From Mobula hypostoma (taxonomy: Eukaryota), in contig NC_086097.1 in the NCBI RefSeq assembly GCF_963921235.1, positions 31,932,001-31,996,000 of the forward strand: a stretch of DNA of 64,000 nucleotides. The letters are read 5' to 3'. Below are positions 1-64,000 of the stretch, piece after piece. How positions within the stretch are numbered: the first letter of the stretch is position 1; each line of letters opens with the position of its first letter. Under the pieces are notes generated by a model that saw only the letters and a list, made by a program, of their open reading frames with translations, ran no database searches and was not told where the DNA came from. The translations under genes and the position numbers were made by a program.

Positions 1-1190
1 CACTGTGCAGCTGTACAGAGTCACTGTCTATTCAGGGTGAGGGTCACTGTGCAGCTGTACAGAGTCACTGTCTATTCAGGGTGAGGGTCACTGTGCAACT
101 GTACAGAGTCACTGTCTATTCAGGGTGAGGGTCACTGAGCAGCTGTACAGAGTCACTGTCTATTCAGGGTGAGGGTCAGTCACTGTGTAACTGTACAGAG
201 TCACTGTCTATTCAGGGTGAGGGTCACTGAGCAGCTGTACAGAGTCACTGTCTATTCAGGGTGAGGGTCACTGAGCAGCTGTACAGAGTCACTGTTTATT
301 CAGGGTGAGGGTCACTGTGTAACTGTACAGAGTCGCTGTCTATTCAGGGTGAGGGTCACTGAGCAACTGTACAGAGTCACTGTCTATTCAGGGTGAGGGT
401 CACTGTGTAACTGTACAGAGTCACTGTCTATTCAGGGTGAGGGTCACTGAGCAGCTGTACAGAGTCACTGTCTATTCAGGGTGAGGGTCACTGAGCAGCT
501 GTACAGAGTCACTGTCTATTCAGGGTGAGGGTCACTGAGCAACTGTACAGAGTCACTGTCTATTCAGGGTGAGGGTCACTGTGTAACTGTACAGAGTCAC
601 TGTCTATTCAGGGTGAGGGTCACTGTGTAACTGTACAGAGTCACTGTCTATTCAGGGTGAGGGTCACTGTGCAACTGTACAGAGTCACTGTCTATTCAGG
701 GTGAGGGTCACTGTGCAACTGTACAGAGTCGCTGTCTATTCAGGGTGAGGGTCACTGTGTAACTGTACTGAGTCACTGTTTATTCAGGGTGAGGGTCAGC
801 CACTGTGTAACTGTACAGAGTCTGTTTATTCAGGGTGAGGGTCACTGTGCAACTGTACAGAGTCACTGTTTATTCAGGGTGAGGGTCACTGTGTAACTGT
901 ACAGAGTCACTGTCTATTCAGGGTGAGGGTCACTGTGTAACTGTACAGAGTCACTGTATATTCAGGGTGAGGGTCACTGTGCAACTGTACAGAGTCACTG
1001 TTTATTCAGGGTGAGGGTCACTGTGCAGCTGTACAGAGTCACTGTCTATTCAGGGTGAGGGTCACTGTGTAACTGTACAGAGTCACTGTTTATTCAGGGT
1101 GAGGGTCACTGAGTAACTGTACAGAGTCACTGTTTATTCAGGGGGAGGGTCACTCACTGTGTAACTGTACAGAATCAGTGTTTATTCAGA
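1..1190. repeat. 44-bp tandem minisatellite (CACTGTGTAACTGTACAGAGTCACTGTCTATTCAGGGTGAGGGT), truncated by the window start
   Basis: Unit restarts at 1, 45, 89...; made of a 21-bp and a 23-bp CACTGT-initiated subunit; about 27 copies. Confidence 0.97.
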
Positions 1191-1449
1191 ATAGCCCGTA
1201 AGTGTTGTCGTGTTTGCTGTGCTAACCTAGCCTGCCCACATTCTCTGATTTCGGAATACTGGGTGAAACTGGAGCGGTTGGAGCGGAATAAGGAAACCCA
1301 TGCTGGGTCACTGGTGCGGTGTAGCATTATACTAACTGCTATACTACCGTGCCACCCTATCCCCTTGTGTCAGCATTTTCGGCGGGGGTGGGGGGCACTG
1401 TAACCTTGCAAATCAGGGTCTCTCTGCACATCCTTTTGTAGGTCTCTGC

Positions 1450-1810
1450 AACTTACTCAATGTTTCCTGAATTAGACTCCTGGAGTACATTACCTCAAAT
1501 CTGTCTGGATTAAATCCCACCTGCCACTGCTCCGTCCAACTTTCCAGATGTTCTGTGTCCTGCTGTGTCTTTAGACAAATTTTTTTGTTATCTACAGCTC
1601 TGCAAACTTTTATGTTGTCAGCAAACTTACTAATCAGATGCCTTATATGCTCATTTATATATGTATTACAAACAGGAAAGGTCTCAGTGCCAACCCTTGC
1701 AAACAACACTTTTATAGAGAGAAGTCGTTCCATCACTATCTTCTGGATTTATCACTTCAGCAAATTAGGGTGAAATGAATGTGCCCTGGTTCCTTTGTGT
1801 CTTAACCTTT
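1450..1810 (-). mobile_element. CR1-type LINE RT fragment (decayed)
   Basis: ORF 1413-1736(-) contains ISKFADNIKV...LESWTEQWQVGFNPDRFEVM, matching the CR1 RT FADD region. Confidence 0.8.
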
Positions 1811-1875
1811 TGGCTCAACCTCCTGTGTGGAATGTGGGCATAGGACAGTACAGTCCTTCAGCTGTCATTTCTGCA

Positions 1876-2150
1876 TGGCATCATAGCATTGTGGTTAACG
1901 TAATGTTTTACAGGGCCAGCAATTGGAAATTCAGGGTTCAATTCCTGCTCCAGTCTATAAGGATTTGTACATTCTCCCCAGGCCCACTTAGGTCTCCTCC
2001 GTGTGCTCCAGTTTCCACCCACATTCCAGAGATGTAAGGGTTAGAGTTAGTGAGTGTGAGCATGAAATGTGTCCTCAGCATATCCTCGGACTGTGCTGAT
2101 CACCGATGTAAACGATGCATTTCACTATGACAAATGAATCTAATCTTTCA
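1876..2150 (+). mobile_element. tRNA-derived SINE (V-SINE-like)
   Basis: A/B-box-like head (TAGCATTGTGG...GGTTCAATTCC), core GTGCTCCAGTTTCCACCCACATTCC, tail GATGCATTTCACT...GACAAAT; homologous to copies at ~7550, ~13310(-) and 14248. Confidence 0.7.
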
Positions 2151-2169
2151 TCTTGTAACTATCTAAACT

Positions 2170-2460
2170 AATTCTGTCTGCCTTTCATATATCTTTATAA
2201 AAGCCTCTAAAACACGACAATCATCGCATTCCAGGCACCCAACATTCTTTATGGGGAAAATAAAACTTACCCAAACACATCTCCTTTAAACTTTCACCCT
2301 CTTACCTTAAACCTAAGCTATCTGCCCAGTCCATGCCTTTCATAATGTTATAAATCTCTTTCAAGTCTCCCCTCAGCCTTTGCCACTCCGGAGAAAACGA
2401 CCCAACTTTTTCCAACCTTTCCTCATAGCTAATATACTCCAATCCAGGCAGTGTCCTGAC
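2170..2460 (-). mobile_element. CR1 LINE 3' fragment
   Basis: LPGLEYISYEERLEKVGSFSPEWQRLRGDLKEIYNIMKG in ORF 2302-2550(-). Confidence 0.8.
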
Positions 2461-2464
2461 AAAA

Positions 2465-3000
2465 GCCATATGAAAAGACAGGAGTCTACAGAAAGTGGTG
2501 GATACAGGCCCGTCCATCACAGGCAAAGCCCTTCCCACTATTGAGCACATTTACATGGAGCACTGCCACAAGAAAGCATCAAAGTCTCCAGTATCCAAGC
2601 CATGCCCTCTTCTTGCTACTACCATCAGACAAGAGGTACAGGAACCTTGTGTCCCACAGCATAAGGTTCAGGAATAGTTATTACTCTTCACCCATCAGGC
2701 TCCTGAATGAGAGAGGATGACTTCATGTGCCTCAACACTGAACTGATTCCACAACTAATGGACTCACTTTCAAGGACTCTATAACTCAGTTTCTCAATAT
2801 TCTTTATACTTATTTATTGTTATTATTTTTTATATTTGCACAGTTTGTCATCCTTTGCGTTGTTTATCCATTTTTGTTTGTGTTCATTGATTCTATTGTG
2901 TTTCTTTGTGTGTGCAGTGAACGCCCACAAGAAAATAAATCTTGGGGTTTTATATGGTGACATATATGTACTTTGATAATAAATTTACTTTGAACTTTGA
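2465..3000 (+). mobile_element. Rex1/Babar-like LINE 3' fragment with tail
   Basis: VDTGPSITGKALPTIEHIYMEHCHKKA C-terminal motif; ends AATAAATTTACTTTGAACTTTGA. Confidence 0.6.
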
Positions 3001-3529
3001 ACCAGTGTGGATAACTTCACTCACCTCAACTCTGAACTGATTTTATGACCTACAGACTCACTTTCAAGACCTTTTGTTCTTAGTTTTTTTTATGTGCAGT
3101 GTGTCTTTTGCACATTGTTGTTTATAGATTTTTCATAAATTATATTGTATTTCTTTTTCCCTGTAAATGTCTGCAAGAAATAAAAACTCAAGGTTATATA
3201 TGGTGGCATTAAATAAATTTGCAATGAACTTTGTTTATTGCCTTAAAAGAATCTTGGTCAGGTTTGTGAGAGATGTGATCTCGGCTCTAAAACTGCATCT
3301 GCTTTCCATGTGAACGTAAATTCTGTCCCTCAGCAGTGATTAGAACGTGGAGCGTTCTAGCACAGTACAGATCCTTCGGTCCACGATGTTGTGCCAACAT
3401 TTTAACCTACTCTAAGATCACAGAGTCGTAGAAAACTACTGTGCAGAAACAGGCCCTTCAGCCTATCTAATGTGTGCCGAACAATTTACACTGCCTAGTC
3501 CTATCGACATGCACCCGGACCACAGCCCT

Positions 3530-3628
3530 CCGTACCCTTCCCATCCATGTACCTATCCAAATCCGTACCCTTCCCATCTATGTACCTATCCAAATCCGTA
3601 CCCTTCCCATCCATGTACCTATCCAAAT
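3530..3628. repeat. 33-bp unit x3 inside a minus-strand CR1 tail
   Basis: CCGTACCCTTCCCATCCATGTACCTATCCAAAT at 3530, 3563, 3596. Confidence 0.9.
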
Positions 3629-3719
3629 TCTCTTAAATATTGAAATCAAAATCACACCCACCACTTGGACTGGCAGCTCATTCCACACTCTCACCACTCT
3701 CCGAGTGAAGAAGTTTTCC

Positions 3720-3950
3720 CTTCCTGAAGTCCACAATCAATTCCTTGGTCTTGCTACCATTGAGTGCAAGGTTGTTGTTTCGGCACCACTCAACCAGCTG
3801 ACCTATCTCACTCCTGTCCGCCTTCTCACCACTCTCTGGAACTCTGTCAGCAATAGTTGTGTCATCGGCAAATTTATAGATGGCGTTTGAGCTGTACCTA
3901 CCACACAGTCGTGGTTGTAGAGAAAGTAGAGCAGTGGGCTATGCATGCAT
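3720..3950 (-). mobile_element. Rex1/Babar-like LINE RT fragment
   Basis: Reverse complement reads ...SSNAIYKFADDTTIA... and ...QLVEWCRNNNLALNGSKTKELIVDFRK. Confidence 0.75.
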
Positions 3951-5509
3951 CCTTAAAGTGCATCAGTTCTCTGGACCTTCTCCAATACCAGCACATCTTA
4001 TCTTAGACAGGGGAGGCCAAAACTGCTCACTGTACTCTGTGTGGTCTGATCAATGCTTTATAAAACCCCAACATTACATCCCTGCTTTTATTTTCTCAAT
4101 ACGAATGCTAATGCTGCGTTTGCCTTCCGATGATAATCTACATTGTTCTGTTGATTTGCAAACATGGCTGTATTTATTGTTGTGTTTATTGTTGCCACGT
4201 ATGCTCTGAGTTTCATGTGAGCAGAGAATTTCATTGCACCCTGGTGTATGTGATCATATACTCAGCTCAATCTCTTTCTAATTCCACACTGATCTACACT
4301 GGCTAAAATGACAGCATAAGGGGAATAAGCTGATTTTGGCCATTCCCACTATAATATTGGAGGTGATAATTTATGCAATAAGTTTTTCTTTAATGGATTC
4401 ACCGGTAGGAAGATGCTTTGTGGTCTTGAAGTGTGCATAGATCGGTATAAACAACGATTCCATAAGGTTTCTGCAACCTCAGGGCACCCTGGTGTCACTG
4501 AAATATTCACTCCCATATAAAATGGTAAATTGGTTTTATTATTGTCACATGTATTGAGATACAGTGAAAACCCAGTCTCGTATTCTGTTCAGACAGACCT
4601 CTCATTACAACAGTGCATTGAGGTAGTACAAAGTAAAGCAATGACAGAATGCAGAATAAAGTGTAACAGTTACAGAGAAAATGCAGTGCAGGCAGGCAAT
4701 AAGGTGCAAGACCATAATGAGTTAGATCGTGAGGTCAGAAGTCCAGCTTATGGTATAAGTGGACCATTCAACAGTCTTATGACAGTGGTATAGGTCTCTT
4801 TAAGCCTGGTGATATGTGTGTTCATGCTTTTGTATCTTCTGCCTGATGGGAGGGGGAAGAAGAGAGAGTGTCTGGGATAGCTTGGGTTTGTGATTATACT
4901 GGCTGCTCCCCCAAGACAACGAGAAGTGTGGAGATGGAGTGGGCTTCTTGTCCGCAGAGGAGTGAGTGGGATAAATATCAGTGTGGATTGTGTAAAGATT
5001 TTCAGTAGTCGATTGCTCGGAAAGGATAGAGGGAGTCTGCTTGTCTCCCGTGGTGTGAGCAGTGCGGTGGGCTGGTGTCTGGGCATTGGACGTTGGATCT
5101 GGAGATGGGAGAATGACTCCCACTACTACGGTTGGGGTAATCAAATCTGGACCCAGCAAAGTGGCAATTCTGAAACTTCTTCCTGTTGGTACTTAGACAC
5201 CAAGGAGTCATTCCACCCACTAGGTCTCAACAGATTAAAGATTAGCTTTATTGTCACATGTTCTTTGAAACATAAAAACAGACAGTGAAATATGGCGTTT
5301 ATGTCAACGACTAACAAGGGTTTGCTGGGGGCTGCCCCCAAGTGTCTCCAAGTTTCCGGCATGAACAACTTTCTAACGCTGACCTGTGTGTCTTTGGAAT
5401 GTGGGAGGAAACCCAACTGGTAATCGAGAGAACATAAATATTCTGCATTCTTTTTACTATCTTAGTGTACCCCTTATAATTTTGTATACCTCTATCAAAC
5501 CTCTCTTTA

Positions 5510-6085
5510 TGAATTCAATTGAACTGACTTTATTTCTTACATCCTTCACATACATGAGGAGTAAAAATCTTTATATTATGTCTCTGTCTAAATGTGCAAT
5601 GTGCAATCATAGTAATTTATAATAATTTATAGTAAATAGAACAGTCATTGTAATATAGAGTACACTCAAATCAGCGTGTTAATCAGTCTGATGGCCTGGT
5701 GGAAGAAGCTGCCCCAGAGCCTGTTGGTCCTGGCTCTGCTTTTATACTGCGGTACCATTTCCCGGATGGTAGCGGCTGGAACAGTTTGTTGTTGGGGTGA
5801 CTTGGGTCTCCAATGATCCTTTGGGCCCTTTTTTACACACCTGTCCTTGTAAGTGTCCTGAATCATGGGAAGTTCACAGCCACAGATGCACTGGGTTGTC
5901 CGCACCACTCTCTGTAAAGTCCTGCAATTAAGGGAGGTACAGTTCCCATATCAGGCAGTGATGCAGCCAGTCAGGATGCTCTCAAATATGCCCCTGTAGG
6001 AAGTTCTTAGGATTTGGGGGCCCATACCAGACTTCCTCAACCGTCTGAGGTGAAAGAGGTGCTGTTGTGCCTTTTTCACTACACA
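5510..6085 (-). mobile_element. Rex1/Babar-like LINE 3' fragment
   Basis: VKKAQQHLFHLRRLRKSGMGPQILRTSYRGIFESILTGCITAW and downstream SFFHQAIRLIN motifs. Confidence 0.75.
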
Positions 6086-6316
6086 GATCCTCCTGCACCC
6101 CAGGGAATGAAGTCCTAATCTGTGCAACCTTTCCCTGTATCTCAGGTCCTCAAGTACCGGCAACATCATTGTAAATCTTCTCTACACTATTTCAATCTTA
6201 TTGACATTTTCCCTTTAAGTAGGTAACCAAAACTGCTCACAATACTCCAGATTTGGTCTCACCAACATCTTGTACAACATCAACATAGCATCTTTAAACT
6301 TATTGTCTTGTTCCAG

Positions 6317-6433
6317 GACACAACGCCTACATCTGCCCGGCTACCAACCAGTGCACGATAGACAAGAACCGACGGAAAAGCTGCCAGGCCTGCAGACTCC
6401 GCAAGTGTTATGAAGTCGGGATGATGAAATCAG
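6317..6433 (+). CDS. ESR2: Estrogen receptor beta-like, exon for DBD zinc finger 2
   Basis: ttccag|GA...TCAG|gtgagt; 117 bp; encodes (G)[38 protein letters not shown] with the ER D-box PATNQ. Confidence 0.97.
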
Positions 6434-6475
6434 GTGAGTGGTCGTACTGAGGGTGACAGGGCGCTGTAATACCGA

Positions 6476-7075
6476 CTTGTAAAGATGTAACGTTGAGTTT
6501 TTATAATGCTTTGGTCAGAATGCTGTTGGAGTATTGTGAGCTGTCTCGGGCCCCTTAACTAAAAGAGGATGTGCTGGCATTGGAGAGGAGCAAAAGGAGG
6601 TTCACGAAAATGATTTCTGGATTAAAAGGTTTAACATATGAGGAATGTTTGATGACTCCAGCCTGCAATCATTTAGTTTAAGAGAATGGGGGGGGGGTCA
6701 TCATTGAAACCTATTGGATATTGAAAGGCTTAGATAGAGTGGAGGTGGAGAGGATGTTTCCTTTAGTGGAGGAGTCTAGGACTAGAGGGCACAGCTTCAG
6801 AATAGAAGGATGTCCCTTTAGAACAGAGACGAGGAGGGATTGCTTCAGGCAGAGAGTGGTGAATTTGTGGAAGTCATTATCTCAGATGGCTGTGGAGACC
6901 AAGTCACTGGGTATATTTAAAGCGGAGATAAATGGGTTCTTGATTAGTAAGGCTGCAGAAGGTTACAGGGGGAAGGCAGGAGGATGGTGGTGAGAGGGAC
7001 AATTAGTCAGCCATGATGAGATGGTGAAGCCGATTTGATGGGCCAGATAATCTAATTCTGCTCCTATCTCTGGTG
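6476..7075 (+). mobile_element. CR1 LINE 3' fragment
   Basis: KGLDRVEVERMFPLVEESRTRGHSFRIEG...QRVVNLW; similar to the 3' end of the CR1 at 50340-52659. Confidence 0.85.
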
Positions 7076-7894
7076 GTATGATGGAATGCTGCAGAATGGC
7101 AACTTAGTGGGTATGAGGGGTCGGCCTTGGGTGGAGATGAGGCAAGGATAACCAAATCAAGGTTTATGTAATGCTGCATAGAGCTGGAGACTGGGAGATG
7201 CAGGGTACATCCAGCAGGGGACAGGGGCTTCCAGCCGAGGGCATCACAATCAGTAGTCCATCGTCTTTATCACCACTGTCTGACAGATGCCGTGTGAAAC
7301 GTGTCACGTGACAACAGTGTACAGAGCAAGGCTTAATTGCTGTAGGTTTCAAAAATAATTAATTAATTGGATGCAATAGTGTCTTTTAAGAGTCTCGTAG
7401 ATAGCTACATGGAGCTGAGAAAATTAGAGGGCTCTGCGCTAGGGAAATTCTAGGCAGTTTCTAGAGTAGGTTGCATGGCCTGCAATGTGCTGTAGATTTC
7501 TATGTTCTATGTCGAAAAGGGGAATAAGGAAGTAGTGTTCAGAATTTCAAAGACGCAGGGTTAGGGTGATAAGTTGTGGGTGTGCTATGTCGATGCCGGT
7601 AACTTGTGGCTGCCCCCAGTACTGTGTCAGTCGTTGAGGCAACATGTCATATTTCACCCCATGTTTCAATGTACATGTGACAAATAAAGCAAACTTTTAT
7701 TAAAGATGGGAGCAGGGAGAATGTGGGCCTTCCTCCCAAAAGATGTGGTCAAAGGATGATGGCAGAGGTGTTTTCAAAAGGAAATCGGATGAATGGAGGA
7801 GAGAAGAAGTGACAAAAAGATTGGATAAATGATGGACGTGGGTCTGCGGAGTGTTGGGAGATCCCATGAAGGGTGTAGCTACATTGATCATTGT

Positions 7895-8885
7895 GTATTT
7901 GTACAGAGTCACTGTTTAATCAGGACGAGAGTCACTGTGTAACTGTGCAGAGCCACTGTGTGATTGTACAGAGTCGCTCTTTATTTAGGCAAGAGTTGCT
8001 ATGTGACTGTACAGAGTTGCTGTTTATTTCAGGTGAGGGTCACTGATTATGCAACTGCATAGGGTGAAACTCCCACTGCAGGAGATACCCCAGCTTTAGC
8101 AGGAGTTTTTGCGAGTCTGGGGATTAGTCACATCCAGACAGAGTGCTCCTGTGCCAGTGGGGAGTGGTGCTGTGCAGGTGAAGCAGACTGGTCCCCATCT
8201 CATCTCAGTGGGTGTCAGGGAGCCTTGGGAGTGTGGAGAGACCCAGGCTGTGCTAACGCCCAACTCAGCTCATGGGACCCAAGGCCCGAAAGTTCTCTCG
8301 GGGGAGGGTCCCACATAGCATAGGCCATCTTGTGGAGATGCCCGCCATACTGTTTTGTGACATGCAAGGCAGTTCTTGTACAGGCTACTCTTGAACACCT
8401 TTCGTTTCCTTGCCATAGAGGTCTGTTTTACCATCTGGCAATCAGGGATGTCCCTAGTGGAAGTCTCTCTTTGTAAGGGTCCTTCCCCTATACATTGGGG
8501 ACCTGAGATGGAAGGTGTTGCATAGGGTAGTGCCCTGTCAGGGTGCGGGTCACTGTGTAACTGTAGAGAGTCACTGTGTAACTGCACAGAGTCACTGTTT
8601 GTTCAGGGTGAGGGTCACTGTGTAACTGTACAGAGTCACTGTGTAACTGTACAGAGTCACTGTTTGTTCAGGGTGAGGGTCACTGTGTAACTGTACAGAG
8701 TCACTGTTTGTTCAGGGTGAGGGTCACTGTGTAACTGTACAGAGTCACTGTTTGTTCAGGGTGAGGGTCACTGTGTAACTGTACAGAGTCACTGTGTAAC
8801 TGCACAGAGTCACTGTTTGTTCAGGGCGAGGGTCACTCACTGTGTAACTGTACAGAGTCACAGTTTATTCAGGGTGAGGGTCACT
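7895..8885. repeat. Second, partly degenerate array of the 44-bp family, interrupted by a 453-bp insert
   Basis: GTCACTGTGTAACTGTACAGAGTCACTGTTTGTTCAGGGTGAGG units at ~8540-8885; degenerate copies at ~7895-8060. Confidence 0.9.
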
Positions 8886-10319
8886 CCATATGCACTATAG
8901 AGGGTCATTCTGTACTTAGGTTAAGGATCACACACCTGGGGTTCAGCATTTACCAGAGTGGATGAGATGACTGTGTGATTATCCCCCCTCCTCCCTCGCT
9001 CCCTCTCCCCTTGATTGTGCCTCTCTCTATCTCTCCAACTCTATATCACACTTTTGCTGCCCAACTGTCCGATTGCCTGTCTGTCCATTCCTCCCCAGAA
9101 CCATTCCACTTTATGCAACCCTCTCCGTTCGTCCCTCATGAAGACTGTGACTTCCCTCCAGGCCAGCTGCACATTCCCTGGAGCCGCTCCCGCAGGCTGG
9201 CTTACCGAGTCAGCAGTGGTACTGTAATATAGGATATTGTTGTTGTCGTCGTCCATTAACTCCCTCCCCGCACCTTGCGGGCTGTGCCCAAACTCCCCTC
9301 TCCCCCCATAGCTCGGCTGACTCCAAGAGACCCTTCTCCTGCAGTCAGAGCTCTCTGTGTCTGCGCCGGGGTGAGTTGCTTTAACAGATGTTTCACTCCA
9401 TTTGCAAACATCTGGTGGGCCGCTCGAGGCAGGCGGAGAGGAGAAGATGGATTGTGTCTCAGTTGGTGGCCAGAGACAGTCAGACAAGAACAGAGCCTCT
9501 GCTTGCAGTCTGAGATGCATGTTAACTGGCCTTTTCCAAGAAGACAGTAATCCTTCACATTGACAGTACTGTCTCACCCAGTCAGTTCCAAGCTAATGTT
9601 TCCTCTGGCTGGCAAGGCTGGAACACTGGGTCTCCGTCTCTGAGTAACCGATGGAGACAGGAAGAAATATCTTCTCCTGCATGGTGTGTGAATCTTTGGA
9701 TCTTTTCCCCAGGAATGATGCAACAGGATGGACCAAATTCTGTCTCTGGGAATGATATGGGGGAGGATAATACAGTGCTGGAGTCTCACAGCACAGGAAG
9801 AGGCTTTTCAGCCCAATGTGCCCATCTGGGCTAGTACCATTTACTACAGAGAACAGTACAGCACAAGAACAGATCCTGTGGCCCACAATGTTGTGCCTAC
9901 CTCATTACAACGTTTACTAGTTCCGATTAAACTCTCTCCATATCCCTCTACTTTCTGCACATCTTTGTGCCCAAGAACTATTTAAATCCCTCCGTCGTCT
10001 CTGCCTCCACACCACCACTGGAGGCATATTCCAGGCATCCACCAATCTCTGTGTGAAAACACCTAGAACAATGCAGGCCCTTTGGCCTACGACCTTTTAA
10101 CCTGCTCCAAGATCAAATCTAACCTTTCCACATGGGCCTCCATTTTCTGTCATCCATGTGCGTATCTAATTTTCTTAAACGTGTTTGTCAGTCTTTGTGT
10201 GTAGATTTTCATTGATTCTATTGCTTTTCTTAGTTTCCTGTAAATATCTGTAAGATGAATCTCAAAGTAATATATGCTGATTATATACGTACTTTGATAA
10301 TAAATTTTACTTTGACTTA

Positions 10320-10720
10320 AATGTCCCTAATGTATCTGCCTTGACCACCACCCCCAGCAGCATGTTCCATACACCCACCACCCTCTTTGTTTAAAAGAAC
10401 CTGCCTCTGGCATCCCCACCCATACTTTCCCCCAATCATCTTATGATTATACCCTCTCTTATCAGCCATTTCCCCTCTGGGCAGAAATTCTCAGGCTGTC
10501 CACACAGTCTATGCCTCTTATCATCTTGTACACTCCTATCAAGTCACCTCTAATCCTCCTTCACTCCAAAGAGACATGGTCTCTATTCCAGACTGCATCC
10601 TGGTAAAACGCCTCACTAACGTTTCTACGTCCTTCCTATAATGAGGTGACCAGGACTGAACACGATATTCCAAGTGTGGTCTAACCAGGGTTTTACGGAG
10701 CTGAAACATTATCTTGCACA
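10320..10720 (-). mobile_element. CR1 LINE 3' fragment
   Basis: KTLVRPHLEYRVQSWSPHYRKDVETL in ORF 10539-10799(-). Confidence 0.85.
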
Positions 10721-11269
10721 TCTCCCTTGAACTTAACCCCCTCATTTTAAGTGCATTTTCCCCGGTTTGACTCACTATTTCTATATGTGTACCTATCAAA
10801 ATTTTTCTTAATGGTCTTGATGTGAAAATTTAGCCACAGTTTCACCAAATGCTGGAACAGGGTCTTCAGGCCTTTCTTCTGTTTGTTCACAGATCAGTCC
10901 ACCACAGCCCCAGATTTGCTCAGTAGCTTGGTGGGGATATCTAAATGTTCCACCCTCTCTGCCCCAGAGGTCTGACCTCTGAGCCGAGTCTCTGCCCTGA
11001 GTCTCTGCCCTCCACCACCCAGGTTCCAGCATCTCCTAACTGAGCAAGCATCTCTGCTTCTCATCCTTCTCTCTCTCCTGCTGGTCCTCCAGTCTCTCAA
11101 CACCCCCTTCTCCTCCCACCCCATCACCCACACACTTCTTCTGCTGGCTCCCTTCCCTTCCCCTCACCACTGTTCCTATCTGCCCTCCCACCTTCCCGAT
11201 GTGGCTTCATCCTCCACCTTCCTGTCCTATCAGGTACCACCATCAGTAGCCCTCTGTCACCTCCACCTC

Positions 11270-13225
11270 TCACCTCCCAGCCTCGATCACTACCCCCTCA
11301 CCTCCCAGCCTCAATCACTACCCCCTCACCTCCCAGCCTCTATCACTACCCCCTCACCTCCTCCATCTGCCTATCACCTCCCTCACCTGGATCCACCCAT
11401 CACCTCCCTCACCTGGATCCACCCATCACCTCCCAGCCTCTATCACTACCACACCACCTCCTTCATCTGCCAGCATCTCCCTCACCTGGATCCACCCATC
11501 ACCTGCCAGCCTCGATCACTACCACCCCACCTCCCCGCCTCTATCACTACTCCCTCACCTCTTCCATCTGCCAGCATCTCCCTCACCTGGATCCACCCAT
11601 CACCTGCCAGCCTCGATCACTACCACCCCACCTCCCCGCCTCTATCACTACTCCCTCACCTCTTCCATCTGCCAGCATCTCCCTCACCTGGATCCACCCA
11701 TCACCTGCCAGCCTCGATCACTACCACCCCACCTCCCCGCCTCTATCACTACTCCCTCACCTCTTCCATCTGCCAGCATCTCCCTCACCTGGATCCACCC
11801 ATCACCTGCCAGCCTCGATCACTACCACCCCACCTCCCCGCCTCTATCACTACTCCCTCACCTCCTCCATCTGCCAGCATCTCCCTCACCTGGATCCACC
11901 CATCACCTGCCAGCCTCGATCACTACCACCCCACCTCCCCGCCTCTATCACTACCCCCTCACCTCCTCCATCTGCCAGCATCTCCCTCACCTGGATCCAC
12001 CCATCACCTGCCAGCCTCGATCACTACCACCCCACCTCCCCGCCTCTATCACTACCCCCTCACCTCCTCCATCTGCCAGCATCTCCCTCACCTGGATCCA
12101 CCCATCACCTGCCAGCCTCGATCACTACCACCCCACCTCCCCGCCTCTATCACTACCCCCTCACCTCCTCCATCTGCCAGCATCTCCCTCACCTGGATCC
12201 ACCCATCACCTGCCAGCCTCGATCACTACCACCCCACCTCCCCGCCTCTATCACTACCCCCTCACCTCCTCCATCTGCCAGCATCTCCCCTCACCTGGAT
12301 CCACCCATCACCTGCCAGCCTCGATCACTACCACCCCACCTCCCCGCCTCTATCACTACTCCCTCACCTCTTCCATCTGCCAGCATCTCCCTCACCTGGA
12401 TCCACCCATCACCTGCCAGCCTCGATCACTACCACCCCACCTCCCCGCCTCTATCACTACCCCCTCACCTCCTCCATCTGCCAGCATCTCCCTCACCTGG
12501 ATCCACCCATCACCTGCCAGCCTCGATCACTACCACCCCACCTCCCCGCCTCTATCACTACTCCCTCACCTCCTCCATCTGCCAGCATCTCCCTCACCTG
12601 GATCCACCCATCACCTGCCAGCCTCGATCACTACCACCCCACCTCCCCGCCTCTATCACTACCCCCTCACCTCCTCCATCTGCCAGCATCTCCCTCACCT
12701 GGATCCACCCATCACCTGCCAGCCTCGATCACTACCACCCCACCTCCCCGCCTCTATCACTACCCCCTCACCTCCTCCATCTGCCAGCATCTCCCTCACC
12801 TGGATCCACCCATCACCTGCCAGCCTCGATCACTACCACCCCACCTCCCCGCCTCTATCACTACCCCCTCACCTCCTCCATCTGCCAGCATCTCCCTCAC
12901 CTGGATCCACCCATCACCTGCCAGCCTCGATCACTACCACCCCACCTCCCTGCCTCTATCACTACCCCCTCACCTCCTCCATCTGCCAGCATCTCCCTCA
13001 CCTGGATCCACCCATCACCTGCCAGCCTCGATCACTACCACCCCACCTCCCCGCCTCTATCACTACCCCCTCACCTCCTCCATCTGCCAGCATCTCCCTC
13101 ACCTGGATCCACCCATCACCTGCCAGCCTCGATCACTACCACCCCACCTCCCCGCCTCTATCACTACCCCCTCACCTCCTCCATCTGCCAGCATCTCCCT
13201 CACCTGGATCCACCCATCACCTCCC
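11270..13225. repeat. 101-bp tandem satellite (one BamHI site per unit), about 17 near-identical units
   Basis: GGATCC at 11488, 11589, 11690 ... 13206 (17 x 101 + 1). Confidence 0.97.
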
Positions 13226-13309
13226 AGCTCTTGCTCCACCCCTTTCCCTCGCCTCTTTAAATTTACCATCTCTCCCTGTTTCTTTCCCCTTCCCCACCCA
13301 CTCTATCTT

Positions 13310-13625
13310 AAAGATTAAAGAGAAAAAGGTTATCATTATTTGCCACATGTACATCAAAACATCGGAACGTACGTGAAATGTTGCATTTGAGTCAACAACC
13401 AACACAGCCGGAGGAGGTGCCGGGGGCAGCCGGCGAGTATGGCCATGTTTCAGGCACCAACGTAGCGTGCCCACATCTCTCTAACCTGAATCTGCACGGA
13501 GCATGGGAGGAAACCAGAGCACCCGGAGAAAACCTACACCGTTACGGTGAGAGTGTAACAGCAGTGGGAATTGAGTCCTTATCACTGGCACTGTAAAGCA
13601 TTACGCTAGCCATTATGCTAACGTG
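13310..13625 (-). mobile_element. tRNA-derived SINE (V-SINE-like)
   Basis: GGGAGGAAACCAGAGCACCCGGAGAAAACC core on + strand (reverse complement of the SINE core); GGGAATTGAGTCC B-box-like sequence. Confidence 0.7.
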
Positions 13626-13639
13626 CTGCCTAAAGCTGG

Positions 13640-13980
13640 GTCCTCTCTCCATCTGCTCTCCCTATCTCTCTCCCTTGGTTCCTTTCCTATCTGGTCCCAC
13701 CATCTGCAGCCCCCTGTCACCTCCACCCATCATGTCCAGGACTCCACCACTATTACCCCCCCCCTTCCTTTCCTCCTCTCTCTGCCTATCACCGCTCCGC
13801 ACTTGGATCCTCCTCCCTATCACTGCCAGCTCTCGCCACACTTCTTCTACCCATGTCTTGATACTGGCTATCATCCCCCTGACTTGCAGTCCAGGTGAAG
13901 GGTTTCGATCTGAAACGTTGACTGTCCACAGAGGTCGCCTGACCTGCTGAGCCACCCCAACAGTTTGTTAGTTGCTCAAG
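13640..13980 (+). mobile_element. Penelope-like element 3' tail / pseudo-LTR fragment with a degenerate hammerhead motif
   Basis: Pyrimidine-rich tail similar to 61110-61428, followed by CAGTC CAGGTGA AGGGTTTCGATCT GAAAC GTT GACTG and CCTGACCTGCTGAG. Confidence 0.6.
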
Positions 13981-14247
13981 GAAGCAACTGCCCTGTCAGT
14001 CTCATGTGAGGCTGAGGGGTGACCTCATAAAAATGGATGGAATTATGAGAGGCATAGATCGAGTAGAGAGTTCTTTACCCAGAGTAGAAATGTCAAACGC
14101 CGCAGGGCATGGCTTTAGGGTGAGAGCGAAAAAGTGAATACCTGTAGGCTTCTCCACCTCAGGTTGGGTAAGACTAGAACTAGAGGTCATTGGCTTAGGG
14201 TGAAAGGTGAAATAGTCAATGGGAACTTGAGGGGGACCTTATTCACA

Positions 14248-17200
14248 GGCTGCATGGTAATGTAGTGGTTAGCATAACATTTTATAGTGCTGGCTGTAAA
14301 ACTGGGATTGAATTTCGGCTGCTGTTTGTCAGGAGTTTGTACAGTCTGCCTTTCGCTGTGTAGGTTTCCTCCAAATGCTCTGGTTTCCTCCCACATTGCA
14401 AAGATGTGAAGGTTAGGGTTGGTGAGGGTTAGGGTTGTGAAGGTTAGGGATGTGAGGGTTAGGGTTGGTGAGGGTTAGGGATGTGAAGGTTAGGTTTGGT
14501 GAGCGTTAGGGATGTGAAGGTTAGGGTTGGTGAGGGTTAGGGGTATGAAGGTTAGGGTTGGTGAAGGTTGGGGTTGGTGAAGGTTGGGGTTGGTGAGGGT
14601 TAGGGTTGTGAAGGTTAGGGTTGGTGAAGGTTAGGGTTGGGAAGGTTAGGGTTCGTGAGGGTTAGGGTTGATGAGGGTTAGGGATGTGAGGGTTAAGGAT
14701 TGTGAGGGTTAGGGTTGGTGAGGGTTAGGAATGTGAGGGTTAAGGATTGTGAGGGTTAGGGTTGGTGAGGGTTAGGCATGTGAAAGTTAGGGTTGGTGAG
14801 GGTTAGGGATGTGAAGGTTAGGGTTGGTGAGGGTTAGGGATGTGAAGGTTAGGGTTGGTGAGGGTTAGGGATGTGAGGGTTAAGGATTGTGAGGGTTAGG
14901 GTTGGTGAGGGTTAGGGTTGGTGAGGGTTAGGGTTGGTGAGGGTTAAGGATGGTGAGGGTTAGGGTTGGTGAGGGTTTAGGATTGTGAGTGTTAGGGTTG
15001 GTTAGGGTTAGGGATGTGAGGGTTAGTGATGGTGAGGGTTAGGGTTGGTGAGGGTTAAGGATTGTGAGTGTTAGGGTTGGTGAAGGTTAGGGTTGGTGAG
15101 GGTTAGGGTTGGTGAGGGTTAAGGAGTGTGAGGGTTAGGATTGGTGAGGGTTAAGGATTGTGAGGGTTAGGGTTGGTGAGGGTTAGGGATGTGAGGGTTA
15201 GGGTTGGTGAGGGTTAGGGATGTGAGGGTTAAGGATTGTGAGGGTTAGGGTTGGTGAGGGTTAAGGATTGTGAGGGTTAGGGTTGGTGAGGGTTAAGGAT
15301 TGTGAGGGTTAGGATTGGTGAGGGTTAGGGTTGGTGAGGGTTAAGGATTGTGAAGGTTAGGGTTGGTGAGAGTTAGTGATGTGAATGTTAAGGTTGGTGA
15401 GGGTCACGGATGGTGAGGGTTATGGATGTGAGGATTAGGGATGTGAGGGTTAATGATTGTGAGGGTTAGGGTTGGTGAGGGTTAGGGTTAGGGTTGGTGA
15501 GGGTTAAGGATTGTGAGGGTTAGGGTTGGTGAGGGTTAGGGTTGGTGAGGGTTAAGGATTGTGAGGGTTAGGGTTGGTGAGGGTTAGGGTTAGGGTTGGT
15601 GAGGGTTAAGGATTGTGAGGGTTAGGGTTGGTGAGGGTTAAGGATTGTGAGGGTTAGGGTTGGTGAGGGTTAGGGTTAGGGTTGGTGAGGGTTAAGGATT
15701 GTGAGGGTCAGGGTTGGTTCGGGTTAGGGTTGGTGATGGTTAAGGATTGTGAGGGTTAGGGTTGGTGAGGGTTAGGGTTAGGGTTGGTGAGGGTTAAGGA
15801 TTGTGAGGGTTAGGGTTGGTGAGGGTTAGGGTTAGGGTTGGTGAGGGTTAAGGATTGTGAGGGTTAGGGTTGGTGAGGGTTAGGGTTAGGGTTGGTGAGG
15901 GTTAAGGATTGTGAGGGTCAGGGTTGGTTCGGGTTAGGGTTGGTGAGGGTTAAGGATTGTGAGGGTTAGGGTTGGTGAGGGTTAGGGTTAGGGTTGGTGA
16001 GGGTTAAGGATTGTGAGGGTTAGGGTTGGTGAGGGTTACGGATGTGAGGGTTAAGGATTGTGAGGGTTAGGGTTAGGGTTGGTGAGGGTTAAGGATTGTG
16101 AGGGTTAGGGTTGGTGAGGGTTAAGGATTGTGAGGGTTAGGGTTGGTGAGGGTTAAGGATTGTGAGGGTTAGGGTTGGTGAGGGTTAGGGTTGGTGAGGG
16201 TTAAGGATTGTGAGGGTTAGGGTTGGTGAGGGTTAGGAATGTGAGGGTTAAGGATTGTGAGGGTTAGGGTTGGTGAGGGTTAGGCATGTGAAAGTTAGGG
16301 TTGGTGAGGTTTAGGGATGTGAAGGTTAGGGTTGGTGAGGGTTAAGGATTGTGAGGGTTAAGGATTGTGAGGGTTAGGGTTGGTGAGGGTTAGGGTTGGT
16401 GAGGGTTAAGGATGGTGAGGGTTAGGGTTGGTGAGGGTTTAGGATTGTGAGTGTTAGGGTTGGTTAGGGTTAGGGATGTGAGGGTTAGTGATGGTGAGTG
16501 TTAGGGTTGGTGAGGGTTAAGGATTGTGAGTGTTAGGGTTGGTGAAGGTTAGGGTTGGTGAGGGTTAGGGTTGGTGAGGGTTAAGGAGTGTGAGGGTTAG
16601 GATTGGTGAGGGTTAAGGATTGTGAGGGTTAGGGTTGGTGAGGGTTAGGGATGTGAGGGTTAGGGTTGGTGAGGGTTAGGGATGTGAGGGTTAAGGATTG
16701 TGAGGGTTAGGGTTGGTGAGGGTTAAGGATTGTGAGGGTTAGGGTTGGTGAGGGTTAGGGTTGGTGAGGGTTAGGGTTGGTGAGGGTTAAGGATTGTGAG
16801 GGTTAGGGTTGGTGAGGGTTAGGATTGTGAGGGTTAGGGTTGGTGAGGGTTAGGCATGTGAAAGTTAGGGTTGGTGAGGGTTAGGGATGTGAAGGTTAGG
16901 GTTGGTGAGGGTTAAGGATTGTGAGGGTTAAGGATTGTGAGGGTTAGGGTTGGTGAAGGTTAGGGTTGGTGAGGGTTAAGGATTGTGAGGGTTAAGGATT
17001 GTGAGGGTTAGGGTTGGTGAGGGTTAGGGTTGGTGAGGGTTAAGGATGGTGAGGGTTAGGGTTGGTGAGGGTTTAGGATTGTGAGTGTTAGGGTTGGTTA
17101 GGGTTAGGGATGTGAGGGTTAGTGATGGTGAGTGTTAGGGTTGGTGAGGGTTAAGGATTGTGAGTGTTAGGGTTGGTGAAGGTTAGGGTTGGTGAGGGTT

Positions 17201-18636
17201 AGGGTTGGTGAGGGTTAAGGAGTGTGAGGGTTAGGATTGGTGAGGGTTAAGGATTGTGAGGGTTAGGGTTGGTGAGGGTTAGGGATGTGAGGGTTAGGGT
17301 TGGTGAGGGTTAGGGATGTGAGGGTTAAGGATTGTGAGGGTTAGGGTTGGTGAGGGTTAAGGATTGTGAGGGTTAGGGTTGGTGAGGGTTAGGGTTGGTG
17401 AGGGTTAGGGTTGGTGAGGGTTAAGGATTGTGAGGGTTAGGGTTGGTGAGGGTTAGGATTGTGAGGGTTAGGGTTGGTGAGGGTTAGGCATGTGAAAGTT
17501 AGGGTTGGTGAGGGTTAGGGATGTGAAGGTTAGGGTTGGTGAGGGTTAAGGATTGTGAGGGTTAAGGATTGTGAGGGTTAGGGTTGGTGAGGGTTAGGGT
17601 TGGTGAGGGTTAAGGATGGTGAGGGTTAGGGTTGGTGAGGGTTAGGGATGTGAGGGTTAAGGATTGTGAGGGTTAGGGTTGGTGAGGGTTAAGGATTGTG
17701 AGGGTTAGGGTTGGTGAGGGTTAGGGTTGGTGAGGGTTAAGGATTGTGAAGGTTAGGGTTGGTGAGAGTTAGTGATGTGAATGTTAAGGTTGGTGAGGGT
17801 CACAGATGGTGAGGGTTATGGATGTGAGGATTAGGGATGTGAGGGTTAATGATTGTGAGGGTTAGGGTTAGGGTTAGGGTTGGTGAGGGTTAAGGATTGT
17901 GAGGGTTAGGGTTGGTGAGGGTTAGGGTTAGGGTTGGTGAGGGTTAAGGATTGTGAGGGTCAGGGTTGGTTCGGGTTAGGGTTGGTGATGGTTAAGGATT
18001 GTGAGGGTTAGGGTTGGTGAGGGTTAGGGTTAGGGTTGGTGAGGGTTAAGGATTGTGAGGGTTAGGGTTGGTGAGGGTTAAGGATTGTGAGGGTTAGGGT
18101 TGGTGAGGGTTAGGGTTGGTGAGGGTTAGGGTTGGTGAGGGTTAAGGATTGTGAGGGTTAGGGTTGGTGAGGGTTAAGGATTGTGAGGGTTAGGGTTGGT
18201 GAGGGTTAGGGTTAGGGTTAGGGTTGGTGAGGGTTAAGGATTGTGAGGGTTAGGGTTGGTGAGGGTTAAGGATTGTGAGGGTTAGGGTTGGTGAGGGTTA
18301 GGGATGTGAGGGTTAAGGATTGTGAAGGTTAGGGTTGGTGAGGGTTAAGGTTGGTGAGGGTTAGGGTTGGTGAGGGTTAGGGTTAGGGTTAGGGTTAGGG
18401 ATGTGAGGGTTAGGGTTGGTGAGGGTTAGGGATGTGAGGGTTAAGGATTGTGAGGGTTAGGGTTGGTGAGGGTTAGGGATGTGAGGGTTAGGGTTAGGGT
18501 TAGGGTTAGGGTTGGTGAGGGTTAGGGATTGTGAGGGTTAGGGTTGGTGAGGGTTAGGGATGGTTGGTGAGTTGTAGGCATGCTGTTTTGGTGCTGGAAC
18601 TGCGTGGAAGCTCGCAGGCTGCCCCAGCACATCCTC
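14248..18636 (+). mobile_element. SINE split by an internal telomere-like array
   Basis: Head and core at 14248-14402 (GGTTTCCTCC...GGTTTCCTCCCACAT); body resumes at 18571 (GTTGTAGGCATGCT...GGCTGCCCCAGCACATCCTC); tail reappears at ~19356-19415 after another insert. Confidence 0.8.
14403..18571 (+). repeat. Interstitial telomere-like satellite, mostly 16-bp units GAGGGTTAGGGTTGGT / GAGGGTTAAGGATTGT, with short pure (TTAGGG)n runs
   Basis: Direct reading; (TTAGGG)4 runs at ~18377 and ~18488. Confidence 0.97.
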
Positions 18637-20289
18637 AAAGATTCAAAGTAAACTTATTTTCAAAGTTTGTCTGCAGTATACAACCCTGAGATTCGTCTTC
18701 CCACAGACAGCCACGAAATAAGAAAACCGTGGAACCCGATCCAGGGAGAACATCAAACCCGCAACGCGCAAAGAACAAATCGCGCAAACGGCACAAAAAA
18801 GCGAGCAGTAAACAAGGAATATAAAACACCAGACCTCAAGTCATCAAAACAGTGCAGGAATATTCAGTTCAGTTCTATCCAGAGCCGCGTCGTTCGTTGA
18901 CTGCAGGCCGCCCCGATTAAAACCACCCAAAATAGCAACAAAAAAGGAGCAACCAGAGCCACATCTCAACGTGAACCCGAGAGTCCAATTCACAAACCAC
19001 ACTGATTAAACCTTAAACCTTGCCCAAGACCCAGGGGTCCGGAATCGTCCTCCAGCACCATCGAGCACAGGCACTTTCCTCCGGCAGCAAAGAGCGAGAG
19101 AGAGAGAGACCGGTTACCCGCAGGCAGACGGCACTGAACACCCGCGCGCCTTCCGCTCTCATCCTCATTTCAGTCTTCCTCACGCTTTAATCGGTGGTGG
19201 GATCAATGAGAAATGGAGTCGCTCATGGGCTCGCGCCCTGTCTCCAGGGTTCTTGGCCTCATGGCCACACACTTCGCTTGAAACCTCACCGAGCTCCCTC
19301 AGAGACAACAAGCACCAGGTTGCTCAGTCGCCCCGAAAACGCGCCGTCAAGAAACGACGCAAATGATGCATTTCACTGTATGTTTCAATGTTCATGTGAT
19401 AAATAAAGATAATCTCTAAATCTCTTGCACTACCCTCTGAATGAGATGAGTGTGGAACAAGCTGCCAGCTCAATTGTAACATTTAAAGTTCAAAGTACAT
19501 TTATTATCAAAATATGTGTAAATTATACAACCTTGTCTCCTTATAGGCAGCTACAAAACAAGAAACCCGAAAGAACCTATTTTTAAAAAAGACCCAATGC
19601 GCAGAGAGAGAAGAACAAAAATCGCGCAAACAGTAAAAGCAAGCAACAGCATTCAGAATGAAAATGTGTCCGTAGACACAAAGCCTGGAGCAGGCCCACA
19701 GCGTCACCCTCGGTCCATTACACAGCAGAGCAAATGGCCACAACGCTCACAGACCCAAAGTCCGCAGCAGCCTCACAGCCTCAGCCACAGTGCCTCGGAG
19801 AGCGGAGGAAACATCGTGGAGCAGCGAGCAGAACCGGTTTGACCCTCGACACCCGCAACTTTTGAAGCTATACAGCCCAGCGTTTAAATCATACAAGCAC
19901 TGGGTCGTGCCTCACACTAGAACCCAGGCCCTGTTGCATCATTTCACTTTGGGCCTGGACCTGCCCCGACCAGCGTGTTCTGGCCCGTACCCGACCTTAC
20001 CAAATCAGCCCAGCACTTAGATCAACCACACTTCACTCTCTGATAGGTGGATTGGCTCCAAAACTCCTTTGCTCCAACTTTTCTCTGCTTCACAGGTTCC
20101 GATGTCATCTTGACCGTCTCTCGACCTCCCTCCGACCACTCCTCCTCGAACATGCCTCGACCTGGCTGTGAATTTGCATCGCACTCGCACGCCTCGACCC
20201 TCGTGTCAGCTTCGATTTCGCTCGGCTCTTCATTGTTTGCAGTGATTGTTTACCACAATTTTCTACAGAAAGAGGCATTTAGACAGATA

Positions 20290-21100
20290 TAGAGCATAGA
20301 ATAGTACTGCTCAGGAACAGGCACTTGGCCCACAATGTTGTGCCAAACCATCAAAAGCACCCAAAAACTAATCCCTATTACCTATAATCGTCCATATCCC
20401 TCCATCTTTCTTACATCCATGTGCCTATCCAAATGTCTATTAAAAGACTCTAATCTATTTGCCTCTACCACCATACCAGGCAGCACATACCAGACATCCA
20501 CGACTCTGAGTGGAAAACCTTAGTTCTCACATATCCATTGAACCTACCTCCTCTCATCTTCACTGCATGCTCTCTGGTATTAGATATTTCAACCCTAGGA
20601 AACAGATACTCTCTGTCCTCTCTATCTATGCCTCTCACAATCTTGTAAACCTCTGTCAAATCTCCCCTCAGCCTCCAGTGCTCTGGAGAAGACAACCCAA
20701 GTTTATCCAGCCCCTGGTGATAGCACATATCCCTCTAAGCCAGGAAGCAACCTTGTAAACCTCTTCTGCACCCTCTCCAAATCCTCAATATCCTTCCTAT
20801 AATGGGGTAACCAGAATGTGGCCTAAATCAAGTTTTATAAAATTGTAACAACACCTCTTGACTTTTGAACTTGCTGCCTTGACCAATAAAAGCAAGCATT
20901 CCATAACCCTTCCGAACCGCCTTATCGACCTGTGTAGCCACTTTCAAGGAGCTGTGAACTTGGATCCCGAGATCTCTCTGCTCAGCAACACTGTTAAGAA
21001 TCTTGCCCTAAACAGTGCACTGTCTCCTTGCACTTGTCCTACTGAGGTGCAAATCCTCACATTTATCTGGGTTAAACTCCATCTGCCCATATCTGCAACT
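20290..21100 (-). mobile_element. CR1 LINE 3' fragment
   Basis: LDKLGLSSPEHWRLRGDLTEVYKIVRGIDR in ORF 20465-20728(-). Confidence 0.8.
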
Positions 21101-22149
21101 GATCTGTGTTGCACTGTACCCTGTGCCAGGAGACATGTGCACAGGCAAGGAATGGAAGTTATGGACCATGTGCAAGCAGATGTACAGGTAAAATTTGAAT
21201 CATGCTGAGTTCCAATATGGTGGACGAATGGGCCTATTCCTGTTCTGTTCTGTGTTCTGTCTGTACCTTGCAGCTGGGGCAACGGCAGTGTTGATAGAGA
21301 AATGCAGAGGACCCAGAATGCCTGCTGCATTCACCAGCAATTTTTATGTATGGTGGTTCAGGAAATCAGTCCTCAAATTAAAATTGCTGCTGAGTACCAG
21401 AATTTTAAGCTGATTGGAGGGAAGTCTAGGAGGGATGTCAAAGGAAGGATTTTTTACACAGAGAAAGCACTAGAGTGTGGAGGTAGATACATTAGGGACA
21501 TTTAAGAGACTCTTGGATAGGCACATGGGTGATAGAAAAATGGAGGCTATATGGGAGGGAAGGGTTCGATTTGTCATGGAGTAAGTGAAAAGCTCAGCAC
21601 AACAAGGAGGGCCGAAGGGCCTGTAATATACTGTGCCATTTTGTTATTGCATTCCCCCACCCTGTCACAATGAAAAAATCAGGGTAGCATTGGGTGTTAC
21701 ATTAGTTAAGAGCATCATTGCACAAGTATCAATCGAAGCGATTACCTGTCAGTTTCCAAAGAAACTCATTTAAATGACCTCCCGCAGTGAAACCGGCCAC
21801 TTGTGTCCTCAAGAGACAGTGGTGACTGAGCACTGCCGAGAGATTACATGGGACCATTTTTGTTTTTTTTTAGACTGGTTCAAGTGAAAGAGGGTGAGAG
21901 GTGATTTGATAGAGATGTACAAGAAGATGAGTGGCTTAGGTCAAGTGGAGAGCCTGGCCTTTTTCCTAAGGCGGAAATAGTTAATATGATGAGGCATAAT
22001 TTCAGGGTGATTAGAGGAAAGTATAGGGGGACTGTCAGAGGTAGGTGTTTGATACAGAGAGAGGTGGGTGCATGAAGTTCCCTGCCAGGCTTGGTGGCGG
22101 GCAGGTTCATTAGCGACATTTAAGAGACCCTTAGGTCGGTGCATGGATA

Positions 22150-23060
22150 ATACAAGTTCCTGTTTATTGTCATCTGACTGTACATATGTACAACCAAATA
22201 AAACAACATTCCTCCAGTGCACCCACAAAACAAGTAATACTACCACAAATTAGTTAATAAAATATAAATCAAAGTGCATGCAGTGTACAGCAAAGGTAAA
22301 CAGTAAAAAGGGCAGTAAATAGTGAAATAGCTTACTGACCTAGTAACGAAACCTCGATGGTGACATGGTATTCATTAGTCTCATAGCCAGTGGAAGAAGC
22401 TGTTACCCACTTTGGCAAGTCCTAGCCCTGATGCTCCTGTACCTCTTTCTCGTTGGTAGTGGGTTAAAGAGATTATGGGATGGGGGTAGGGACCCTCAAC
22501 AATGGTTTGGGCCCTTCATATATAATGCATCCAGTAAATGTTACAAATGGGGGAGACACTGGTGATCCTGTCAGCAGTTTTTACTGTCCTCTGTAGGGGT
22601 CTTGCAGTCCAATGCCTTCAGCTTCCATACCACACGATGATGCAGACAGACGGGACACTCTCAATTGTGTTCCTGTACAAAGTTGTTAGAATGGGGACGG
22701 GGAGCCTTACACTCCTCAAGGTCCTCAGAAAGTGTAAATGCTGCTGTGCCTTCTTGACTAGTGAGGCGTTGTGGGTCCAGGTTAGATTGTCCTTTTTGTG
22801 CCCACCAAGGAACTTTGATGTGCAACGGAGAGTGGTCAGACTGTGCCTTCCTGAAGCCCACAATCGCCTCTTTTTGTCTTGTCCACATTGAGATGCATGT
22901 TGTTTTCACACCATTTGACAAGCCTCTTTATCTTCTCTCTGTACGCTGACTCATCATTGTTGTTGATGAGGGCCAACAACTGTTCTATCATCGGTGAATT
23001 TGATGATGTGGTTTGAGCTGGATCTGGCAGTGCTGTCAAGAGTCAACAGTGTGAGCAGGA
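22150..23060 (-). mobile_element. Rex1/Babar-like LINE RT / C-terminal fragment
   Basis: LINNNDESAYREKIKRLVKWCENNMHLNVDKTK; LTWTHNASLVKKAQQHLHFLRTLRS. Confidence 0.8.
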
Positions 23061-24516
23061 GGCTGTTTACGGTACTGTTCAAAAATGGAGGACTATGTGG
23101 GAGGGAAGATGGTGTTTGTTTAATATTTCAGCAATATTTGAGGAATATTGGAAATATATTGTGTGCTTATTTACATAAATCATTACGGGTTGTATGTAAA
23201 AGTATGTGAATGATGTACGTCTTTATACCACCATGTCATTTGTGCACACCTCACTAAAGTAAGAAAAAGCATACACTAATTACTCTGGGCTCCCATGTCG
23301 TTTTTTAAATTAATTTATGGAGTTACAAAACGTAAAAGTAATGACGAGTAAGTGTAAAAGCAAACCTGAGATGATTACTTACCAGTGGAAGCTCAGTGAA
23401 ATGATTGAGTTTTTAAAAATCGCAGGAAGTTTTTTTCTTCGGAACAGCAAATATTCTTCGCAAGAGGTGAGAGATGGTCATTTAAAAAAGGCAGAAAATG
23501 GATGAAATTCATGGATTCATAAATAGTGAGTACTGGGTGATTAAAAATAAATAAATAAGCAAAAATGGCTGGTTATATTGGAAAGATGCACTCGATTGCA
23601 CAAAAGATAACTGAAGGATGTTTGCTGTGCAAATAGAGCAGTATTTTAAAGCAAATGAAATAGCCAGTGCAAAGTGAGTGCCAGTTTTGTGGAGTGTAAT
23701 AGGTTGAAAAGCATACAGTTTGCTTAGAGGTTTATCTGTTCCAACCAAACCAGCCAAAATGAGCTTTGCTGATGTCATGAAAGTAATGCGAGAACATTTA
23801 GATTTGAAACTATTGCTGATTGCAGAACGCTATAGGCCTCATAAAAGGAATCAAAAGGAAAGGGAGTTCATTTCAGCGTACGTTGCTGAATTGAAGAGAT
23901 TGTCTGAGCATTGGCAGTTCAGTGGTGAACTTAATGATGCACTGAGAGATTGTTTGGTTTATGGAATATTACAAGGAAGCATTCAAAAATTACTCCCAAC
24001 TGAAGCACACCTCACATTTAAAGGAGCAGTTGAAATAGCTGTATCAAGGGAAACAGCAGACAGAGATGCAATTGAGTTGCAGTCAGGAATTAAAGTGAGT
24101 GTGAACAAAATTGCAGCATTTAAACAGAAACCGGCCTGGCCGAATATATTGTGTTACAGTTATGGAAGGGGTTCACATACACAAGACCAATGTAGGTTTA
24201 AAGGTGAACATTGCAGAAAATGCAGTAAAATAGGATACATACAACAAGAATGTTGTGTGGATAAAAATAAATGGACTTGACAAGGAAGATAGAAAAATCT
24301 GATAATGGTGAGAGTGACACAGGACTGGCTAGCCTTGAGATTTACAATATGAAATCTAACAATAGACAAGCAATATGACTTACACCAGAAGTGAATGACA
24401 AAATAATTAAAATGGAATTAGACACTGGCTCAGCTGATTCAGTTGTCCTTGAAATGAGTTTGAATGACAGTTTGAAGATACTGAGCTGAAGCCTGCAGAT
24501 ATCCAACTAAGAACTT

Positions 24517-25104
24517 GGCGCGGATCGTGTTGCTGTTGCATCAGAGAGGCTTTAGAGGAGTTGATGTGCAAGGGAAGTGTGCAGTCTAACAGTGAGTAAT
24601 CATCTTAGTCACTTTTCTTGTGATCACATGAACCTGTTGGACGTTGTTAATGTGGAATGCTGCAAGTCTGATTCACTGATTTACTGGCAGATGGTAGGAG
24701 CAGACTGCAGGGGAGCAGCATGGCCTCACTTGTAGTGAGGACCAGGTCTCAAGCTGCGATGTCACCTGCTCAAGTGAAAGGCATTGGATTGGTGCACTTC
24801 ACTGTAGGCGGCGTGGCTCAGCATCCAAGCAGGAGTCGGTGCTGCCCCCCTGTGTTTGCTCGGCAGAAGACAAACTGTATTGTAGTTGACTGCAGACTGC
24901 TGCAACGTTCGTAGACTTAGGGTCTTGGGTATATTTTTTGTGTGGCTGTATTTTATTGATATCTTGTAAGTGCCTGCTATCCTGTATGTGCCATATGTGC
25001 CTTGTGCTGTGTGTGATTGTTGGTACTATGTTTTGCGCCTTGGCCCCGGAATAACGCGGTTTCGTTTGGCTGTATTCATGTATAGTTGAATGACAATTAA
25101 ACTT
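24517..25104 (+). mobile_element. Non-coding retroelement-like insert inside the Gypsy protease region
   Basis: Splits QLRT|YTGEKITP; flanked by GAACTT/GAATTT; ends AATTAAACTT. Confidence 0.65.
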
Positions 25105-27127
25105 GAATTTATACTGGAGAAAAGATAACTCCAGTGGGAATGTTATTTGTAACTATGAAACAATTAACAACTCCCGTTGGGCTTGTAGGTTGTAAAAACA
25201 GGAAGACCAGCATTGTGGGGCCATGAGTGGCTGACAAAACTATATCTTGATTGGAGATCCATCCATCATCTATATGCCACCTCCCTTGCAATAGAGTCAA
25301 CTGAAAGCGGATTGAGCAGGGTACTGGGTGATGCCACAGCGGTGTTCAAGAATGGCATTAGAAAACTCAAGCATATCAAGGATAAAATAGTGTTAACTGA
25401 AAATACCACACCCAAGTTTTGCAAAGCCCATCTGGTTCCATATACCATCTGTGATAAAGGAGCCAGTGAGTTAGATCACATGGAGGCTGAAGGAATTCTT
25501 TCCAAGGCTGAATGGAGTCTGTGGGTTACACCTGTGCTCCAGTAGCCAAGAAGAATGGGTCAGTCAGGATCTGTTGTGATTTTGAAGTTACCATCAACCC
25601 AGTATTGTAAGTGGCTCAATACCCTCTGCCCAGGATAGAGGATATCTTTGCAAACCTTCCTGGAGGGAAACACTTCAGCAAAGTGGACAGCTGAGGTCAA
25701 CCTACAGATGGAGATGGAAGAGGAGTCCAAAGTGTTTCTCACTGTTAGCTCTCACAAGGTGCTTTAATTCTGTGAAAGGCTTATTTTTGGAGTGGCATCT
25801 GCACCTGCACTCTGTCGAAAAGCTATAGGCTGGCGCTACAAGGCTGCCCAGGCACTCAGTGTAACCTGGATGACTTCATTGTAACTGCATGACAAGGAAC
25901 ATCTCCAAAATCTCAAAACAGTGTTAAAAAGTTGAGAAGGTTATGGGCTCAGAGCACAACGCAACAAGTATGAATTCTTTAAGCCAAGCATCACTTACTG
26001 TGGTCACACTATTGATGCACAAGGATTACACGAGTGTGCTGAGGAAATTCAAGCAGTGATGCCAAAGGACATGTCACAGTTGCCATCCTTTTTTAGGATT
26101 TATCACTTGCTCCTGCCAAACCTGGCTACTGTATACTGCACCTCTTGAACTGATTACTACAGATTGGGAAGAAATGGCAATGGACAAAGCAGTATGAGGT
26201 GGCCTTCCAAAAGGCAAAGGAAATGGTGATGTCAGAGGTTGTACTCACACATTATGATCCACATCATCCAGTGAGCCTTATGGTCTGGGTGTAGTCATGT
26301 CACATATTATGAGTGATGGAAGTGAATGTCCCATAGTCTTTGCATCTTGTTCCTTTACCGCTGCAGAGAAAAATTACTTACAGATCAACAGACAGGCCTT
26401 GAGTCCTATTTGAAGTGTAGAACATTTCAATCAATACTTGTATGGGGGAAGAGTTTACCCTCATTACTGATCATCCACATTTTAAATCCACAGATGGGTG
26501 TCCATTTTCAATCCTCAGATGGGTGTTCCGCTAACTGCAGGAATGCAGAGATGGGCTCTGTTTCTTGGAGGGCACAATTACAAGATTGAATTCAAGAGGA
26601 TGACTAATCATGGAATATCCCATTTACCCTTGGAAAAGGAAATACCTGAAAATTTATATAAGAGGACACGCCTCTTGACATATTCTTCAGAACACAAATC
26701 AAAAGACTCCCTATTATAACAGGGATTTTCCAAAGGGAAACCAGAAAAGACCCCACACAGCCTGGGGTCTACATGGCCATCCAAAATGACTGAAATGGGC
26801 AGCAGAAACTCCCATCCCTCATTTTTACAGCACCGGGATGAACTTGCCCCTGACAGAGGTTGCCTTATGTGGGGTTTGAGAGTTGTTCTACCGTGCAAAC
26901 TGAGAGCTGAAGTGTTGGGGGAGCTACGTGCCGGTCATCTAGGTGTGGTCGAGATGAAAGTGTTGGCTCGAAGCTTTGTCTGGTGGCCTGGAGTAGATCA
27001 GATCGAACAGCTTGCCATGCACTATTTGGGGTGTCAACACATCCAGAAGAAAGCTGTCAGAACCACTTACTGTAGACCCAGAATCAACTCCTACACCACC
27101 ACAGAGGAGGCCCCTGAACCTGAGATT

Positions 27128-27475
27128 ATGAGAGGCATAGATAGGGTGGATAGCCAGTACCTGTTTCCCAGGGCACGAATAGCAAAGACCGGAGGGCATA
27201 TGTACAAAGTTAATGGAGGGAAGTTTAGGGGAGACATCAGGGGTAAGTTTTTTACACAGAGGGTTGTGGGTGCCTGGAATGACTTGCCAGGGATGGAGGT
27301 GGAGGCTAAAACATTAGGGGTATTTAAGAGCCTCTCGGACAGGCACATGGATGAAAGAAAAATAGAGGATTACAGGGTAGTGTAGGTTTAGTACTTTTTT
27401 TTAAAAGGAATATATGGGTCGGCACAACATTGAGGGCGGAAGGGCCTGTACTGTGCTGTAGTATTCTAGTGTCTA
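27128..27475 (+). mobile_element. CR1 3' fragment inserted in the Gypsy element
   Basis: MRGIDRVDSQYLFP...FFTQRVVGAWNDLP followed by a CR1 tail; Gypsy sequence resumes at TTTCACAGCCACAGG. Confidence 0.85.
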
Positions 27476-28349
27476 GTATTTCACAGCCACAGGTCTTACC
27501 TACAAAGCAGAGTGATCTGCTCTCCCACAAGAGTAAGAAACCTTCAGCAGTGATTAAATCTTTAGGTCTGAATGGGACAATTAAAAATTTATTCTGCTGT
27601 GGGTGTCTATATACCAGTTGTATTAAACAGTATACTGTATAAAATATATGTATATAAACTGCGATGCATTCTATATTGAGTTGGAGTTTATAGCCAGGCA
27701 GAGAGGAGAGTTGTGTTTTTAATATTTGAGTAATATTGTAAATGTATTGTTTGATTTAAGCATTCTTTGTTTAATTAATTTCAGGTTATGTTTAAGAATA
27801 CGTCAATATGCCACCACATCATAAGTGCCTCATTAAAGTAAAAATAAAGCATACACGAGTTATCTCTGAGCTCTCGTGTCTTTCTTTCGACTAGTTTATG
27901 GAGTTACGAAACATAACAGAAGGGTTGGATTGATCTTAGAGTAGGTTAGAGGGTCGGCACAACTCAGTGGGCTGAAGGGCCTGCTCTGTGCTCTACTGTA
28001 CTATATTCTATGTTTAGTTACTGAGTTCTTGTGCACTGTCACAATGAAAGATTCAGGATATTCCAACCTAGAGGCCCCAAGTACCAGTGAACATTATGTT
28101 ATGTAAGTACATCCATGTACAACATTGTGGGCCGAAGGGCCTGTACTATGCTGTACTCTTCGATGTTCTAGGCAGGATGTATACGAGCTCCTTAGTATGT
28201 ATGGGTGGACATAACCTGGAGAGGGGGTCTGTTTTTAAAAAGCGACACCACCCAGCATGTCAGTCTTTATCCAGAATCCCTGAGAGTTTTGTCCACAACT
28301 TCTCCTGTGGAGACCCACACTCTTACGGAGGATGTGAAGGTCCCTGAAA

Positions 28350-28860
28350 GGGAATTTTGGCCCTGGAGAGGTCCAGACGAGGTTTACAAGAATGCCCTTG
28401 GGGATGAAAGGGTTAACACATGATAAGCATTTGATGTCTCTGGGCCTGTACTCGCTGGTGTTTAGAAGAATGAGGGGGAATCTCATTGAAACCTCCCGAC
28501 TATAGAAAGGTTTAGAGAGAGTGGATGTGGAGAGTATGTTTCCTATAGTGGGGAAGTCTAGAACCAGAGGCCACAGCCTCAGAACAGAAGAATGTCCCGT
28601 CAGATGGGGATGAGATGAGGAGGAATTTCTTTAGTTAGAAATGGTGAACCTGTGGGATTTGTTGCCACAGATAGCCGCAGAGGCCAAGTCATTGGGTGTA
28701 TTTAAAAGGAAGGTTGATGGGTTTTTGATCTGTAAGGGTGTCAAAGGCTACGGGGAGAAGGCAGGAACACAGGTTTGACAGGGATAATAAATCAGCCATG
28801 ATGGCATGGCAGAGAAGATGATGAGCCAAATGGCCTACTTCTCTTCCTATGTCTTATGGG
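28350..28860 (+). mobile_element. CR1 LINE 3' fragment
   Basis: TTTAGAAGAATGAGGGGGAATCTCATTGAAAC ... AAATGGCCTACTTCT tail, similar to 52260-52659. Confidence 0.85.
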
Positions 28861-28897
28861 ATATATGGGCTGGTTCTGCTGTGCTGTTAACTCTGTG

Positions 28898-29232
28898 TTT
28901 CTCCCCCTCTCCCCTCTCCCCTCTCCCCTCTCCCCTCCCCCTCTCCCCTCCCCCTCTCCCCTCCCCCTCTCCCCTCCCCCTCTCCCCTCTCCTTCTCCCC
29001 CTCTCCCCCTCCCACCTCCCCTCTCATCCTGTCACCCTCTCACTCCATAACCCCACTCCCCCTCTCGCCCCATACGCCCACTCCCCACTCCCCATTCCCC
29101 ACCCCCTCTCCCCCTCCCCTCTCCGCTCTCCCTTCTCCCCGTCCCCTCTCCCCCTCACCCCTCACCCGCTCCCCCCTCACCCCCTCACCCTCACCCCCTC
29201 CCCCCTCTCTCCTCCTCCCCCCATCCCCTCCC
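28898..29232. repeat. Low-complexity C/T tract ((CCCCTCT)n-like) directly upstream of the exon acceptor
   Basis: Direct reading. Confidence 0.9.
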
Positions 29233-29242
29233 ACACTGACAG

Positions 29243-29542
29243 ACACACGGAGAGACCGCTGCAATTACCGGCTGACGCGACAGCCTCGATTGGACAGCGG
29301 GCAGCAGGACGGGGGCAGCAAAACACACAAGGCGGTGGAGGGGGTGCAGGTCAGCGAGATCTGCCTAGGACAGCTGGCCCCCGAGAAGCTGCTGAACTCC
29401 CTCCTGGAGGCTGAGCCCCCCAATATCTACTCACTAAATCGCCCCAACAAGCCCTTTACCGAGGCCTCGATGATGATGTCACTGACAAACCTGGCTGACC
29501 GCGAACTTGTGCACATGATCGCCTGGGCCAAGAAAGTCCCAG
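29243..29542 (+). CDS. ESR2: Estrogen receptor beta-like, exon for hinge and start of LBD
   Basis: ctgacag|AC...CCAG|gtaac; 300 bp; (D)[10 protein letters not shown]...[47 protein letters not shown]; phase matches both neighbouring exons. Confidence 0.95.
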
Positions 29543-29584
29543 GTAACCCAGGCAGCCCATCTTCACCACCAGCATAGCGCACTT

Positions 29585-30075
29585 TGCTCTGTGTCTGACC
29601 CCAGTAGTGTCTAATGGGACAGTGTGGAGGGAGCTTCACCCTGTGGCTGACCTCAGGAGTGTGTGATGGAATAATATGGAGAGAGCTTCACTCTGTGTCT
29701 GACCCTGAGAGTGTGTGATGGGACAGTGTGGAGGGAGCTTCACTCTGTATCTGACTCTGGGAGTGTGTGATGGGACAGTGTGGAGGGAGCTTCACTCTGT
29801 ATCTGACTCTGGGAGTGTGTGATGGGACAGTGTGGAGGGAGCTTCACTCTGTGTCTGACCCTGGGAGTGTGTTATAGGACAGTGTGGAGGGAGCTTCACT
29901 CTGTGTCTGACCCTGAGAGTACAATGGGACAGTGTGGAGGGAGCTTCACTCTGTGTCTGACCCTGAGAGTACAATGGGACAGTGTGGAGGGAGCTTTATT
30001 CTGTGTCTGACCCTGAGAGTGTGATGGGACAGTGTGGAGGGAGTTTCACTCTGTATCTGACCCCAGGAGTGTGTG
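29585..30075. repeat. 52-bp minisatellite (GGGACAGTGTGGAGGGAGCTTCACTCTGTGTCTGACCCTGGGAGTGTGTGAT)
   Basis: Unit starts at 29720, 29772, 29824; some shorter variants. Confidence 0.95.
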
Positions 30076-30562
30076 ATGGGACTGTGTTTGACCCCAGGTG
30101 TGTGTGATGGGACTGTGTTTGATCCTGGGTGTGTGTGATGGGACTGTGTTTGACCCCAGCTGTGTGTGATGGGACTGTGTTTGATCCTGGGTGTGTGTGA
30201 TGGGACTGTGTTTGACCCCAGCTGTGTGTGATGGGACTGTGTTTGATCCTGGGTGTGTGCAATGGGACTGTGTTTGATCCTGGGTGTGTGTGATGGGACT
30301 GTGTTTGATCCTGGGTGTGTGTGTTGGGACTGTGTTTGATCCTGGGTGTGTGTGATGGGACTGTGTTTGACCCCAGCTGTGTGTGATGGGACTGTGTTTG
30401 ATCCCGGGTGTGTGTGATGGGACTGTGTTTGATCCTGGGTGTGTGTGATGGGACTGTGTTTAACCCCAGCTGTGTGTGATGGGACTGTGTTTGATCCTAG
30501 GTGTGTGTGATGGGACTGTGTTTGATCCTGGGTGTGTGCGATGGGACTGTGTTTGATCCTGG
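30076..30562. repeat. 31-bp minisatellite (GGGACTGTGTTTGATCCTGGGTGTGTGTGAT)
   Basis: About 15 tandem units directly continuing the 52-bp array. Confidence 0.95.
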
Positions 30563-30757
30563 ACTGTGTGACGGGGTGAGTTATCTCCAACATTTCCTGT
30601 ATTGTTGCTGCCCAACCTGCTGAATCCTGCCAGCCTTCTGCCTGATTCCTGAGCAGTTCCTGCATGGGGTGAGTTGCTGGCGATGTGTTTCTGGGTGTTG
30701 CAGGCAGATGTGGACCCTGCACAGTGCACCCAGTGCATGTTGTGTTTCTCTCGGCAG

Positions 30758-30896
30758 GCTTCGTGGAGCTGGACTTACACGACCAGGTTCAGCTGTTGGA
30801 GAGCTGCTGGTTGGAGATTCTGATGCTGGGGCTTATGTGGCGATCCATCGACTACCCTGGCAAGCTCTTCTTTGCTCCTGATCTCATCCTGGACAG
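30758..30896 (+). CDS. ESR2: Estrogen receptor beta-like, LBD exon
   Basis: tctctcggcag|GC...GACAG|gtgagg; 139 bp; (G)[45 protein letters not shown](R). Confidence 0.97.
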
Positions 30897-31261
30897 GTGA
30901 GGGGGTACAGTATGCTCCGACCTCTGACACTGGCCCTCTACCCCGTTCGGAGATGTGGCCAGTGAGAGGACAACTGGTCCTCCCTGCATACTTATGTTCC
31001 AAGCCCTAACCCTCTGGCTGTAATGTTCTATGGACAGTTCACTGGTGTACGTGGCTCCCCTGATTGTCAAGTTAAGACAGCGATCTTGCCTGTTTCCCTT
31101 AAATGTTTCACCTTTCACCCCTAACCTATGACCTCTGGTTGTAGTCCCACCCAATCTTAGTGAAAAAGCCTTCTTGCACTTACCCCATCTATACCCCTCA
31201 TACCTCTCCAGCTTTTTCCTGCTCCTGTGCAGTGGTCCCTCCAGACCAGGCTGTGAGGCAG

Positions 31262-31600
31262 TCAATTACAATGTTCTCCATGGTACATCTGTAGAAATTT
31301 GCATGAGTCTATGGTGACATAACGAGCCTCGTCAGACTCCTAATGAACTATAGCCACTGTCATGCCTTCTTTGTAATTGCATAAATATGTTGGACCCAGG
31401 ATAGATTCTCAGAGGGTGACAGCCAGGAAATTGAAACTGCTCACCCTTCCCACTTTAGATCCCTCAATGAGGATTGGTGTGTATTCTCTTGATATCCCCT
31501 TCCCGGGGCCCACAATCAATTCTTGGTCGTAGTGACATTGTGTGCAAGGTTACTGCTGTGACGCGACTCAAACTGTCGATCCATCTTGCTCCTGTATGCC
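31262..31600 (-). mobile_element. Rex1/Babar-like LINE, part downstream of the RT catalytic motif (left flank of the giant array)
   Basis: Reverse complement reads EAYRSKMDRQFE...SNLAHNV, then ILIEGSKVGRVSSFNFL and LSWVQHIYAITKKA, homologous to the LINE fragments at 3720-3950 and 22150-23060. Confidence 0.75.
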
Positions 31601-34600
31601 TCATCACCACCTGTACACTTCATCATCCTTTGTGGACCTCCTCATCACCACCTGTACACCTCATCGTCACCATCTGTACACCTCATCACCATCTGTACAC
31701 CTCATCACCATCTGTACACCACCTCATCATCATCTGTACACCTCATCGCCACCTGTACACCTCATCGCCACCTGTACAGCTCATCATCATCTGTACACCT
31801 CATCATCTGTACACCTCATCACCACCTGTACACCTCATCATCTGTACACCTCATCATCATCTGTACACCTCATCACCACCTGTACACCTCATCATCTGTA
31901 CACCTCATCATCATCTGTACACCACCTCGTCACCACCTGTACACCTCATTGTCACCATCTGTACAACTCATCACCATCTGTACACCACTTCATCATCTGT
32001 ACACCTCATCACCACCTGTACACCTCATCGTCACCTGTACACCTCATCATCACCTGTACACCACCTCATCACCATCTGTACACCTCATCACCATCTGTAA
32101 ACCTCGTCATCATCTCTACACCTCGTCATCATCTCTACACCTCGTCATCATCTGTACACCTCGTCATCATCTGTACACCTCATCACCATCTGTACACCTC
32201 ATCATCATCTGAACACCTCATGACCACCTGTACACATCATCACCTGTACACATCATCACCTGTACACATCATCACCTGTACACCTCATCACTTGTACACT
32301 ACACCACCTCACCTCACCACCTGTACACCTCATCACCTGTACACATCACTACCTGTACACCTCACCACCTGTACACCTCACCACCTGTACACCTCACCAC
32401 CTGTACACCTCACCACTTGTACACCTCACCACCTGTACATCTCGTCATCACCATCTATACACCTCATCATCATCTGTACACCTCATCACCATCTGTACAA
32501 CTCATCACCATCTGTACACCTCTTCATCAGGCCCTGTACACCTCATCAGCACTGTACACCTCATCACCACCTGTACACCTCATCACCATCTGTACACCTC
32601 ATCACCACCTGTACACCTCATCATCACCACCTGTACACCTCATCATCACCATCTGTACACCCCCTCATCACCACATGTACACCTGCTCGCCATCTGTACA
32701 CCTCCTCATCACCATCTGTACACCTCATCATCACAATTTGCACACCTCATCATTACCTGTACACCTCCTCATTACCATCTGTACACCCCTTCGTCACCAT
32801 CTGCACACCTCCCATCACCATTTGCACACCTCAGCATTACTATCTGTACACCTCACCACCTGTACACCTCACCACCTGTACACCTCACCACCTGTACACC
32901 TCACCACCTGTACACCTCACCACCTGTACACCTACACCACCTGTACACTACACTACCTGTACACCTCACCATCTGTACACCTCATCACCAGCTGTACACC
33001 TCATCACCAGCTGTATACCTCATCACCACCTGTACACCTCATCATCATCTGTACACCTCATCACCACCTGTACACCTCATCGTCATCTGTACACCTCATC
33101 ATCATCTGTACACCACCTCATCACCACCTGTACACCTCATCTTCACCATCTGTACAACTCATCACCATCTGTACACCTCATCACCATCTGTACACCTCAT
33201 CACCATCTGTACACCTCGTCATCATCTCTACACCTCGTCATCATCTCTACACCTCGTCACCATCTGTACACCTCATCATCATCTGAACACCTCATCACCA
33301 CCTGTACACCTCATCACCACCTGTACACTTCATCACCATCTGTACACTTCATCACCATCTGTACATCTCGTCACCATCTGTACATCTCGTCACCATCTGT
33401 ACACCTCGTCATCATCTGTACACCTCGTCATCATCTGTACACCTCGTCACCATCTGTACACCTCGTCATCATCTCTACACCTCGTCATCATCTCTACACC
33501 TCGTCACCATCTGTACACCTCATCATCATCTGAACACCTCATCACCACCTGTACACCTCATCACCACCTGTACACTTCATCACCATCTGTACACTTCATC
33601 ACCATCTGTACATCTCGTCACCATCTGTACATCTCGTCACCATCTGTACACCTCGTCATCATCTGTACACCTCGTCATCATCTGTACACCTCGTCATCAT
33701 CTCTACATCTCGTCATCATCTCTACACCTCGTCACCATCTGTACACCTCATCACCATCTGTACACCTCATCATCATCTGAACACCTCATGACCACCTGTA
33801 CACCTCATCATCACCATCTGTACACCCCCTCACCACCACCTGTACACCTCACCACCTGTACACCTCACCACCTGTACACCTCACCACCTGTACACCTCAC
33901 TACCTGTACACCTCACCACCTGTACACCTCACCACTTGTACACCTCACCACCTGTACACCTCACTACCTGTACACCTCACCACCTGTACACCTCACCACC
34001 TGTACACCTCACCACTTGTACACCTCACCACCTGTACACCTCACCACCTGTACACCTCACCACTTGTACACCTCACCACCTGTACACATCACCACCTGTA
34101 CACCTCACCACTTGTACACCTCACCACCTGTACACCTCACCACCTGTACACCTCACCACCTGTACACCTCATCATCTGTACACCTCATCACCACCTGTAC
34201 ACCTCATCACCATCTGTACACCTCATCACCACCTGTACACCTCATCATCATCTGTACACCTCATCACCATCTGTACAACTCATCACGATCTGTACACCTA
34301 CACCACCTGTACACCTCACCACCTGTACACCTCACCACCTGTACACCTCACCACCTGTACACCTCACCACCTGTACACCTCACCACTTGTACACCTCACC
34401 ACCTGTACACCTCACCACCTGTACACCTCACCTACCTGTACACCTCACCACCTGTACACCTCACTACCTGTACACCTCACCACCTGTACACCTCACCTAC
34501 CTGTACACCTCACCACCTGTACACCTCACCACTTGTACACCTACACCTCACCACCTGTACACCATCACCACCTGTACACCTCACCATTTGTACACCTCAC

Positions 34601-37600
34601 CATTACTATCTGTACACCTCATCATTACCATCTGTACACCTCATCATCACCATCTGTACACCTCACACCATCTGTACACCTCACACCATCTGTACACCTC
34701 ATCATCACAGCCTGTACACTTCATCACCACCTGTACACCTCATCACCACCTGTACACTTCATCACCATCTGTACACCTCATCATCATCTGTACACCACCT
34801 CATCACCATCTGTACACCTCATCATTTGTACACCTCATCACCACCTTTACACCTCATCACCATCTGTACACATCACCACCTGTACACCTCACCACCTGTA
34901 CACTACACCACCTGTACACTACACCACCTGTACACCTCACCACCTGTACACCTCAACCACCTTGTACACCTCACCACCTGTACACCTCACCACCTGTACA
35001 CCTCACCACCTGTACACATCACCACCTGTACACCTCACCACCTGTACACCTCACCACCTGTACACCTCACCACCTGTACACCTCACCACCTGTACACCTC
35101 ACCACCTGTACACCTCACCACCTGTACACCTCACCACCTGTACACCTCACCACCTGTACACCTCACCACCTGTACACCTCACCACCTGTACACCTCACCA
35201 CCTGTACACCTCACCACCTGTACACCTCACCACCTGTACACCTGTACACCTCACCACTGTACACCTCACCACCTGTACACCTCACCACCTGTACACCTCA
35301 CTACCTGTACACCTCACCACCTGTACACCTCACTACCTGTACACCTCACCACCTGTACACCTCACCACCTGTACACCTCACCACCTGTACACCTCACCAC
35401 CTGTACACCTCACCACCTGTACACCTCACCACTTGTACACTACACCACCTGTACACCTCACCACCTGTACACCTCACCACCTGTACACATCACCACCTGT
35501 ACATCACCACATGTACACCACCTCATCACCATCTGTACGCTTCCTCATCACCATCTGTACACCCCCTCATCACCACATGTACACCTCCGCATCACCACCT
35601 GTACACCACCTCATCACCATCTGTACACCTCACCACCTGTACACCTCACCACCTGTACACCTCACCACCTGTACACCTCACTACCTGTACACCTCACCAC
35701 CTGTACACCTCACCACTTGTACACCTCAACACCTGTACACCTCACCACCTGTACACCTCACCACTTGTACACCTCACCACTTGTACACCTCATCATTACT
35801 ATCTGTACACCTCATCATTACCATCTGTACACCTCATCATCACCATCTGTACACCTCATCAGCATCTGTACACCTCATCACCATCTGTACACCACCTCAT
35901 CAACATCTGTACACCTCATCACCACCTGTACACATCACCACCTGTACACCTCATCATCTGTACACCTCATCATCACCTGTACACCTCATCACCATCTGTA
36001 CACCTCATCATCACCATCTGTACACCTCATCACCATCTGTACACCTCATCACCATCTGTACACCTCATCACTATCTGTACACCTCATCATCATCTTTACA
36101 CCTCATCATCATCTGTACACCTCATCACCATCTGTACACCTCATCATCATCTCTACAGCTCATCATCATATGTACACCTCATCGTCATCATCTGTACACC
36201 TCATCAGCACCGGTACACCATCTCGTCACCACCTGTACACCTCATTGTCACCATCTGTACAACTCATCACCATCTGTACACCACCTCATCATCTGTACAC
36301 CACCTCATCATCTGTACACCTCATCACCACCTGTACACCTCATCACCACCTGTACACCTCATCATCACCTGTACACCACCTCATCACCATCTGTACACCT
36401 CATCACCATCTGTACACCTCGTCACCACCTGTACACCTCATCATCTCTACACCTCGTCACCACCTGTACACCTCACCACCTGTACATCTCACCACCTGTA
36501 CACATCACCACCTGTACACCTCACCACTTGTAAACCTCACCACCTGTACATCTCACTACCTGTAAACGTCAACACCTGTACACCTCACCACCTGTACACC
36601 TCACCACCTGTACACTACACTACCTGTACACCTCACCACCTGTACACTACACCACCTGTACACCTCACCACCTGTACACCTCACCTACCTGTACACATCA
36701 CCACCTATACACCTCATCATCATCTGTACACCTCATCATCTGTAAAACTCATCACCATCTGTAAACCTCTTCATCAGCACTGTACACCTCATCACCACCT
36801 GTACACCTCATCATCACCTGTGGACCTCCTCACCACCTGTACACCTCATCATCACCTGTAGACCTCCTCACCATCTGTACACCTCATCATGACAATTTGC
36901 ACACCTCATCATTACTATCTGTACACACATTACCATCTGTACACCCCTTCATCACCATCTGCACACCTCCCATCACCATTTGCACACCTCATCATTACTA
37001 TCTGTACACCTCATCATTACCATCTGTACATCTCCTCATCAGCATCTGTAAACTTCATCACCATCTGTACACCTCATCATCATCTGTACACCACCTCATC
37101 ACCATCTGTACACCACCTCATCACCATCTGTACACCTCATCATCTGTACACCTCATCACCACCTTTACACCTCATCACCATCTGTACACATCACCGCCTT
37201 TACACCTCATCACCATCTGTACACCTCATCACCACCTGTACACCTCATCATCACCATCTGTACACCCCCTCACCACCATCTGTACACCTCATCATTACCA
37301 TCTGTACATCTCCTCATCAGCATCTGTACACTTCATCACCATCTGTACACCTCATCATCATCTGTACACCACCTCATCACCATCTGTACACCTCATCATC
37401 TGTACACCTCATCACCACCTGTACACCTCATCACCATCTGTACACCTCATCACCACCTTTACACCTCACCACCTGTACACCTCACTACCTGTAAACCTCA
37501 ACACCTGTACACCTCACCACCTGTACACCTCACTACTTGTACACTACACCACCTTTACACCTCACCACCTGTACACCTCACCACCTGTACACCTCACCAC

Positions 37601-40600
37601 CTGTACACCTCACTACCTGTACACCTCACCACCTGTACACCTCACCACCTGTACACCTCACCACCTGTACACCTCACCACCTGTACACCTCACCACCTGT
37701 ACACCTCACCACCTGTACACCTCACCACCTGTACACCTCACCACCTGTACACCTCACCACCTGTACACCTCACCACCTGTACACCTCACCACCTGTACAC
37801 CTCACTACCTGTACACCTCACCACCTGTACACTACACTACCTGTACACCTCACCACCTGTACACCTCACTACTTGTACACCTCACTACCTGTACACCTCA
37901 CCACCTGTACACCTCACCACTTGTACACCTCACCACCTGTACACCTCACCACCTGTACACCTCACCACCTGTACACCTCACCACCTGTACACCTCACCAC
38001 CTGTACACCTCACCACCTGTACACCTCACCACTTGTACACCTCATCACTTGTACACCTCATCACCGCCTGTACACCTCATCATCATCTGTACACCTCATC
38101 ACCACCTGTACACCTCACCACTTGTACACCTCACCACCTGTACACCTCACCACCTGTACACCTCACCACTTGTACACCTCACCACCTGTACACCTCACCA
38201 CCTGTACACCTCACCACCTGTACACCTCACCACTTGTACACCTCACCACCTGTACACCTCACCACTTGTACACCTCACCACCTGTACACCTCATCACCTG
38301 TACACATCACCGCCTGTACACCTCACCACTTGTACACATCACCACCTGTACACCTCACCACTTGTACACCTCACCACCTGTACACCTCATCACCACCTGT
38401 ACACCTCCTCATCAACATCTATACACCTCCTCATCACCACCTGTACACCTCCTCATCATCTGGACACCTCATCACCATCTGTACACCTCCTCATCACCAC
38501 ATGTACACCACCTCATCACCACCTGTACACCTCACTACCTGTAAACCTCAACACCTGTACACCTCACCACCTGTACACCTCACTACCTGTACACCTCACC
38601 ACCTGTACACCTCACCACCTGTACACCTCACCACCTGTACACCTCACTACCTGTACACCTCACCACCTGTACACCTCATCAGCATCTGTACACCTCGTAA
38701 CCATCTGTACACCTCATCGTCACCATCTGTACACCTCGTCGTCACCATCTCTACACCTCGTCGTCACCATCTCTACACCTCATCATCATCTGTACACCTC
38801 AGCACCATCTGTACACCACCTCATCACCATCTGTACACCTCATCACAAACTGTACACCTCATCATCATCTGTACACCTCATCACCACCTGTACACCTCAT
38901 CACCACCTGTACACCTCATCACCATCTGTACACCTCATCAGCATCTGTACACCTCGTAACCATCTGTACACCTCATCGTCACCATCTGTACACCTCGTCG
39001 TCACCATCTCTACACCTCGTCGTCACCATCTCTACACCTCATCATCATCTGTACACCTCAGCACCATCTGTACACCTCCTCATCACCATCTGTACACCTC
39101 ATCAGCATCTGTACACCTCGTAACCATCTGTACACCTCATCGTCACCATCTGTACACCTCGTCGTCACCATCTCTACACCTCGTCGTCACCATCTCTACA
39201 CCTCATCATCATCTGTACACCTCAGCACCATCTGTACACCACCTCATCACCATCTGTACACCTCATCACAAACTGTACACCTCATCATCATCTGTACACC
39301 TCATCACCACCTGTACACCATCTCGTCACCACCTGTACACCTCATTGTCACCATCTGTACAACTCATCACCATCTGTACACCGTAACCATCTGTACACCT
39401 CATCGTCACCATCTGTACACCTCGTCGTCACCATCTCTACACCTCGTCGTCACCATCTCTACACCTCATCATCATCTGTACACCTCAGCACCATCTGTAC
39501 ACCACCTCATCACCATCTGTACACCTCATCACAAACTGTACACCTCATCACCACCTGTACACCTCATCACCACCTGTACACCTCATCACCATCTGTACAC
39601 CTCATCACCATCATCTGTACACCTCATCATCACCATCTGTACACCTCATCACCATCTGTACACCTCACCACCTGTACACCTCACCACCTGTACACCTCAC
39701 CACCTGTACACCTCACCACCTGTACACCTCACCACCTGTACACCTCACCACCTGTACACCTCACCACCTGTACACCTCACCACCTGTACACCTCACCACC
39801 TGTACACCTCACCACCTGTACACCTCACCACCTGTACACTACACCACCTGTACACCTCACCACTTTACACCTCACCACCTGTACACCTCACTACCTGTAA
39901 ACCTCACCACCTGTACACCCTTTCATCACCATCTGTACACCCTTTCATCACCATCTGTACACTTCCTCATCACCATCTGTACACCCCCTCATCACCATCT
40001 GTACACTTCCTCACCACCATCTGTACACCCCTTCATCACGCCCTGTACACCTCATCATCATCATCCGTACACCCCCTCATCACCACATGTACACCTCCAC
40101 ATCACCACCTGTACACCAGCTCATCACCATCTGTACACTTCCTCATCACCATCTGTACACCCCCTCATCACCATCTGTACACTTCCTCATCACCATCTGT
40201 ACACTTCCTCATCACCACCTGTACACCACCTCATCACCATCTGTACACCCCCTCAGCACCATCTGTACACTTCCTCATCACCATCTGTACACTTCCTCAT
40301 CACCATTTGTACACCCCCTCATCACCATCTGTACACCTCCTCATCACCACATGTATACCACCTCATAACCACATGTACACCACCTCATCACCATCTGTAC
40401 GCTTCCTCATCACCATCTGTACACCTCCTCATCACCACATGTACACCTCCTCATCACCACCTGTACACCACCTCATCACCATCTGTACACCCCCTCAGCA
40501 CCATCTGTACACCTCATCATTACAATTTGCGCACCTCATCATTACTATCTGTACACCTCCTCATCACCATCTGTACACCCCTTCATCACCATCTGCACAC

Positions 40601-43600
40601 CTCCCATCACCATCTGTACACCTCATCATCCTCATTTGCACACCTCATCATTACTATCTGTACACCTCATCATTACCATCTGTACATCTCCTCATCAGCA
40701 TCTGTACACCTCATCAGCATCTGTACACCTCATCACCATCTGTACACCACCTCATCATCATCTGTACACCTCATCACCACCTGTACACCTCATCACCACC
40801 TGTACACCTCATCATCTGTACACCTCATCATCACCTGTACACCTCATCACCATCTGTACACCTCATCATCACCATTTGTACACCTCATCATCACCATCTG
40901 TACACCTCATCACTATCTGTACACCTCATCATCATCTGTACACCTCATCACCATCTGTACACCTCATCACCATCTGTACACCTCATCATCATCTCTACAC
41001 CTCATCATCATATGTACAACTCATCGTCATCATCTGTACACCTCATCAGCACCTGTACACCATCTCGTCACCACCTGTACACCTCATTGTCACCATCTGT
41101 ACAACTCATCACCATCTGTACACCACCTCATCATCTGTACACCACCTCATCACCACCTGTACACCTCATCATCACCTGTACACCACCTGTACACCTCATC
41201 ACCATCTGTACACCTCATCACCATCTGTACACCTCATCACCATCTGTACACCTCATGACCACCTGTACACATCATCACCTGTACACCTCATCACCACCAA
41301 GTGTACACCTCAGCACCACCTGTACACCTCATCACCATCTGTATAGCTCAACATCACCATCAGTACACCTCATCATCACCATCAGTACACCTCCTGATGA
41401 TCATCTGTACACCTCGCCATCACCATCTCTACACCTCATCATTATCTGTACACCTCATCATCACCATCTATACACCTCATCATCATCTGTACACCTCATC
41501 ATCTGTAAAACTCATCACCATCTGTAAACCTCTTCATCAGCACTGTACACCTCATCACCACCTGTACACCTCATCTTCACCTGTGGACCTCCTCACCACC
41601 TGTACACCTCATCATCACCTGTAGACATCCTCACCATCTGTACACCACCTCATCACCATCTGTACACCACCTCATCACCATCTGTACACCTCATCATCTG
41701 TACACCTCATCACCACCTTTACACCTCATCACCATCTGTACACATCACCACCTTTACACCTCATCACCATCTGTACACCTCATCACCACCTGTACACCTC
41801 ATCATCACCATCTGTACACCTCATCATCACCATCTGTACACCCCCTCACCACCATCTGTACACCCCCTCATCACCACATGTACACCTCCTCGCCATCTGT
41901 ACACCTCCTCATCACAACCTGTACACCTCCTCATCACCATCTGTACACCCCTTCATCACCATCTGTACACCCCTTCATCACCATCTGTACACTTCCTCAT
42001 CACCATCTGTACACCCCCTCATCACCATCTGTACACTTCCTCATCACCATCTGTACACCCCTTCATCATCACCTGTACATCTCATCATCACCATCCGTAC
42101 ACCCCCTCATCACCACATGTACACCTCCTCGCCATCTGTACTCCTCCTCATCACCACCTGTACACCTCCTCATCACCACCTGTACACCTCCTCATCACCA
42201 TCTGTACACCCCTTCATCACCATCTGTACACCCCTTCATCACCATCTGTACACTTCCTCATCACCATCTGTACACCTCATCACCATCTGTACACTTCCTC
42301 ATCACCATCTGTACACCCCCTCATCACCACCTGTACATCTCATCATCACCATCCGTACACCCCCTCACCACATGTACACCTCCTCGCCATCTGTACACCT
42401 CCTCATCACCACCTGTACACCTCCTCATCACCATCTGTACACCCCTTCATCACCATCTGTACACCCCTTCATCACCATCTGTACACTTCCTCATCACCAT
42501 CTGTACACCCCCTCATCACCATCTGTACACTTCCTCATCACCATCTGTACACCCCTTCATCATCACCTGTACATCTCATCATCACCATCCGTACACCCCC
42601 TCATCTCCACATGTACACCTCCTCATCACCATTTGTACACCACCACATCACCATCTGTACACCCCCTCTGCATCATCTGTACACTTCCTCATCACCATCT
42701 GTACACCCCCTCATCACCATCTGTACACCTCCTCATCACCATCTGTACACTTCATCACCATCTGTACACCTCGTCATCACCATTTGTACACCTCGTCGTC
42801 ACCATCTCTACACCTCGTCATCACCATCTCTACACCTCATCATCATCTGTACACCTCAGCATCATCTGTACACCACCTCATCACCATCTGTACACCTCAT
42901 CACAAACTGTACACCTCATCATCATCTGTACACCTCATCATCATCTGTACACCTCATCACCACTTGTACACCTCACTTGTACACTACACCACCTGTACAC
43001 CTCACCACCTGTACACCTCACCACCTGTACACCTCACCACCTGTACACCTCACCACCTGTACACCTCACCACCTGTACACCTCACCACCTGTACACCTCA
43101 CCACTTGTACACCTCACCACCTGTACACCTCACCACCTGTACACCTCCTCATCACCACCTGTACACCTCCTCATCACCACCTGTACACCTCATCACCATC
43201 TGTACACCTCCTCATCACCATCTGTACACCTCATCAGCATCTGTACACCTCGTAACCATCTGTACACCTCATCGTCACCATCTGTACACCTCGTCGTCAC
43301 CATCTCTACACCTCGTCGTCACCATCTCTACACCTCATCATCATCTGTACACCTCAGCACCATCTGTACACCACCTCATCACCATCTGTACACCTCATCA
43401 CAAACTGTACACCTCATCATCATCTGTACACCTCATCACCACCTGTACACCTCATCACCACCTGTACACCTCATCACCATCTGTACACCTCATCAGCATT
43501 TGTACACCTCGTAACCATCTCTACACCTCGTCGTCACCATCTCTACACCTCATCATCATCTGTACACCTCAGCACCATCTGTACACCACCTCATCACCAT

Positions 43601-46600
43601 CTGTACACCTCATCACAAACTGTACACCTCATCACCACCTGTACACCTCATCACCACCTGTACACCTCATCACCATCTGTACACCTCACCACTTGTACAC
43701 CTCACCACCTGTACACCTCACCACCTGTACACCTCACCACCTGTACACCTCACCACCTGTACACCTCACCACCTGTACACCTCACTACCTGTACACCTCA
43801 CCACCTGTACACCTCACCACCTGTACACCTCACCACCTGTACACCTCACCACCTGTACACCTCACCACTTGTACACCTCACCACCTGTACACCTCACCAC
43901 CTGTACACCTCACCACCTGTACACCTCACCACTTGTACACCTCACCACCTGTACACCTCACCACCTGTCATCACCATCTGTCACACTTCCTCACCACCAT
44001 CTGTACACCCCTTCATCACGCCCTGTACACCTCATCATCCGTACACTACACCACCTGTACACCTCACCACTTGTACACCTCAACACTTGTACACTACACC
44101 ACCTGTACACCTCACCACCTGTACACCTCACCACCTGTACACATCACCACCTGTACACCTCACCACCTGTACACCTCACCACCTGTACACCTCACCACCT
44201 GTACACCTCACCACCTGTACACCTCACCACCTGTACACCTCACCACCTGTACACCTCACCACCTGTACACCTCACCACTTGTACACCTCACCACCTGTAC
44301 ACCTCACCACTTGTACACCTCACCACCTTTACACCTCACCACCTGTACACCTCACCACCTGTACACCTCACCACCTGTACACCTCACCACCTGTACACCT
44401 CACCACCTGTACACCTCACCACCTGTACACCTCACCACCTGTACACCTCACCACCTGTACACCTCACCACCTGTACACCTCAACACCTGTACACCTCACC
44501 ACCTGTACACCTCACTACCTGTACACCTCACCACCTGTACACTACACCACCTGTACACCTCACCACTTGTACACCTCAACACTTGTACACCTCACCACCT
44601 GTACACCTCACCACCTGTACACCTCACCACCTGTACACCTCACCACCTGTACACCTCACCACCTGTACACCTCATCACCTGTACACCTCACCACCTGTAC
44701 ACCTCACCACTTGTACACCTCACCACCTGTACACCTCACCACCTGTACACCTCACCACCTGTACACCTCACCACTTGTACACTACACCACCTTTACACCT
44801 CACCACCTGTACACCTCATCACCTGTACACATCACCGCCTGTACACCTCATCATCTGTACACCTCATCATCACCTGTACACCTCATCACCATCTGTACAC
44901 CTCATCATCACCATTTGTACACCTCATCATCACCATCTGTACACCTCATCACCATCTGTACACCTCATCACTATCTGTACACCTCATCATCATCTGTACA
45001 CCTCATCACCATCTGTACACCTCATCACCATCTGTACACCTCACCACCTGTACACATCACCACCTGTACACCTCACCACTTGTACACCTCACCACCTGTA
45101 CACCTCACCACCTGTACACTACACCACCTGTACACCTCACCACTTTACACCTCACCACCTGTACACCTCACTACCTGTAAACCTCAACACCTGTACACCT
45201 CACCACCTGTACACCTCACCACCTGTACACCTCACCACCTCTACACCTCATCATTATCTGTACACCTCATCATCACCATCTATACACCTCATCATCATCT
45301 GTACACCTCATCATCTGTAAAACTCATCACCATCTGTAAACCTCTTCATCAGCACTGTACACCTCATCACCACCTGTACACCTCATCTTCACCTGTGGAC
45401 CTCCTCACCACCTGTACACCTCATCATCACCTGTAGACATCCTCACCATCTGTACACCACCTCATCACCATCTGTACACCACCTCATCACCATCTGTACA
45501 CCTCATCATCTGTACACCTCATCACCACCTTTACACCTCATCACCATCTGTACACATCACCACCTTTACACCTCATCACCATCTGTACACCTCATCACCA
45601 CCTGTACACCTCATCATCACCATCTGTACACCCCCTCACCACCATCTGTACACCCCCTCATCACCACATGTACACCTCCTCGCCATCTGTACACCTCCTC
45701 ATCACAACCTGTACACCTCCTCATCACCATCTGTACACCCCTTCATCACCATCTGTACACCCCTTCATCACCATCTGTACACTTCCTCATCACCATCTGT
45801 ACACCCCCTCATCACCATCTGTACACTTCCTCATCACCATCTGTACACCCACTACCTGTACACCTCACCACCTGTACACCTCACCACTTGTACACTACAC
45901 CACCTGTACACCTCACCACTTTACACCTCACCACCTGTACACCTCACTACCTGTAAACCTCACCACCTGTACACCTCACCACCTGTACACCTCACCACCT
46001 GTACACCTCACCACCTGTACACCTCACCACCTGTACACCTCACCACCTGTACACCTCACCACCTGTACACCTCACCACCTGTACACCTCACCACCTGTCA
46101 CACCCTGTACACCTCATCCATCTGTACACTTCCTCATCACCATCTGTACACCCCCTCATCACCATCTGTACACTTCCTCATCACCATCTGTACACCCCTT
46201 CATCATCACCTGTACATCTCATCATCACCATCCGTACACCCCCTCATCACCACATGTACACCTCCTCGCCATCTGTACACCTCCTCATCACCACCTGTAC
46301 ACCTCCTCATCACCATCTGTACACCCCTTCATCACCATCTGTACACCCCTTCATCACCATCTGTACACCTCATCATCACCATCTATACACCCCCTCACCA
46401 CCATCTGTACACCCCCTCATCACCACATGTACACCTCCTCGCCATCTGTACACCTCCTCATCACCACCTGTACACCTCCTCATCACCATCTGTACACCCC
46501 TTCATCACCATCTGTACACCCCTTCATCACCATCTGTACACCTCATCACCATCTGTACACCTCATCATCATCTGTACACCACCTCATCACCATCTGTACA

Positions 46601-49600
46601 CCTCATCACCATCTGTACACATCACCACCTTTACACCTCATCACCACCTTTACACCTCATCACCACCTTTACACCTCATCACCACCTGTACACCTCATCA
46701 TCACCATCTGTACACCCCCTCACCACCATCTGTACACCCCCTCATCACCACATGTACACCTCCTCGCCATCTGTACACCTTCTCATCACAACCTGTACAC
46801 CTCCTCATCACCATCTGTACACCCCTTCATCACCATCTGTACACTTCCTCATCACCATCTGTACACCCCCTCATCACCATCTGTACACTTCCTCATCACC
46901 ATCTGTACACCCCTTCATCATCACCTGTACATCTCATCATCACCATCCGTACACCCCCACATCACCACATGTACACCTCCTCGCCATCTGTACTCCTCCT
47001 CATCACCATCTGTACACCCCTTCATCACCATCTGTACACCCCTTCATCACCATCTGTACACTTCCTCATCACCATCTGTACACCCCCTCATCACCATCTG
47101 TACACTTCCTCATCACCATCTGTACACCCCTTCATCATCACCTGTACATCTCATCATCACCATCCGTACACCCCCTCATCACCACATGTACACCTCCTCG
47201 CCATCTGTACACCTCCTCATCACCACCTGTACACCTCCTCATCACCACCTGTACACCTCCTCATCACCATCTGTACACCCCTTCATCACCATCTGTACAC
47301 CCCTTCATCACCATCTGTACACTTCCTCATCACCATCTGTACACCCCCTCATCACCATCTGTACACTTCCTCATCACCATCTGTACACCCCTTCATCATC
47401 ACCTGTACATCTCATCATCACCATCCGTACACCCCCTCATCTCCACATGTACACCTCCTCATCACCATTTGTACACCACCACATCACCATCTGTACACCC
47501 CCTCTGCATCATCTGTACACTTCCTCATCACCATCTGTACACCCCCTCATCACCATCTGTACACCTCCTCATCACCATCTGTACACTTCATCACCATCTG
47601 TACACCTCGTCATCACCATCTGTACACCTCGTCATCACCATCTCTACACCTCGTCGTCACCATCTCTACACCTCGTCATCACCATCTCTACACCTCATCA
47701 ATATCTGTACACCTCAGCATCATCTGTACACCACCTCATCACCATCTGTACACCTCATCACAAACTGTACACCTCATCATCATCTGTACACCTCATCACC
47801 ACTTGTACACCTCACCACATCTGTACACCTCACCACCTGTACACCTCACCACTTTACACCTCACCACCTGTACACCTCACACCACCTGTACACCTCACCA
47901 CCTCACCACCTCACCACCTGTACACCTCACCACCTGTACACCTCACCACCTGTACACCTCACCACCTGTACACCTCACCACCTGTACACCTCACCACCTG
48001 TACACCTCACCACCTGTACACCTCACCACCTGTACACCTCACCACCTGTACACTCACCACTGTACACCTCACCACCTTTACACCTCACCACCTGTACACC
48101 TCATCACCTGTACACATCACCGCCTGTACACCTCACCACTTGTACACCTCACCACCTGTACACCTCACCACCTGTACACTACACCACCTGTACACCTCAC
48201 CACTTTACACCTCACCACCTGTACACCTCACTACCTGTAAACCTCAACACCTGTACACCTCACCACCTGCACACCTCCCATCACCATCTGTACACCCCCT
48301 CATCACCACATGTACACCTCCCATCACCATCTGTACACCTCATCATCACCATCTGTACACCTCCTCATCACCATCTGTACATCTCATCAGCATCTGTACA
48401 CCTCGTAACCATCTGTACACCTCATCGTCACCATCTGTACACCTCACCACCTGTACACCTCACTACCTGTACACCTCACCACCTGTACACCTCACCACCT
48501 GTACACCTCACCACCTGTACACCTCACCACTTGTACACCTCACCACCTGTACACCTCACCACCTGTACACCTCACCACCTGTACACCTCACCACCTGTAC
48601 ACCTCATCATAAACTGTACACCTCATCATCATCTGTACACCTCATCACCACCTGTACACCTCATCACCACCTGTACACCTCATCACCATCTGTACACCTC
48701 ATCACCATCATCTGTACACCTCATCATCACCATCTGTACACCTCATCACCATCTGTACACCTCATCACCATCTGTACACCTCCTCATCACCACCTGCACA
48801 CCTCCCATCACCATCTGTACACCCCCTCATCACCACATGTACACCTCCCATCACCATCTGTACACCTCATCATCACCTTCTGTACACCTCCTCATCACCA
48901 TCTGTACATCTCATCAGCATCTGTACACCTCGTAACCATCTGTACACCTCATCATCACCATCTGTACACCTCCTCATCACCATCTGTACATCTCATCAGC
49001 ATCTGTACACCTCGTAACCATCTGTACACCTTATCGTCACCATCTGTACACCTCCTGATGATCATCTGTGCACCTCACTACCTGTACACCTCACCACCTG
49101 TACACCTCACCACTTTACATCACCATCTGTACACCTCCTCGTCACCATCTCTACACCTCGTCGTCACCATCTCTACACCTCGTCGTCACCATCTCTACAC
49201 CTCGTCGTCACCATCTCTACACCTCGTCGTCACCATCTCTACACCTCATCATCATCTGTACACCTCAGCACCATCTGTACACCACCTCATCACCATCTGT
49301 ACACCTCATCACAAACTGTACACCTCATCATCATCTGTACACCTCATCACCACCTGTACACCTCATCACCACCTGTACACCTCCTCATCACCATCTGTAC
49401 ACCTCATCACCACCATCTGTACACCTCATCACCATCTGTACACCTCATCACCATCTGTACACCTCATCATCACCATCTGTACACCTCATCACCATCTGTA
49501 CACCTCCTCATCACCACCTGCACACCTCCCATCACCATCTGTACACCCCCTCATCACCACATGTACACCTCCCATCACCATCTGTACACCTCATCATCAC

Positions 49601-52600
49601 CATCTGTACACCTCCTCATCACCATCTGTACATCTCATCAGCATCTGTACACCTCGTAACCATCTGTACACCTCATCGTCACCATCTGTACACCTCACCA
49701 CCTGTACACCTCACCACCTGTACACCTCACCACCTGTACACCTCACCACCTGTACACCTCACCACTTTACACCTCACCACCTGTACACCTCACTACCTGT
49801 ACACCTCACCACCTGTACACCTCACCATCTGTACACCTCATCATCATTTGTACACCTCAGCACCACCTGTACACCTCACCACCTGTACACCTCACCACTT
49901 GTACACCTCACCACTTGTACACTACACCACCTGTACACCTCACCACTTGTACACCTCACCACCTGTACACATCACCACCTGTACACCTCACCACTTGTAC
50001 ACCTCACCACCTGTACACCTCACCACCTGTACACCTCACCACCTGTACACCTCACCACTTGTACACCTCACCACCTGTACACCTCACCACCTGTACACCT
50101 CACCACCTGTACACCTCACCACCTGTACACCTCACCACCTGTACACCTCACCACTTGTACACCTCACCACCTGTACACCTCATCACAAACATCTGTACAC
50201 CTTATCACCATCTGTACGCCTCATCAGCACCTGTACACCTCATCATCACCACCTGTGCACCTCTTCATCACCACCTGTACACCTCCTCATCACCACATGT
50301 ACACCTCATCACCACACGTACACCTCATCACCACATGTAATGAACCGGAGGTGATTAGAGAGATTGAGGTGAAGGAACCCTTAGGAGACAGTGATCATAA
50401 CATGATTGAGTTCACCGTGAAATTTGAAAAAGAGAAGCCGAAATCTGATGTGTCGGTATTTCAGTGGAGTTAAGGAAATTACAGTGGCATGAGAGAGGAA
50501 CTGGCCAAAGTTGACTGGAAAGGGACACTGGTGGGAAGGACGGCAGAGCAGCAGTGGCTGGAGTTTATGCGAGAAGTGAGGAAGGTGCAAGACAGGTATA
50601 TTCCAAAAAAGAAGAAATTTTCGAATGGAAAAAGGATGCAACCATGGTTGACAAGAGAAGTCAAAGCCAAAGTTAAAGCAAAGGAGAGGGCATACAAGGA
50701 AGCAAAAATTAGTGGGAAGACAGAGGATTGGGAAGTTTTTGAAACCTTACAAAAGGAAACCAAGAAGGTCATTAAGAGGGAAAAGATTAACTATTAACTA
50801 AGGAAGCTAGCAAATAGTATCAAAGAGGATACTAAAAGCTTTTTCAAGTATATAAAGAGTAAAAGACAGGCGAGAGTAGATATAGGACCAATAGAAAATG
50901 ATGCTGGAGAAATTGTAATGGGAGATAAGGAGATGGCAGAGGAACTGAACGACTATTTTGCATCAGTCTTCACTGAGGAAGACATCAGCAGTATACCGGA
51001 CACTCAAGGGTGGCAGGGAAGAGGAGTGTGCGCAGTCACAATTACAACAGAGAAAGTACTCAGGAAGCTGAATAGTCTAAAGGTAGATAAATCTCCCGGA
51101 CCAGATGGAATGCAACCGCGTGTTCCGAAGGAAGTAGCTGTGGAGATTGCAGAGGCATTAGCGATGATCTTCCAAAAGTCGATAGATTCTGGCATGGTTC
51201 CGGAGGACTGGAAGATTGCTAATGTCACTCCGCTATTTAAGAAGGGGGCAAGGAAGCAAAAAGGAAATTATAGACCTGTTAGCTTGACATCGGTCGTTGA
51301 GAAGTTGTTGGAGTCGATTGTCAAGGATGAGGTTACAGAGTACCTGGAGGCATATGACAAGATAGGCAGAACTCAGCATGGATTCCTTAAAGGAAAATCC
51401 TGCCTGACAAACCTATTACAATTTTTTGAGGAAATTACCAGTAGGCTAGACAAGGGAGATGCAGTGGATGTTGTATATTTGGATTTTCAGAAGGCCTTTG
51501 ACAAGGTGCCACACATGAGGCTACTTAACAAGGTAAGAGCCCATGGAATTACGGGAAAGTTACATACGTGGATAGAGTGTTGGCTGATTGGCAGGAAACA
51601 GAGAGTGGGAATAAAGGGATCCTATTCTGGTTGGCTGCCAGTTACCAGTGGTGTTCCACAGGGGTCCGTGTTGGGGCCACTTCTTTTTACATTGTACATC
51701 AACGATTTGGATTATGGAATAGATGGCTTTGTGACTAAGTTTGCTGACGATACAAAGATAGGTGGAGGGGCCGGTAGTGCTGAGGAAACGGAGAGTCTGC
51801 AGAGAGACTTGAATAGATTGGAAGAATGGGCAGAGAAGTGGCAAATGAAATACAATGTTGGAAAGTGTATGGTTATGCACTTTGGCAGAAATAATAAACG
51901 GGCAGACTATTATTTAAATGGGGAAAGAATTCAAAGTTCAGAGATGCAACAGGACTTGGGAGTCCTCGTACAGGATACCCTTAAGGTGAACCTCCAGGTT
52001 GAGTCAGTAGTGAAGAAGGCGAATGCAATGTTGGCATTCATTTCTAGAGGAATAGAGTATAGGAGCAGGGATGTGATGTTGAGGCTCTATAAGGTGCTGG
52101 TGAGACCTCACTTGGAGTACTGTGGGCAGTTTTGGTCTCCTTATTTAAGAAAGGATGTGCTGACATTGGAGAGGGTACAGAGAAGATTCACTAGAATGAT
52201 TCCGGGTTTGAGAGGGCTTTCATATGAGGAACGTTTGTCTGCTCTTGGACTGTATTTCTGGGAGTTTAGAAGAATGAGGGGAGACCTCATAGAAACATTT
52301 CGAATGTTGAAAGGCATGGACAGAGTGGTTGTGGCAAAGTTGTTTCCCATGATGGGGGAGTCTAGTACGAGAGGGTTTGACTTAAGGATTGAAGGCTGCC
52401 CATTCAGAACAGAAATGCGAAGAAATTTTTTTAGTCAGAAGGTGGTGAATCTTTGGAATTTGTTGCCACGGGCGACAGTGGAGTTCAAGTCATTGGGTGT
52501 ATTTAAGGCAGAGATTGATAGGTATCTGAGTAGCCAGGGCATCAAAGGTTATGGTGAGAAGGCGGGGGAGTGGGACTAAATGGGAGAATGGATCAGCTCA

Positions 52601-53470
52601 TGATAAAATGGCGGAGCAGACTCGATGGGCCGAATGGCCAACTTTTGCTCCTTTGTCTTATGTACACCTCATCACCACCACCTGTACACCCCATCATCAC
52701 CACCTGTACACCTCATCACCATCTGTACACCTCATCACCACCTGTACACCCCATCATCACCACCTGTGCACCTCATCACCATCTGTACACCTCATCACCA
52801 TCTGTACACCTCATCACCTGTACACCTCATCACCACCTGTACACCCCATCATCACCACCTGTACACCTCATCACCATCTGTACACCTCATCACCATCTGT
52901 ACACCTCACCACCACCTGTACACCCCATCATCACCACCTGTACACCTCATCACCATCTGTACACCTCATCACCACCTGTACACCTCATCATCACCACCTG
53001 TACACCTCATCATCACCATCTGTACACCCCCTCATCACCACATGTACACCTGCTCGCCATCTGTACACCTCCTCATCACCATCTGTACACATCATCACCA
53101 TCTGTACACCTCATCACCATCTGTACACCTCACCACCACCTGTACACCCCATCATCACCACCTGTACACCTCATCACCATCTGTACACCTCATCACCACC
53201 TGTACACCCCATCATCACCACCTGTACACCTCATCACCATCTGTACACCTCACCACCACCTGTACACCCCATCATCACCACCTGTACACCTCATCACCAC
53301 CTGTACACCCCATCATCACCACCTGTACACCTCATCACCACCTGTACACCTCATCACCATCTGTACACCTCATCACCACCTGTACACCCCCTCATCACCA
53401 CATGTACACCTCCTCACCCTCTGTAGACCTCCTCATTACCACCACCTGTGCAGCTCCTCATCACCATCTG
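31592..53470. repeat. Giant satellite (~19.6 kb excluding the CR1 insert): TGTACA anchor plus a variable CAY-rich spacer; units of 16, 19 or 22 bp
   Basis: TGTACACCTCACCACC, TGTACACCTCATCACCATC and TGTACACCTCCTCATCACCATC units throughout; strongly G-poor + strand. Confidence 0.98.
50340..52659 (+). mobile_element. 5'-truncated CR1 LINE with near-intact ORF2 (end of endonuclease, RT, C-terminus) inserted in the satellite
   Basis: LGDSDHNMIEF; YRPVSLTS; YLDFQKAFDKVPH; GVPQGSVLGP; KFADDTK; one reading frame 50340-52579 with two in-frame TAA (50471, 50795); ATGTA at both junctions (50335-50339, 52660-52664). Confidence 0.97.
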
Positions 53471-53540
53471 AAATCCTGCCAACAATAGTTGTATCATTAA
53501 TAAGTTTATAGATGGCATTTGAGCTGTGCCTAAGTACACC
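53455..53540 (-). mobile_element. Rex1/Babar-like LINE RT catalytic region (right flank of the giant array)
   Basis: Reverse complement reads RHSSNAIYKLINDTTIVGRISDGDEE, a decayed IYKFADDTTI motif (compare 3850-3895). Confidence 0.8.
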
Positions 53541-53544
53541 TTTA

Positions 53545-53810
53545 GCCTCATTTGCTCCAAATTTTCTGGTCTTGTCCTCCTTTGCTCCAAAGAAAAAAGC
53601 CCCAGCTCAATCAACCTTTTGTTATAAGGCACGCTCCCTAATCCTGGCAGAATCCTCATAAATCTCCTCCTCTGCACCCTCTCTAAATTCCACATCCTTT
53701 GTATAATGAGGCAAACAGAACTGAACACAAAATTCCAAGTGTGGTCTAATAAGGGTTTAGTTGAACCACAACGTTACCTTGCGGCCCTTGAACTCAATCC
53801 CCTGACTAAA
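53545..53810 (-). mobile_element. CR1 LINE 3' fragment
   Basis: LERVQRRRFMRILPGLGSVPYNKRLIELGLFSLEQRR. Confidence 0.8.
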
Positions 53811-54609
53811 TAATTATGAAATGAAGCTGAGTCAGATTGTTCTGTAGAGACCTGGGGTGGTTCGATCCAGATTCAAGTGAGTTTTCTGTTATACACACCA
53901 GGCTACAATGAAATTCCATGCTCACGTGGACCATATAAATGATAATAAAAATGCTGGTCAATGCGAGGGTGAATGCAAACTTCTGACTGATGAACGGTTT
54001 ATTACTGACAGCATTTGTAGCTTCTAGTGTGTTCAAGGTGAGAACATGTCTCTGGAATGACTGGGGAGTGGGCCGATGTCTGGGTGGGCAGAGCAAGAGG
54101 GGTGTTAGGTTACCATGCAGAGGTTTGGGCACTCAGTTATAGGGGAGACATTGTCAGGCTGGAGAGGATGCAGAATAGATTTATGAAGGATGCTGCTTAG
54201 ACCAGAGGGTCTGAGTTACAGGGAGGCATTGGCCCTGCTGGATATTAATTCCCTGGAGTGCAGGAGCACAAGGGGTGATGTCATAGAAATTCATAAAATC
54301 ACGGTGGTGTCGCAGTTAGCATGATGCTCTTTCAGCATGAGTAACCTGGCTTCAATTCTGCTGCTGTCTCTCAGGAGTCACACAAACAAAATGCTAGACG
54401 GATTCAGCAGATCAGCCAACATCTATGGAAAGGGAAAAAGAGTCGATGGTAGATACAAGATAAGAGTGGAGAGATTTAAAAGAGACCTGAGAGAGCAGTG
54501 AGTACCTGGAACAAGTTGCCAGAGGAAGTGGTTGAGACAGATAAAATGGCAACACTTAAGAGACATTTGGACAGAGGGGAGAGGTTTGTTCTGGGCTGAA
54601 CACAGCCTC

Positions 54610-55250
54610 TCGCTCTCCTGCCCTCCCCTGACCCTTGACCCCCCCCATGGACCCTCGGGGCCCCCCCCTCACTCCCCGGACCCTCGCCCCACCCCTCCCT
54701 GGGCACTCGCAACCCCCCACCCCCCGGACCCTCACCCCCCCCCACTCCCCGGATCCTGACCCCCCCACTCCCTGGATCCTGACCCTCACACTCCCCGGAC
54801 CCTCGCCCCTCCCCCCACTCCCCAGACCCTTGGACCCCCCAGATCCTCGCAACCCCACTCCCTGGACCCTTACCCCCCTCCCCGGATCCTCAAGGTCCCA
54901 CTCCCCAGACTCTCGCCCCCCCCACCTCCAGACCCTCGCCCCTCCCCCACTCCCCCACTCTCCGGACCCTGTCTCTCCCCACTCCCCAGACCCTGGCTCT
55001 CCCCACTCCCCAGACCCTGGCCCCCCAACTCTCCGGACCCTGGCTCTCCCCACTCCCCGGACCCTGGCCCCCCCACTCTCTGGACCCTCGCCTCCCCCCA
55101 CTCTCCGGACCCTCGCCTCCCCCCACTCCCCTGACCCTCGCCCCCCCCCCCACTACCCGGACCCTGGCCCCCCCACTCCCTGGACCCTCGCTCCCCGCTA
55201 CTCCCCAGATCCTCGCTCCCCGCTACTGCCCAGCCCCTCGCTCTCTGCCT
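54610..55250. repeat. C-rich ~21-bp degenerate minisatellite (CCCCCCACTCCCCGGACCCTCG)
   Basis: Direct reading; G-run rich on the - strand. Confidence 0.9.
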
Positions 55251-56837
55251 AGCTTATCTCACACTTGCTCCAACTCGCGCTCTCTCATTCACTCTGTCTT
55301 TCTCTCTCCCTCTCTCTCGTTCACTCTCACTCTCTGTCTCCCTCACTCTCTCGTTCACTCGCTCATTCACTCCTGCTCCTCTTCTCCCCCTCTGTTTCCT
55401 GAGGTCATCAAATTGGTTTAGATCCCCTGTATTATACTTTTCTCCCTGGGACAGTGTGGAGTTGAAGCAAAATTTGAGTCTTGCTTTGATTCCAAGAGAA
55501 GAGTTTGTTCATTTTTGAAATCAATAAAATGAACAGGCCTCAACTTTGTTCCTGGGCCTGAGATTCCTGTTTGACTTGGATGCCAGCTCTGTGGCAGGAG
55601 TGCAGGAGTTGAGCTGTGTTTGTTCAGATTAACCCGTTTTAATTACACAAGCTCATTAGTGAAGACTAGTCTGGAACCTATGTGTTTCTGCAGTGCTGTG
55701 TGTCTCTCTGTAGTTATGAATGAGTAAACTCTTCAATTAATGTGGGCGATTACCCTCATTATTACAAATCAAACAAAATCTCCTGAGCTGTGGATATTTC
55801 CAGCACCAACTCACCACACCCGCACTGTTGTCAGTTTATGGATGGACAGGGATAAAAATATCCTCACCCAACACCCCCCCCAACCCTCGCATGGCAACCA
55901 GTCCCTGGCGTAACCAGTAGGACAGAGAATTCCTCTCCCTCGCTTCCCTCCCTCTCTGCCTCTGTCTCTTTCTCTCCCTCCTTTACCCTCTCTCCTTCCT
56001 CATCACCTACTCCTCCCATCATCCCCTCTCCCTGCTCTATCTCTCCTTCCCTCTTCACCCATCTCCCCTTTTTCTCCTCCACTACCTCCCCTCTCCTTCT
56101 CCCCCCCTCCCTCTGTCTTTCCCCCTCTGCCTCTCACCCCTTGCTCCCTCTCCATCCTCCTCTCAGGCATTTAAAATAGCACTGAAACAGGCTCTTTGGC
56201 CCCCACATCCAAACTGACCATACTACCTACTCAGCAATTCACCTTTCCTGAGAATGACCCCGGGAATGTAAGGGTAAACGTGTGAGGAGTGTTTTGTTCG
56301 GCTCATTAGAAAGTCAGGAGGCATGGGACTCAGGGAAAGTTGGCTGCGTGGATACAGAATTGACCCCCACGGAAGGCGCTGTTAATGGCGCGCTTTCTGC
56401 GTTTTGGTTGGTGACCAGCGGTGCACAGGAGGGATCTGTTCGGTGACCCCTGCTCTTTGTGACTTTTACAAATGACTTGGACGAGGAGCTGGTAGGTGGG
56501 ATTACTAACTTTGCAGGTGACACCGAGGCTGGTGGTGTTGTGGATGGTTGTTGTAGGTCACACAGAGGATAAAGACAGGATCTAGAGCTGGGTTAAGATG
56601 TAGCAGATGGACTCCAACCCAGAAGCGTGTGAAGTGATTCACTTTGGTAGGTCGAGCTTGAAGGCAGGATACGGGATTAATGCCAGATTCTTAGCAGTGT
56701 AGTCTAACCAGGGTTTAGTAGAGCTGCATCATGACCTCACATCCCCTGAACTCCATCATCTAAATCAGTTTATTCTTTGGAGTGTAGGAGAATGAGAGGC
56801 AACCTTATAGAAATGTTTAAAAATTTGAGAGGCACAG

Positions 56838-57193
56838 GTGATGGTGGTGTCTGAAAAGAGGATGCTGTCCAAGTTGCATGCCATCTTGAACAATGTCTCC
56901 CATCCACTACATAATGTACTGGGTGGGCACAGGAGTACATTCAGCCAGAGACTCATTCCACCGAGATGCAGCACTGAGCGTCATAGGAAGTCATTCCTGC
57001 CTGTAGCCATCAAACTTTACAATTCCTCCCTTGGAAGGTCAGACACCCTGAGCCAATAGGCAGGTCCTGGATTTATTTCATAATTTACATATTACTATTT
57101 AACTACTTATGGTTCTATTACTATTTATTATTTATGGTGCAACTGTAACGAAAACCAATTTCCCCCGGGATCAATAAAGTATGACTATGACTA
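56838..57193 (+). mobile_element. Rex1/Babar-like LINE 3' end with (ATGACT)n-like tail, inserted into a CR1 fragment
   Basis: SHPLH...PRCSTERHRKSFLPVAIKLYNSS; AATAAAGTATGACTATGACTAT; CR1 sequence on both sides. Confidence 0.75.
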
Positions 57194-57550
57194 TAAGGTG
57201 GATGGTAACAGTAGGGATTTAGGGGGAGAGGGGAAAGATATAAAAAGGGACAACTTTTCCACTCAGAGAGTGGTGAGCACGTGAAATGAGCTGCCAGAGG
57301 AAGTAGTTGAGGCCGGTACAATAGTATCATTTAAGAAGCACTTGGACAAGTACATGGAGGGATGTGGGCTGAATGTAGGAAATTGGGACCAGCTGGGTGG
57401 GCAACGTGGACAGCAGGGATTGGTTGGGCTGAAGGGCCTGTGTCTGTGGCACTGGGACTCTGTAATCCTCACCAAACCTCTCCGGAGTCCTCGAACGTCC
57501 CATCAGCCGAGGATGTCGCCTGCGACTGTGGGACCGCCTCTCAAAGCTTT

Positions 57551-57582
57551 GCTAACTGTGATTTGCACTCCCCGTTCTGCAG
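57551..57582 (+). promoter_or_regulatory. Branch point (GCTAAC) and 3' splice site of the last exon in the window
   Basis: GCTAACtgtgatttgcactccccgttctgcAG; branch A about 28 nt from the AG. Confidence 0.6.
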
Positions 57583-57716
57583 AGATGATGGGCAGTGTGT
57601 CGAAGGCATCCTGGAGATCTTTGACATGTTGCTGGCTACGACGTCAAGGTTCCGTGAGCTGAAGCTACAGCACAATGAGTACCTCTGCCTGAAGGCAATG
57701 GTTTTACTCAACTCCA
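57583..57716 (+). CDS. ESR2: Estrogen receptor beta-like, LBD exon
   Basis: ctgcag|A...TCCA|gtgagt; 134 bp; [44 protein letters not shown], nearly identical to human ER-beta [44 protein letters not shown]. Confidence 0.97.
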
Positions 57717-58759
57717 GTGAGTAATGACACCAGCTCCACACGCCGCTCTCCCACGCCCCACCTCGCGCCACCACTAAGTCAGCGGGGCAGACGGGTAACA
57801 GGAACCCCCACCCCAGAGTTCCAAACCTTGTAACCTGCTGCCTCTGTTCATTTAAACCGGCCTCTGAAAGCTTCAGATTACTAAACTTTGGAATGGAATT
57901 GATAACTTTCAACAGGACGGCTGAATATTACTCTCTGCCAGACTGTCCTCTGGGTGTTGACGATTGGTTGAAGCGTAATAGGCAACAATGTACAAGTGGG
58001 AATGGGGTGGGACAGGGAGTGGGGAGTGTCTCAGTGCATAGAGCTGCTGCTTCACTGCAGGTTCGATCCCGACCTGCGGCGCTGTCTGTGTGGAGTCTGC
58101 ATGCTCTCCGTGTGACCGTGTGGGTTTCCCCAGGGTGCTCCAGTTTCCTCAGAAGGTCAGAGGGTTAATCGGACCCTGTAAATTGCCCCTCGGGTGTGGG
58201 TGAGGGTAATTTACAGCGGCCGACTGGAGGTCTGTGACTAGTGGTGTTCTCCAGGGATCCATACTGGGATCTCTGTTGTTTGTGCTAGGTATAAATACCA
58301 TGGACAAAAACACAGATGGGTAGGTTTGTAAGTCCACATGATACAGATATTATTGGTGTTGTGGACAGTGTAGAAGACTGCTAAAGAATACAGCGGGATA
58401 TAGATCAGTTATCAATATGGGCTGAGAAATGGCAAATGGAGCTTCATCAAACAAAGGTGAGGTGTTGCACTTTCAGGAGTCAAACGTAAAGAGACAGTTC
58501 ACTGTTAATGGCATCAGATAAGCAGCATTCACCAAAAAAAGCATAAATTAAGCCAACTATACTGCTTAAGGAAACACAATTAGAACAAAAAAAAGCCTAT
58601 TTAGTGCAAAGTGGTCATGGTGTTGCTATACTGAGGTTGTGATTTGGGTTGTGCTGGTTGGTTCAAGAACTGACTGATCAGCCATGATCTTATTAAATGG
58701 CGGAGCAGGCTCTACGAACCAGATGGCCTACTCCTGCCCCTGTGTCTTGTGTTCTTATA

Positions 58760-58985
58760 GCTGGTTGAAGGGAAGCAGCCGTTCTTGAAGCTAGTGATGT
58801 GGGGCTTCAGGCTTCTGTACCTCCTGCAGATGGGAGCTGCGAAAAGGTGGCATGGCCCATACGGTGGGGACATTTGATGATGGAGATTGCCTTCCTGAGG
58901 CAGCACCTCCTGTAGACAGCACTGATGGTGAGGAGGGATGAGCCCGTGATGTATTGGGCTGCGTCCACTGTTTTCCAGCATGCTG
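58760..58985 (-). mobile_element. Rex1/Babar-like LINE 3' fragment
   Basis: VDAAQYITGSSLLTISAVYRRCCLRKAISIIKCPHRMGHATFSQLPS. Confidence 0.7.
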
Positions 58986-59225
58986 CCCAATACCGCATTT
59001 ACACTGGCTTGTTCTGAGTGTTAATGACCTGAGTTTCAGCTGTAGTTCCGACACCCAGACGCTGCCCTACCTGTAGGGCATCAGCAGCTAGAGCCAGCCA
59101 GGTCTTGACCCCAAAGCTCGAATGTCCATTCCCCTCCTCAGGTGCTGCTTATCCCCCAGAGTTCCTCCAGTGGCTGATTCTCAGCCAATTCTGCAGCTCA
59201 GGCAGCATCTGTGGAGGGGAATAAT

Positions 59226-59263
59226 CAGCTGACATTTCAGGCTGAGACCCTTCATCAGAACCA
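59226..59263 (-). ncRNA. Putative minimal type I hammerhead ribozyme of a Penelope-like pseudo-LTR
   Basis: Minus strand reads TGGTT-CTGATGA-AGGGTCTCAGCCT-GAAAT-GTC-AGCTG: intact CUGAUGA and GAAA cores, GUC site, weakened stems. Confidence 0.6.
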
Positions 59264-60769
59264 GAAAGGAAGCCTGAATCCGAAGGTGGGGAGAGGAGAA
59301 GGATTACAAGCTGGTAGGTGATTGGTGAAGTGAAGAGCAGAAAGGAAGCAGTGAGAGAGGGCCTCACTGAACTCCTGCCAAAGGTTTTCAGGGCAGGCAT
59401 CTCTCAAAGAAACTTCGCAGTGGAGCAGCAAATCATGAACACAAGGGATTCTGCAGATGCTAGAAATTTATTCCTCTCTATCGACAGTCTCAGCCTGAAA
59501 TGCCGACTGTTTATACCCCTCTTTGCACGATGCCTGACCTGCTGAGTTCCTCCAGCATTTTGTGTGTACTGCTCAGGATTTCCAGTAACTTACAGAATCT
59601 CTCGTGTTTGTCGTTTTCAGCTAAGCTGATGGAGTTTGAGTGCATCATGCACAGCCTCACGCTCACTGTGTGGGAGAAGAGCTTGTAGTCACCCTTCATC
59701 TTCCCCTTGGCAAGACAAATCCCTCTCCAACCTCCCTCTGCATCCACTCCCCCTCCTTAGCACAATGATCAGCCCTAATGGGCACTTTATATACTGCCAT
59801 TTCATTGCCTGGACGTTCATTCTCCCATTCAATCTTACATCCCTTTGTCGCTATAATTTGCATTATTCAGTACTGAAGAGTTTTTTTTCATGATAAAATT
59901 AAACGCGTCTCATATGCCTGAGCCAGTTTGCTGATCTTTTTATTAGGTAATTTTTCTTTCAAACTGTTGAAAAAGGGTGATGTATTCTTCATTTACAATC
60001 CTCCGCTAATACCCAATTTCACACACTCAACTTCTGAAGAACAACTTCTTCCCTTCCGTATTCGGATTTCTGAGCAATCCATTTACACTCCTATTCTTTT
60101 ATTTTTGCTCTCTTTTTGTACTACTTTATATTTTTATAATATTTTACTCTGTATAATATTTTATATTTCTTATAATATATATTACTTATTTTGAATTGTA
60201 ATTTAGAGTATTTTATGTACTCCACCGTACTGAAGCCATCTCTTCAGAGTGAAGGAGGATGAGAGGTGATTTGATTGAGGTGTACAAGATGAAATGGAAC
60301 ATAGATGGAGTGGGCAACCAGAAACGTTTTCCTAAGGTGGAAATGGCTAATACGAGGGGACTCGTTTTAAGGTAATTGGAGGAAGGTATAGGAGGATGTC
60401 AGTGGTAAGTTCTTTACGCAAAGAGTGGCGGGTGTATGAAACGGCCTGCCAGGGGTGCTGTTAGAGACAGGTGCCTTAGGGACAATTAAGGGACTCTTAG
60501 ATAGGCACATGGATGGTAGAAAAATGGAGGGCTATGTGCGAGGGAAGGGCTAGACTGATCTTGGGAAGTATGTTAAAAGGAGAGCACAACATCCTGGGCC
60601 AAAGGGCCTGTACTGTGCTGGAACATTCTACATTTTAAAACAATAAACTTCACAACATAAGTTCGTGATAATAAACCTGATTCTGATTCTATACCTTGGA
60701 ATGAGCTGACCTCCAGACCAAGGGAGAAAGGAACAGCCCAACCAGTAATCCTCAGCAGTCTGCTGGGGT

Positions 60770-61428
60770 TCATTCAGGGCCCCAATCAATTCTTCCAGGT
60801 GAGGCAACGCTTTTGGGGTTGTCTAATGTATTTGGTGATCCGATGCGACCTCCCCTACTTTGGGGAGACCCAACATAGATTGGGGGAATGCTTTGTCGAG
60901 CACCTTTGCTCCACCCACAAAAGCCAGGATTTCCTGGTGGCCAACCATTTGAATTCCAGCCCCCATTCCCATTCCAACATGTCAGACCATGGCTTCCTGT
61001 ATTACTGCAATGAGGCCACTCTCAGGTTGGAGGAGCAACACCTCATATTCTTTCTTGGTAGCCACCAAACTGATGGCAAGAATATCAATTTCTCTAACTT
61101 CCAGTAATCTTTCTCCCTCCCCTTCCCTCTTCCTCCATCCCCACTCTAGCTCCTTCTTACCTTTCCTCCTCTCCTACCTATGACCTCCCCTTGGTGCCCC
61201 TGCTCCTTCCCTTTCACCCATGTTCCACTTTCCTCTTCTATCAGATTCCTCCTTCTCCAGCCCTTTACCTTTTCCACCTATCCTCACCCAGCTTCTTACT
61301 TCATCCCCCACCTCCCCCGAGCACCTGGCTTCACCTATCACCTTCTATCTTGTACTACTTCTCCTCCCCACCTCCCCCTCCCCCCCCCCCCACTTTCTTA
61401 TTCTGGCTTCTTCCCACTTCATTTCTGA
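60770..61428 (+). mobile_element. Penelope-like element 3' part: GIY-YIG endonuclease remnant plus pyrimidine-rich tail
   Basis: YLVIRCDLPYFGETQHRLGECFVEHL...VANHLNS...RLEEQHLIFFLGSHQTDGKNI (YIGET...R..EH; LG...P.GLN pattern). Confidence 0.85.
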
Positions 61429-64000
61429 ATTGGTATTACTGGGCAGGGATACTATTACAGCTACAGAAAGGGGGGGTAATGTAGCAGGATCCTCTTTTGA
61501 GTCAGTATGGGTGGAAGCCAGGAACAGGAAGGGAGCAGTTACTCTATTGGGAGTATTCCATAGGCCCCCTGGTAGCAGCAGAGATACAGAGGAGCAGATT
61601 GGGAGGCAGATTTTGGAAAGGTGCAAAAATAACAGGGTTGTTATCATGGGTGACTTTAACTTCCCTAATATCGATTGGCACCTGATTAGTTCCAAGGGTT
61701 TAGATGGGGCAGAGTTTGTTAAGTGTGTTCCAGGACGGATTCCTGTCACAGTATGCAGGTTTCCCCCGCCATCCGAAGGTAGAGCGTTCCTATGAAATGG
61801 TTCGTAAGCCGAAATGTCGTAAAGCGAAGAAGCAATTACCATTTATTTATACGGGAAAATTTTGTGAGCGTTCACAGACCCAAAAATAACCTACCAAATC
61901 ATGCCAAATAACACAGAAAACCTAAAATAACAGTAACATATAGTAAAAACAGGAATGATATGATAAATACACAGCCTATATAAAGTAGAAATACTCCTCT
62001 ACAATGATTGCCTGCACAGATCTCCGTAGCGAAAATCTCACGCAAGCGCTCTTGGCAGAAAATCTCACGCAAGCGCTGTTGGCATAAACGCGCTCTCCAG
62101 TAACCTTTAAACTATGAAGCTGCCAAAACTACCAAATAACATGTAAAAATACACAGCCTATTTAAAGTAGAAATAATGTATGTACAGTGTAGTATCACTT
62201 ACCGGAATTGGGAAAACAGCGCCGAGCACACTGGTGATGGTGTGTTAGACTGATTCATCGCAGGCTGGGTGGTGCAGTGGCCCCCACCCTCTGGGCCGCC
62301 GACCCGATACATTGCCATGAAAAACGCAACGGTAGCCAGGAGGCACACAGCACATCTTTAAGAAAAAAGCCGAAATAAACATGCTAATTAATTAGGTGCT
62401 GCCCGGTAGATAATTGTTGGCCCAGATCAGAGGCGATTGCATCGCCTCTATTCTGGGCAACAATTACATGCTAGGCGGCACCTAATTAATTAGCATGTTT
62501 ATTTCGGCTTTTTTCTTAAAGATGTGCTGTGTGCCTCCTGGCTACCGCTGCGTTCTTCGCGAATCGATACAGTATCTGTCCGGGGCCCGGGTGTTGGGGT
62601 GGTGGGACATGGGGGTGTCATCTCATCGTCGATCAGGGCAGGCAGCTCATCTTCTCCTATGACTGCCTGCCCTGATGTCGAAGGTCGAGGTTTGTCGTCT
62701 GCTGTGGCTGATGTGGAAGGCTTGCTTGACTGCTGAGCCTCGCGCATTTTTCTATCATACAGTTGTTTGTAAGCACTCAAACCATCCTGCAAATATCCCC
62801 TAAACCTACGTACTCTTTCAAAATTAAAGTTGTACTTTACCATTGCAGCGAAAATCTCATACAGTTGCTTCACGTTCATTTCGCTACCGCATTCGGTTTT
62901 GATTGTTATCCTTTCCTCTTCCAATTGCATCAGCTCTTCATCTATCAGTTCTTGGTCATGGGATGCCAAAACCTCTTCAACATCATCTTCGTCAGCTTCC
63001 ACAAGCCAAACTCACTTTGTCCTTGCTTCGTTTACCACGATCGAAATGCTTAATTATGTCTAGTTTTATGCTAAGTGTAACACCTTTACTCTTTCAGGCT
63101 TTTCCGACACCTTAGAACTCATCTTGCTAACGGCTGCTCAATGCAACGTGTTAAAGCAATGCCGTTCCGAATCTGGGGGAGAGCGGCTGCTCGGGGCGCA
63201 CGCTGCCTTTTATCGTGCGCTGATTTTTTCACGTGCTGATTTTTTTATCGCACGCTGCCTTTCTTCGTAACAATGAAAACACCTTCTGAAAGCGAAAACA
63301 GGGTATAACGTAGGTCTTTCGTAACAGTGAGGTTTCGTAAAGCGAACGTTTGAAAAGCGGGGAACACCTGTGTTAACAGGCCGACTGGGGGAATGCCATA
63401 CTAGATCTAGTACTAGGTAATGAACCGGGTCAGGTCACAGATCTCTCAGTGGGTGAGCACTGCTCCCTGGCCTTTAGCATTAGAATCAGAGAGGACAGGA
63501 AAATTTTTAATTGGGGAAGGGCAAATTATGAGGCTATAAGGCTAGAACTTGTGGGTGTGAATTGGGATGATGTTTTTGCAGGGAAATGTACTATGGACAT
63601 GTGGTCGATGTTTAGAGATCTCTTGCAGGATGTTAGGGATAAATTTGTCCCGGTAAGGAAGATAAAGAATGGTGGGGTGAAGGAACCATGGGTGACAAGT
63701 GAGGTGGAAAATCTAGACAGGTGGAAGAAGGCAGCATACATGAGGTTTAGGAAGCAAGGATCAGATGGGTCTATTGAGGAATATAGGGAGGCAAGAAAGG
63801 AGTTTAAAAAGGGACGGTGGCGGTAGCAGGTCCAATGTCGTTTGTCATATATATTAATGATCTGGATGATGGGGTGGTAAATTGGATTAGTAAGTATGCA
63901 GATGATAATAAGATAGGTGGCGTTGTGGGTGATGAGGTAGGTTTTCAAAGCTTGCAGGGAGATTTAGAAAAGTTAGAAGAGGGGGCTGAAAGATGGCAGG
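61429..64000 (+). mobile_element. CR1 LINE ORF2 remnant (APE endonuclease), interrupted by a DNA transposon and internally deleted to the RT YADD region
   Basis: ESVWVEARN...LLGVFHRPP...VIMGDFNFPNIDW; resumes at 63371 (RPT...ILDLVLGNEPGQ); jumps at ~63815 to YINDLDDGVVNWISKYADD. Confidence 0.85.
61756..63370 (-). mobile_element. Non-autonomous Tigger/pogo (Tc1-mariner) DNA transposon
   Basis: Terminal inverted repeats CAGGTTTCCCCCGC / GCGGGGAACACCTG; minus strand encodes a CENP-B-type N-terminal remnant (KGVTLSIKLDIIKHFDRGKRSKD) and an acidic Tigger-like C-terminus (EDDVEEVLASHDQELIDEELMQLEE); no DDE core. Confidence 0.85.

Follow-up and report, generated by a model that had tools for sequence, protein, structure and literature searches.

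An array of short G-rich repeats lies within a 22.8-kb intron of ESR2 (ER-beta), in the 64,000-base stretch of DNA that was analysed as a whole (the window). ESR2 exons are read on the plus strand on either side (Table 1), which makes the G-rich strand the sense strand, as an earlier sequence-only reading had proposed. The same reading's 'TERRA-like' pre-mRNA is overstated. TERRA is a chromosome-end transcript with long UUAGGG tracts; the label was rejected for this array on the grounds of its intronic position in ESR2 and a TTAGGG content of only about a quarter (25.5% of array bases). No open reading frame of 100 amino acids overlaps the array, and coding potential was rejected. Tandem arrays of all kinds, this one included, occupy 29,264 of the 64,000 bases (46%), and nearly all of them are unrelated to it.

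Table 1. Features of the array, its host element and the surrounding gene (positions in the window)
Feature	Position	Strand	Basis or remark
Comparison site: seed of a paralogous SINE copy without expansion	2031..2054	+	21/24 to the unit footprint
ESR2 exon for the second zinc finger, 5' of the array intron	6317..6433	+	Pfam zf-C4, E 6.9e-13; splice sites read
Older host repeat fragment, 5' part, cut by the SINE insertion	14140..14247	+	
V-SINE 5' part: head, V domain (14332-14408), seed (14403-14426)	14248..14426	+	aligns with window paralogs
15/16-bp G-rich minisatellite	14406..18571	+	243 units, 147 YTAGGGTTR half-sites
Exact tandem block duplication inside the array	16319..17590	+	complete identity over 638 bases (638/638), offset 634
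Pure telomeric runs of 28 and 30 bp, the longest in the array; nested +6 expansions	18373..18513	+	
V-SINE body, continuing after the array	18572..18636	+	colinear with paralogs 1870+, 5228-, 7540+, 13400-
Second, unrelated retroposon-like insertion in the V-SINE copy	~18637..19344	- (inferred from tail)	SINE alignment breaks
V-SINE 3' tail	~19345..19420	+	matches tails at 5228-5291, 7651-7689
Host repeat fragment, second part, after the SINE	19427..19476	+	short inverted target-site piece precedes
ESR2 exon, hinge and start of ligand-binding domain, downstream	29243..29542	+	best PDB hits oestrogen receptor beta, E 2.2e-21

The array is a 15/16-bp minisatellite, not a TTAGGG tract. The TRF tandem-repeat call places it at 14406-18564, with a 16-bp period, 259 copies and 80% matches. 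Cut at its GTGAR anchor it yields units of 15 or 16 bp, the commonest being GTGAGGGTTAGGGTTG (76 of 243) and the second-commonest GTGAGGGTTAAGGATT (56 of 243); 36 distinct unit types are arranged in ordered blocks. Autocorrelation peaks at lag 16 (0.75); lag 6 reaches 0.61, but lags 12, 18 and 24 only 0.33, 0.27 and 0.27. Single hexamers make up 137 of the 154 TTAGGG runs, and at most 5 hexamers stand in phase. Perfect telomeric stretches longer than 12 bp number 17; those of at least 18 bp amount to 6.9% of the array, the maximum length of a pure run being 30 bp. Strand asymmetry is pronounced (17 C in 4159 array bases) and the orientation is single throughout. The 4.2-kb G-rich array of the sequence-only reading is thus present, with its junction letters and both quoted seeds (2031-2055 and 7552). 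The name 'telomere-like' sits loosely on it, in view of the TTAGGG share, the 16-base period and the short pure runs, and the claim of expansion from a TTAGGG seed does not hold: the unit that expanded is a 16-mer.

Unit order within the array is far from random: the longest string of units that recurs has 39 members, whereas 100 shufflings of the unit order never gave more than 7. The blocks share 92-100% identity, which argues against an old and decayed array. Units bearing the flank's GTGAAG letter are concentrated at the 5' side (10 of the first 30, 0-3 per 30 later). The +6 unit form is absent from the first 30 units and appears earliest at 14985; the two (TTAGGG)4 runs lie near the 3' end (18377-18400 and 18488-18511), where they had been reported.

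By its V domain and its interspersed copies the host element qualifies, on sequence, as a V-SINE. The V domain at 14332-14408 is identical, without gaps, to that of MER6 at 59 of 77 positions (PMC6887750 supplement; hand count), and V-SINE-related pieces occur at 8 places in the window. Stretches resembling the A and B boxes of a tRNA-derived head are visible by eye at 14250-14320; Rfam gives no match there, nor any at E up to 1 across 13200-20500. Summed contig depth is about 2e5 on the V core versus about 7 on unique flank contigs (run X2), a quantity that is not copy number. The older repeat into which the SINE inserted is presumably a CR1-type LINE 3' piece. Its upstream part matches a copy at 31092-31171 (minus strand) at 78% over 81 bases, and its last 27 bases match a paralog at 3640-3760 (minus strand) right up to the SINE start; alignment of the downstream part with the same paralog is modest (local scores 39 forward, 19 inverted). 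The SINE copy itself extends past 18636, interrupted by the second element and resuming with its tail from about 19345. One end of this intervening insertion matches 19485-19569 and 2970-3000. The tail gives an nhmmer E value of 8.9e-22 with a profile that itself included that tail.

SINE halves, tail and outer host repeat all stand in order on the same strand, and this colinearity supports the view that both array flanks come from one SINE copy and not from different copies. It also bears on whether the array is a degenerate telomere or fusion relic, or came from a subtelomeric satellite by homology-based copying into the SINE. The very heavy load of tandem repeats does suggest a chromosome-end-like region (in the red stingray, tandem repeats increase toward chromosome ends; bioRxiv 10.1101/2025.06.08.657570), and TGAGGG hexamers are frequent (205). 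Nevertheless, there is no head-to-head inversion, gene, host repeat and SINE are colinear across the array, 6-bp phase is gone by lag 12, and the blocks are too alike to be old and decayed; such an origin is very hard to credit. The colinearity already largely refutes it, and the fusion relic was rejected, the array being in single orientation with no head-to-head arrangement.

Deleting 14427-18571, the 4145 bases in excess of an empty SINE, restores a colinear element: the empty-site model shows no net gap relative to copy 5228- and one base relative to 1870+. Paralogs are 68-69% identical to the array-bearing copy and 1190- is 52% identical (values obtained with an empty-site model 8 bases longer than the final one), so that reconstruction of the ancestral seed relies on a small number of old copies. 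The two seeds quoted in the sequence-only reading are the best of the set; copies 5228-, 13400- and 1190- are more degenerate or lack a seed. The 24-base footprint of the unit has only one match in the window outside the array, at 2031-2054 (21 of 24), with a chance expectation of 0 in 100 shuffles. Since this sole match lies in a paralogous SINE, at the position homologous to the array site, the unit is taken to derive from the SINE, and the proposal that the SINE supplied it stands: the whole unit is already there in an unexpanded copy. The founder (14406-14421) is flanked by GTGA(A)G, a short direct repeat with copies at 14406 and 14422 (spacing 16 bases); the repeat could also reflect later conversion of the flank, after the array had formed. 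The comparison supports an origin for which neither fusion nor telomerase would be needed.

The alternative that invokes telomerase directly is that the enzyme repaired a break in the SINE seed by adding a few TTAGGG repeats, making a class A short interstitial telomeric sequence (ITS) that was later amplified together with SINE bases as a 16-mer. Class A short ITS within SINEs or LINEs are a described category (PMC9693754), the array does have the same interspersed repeat on both flanks, and the uniform G-strand and the 17 longer perfect stretches would suit telomerase. Against this, no added telomeric bases are required when the whole unit exists in an unexpanded paralog, the +6 form is missing from the first 30 units, and the longest pure runs lie at the 3' end within 16-mer context. 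Instead of the 6-bp period and up to about 20 TTAGGG of short ITS, the array has 4.1 kb, a period of 16 and pure runs of no more than 30 bp. Telomerase insertion is accordingly rated improbable.

The array is very probably a SINE-derived minisatellite that grew by slippage and block duplication. A V-SINE of a subfamily with a V domain ending in a degenerate GGTTAG-GGTTAG pair inserted into the older repeat in the ESR2 intron, and the first duplication may have come about by slippage or unequal exchange between the GTGA(A)G repeats at 14406 and 14422. Point variants would then have spread through unequal exchange of 100-640-base blocks, a mechanism suggested by the visible block structure. With two AGGGTT hexamers in the main unit, additional +6 slips could have generated short pure telomeric runs without telomerase, although telomerase, or copying from a real telomere, is a conceivable source of these +6 runs. 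The array is probably intronic DNA of neutral effect and polymorphic length, in a region where minisatellites tend to grow.

An assembly artefact, whether through mis-joining to telomeric reads or through inflation of the array, has little to recommend it. The exact 638-base tandem copy might have been introduced by the assembler, and no contig among those listed bridges the SINE-array junction (contigs cannot span the array). On the other side, the order of the nested host repeat, the SINE halves and the ESR2 exons is preserved to the left and right of the array, the 36 unit types form ordered blocks, and unique left-flank contigs match with 0-1 differences (runs X1 and X2). A mis-join is unlikely; a length error of about 0.6 kb is possible.

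The sequence-only reading had also made the SINE family a genome-wide source of such arrays. That the subfamily acts in this way repeatedly, with many copies carrying a perfect TTAGGG seed and many expanded, is unlikely. A recognisable GGTTAG-type seed is kept in 4 of the 5 other window copies that span the site, a single, unplaced contig among the matches listed in run X7 (a related organism) has a tandem joint reading as the second-commonest unit, and multi-locus families are known for mouse B1 and squamate SINEs. However, none of these five copies is expanded, none has a YTAGGGTTR half-site and only one has an intact TTAGGG; among the public contigs listed, the commonest continuation after the V core is one GGGTTAG followed by TAGGTTAATTGG, without TTAGGG. 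No interstitial telomeric sites were detected by FISH in either the three carpet sharks or the one freshwater stingray examined; these are other species, and 4-kb degenerate arrays may escape the method. Genome-wide recurrence would be compatible with a SINE-derived minisatellite, and would only widen that explanation.

Scans for the SINE-copy pattern gave no locus in metagenome contigs, none in viral contigs and one (L045) in genome contigs, with no match to the SINE profile; a gapped pattern gave 44 loci, none matching the profile. Summed depth goes from about 2e5 at 14398 to 203 (X2), 26 (X7), 9 (X14) and 5 (X1) at 14436. A single array would be compatible with this drop, yet contigs resembling human sequence had been filtered out, and the dip is not used as evidence and constitutes no finding. 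No RNA run is listed as containing the sequence; coverage of the intronic flank in run X1, only tentatively taken for RNA, carries no weight as to transcription. In a literature search with most subscription journals outside its scope, no publication was found that prints the V-SINE subfamily sequence or that treats the mouse B1-derived family under its short name; telomere-like minisatellites brought up algal telomere papers only.

TRF1/TRF2 targets are defined by at least two YTAGGGTTR half-sites at any spacing (as cited in PMC3241663), a rule derived from human TRF1 and applied here as a sequence rule only. The array supplies such half-sites 147 times, against a single one elsewhere in the window, counting both strands, so that some TRF1/TRF2 binding is plausible. 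Its mean G4Hunter score of 1.19, against 1.5 for pure telomere, indicates moderate G-quadruplex potential. The shelterin and G-quadruplex sites of the sequence-only reading accordingly hold for the array itself, at the level of sequence; their genome-wide spread is unsupported.

What is offered is a readable case in which telomere-like interstitial DNA would have arisen by slippage in a transposon, not by fusion or telomerase; reviews list a slippage origin as a hypothesis (PMC9693754). It is also a caution that TTAGGG-rich hits in such assemblies need not be fusion scars or chromosome ends, and a natural test of TRF protein binding to spaced half-sites. As things stand, the array is one minisatellite among several in a repeat-laden gene. 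It is unlikely that the active consensus of this V-SINE subfamily has a perfect GGTTAG dimer, placing a half-site in each young copy and giving rise independently to many kilobase-sized shelterin-binding arrays with telomerase-free pure runs. Were that so, a retroposon would keep supplying the lineage with interstitial telomeric sites independently of telomerase, one of which might affect ER-beta transcription or splicing.

Minisatellite birth inside a SINE is a known route; the many telomere-protein binding motifs are the twist here. The mouse B1-derived (GGCAGA)n VNTR family (Bois et al. 1998) and human Alu-derived minisatellites (Jurka and Gentles 2006), each as cited in PMC6947457, are ascribed there to short flanking repeats followed by slippage or unequal exchange. 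The ESR2 array resembles them in its unit (an internal SINE segment with SINE halves as flanks), in the short direct repeats around the unit and in G-rich strand asymmetry. They differ in being multi-locus families, a single locus being shown here, and the present host is a V-SINE whose unit has two AGGGTT hexamers, so that TRF-type sites occur in the array along with nested runs of pure TTAGGG. The squamate satellites sSat1-3 (PMC10702118) are likewise tandem arrays grown from part of a SINE, reaching hundreds of units, sometimes keeping both SINE ends and tending to subtelomeric regions; their units are of about 70-290 nt, as against the telomere-like 15-16 nt of the ESR2 array.

Class A short ITS (Azzalin et al. 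2001, summarised in PMC9693754) have up to about 20 tandem TTAGGG, and the same source cites 'birth of a microsatellite by slippage' as an alternative ITS origin (Mondello et al. 2000). Telomere-like DNA between the halves of one interspersed repeat is common to these and the ESR2 array; length, period and the count of hexamers in phase set the latter apart. The V-SINE superfamily carries a V domain as in MER6 and Ac1 (PMC6887750 supplement). The V domain printed there ends in GTTAGGTTAA, which makes a proto-seed an old feature of the V domain; the host subfamily departs from those elements in its 3' body and in the greater length of its GGTTAG-type pair.

The array, a G-rich minisatellite of 15/16-bp units within one V-SINE copy, is present at 14406-18571 (period 16, 259 copies by TRF repeat detection), as the sequence-only reading had observed. 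Splitting at the GTGAR anchor yields 243 units, the commonest being GTGAGGGTTAGGGTTG (76/243) and GTGAGGGTTAAGGATT (56/243). TTAGGG hexamers contribute 25.5% of array bases, and 137 of the 154 TTAGGG runs are single hexamers. Perfect telomeric stretches, counted in any phase, cover 31% of the array at lengths of at least 12 bp and 6.9% at lengths of at least 18 bp (longest, 30 bp). Self-identity is 0.75 at lag 16, 0.61 at lag 6, 0.33 at lag 12, and 0.27 at lags 18 and 24. On the basis of hexamer share, stretch lengths and lag identities, the array is a 16-bp minisatellite with embedded telomeric hexamers rather than a telomeric tract. The earlier label, telomere-like, is loose; both (TTAGGG)4 runs do lie near the 3' end, as had been claimed.

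When the window was searched with a 24-base footprint spanning both founder unit types (up to 3 mismatches), 109 of the 110 matches fell within the array and the sole other, at 2031-2054, was the homologous site of an unexpanded SINE paralog; 100 shuffles gave none. An empty-site model (14427-18571 removed) shows no net gap relative to the minus-strand copy at 5228 and a single base relative to the plus-strand copy at 1870. The proposal that the SINE supplied the repeat unit is upheld by that paralog match and by the colinearity of the empty-site model. GTGA(A)G occurs at 14406 and 14422, on either side of the founder 16-mer, and the Haber and Louis model, as outlined in PMC6947457, has minisatellites starting from short flanking repeats. 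In 5 aligned paralogs this pair is missing or imperfect, which may be why growth occurred in the host copy alone. (Alternatively, the pair may have been written by conversion after the array had grown.) Local derivation of the array unit from the SINE is well supported and highly probable.

The V domain of the host copy, at 14332-14408, is identical at 59/77 ungapped positions (counted by hand) to the MER6 V domain printed in the PMC6887750 supplement. The printed domain ends in GTTAGGTTAA, which would make the proto-seed an old part of the V domain; amniotes are described as lacking V-SINEs (PMC6887750). This absence, together with the repeat families present, makes a ray or shark the probable source of the sequence. 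A first stretch of host repeat is followed by the 5' part of the SINE, the array, the body of the SINE, the second insertion and the SINE tail, after which the host repeat resumes; this nested order argues for a single SINE copy as the source of both array flanks. The outer host repeat aligns on both sides with one paralog (modest scores, 20 and 39). The host SINE copy has been hit twice, by array growth and by a retroposon-like insertion; the latter is related to another at 19485-20270, with a similar tail. Beside the SINE tail, a short inverted copy of host target sequence (19427-19445, low score) suggests a small inversion upon SINE insertion.

Features of the host SINE copy and the receptor gene (window coordinates)
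Feature	Position	Strand
Second insertion, in host SINE copy	about 18637-19344	
SINE tail	19345-19420	
Oestrogen receptor exon	about 6317-6433	+
Oestrogen receptor exon	about 29243-29542	+
Oestrogen receptor exon	about 30758-30896	+
Oestrogen receptor exon	about 57583-57716	+

The longest repeated run in the unit string is 39 units, whereas none of 100 shuffles exceeded 7. A 638-base block is duplicated in tandem without a mismatch, and two further block pairs are identical at 385/391 and 157/171 positions. Units with the flank letter GTGAAG number 10 among the first 30, then 0-3 per 30; none of the first 30 is longer by one hexamer, the earliest such unit being at 14985. These distributions fit a scheme in which slippage and unequal exchange would have built the array and pure TTAGGG runs would have arisen late, inside it, possibly with the aid of telomerase.

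The suggestion that the SINE family generates such arrays genome-wide is at present unsupported. Among the 5 other SINE copies in the window that span the seed site, none is expanded there and none has a YTAGGGTTR site (the TRF1 half-site motif); 1/5 has an intact TTAGGG and 4/5 a degenerate GGTTAG-type seed. Public contigs of four sequencing runs were aligned to 13240-14470 at 80% likeness. Among the matches listed, the V core continues as CATACGGGTTAGTAGGTTAATTGG in 195 contigs of run X2 (agreement 0.52) and as TAGGTTAATTGG in 15 contigs of run X1, with one GGGTTAG and no TTAGGG, although the host copy's subfamily may differ; none of the matches listed for the four runs bridges the SINE-array junction. 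Orthologous left-flank pieces are found in organisms B and C. In favour of the wider reading, one contig of B (run X7) has a tandem joint reading as the second-commonest array unit, weakly suggesting that the array itself or a sister array predates the split from that relative. Interstitial telomeric sites are reported to be absent by FISH from a freshwater stingray (PMC9858463) and from three carpet sharks (PMC7648076).

A TRF1 dimer requires a pair of YTAGGGTTR motifs, whatever the distance between them (PMC3241663, citing Bianchi 1999); 147 such motifs lie in the array and 1 elsewhere in the window. Interstitial TRF binding favours genic regions, conservation and length also mattering (PMC6410037). 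Motif number, the two-motif rule and genic preference make TRF binding to the array plausible; the shelterin claim is at present unsupported. The G4 potential that had been proposed does exist (mean G4Hunter score 1.19 versus 1.5 for pure telomere; 1.2 reached in half of the 25-base windows), but is not special to the array, since three other repeat blocks in the window equal or surpass it in absolute score, on the opposite strand. The window's strongest score belongs to the template strand of a 330-base C-rich low-complexity tract (28900-29242) directly upstream of the hinge exon acceptor. The G-rich strand is indeed the sense strand of the receptor gene, all four exons being co-oriented with it, and any UUAGGG-rich RNA from the array would be intronic pre-mRNA. 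ER-beta is the best PDB match for two of the four exons (two searched).

The array fills about 18% of its 22.8-kb ESR2 intron, and 11 tandem blocks including it occupy 29264 of the 64000 window bases. About 1.2 kb upstream lies a C-rich 101-bp minisatellite (11269-13228; 17.8 copies, 98% matches), and the same intron holds a decayed element (23100-27900, labelled by eye as LTR-retrotransposon-like) with pol-like stretches and similar ends near 23120-23330 and 27700-27910. One 21/44-bp unit family recurs at 1-1189, 7892-8050 and 8538-8886, all in ESR2 introns, and is a dispersed minisatellite family. Adjoining minisatellites of 52-bp and 31-bp units (29587-30570) make up most of a short intron between two ligand-binding-domain exons. 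A later intron carries an 18.7-kb C-rich 19/22-bp minisatellite (31591-53435). It is split by a LINE piece (about 50340-52660) whose 593-codon open frame includes a reverse transcriptase domain, and beyond this piece it continues for 775 bases.

Slippage birth is already among the alternative origins listed for interstitial telomeric sequences (ITS; PMC9693754; general background in PMC5499810, PMC5804259 and bioRxiv 10.1101/2025.06.08.657570). The literature covered, largely outside subscription journals and judged from listings and passages, yielded no description of a telomere-like minisatellite born from a V-SINE. The array shares its flank type with class A short ITS but matches them in neither size nor period. 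Its mechanism is like that of mouse B1-derived and human Alu-derived minisatellites (both as cited in PMC6947457), and it resembles the SINE-derived satellites described in squamates (PMC10702118).

Follow-up and report, generated by a model that had tools for sequence, protein, structure and literature searches.

A minisatellite of about 1,020 units in a dead LINE copy of an ESR2-like intron, and its probable growth in place

An intron of an ESR2-like gene is largely occupied by short tandem units, whose outer edges on both sides adjoin remnants of a LINE. The question raised by this locus is whether such an array was multiplied in place from a few bases of LINE reverse transcriptase (RT) coding sequence, or was born elsewhere and brought in. 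Comparisons within the window (the whole stretch of 64,000 nucleotides analysed here), with the 3.48-Gb genome and with related organisms point strongly to the former. With high confidence we regard the array as a minisatellite confined to one locus, with about 1,020 units, that probably grew in place within a dead LINE by a chance slip duplication followed by slippage and unequal exchange, and that probably serves no function.

Host intron, array and nested CR1 element

The features of the locus, in window positions, are these:

30758 to 30896, plus strand: ESR2-like (oestrogen receptor beta) ligand-binding-domain exon (Pfam Hormone_recep, E 9.5e-10; AG and GT ends)
31205 to 31592, minus strand: 3' portion of the host LINE, a dead copy, from the RT C-terminal region onward, forming the left flank of the array (77-81% alike to 29 paralogs)
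31593 to 50339, plus strand: main array, interleaved blocks of 16-, 19- and 22-bp units and block duplications on the multi-kb scale (TRF, unit map)
31593 to 31611, plus strand: first unit, keeping TGTATG where most units have TGTACA (sequence, unit map)
50340 to 52659, plus strand: 5'-truncated CR1-type LINE inside the array (RVT_1 frame, paralogs, ATGTA on both sides)
52661 to 53468, plus strand: right segment of the main array, 38 parsed units (TRF, unit map)
53469 to 53532, minus strand: 5' stub of the host LINE with a decayed RT motif, LIND for the family's FADD (paralog alignment)
57583 to 57716, plus strand: following ESR2-like exon (translation and acceptor; 3' end counted from the translation)

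Compared with PDB, the upstream exon has oestrogen receptor beta on top (75 bits), with chains named oestrogen receptor or oestrogen receptor alpha at 67-71 bits. The intron hosting the array extends from 30897 to 57582 (26,686 bp) and the array accounts for 73% of it, which bears out the initial annotation in describing the array as most of a 26.7-kb ER-beta intron. As this locus shows, an intron of about 5 kb can reach 27 kb through one local event.

The same intron contains a C-rich array of 23-25-bp units (54660-55243), and in the short intron directly upstream a 52-bp array runs into a 31-bp array (29587-30570), GTGTGTGATGGGAC being common to both. Tandem repeats make up 24% of the window even without the main array. 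A G-rich array of 16-bp units (GTGAGGGTTAGGGTTG), 4.2 kb long, lies at 14406-18564, where a dispersed repeat ends; two of seven paralogs of the repeat on its left continue into the right flank, so this gene likely contains a second array that expanded where it lies. At 11269-13228, a 28-bp and then a 101-bp array (17.8 copies, 98% matches) begin at the end of another dispersed repeat (272 candidates), which parts of the unit resemble. Related 44-, 65- and 109-bp arrays of TCACTGTGTAACTGTACAGAG words are present at 1-1189, 7892-7973 and 8538-8886.

The main array totals about 19.6 kb of head-to-tail units, which come in lengths of 16, 19 and 22 bp. TRF calls it at 31591-50339 and 52661-53435 with 83% matches. 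Parsing anchored on TGTACAC yielded 985 and 38 units, 1,023 altogether, with 212 distinct sequences; the 16-bp class has 374 members, the 19-bp class 296 and the 22-bp class 298. The class consensuses are TGTACACCTCACCACC (16 bp), TGTACACCTCATCACCATC (19 bp) and TGTACACCTCCTCATCACCATC (22 bp), from which the units of each class diverge by 3.6%, 7.0% and 8.9%, respectively. As earlier proposed, the two shorter units correspond to the 22-bp unit with triplets deleted. TGTACA starts 908 of the 1,023 units; the dinucleotide following TGTA is TG in the first unit, CA in most units and CG in three. Long open frames across the array were dismissed as a by-product of stop-poor units.

The array is not continuous: a CR1-type LINE that had passed unmentioned interrupts it. 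This element of about 2.3 kb is bordered by a repeated ATGTA (50335-50339 and 52660-52664), contains a 593-aa frame with RVT_1 (E 7.7e-32) and is 94-96% alike to 11 paralogs ending in TCTTATGG tails. It differs from the paralog majority at 29 of 795 positions and the paralogs themselves are 1.8-3.8% off, so the CR1 is much younger than the host LINE. The 593-aa RT frame (50798-52579) survives free of stops in an element 3.6% away from the majority of its kin; further upstream the frame is broken.

The host LINE, its seed and the unexpanded copies

A genome search with the left flank gave 9,528 first-look candidates; scoring covered 40 of them, and 29 copies besides the window were retrieved. 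In 24 of the 29 paralogs the right-flank BLAST match comes directly after the left-flank match, with a single 22-bp seed between them. Of the remaining five paralogs, three are continuous by eye without a BLAST match, one reaches the right flank after a 270-bp gap and one breaks off. Joined together, the two flanks therefore form one contiguous LINE copy, as had been predicted, and the minus-strand LINE peptides quoted for them are present in the translation. The limits of the remnant needed correction, from 31262-53540 to about 31205-53532 according to the paralogs. The dead copy is alike to the family majority at 346 of 406 positions on the left and 76 of 86 on the right.

The KFADD motif and the dispersed truncated copies identify the host element as a non-LTR retrotransposon, which, from the style of its motif, may belong to the Rex1/Babar clade. 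A degraded paralog frame has RT clusters as its top Atlas matches (0.93-0.95); in Pfam the same frame gives ALKBH8_N alone, RVT_1 being absent. A literature search on DUF1891 brought up nothing relevant to the clade. In another copy of the host LINE, two identical seed matches lie 144 bases apart (G000:C36:77282048 and 77282192), likely because a longer stretch containing the seed was duplicated in tandem.

Across the seed, the majority of 37 family copies reads KFADDTTIVGRISDGDEEAYRSEID, or as a peptide KFADDTTIVGRISDGDEEAYR, with KFADD; the seed accordingly starts eight residues past the catalytic DD. Its dinucleotide is TG in 14 of the 37 copies, CG in 8, CA in 4, TA in 2 and something else in 4 (5 unread), a spread that fits an ancestral CpG. 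The consensus of the 22-bp class differs from the family majority in 2 of 22 letters and is present unchanged in single-seed copies. Both edges of the array are in LINE register to about one base. In the LINE family the seed is bounded by CTGTA and CTGAA, which share three exact letters and are alike in 4 of 5.

Three dimer patterns, exact except for IUPAC letters so that decayed arrays escape them, were searched in the 3.48-Gb genome. All matches of the first (80/80), of the second (232/232) and of a degenerate 22-bp dimer (19/19) fall inside the window, and the search for other arrays that had been recommended thus finds the array unit not to be dispersed. Arrays at several loci, the mark of a dispersed or heterochromatic satellite family, were not among these matches. 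The label "satellite" hence has to be given up: with head-to-tail units in the 10-100-bp range at one locus, the array is a single-locus minisatellite.

In 544 other LINE copies one seed is followed by the normal flank. The nearness of the seed to the RT catalytic motif, which the initial annotation had noted, is therefore without visible effect. A hotspot at this LINE site was ruled out, as no second duplicated seed occurs among the pattern matches. Nor is the TGTACA palindrome a sufficient cause, for 167 of the 544 single-seed copies carry it unexpanded. CTGTA follows the seed in ten LINE copies, of which this one alone has an array; the other nine are point variants, all single, which speaks against a perfect 5-bp microhomology as the trigger. 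Since single-seed copies carrying either trait stay unexpanded, neither the palindrome nor the 5-bp end repeat suffices.

The orthologous site and the history of the array

Seventeen runs from five studies, with no RNA run among them in a search of DNA kind, contain part of window positions 30575-31600, and six of them were compared. Most informative is relative D, about 13% diverged, in which a contig of 1,173 bp (run X13, depth 8.74) spans the exon and both LINE flanks. It aligns to 30739-31080 (38 differences in 342 bases) and 31162-31450 (43 in 289); a contig equal to it in both length and depth aligns to 53470-53565 (13 in 96), the left- and right-flank alignments being matched by run, length and depth. 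It extends 33 bases past the LINE end into locus-specific DNA. Between record positions 891 (window 31450) and 1058 the spacing in D is 167, where one seed predicts 166; the corresponding spacing in the window is 22,020. A similar right-flank piece occurs in run X15, from the same sample. Judged by the spacing of its flanks, the D site is an empty site with room for one seed. The comparison of orthologous sites that had been called for thus yields a relative without the array, and fewer units, as growth in place implies, in one outgroup.

Relative B is about 1% diverged (5 differences in 511 bases). In the bin 31648-31680, within the first regular units, the summed depths, which are not copy numbers, are 4,140 against a single-copy 15 in A, 26,396 against 48 in B and 28 against 8.7 in D. 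B possesses array units at high depth, with no contig bridging flank and array among those listed. In A, contigs from short reads cross the left junction with a depth hundreds of times single-copy, sample S1 possibly being the source of the assembly itself and hence not independent. Organism C (run X12, 98 million letters) is too thin for judgement, and organism E, compared at the right junction only, gave no orthologous piece among the matches listed. The CR1 insertion likely predates the split of A and B.

Collinear flanks, a single locus and an empty ortholog together uphold the central claim of the initial annotation, that the array arose in place from RT coding sequence. We propose the following course of events. 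The LINE was inserted and 5'-truncated before the split from D, which has the LINE at the same site. After that split the 22-bp seed would have doubled once, likely aided by the CTG microhomology of 3-4 bp at its ends. At this first doubling the seed probably still had its CpG, as suggested by TG in the first unit against CA in most units and CG in three. Slips in the CCT/CAT/CAC triplet run of the seed may then have produced the 19- and 16-bp units, whose sequence relation to the 22-bp unit is plain. Copying of single units and of multi-unit blocks followed, over distances of 0.2-10 kb, presumably by unequal exchange or gene conversion. The CR1 landed inside the array, and exchange probably continued across it.

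The later steps are recorded in the array itself. Exact blocks of 8-18 units, up to 385 bp, reappear 0.2-10.5 kb away, and several positions share rare diagnostic units in register, which indicates growth by block copying together with single-unit slips. Polar growth from one end was rejected: singleton counts are 20 of 104 for the first bin of 2 kb and range from 2 to 18 in each of the others, forming no clear gradient. One block of 163 bp, containing a unit present only twice, is exact at 32561-32723 and 52928-53090, 20.4 kb apart and on opposite sides of the CR1. At the apparent age of the CR1 we estimate that about 6-11 differences would be expected in this block, so exchange after the insertion likely reached across the CR1, although this pair stands out as the best among many possible ones and the argument depends on the date of the CR1.

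The TGTACA palindrome may have favoured the CA variant through weak pairing of neighbouring units. Mean folding energies over 47 tiles of 200 bp are -9.8/-12.0 kcal/mol, those of the CG state -4.0/-7.1 and those of the TG state -2.3/-7.6. Against shuffles, the predicted hairpins reach z values of -1.4 to -1.75 in four of six folds and +0.5 and +1.2 in the other two; pairing between neighbours is thus predicted to be weak and unremarkable.

An older array, born at or soon after the LINE insertion (for example by RT slippage) and collapsed to one unit in D, is very improbable. The split between TG in the first unit and CA in the rest, with its suggestion of an intact CpG at the first duplication, would favour such an early date, and initiation may be tied to retrotransposition, according to the part of PMC3389668 consulted. 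Against it, the spacing in D equals one seed to within a base, and an intact CpG needs no early date, because 8 of 37 paralogs keep theirs today.

Another reading gives the array a role acquired after its birth. YCAY is a NOVA site, and the sense strand has 2,495 of them in the array (127.5 per kb; elsewhere in the intron 16.7), while AG is scarce there (2.7 per kb, against 76.5). RNA so rich in YCAY and branch-point-like sequence and so poor in AG might bind splicing factors and tune the splicing or timing of ESR2, an array born by chance being now kept; intronic VNTRs can affect splicing, as reported for ABCA7 (PMC5954066). We think this very unlikely, for the YCAY/AG pattern comes straight from the LINE seed, relative D does without the array, and the units turn over freely, with so many types. 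Equally slight is the chance of the full chain, in which CpG decay would turn TGTACG into the palindrome TGTACA, neighbouring units would pair, the array would run away to 20 kb and some 2,500 YCAY would alter ESR2 splicing or timing. If true, RT coding sequence would have given rise to a regulatory element whose earlier and later states are both available. The sequence itself gives no sign of function for the array.

Birth elsewhere as a dispersed satellite, with later insertion or copying into the LINE through likeness to the seed, is extremely unlikely: dispersed satellites occur in eukaryote genomes and unplaced satellite blocks may be missing from the assembly, but no dimer pattern matches outside the window, both edges keep the LINE register and the first unit has a CpG-decay state of its own. 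An assembly artefact as the source of the array's length is hardly credible either, for, difficult as repeats are to assemble and with no compared record spanning the array, the distinct units stand in complex order, a CR1 with its target duplication lies among them and contigs of A, subject to the reservation on S1, bridge the left junction.

Comparison with known systems

The locus is a teaching-quality record of the birth of a minisatellite, in which one can still read the seed and its two flanks, unexpanded paralogs by the hundred, the ortholog without the array, the units in a near relative and, inside the array, a CR1 clock. A literature search found no publication on it, a weak test given that the search did not name ESR2. 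Mouse Ms6-hm, Hm-2 and (GGCAGA)n arrays are very long and unstable. In the consulted part of PMC9659126, Ms6-hm and Hm-2 (from MaLR LTR) and the B1-derived (GGCAGA)n are, as here, short-unit arrays from inside a retroelement, but their units are shorter and stem from non-coding parts of the parent. Satellites derived from LINE ORF2, namely chicken HinfI/SCR1 (CR1), Phodopus PROsat and seal Pvc 20 (both L1 ORF2), are described in the same text; they share with the present array the origin of tandem DNA from a coding part of ORF2. Those are named families, whereas the present 16-22-bp unit occupies one intronic locus with the parent flanks kept and an empty ortholog. Elasmobranch genome papers, in the parts consulted, handle tandem repeats as bulk classes only.

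Microhomology-mediated tandem duplication is presented as a birth route across life by Wei et al. 2026 (PMC13167724, consulted in part), and the Haber-Louis model, as described in PMC3389668, has direct repeats of 5-10 bp bounding the seed. As in both, a single-copy segment bounded by short direct repeats may here have doubled and then expanded. The difference lies in a microhomology of only 3-4 bp, below the range of the Haber-Louis model, and in nine paralogs that are single despite a perfect 5-bp repeat.

The closest parallels are human TE-derived minisatellites. The survey of Ahmed and Liang 2012 (PMC3389668), in the part consulted, counts 7,276 TE-derived repeats, 23% of those examined, with 601 from L1, and describes their expansion by local duplication, the start or drive of growth being unexplained for 94% of the surveyed cases. 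The array resembles these minisatellites in a unit made of a TE piece and overlapping a TE copy, in local duplication, in its single locus and in an outgroup where it is absent or shorter. Their definition requires a unit at least 70% alike to the TE and an overlap of one period or more with a TE copy; here 2 of 22 letters are off the family majority and the array lies inside one collinear LINE. The array would not pass their filter of at least 95% inter-unit identity (83% TRF matches). Human Alu-derived arrays average 2.3-2.4 units in that survey, compared with about 1,020 here, in three length classes and with a nested CR1. If further cases in this genome stand up to scrutiny, a genome-wide set of dated births could test what starts and drives minisatellite growth, and that set would be a larger result than this locus. 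The birth of minisatellites from TEs is already well known; the present array is an example unusual in its size and clarity, larger and better documented than most of its kind.
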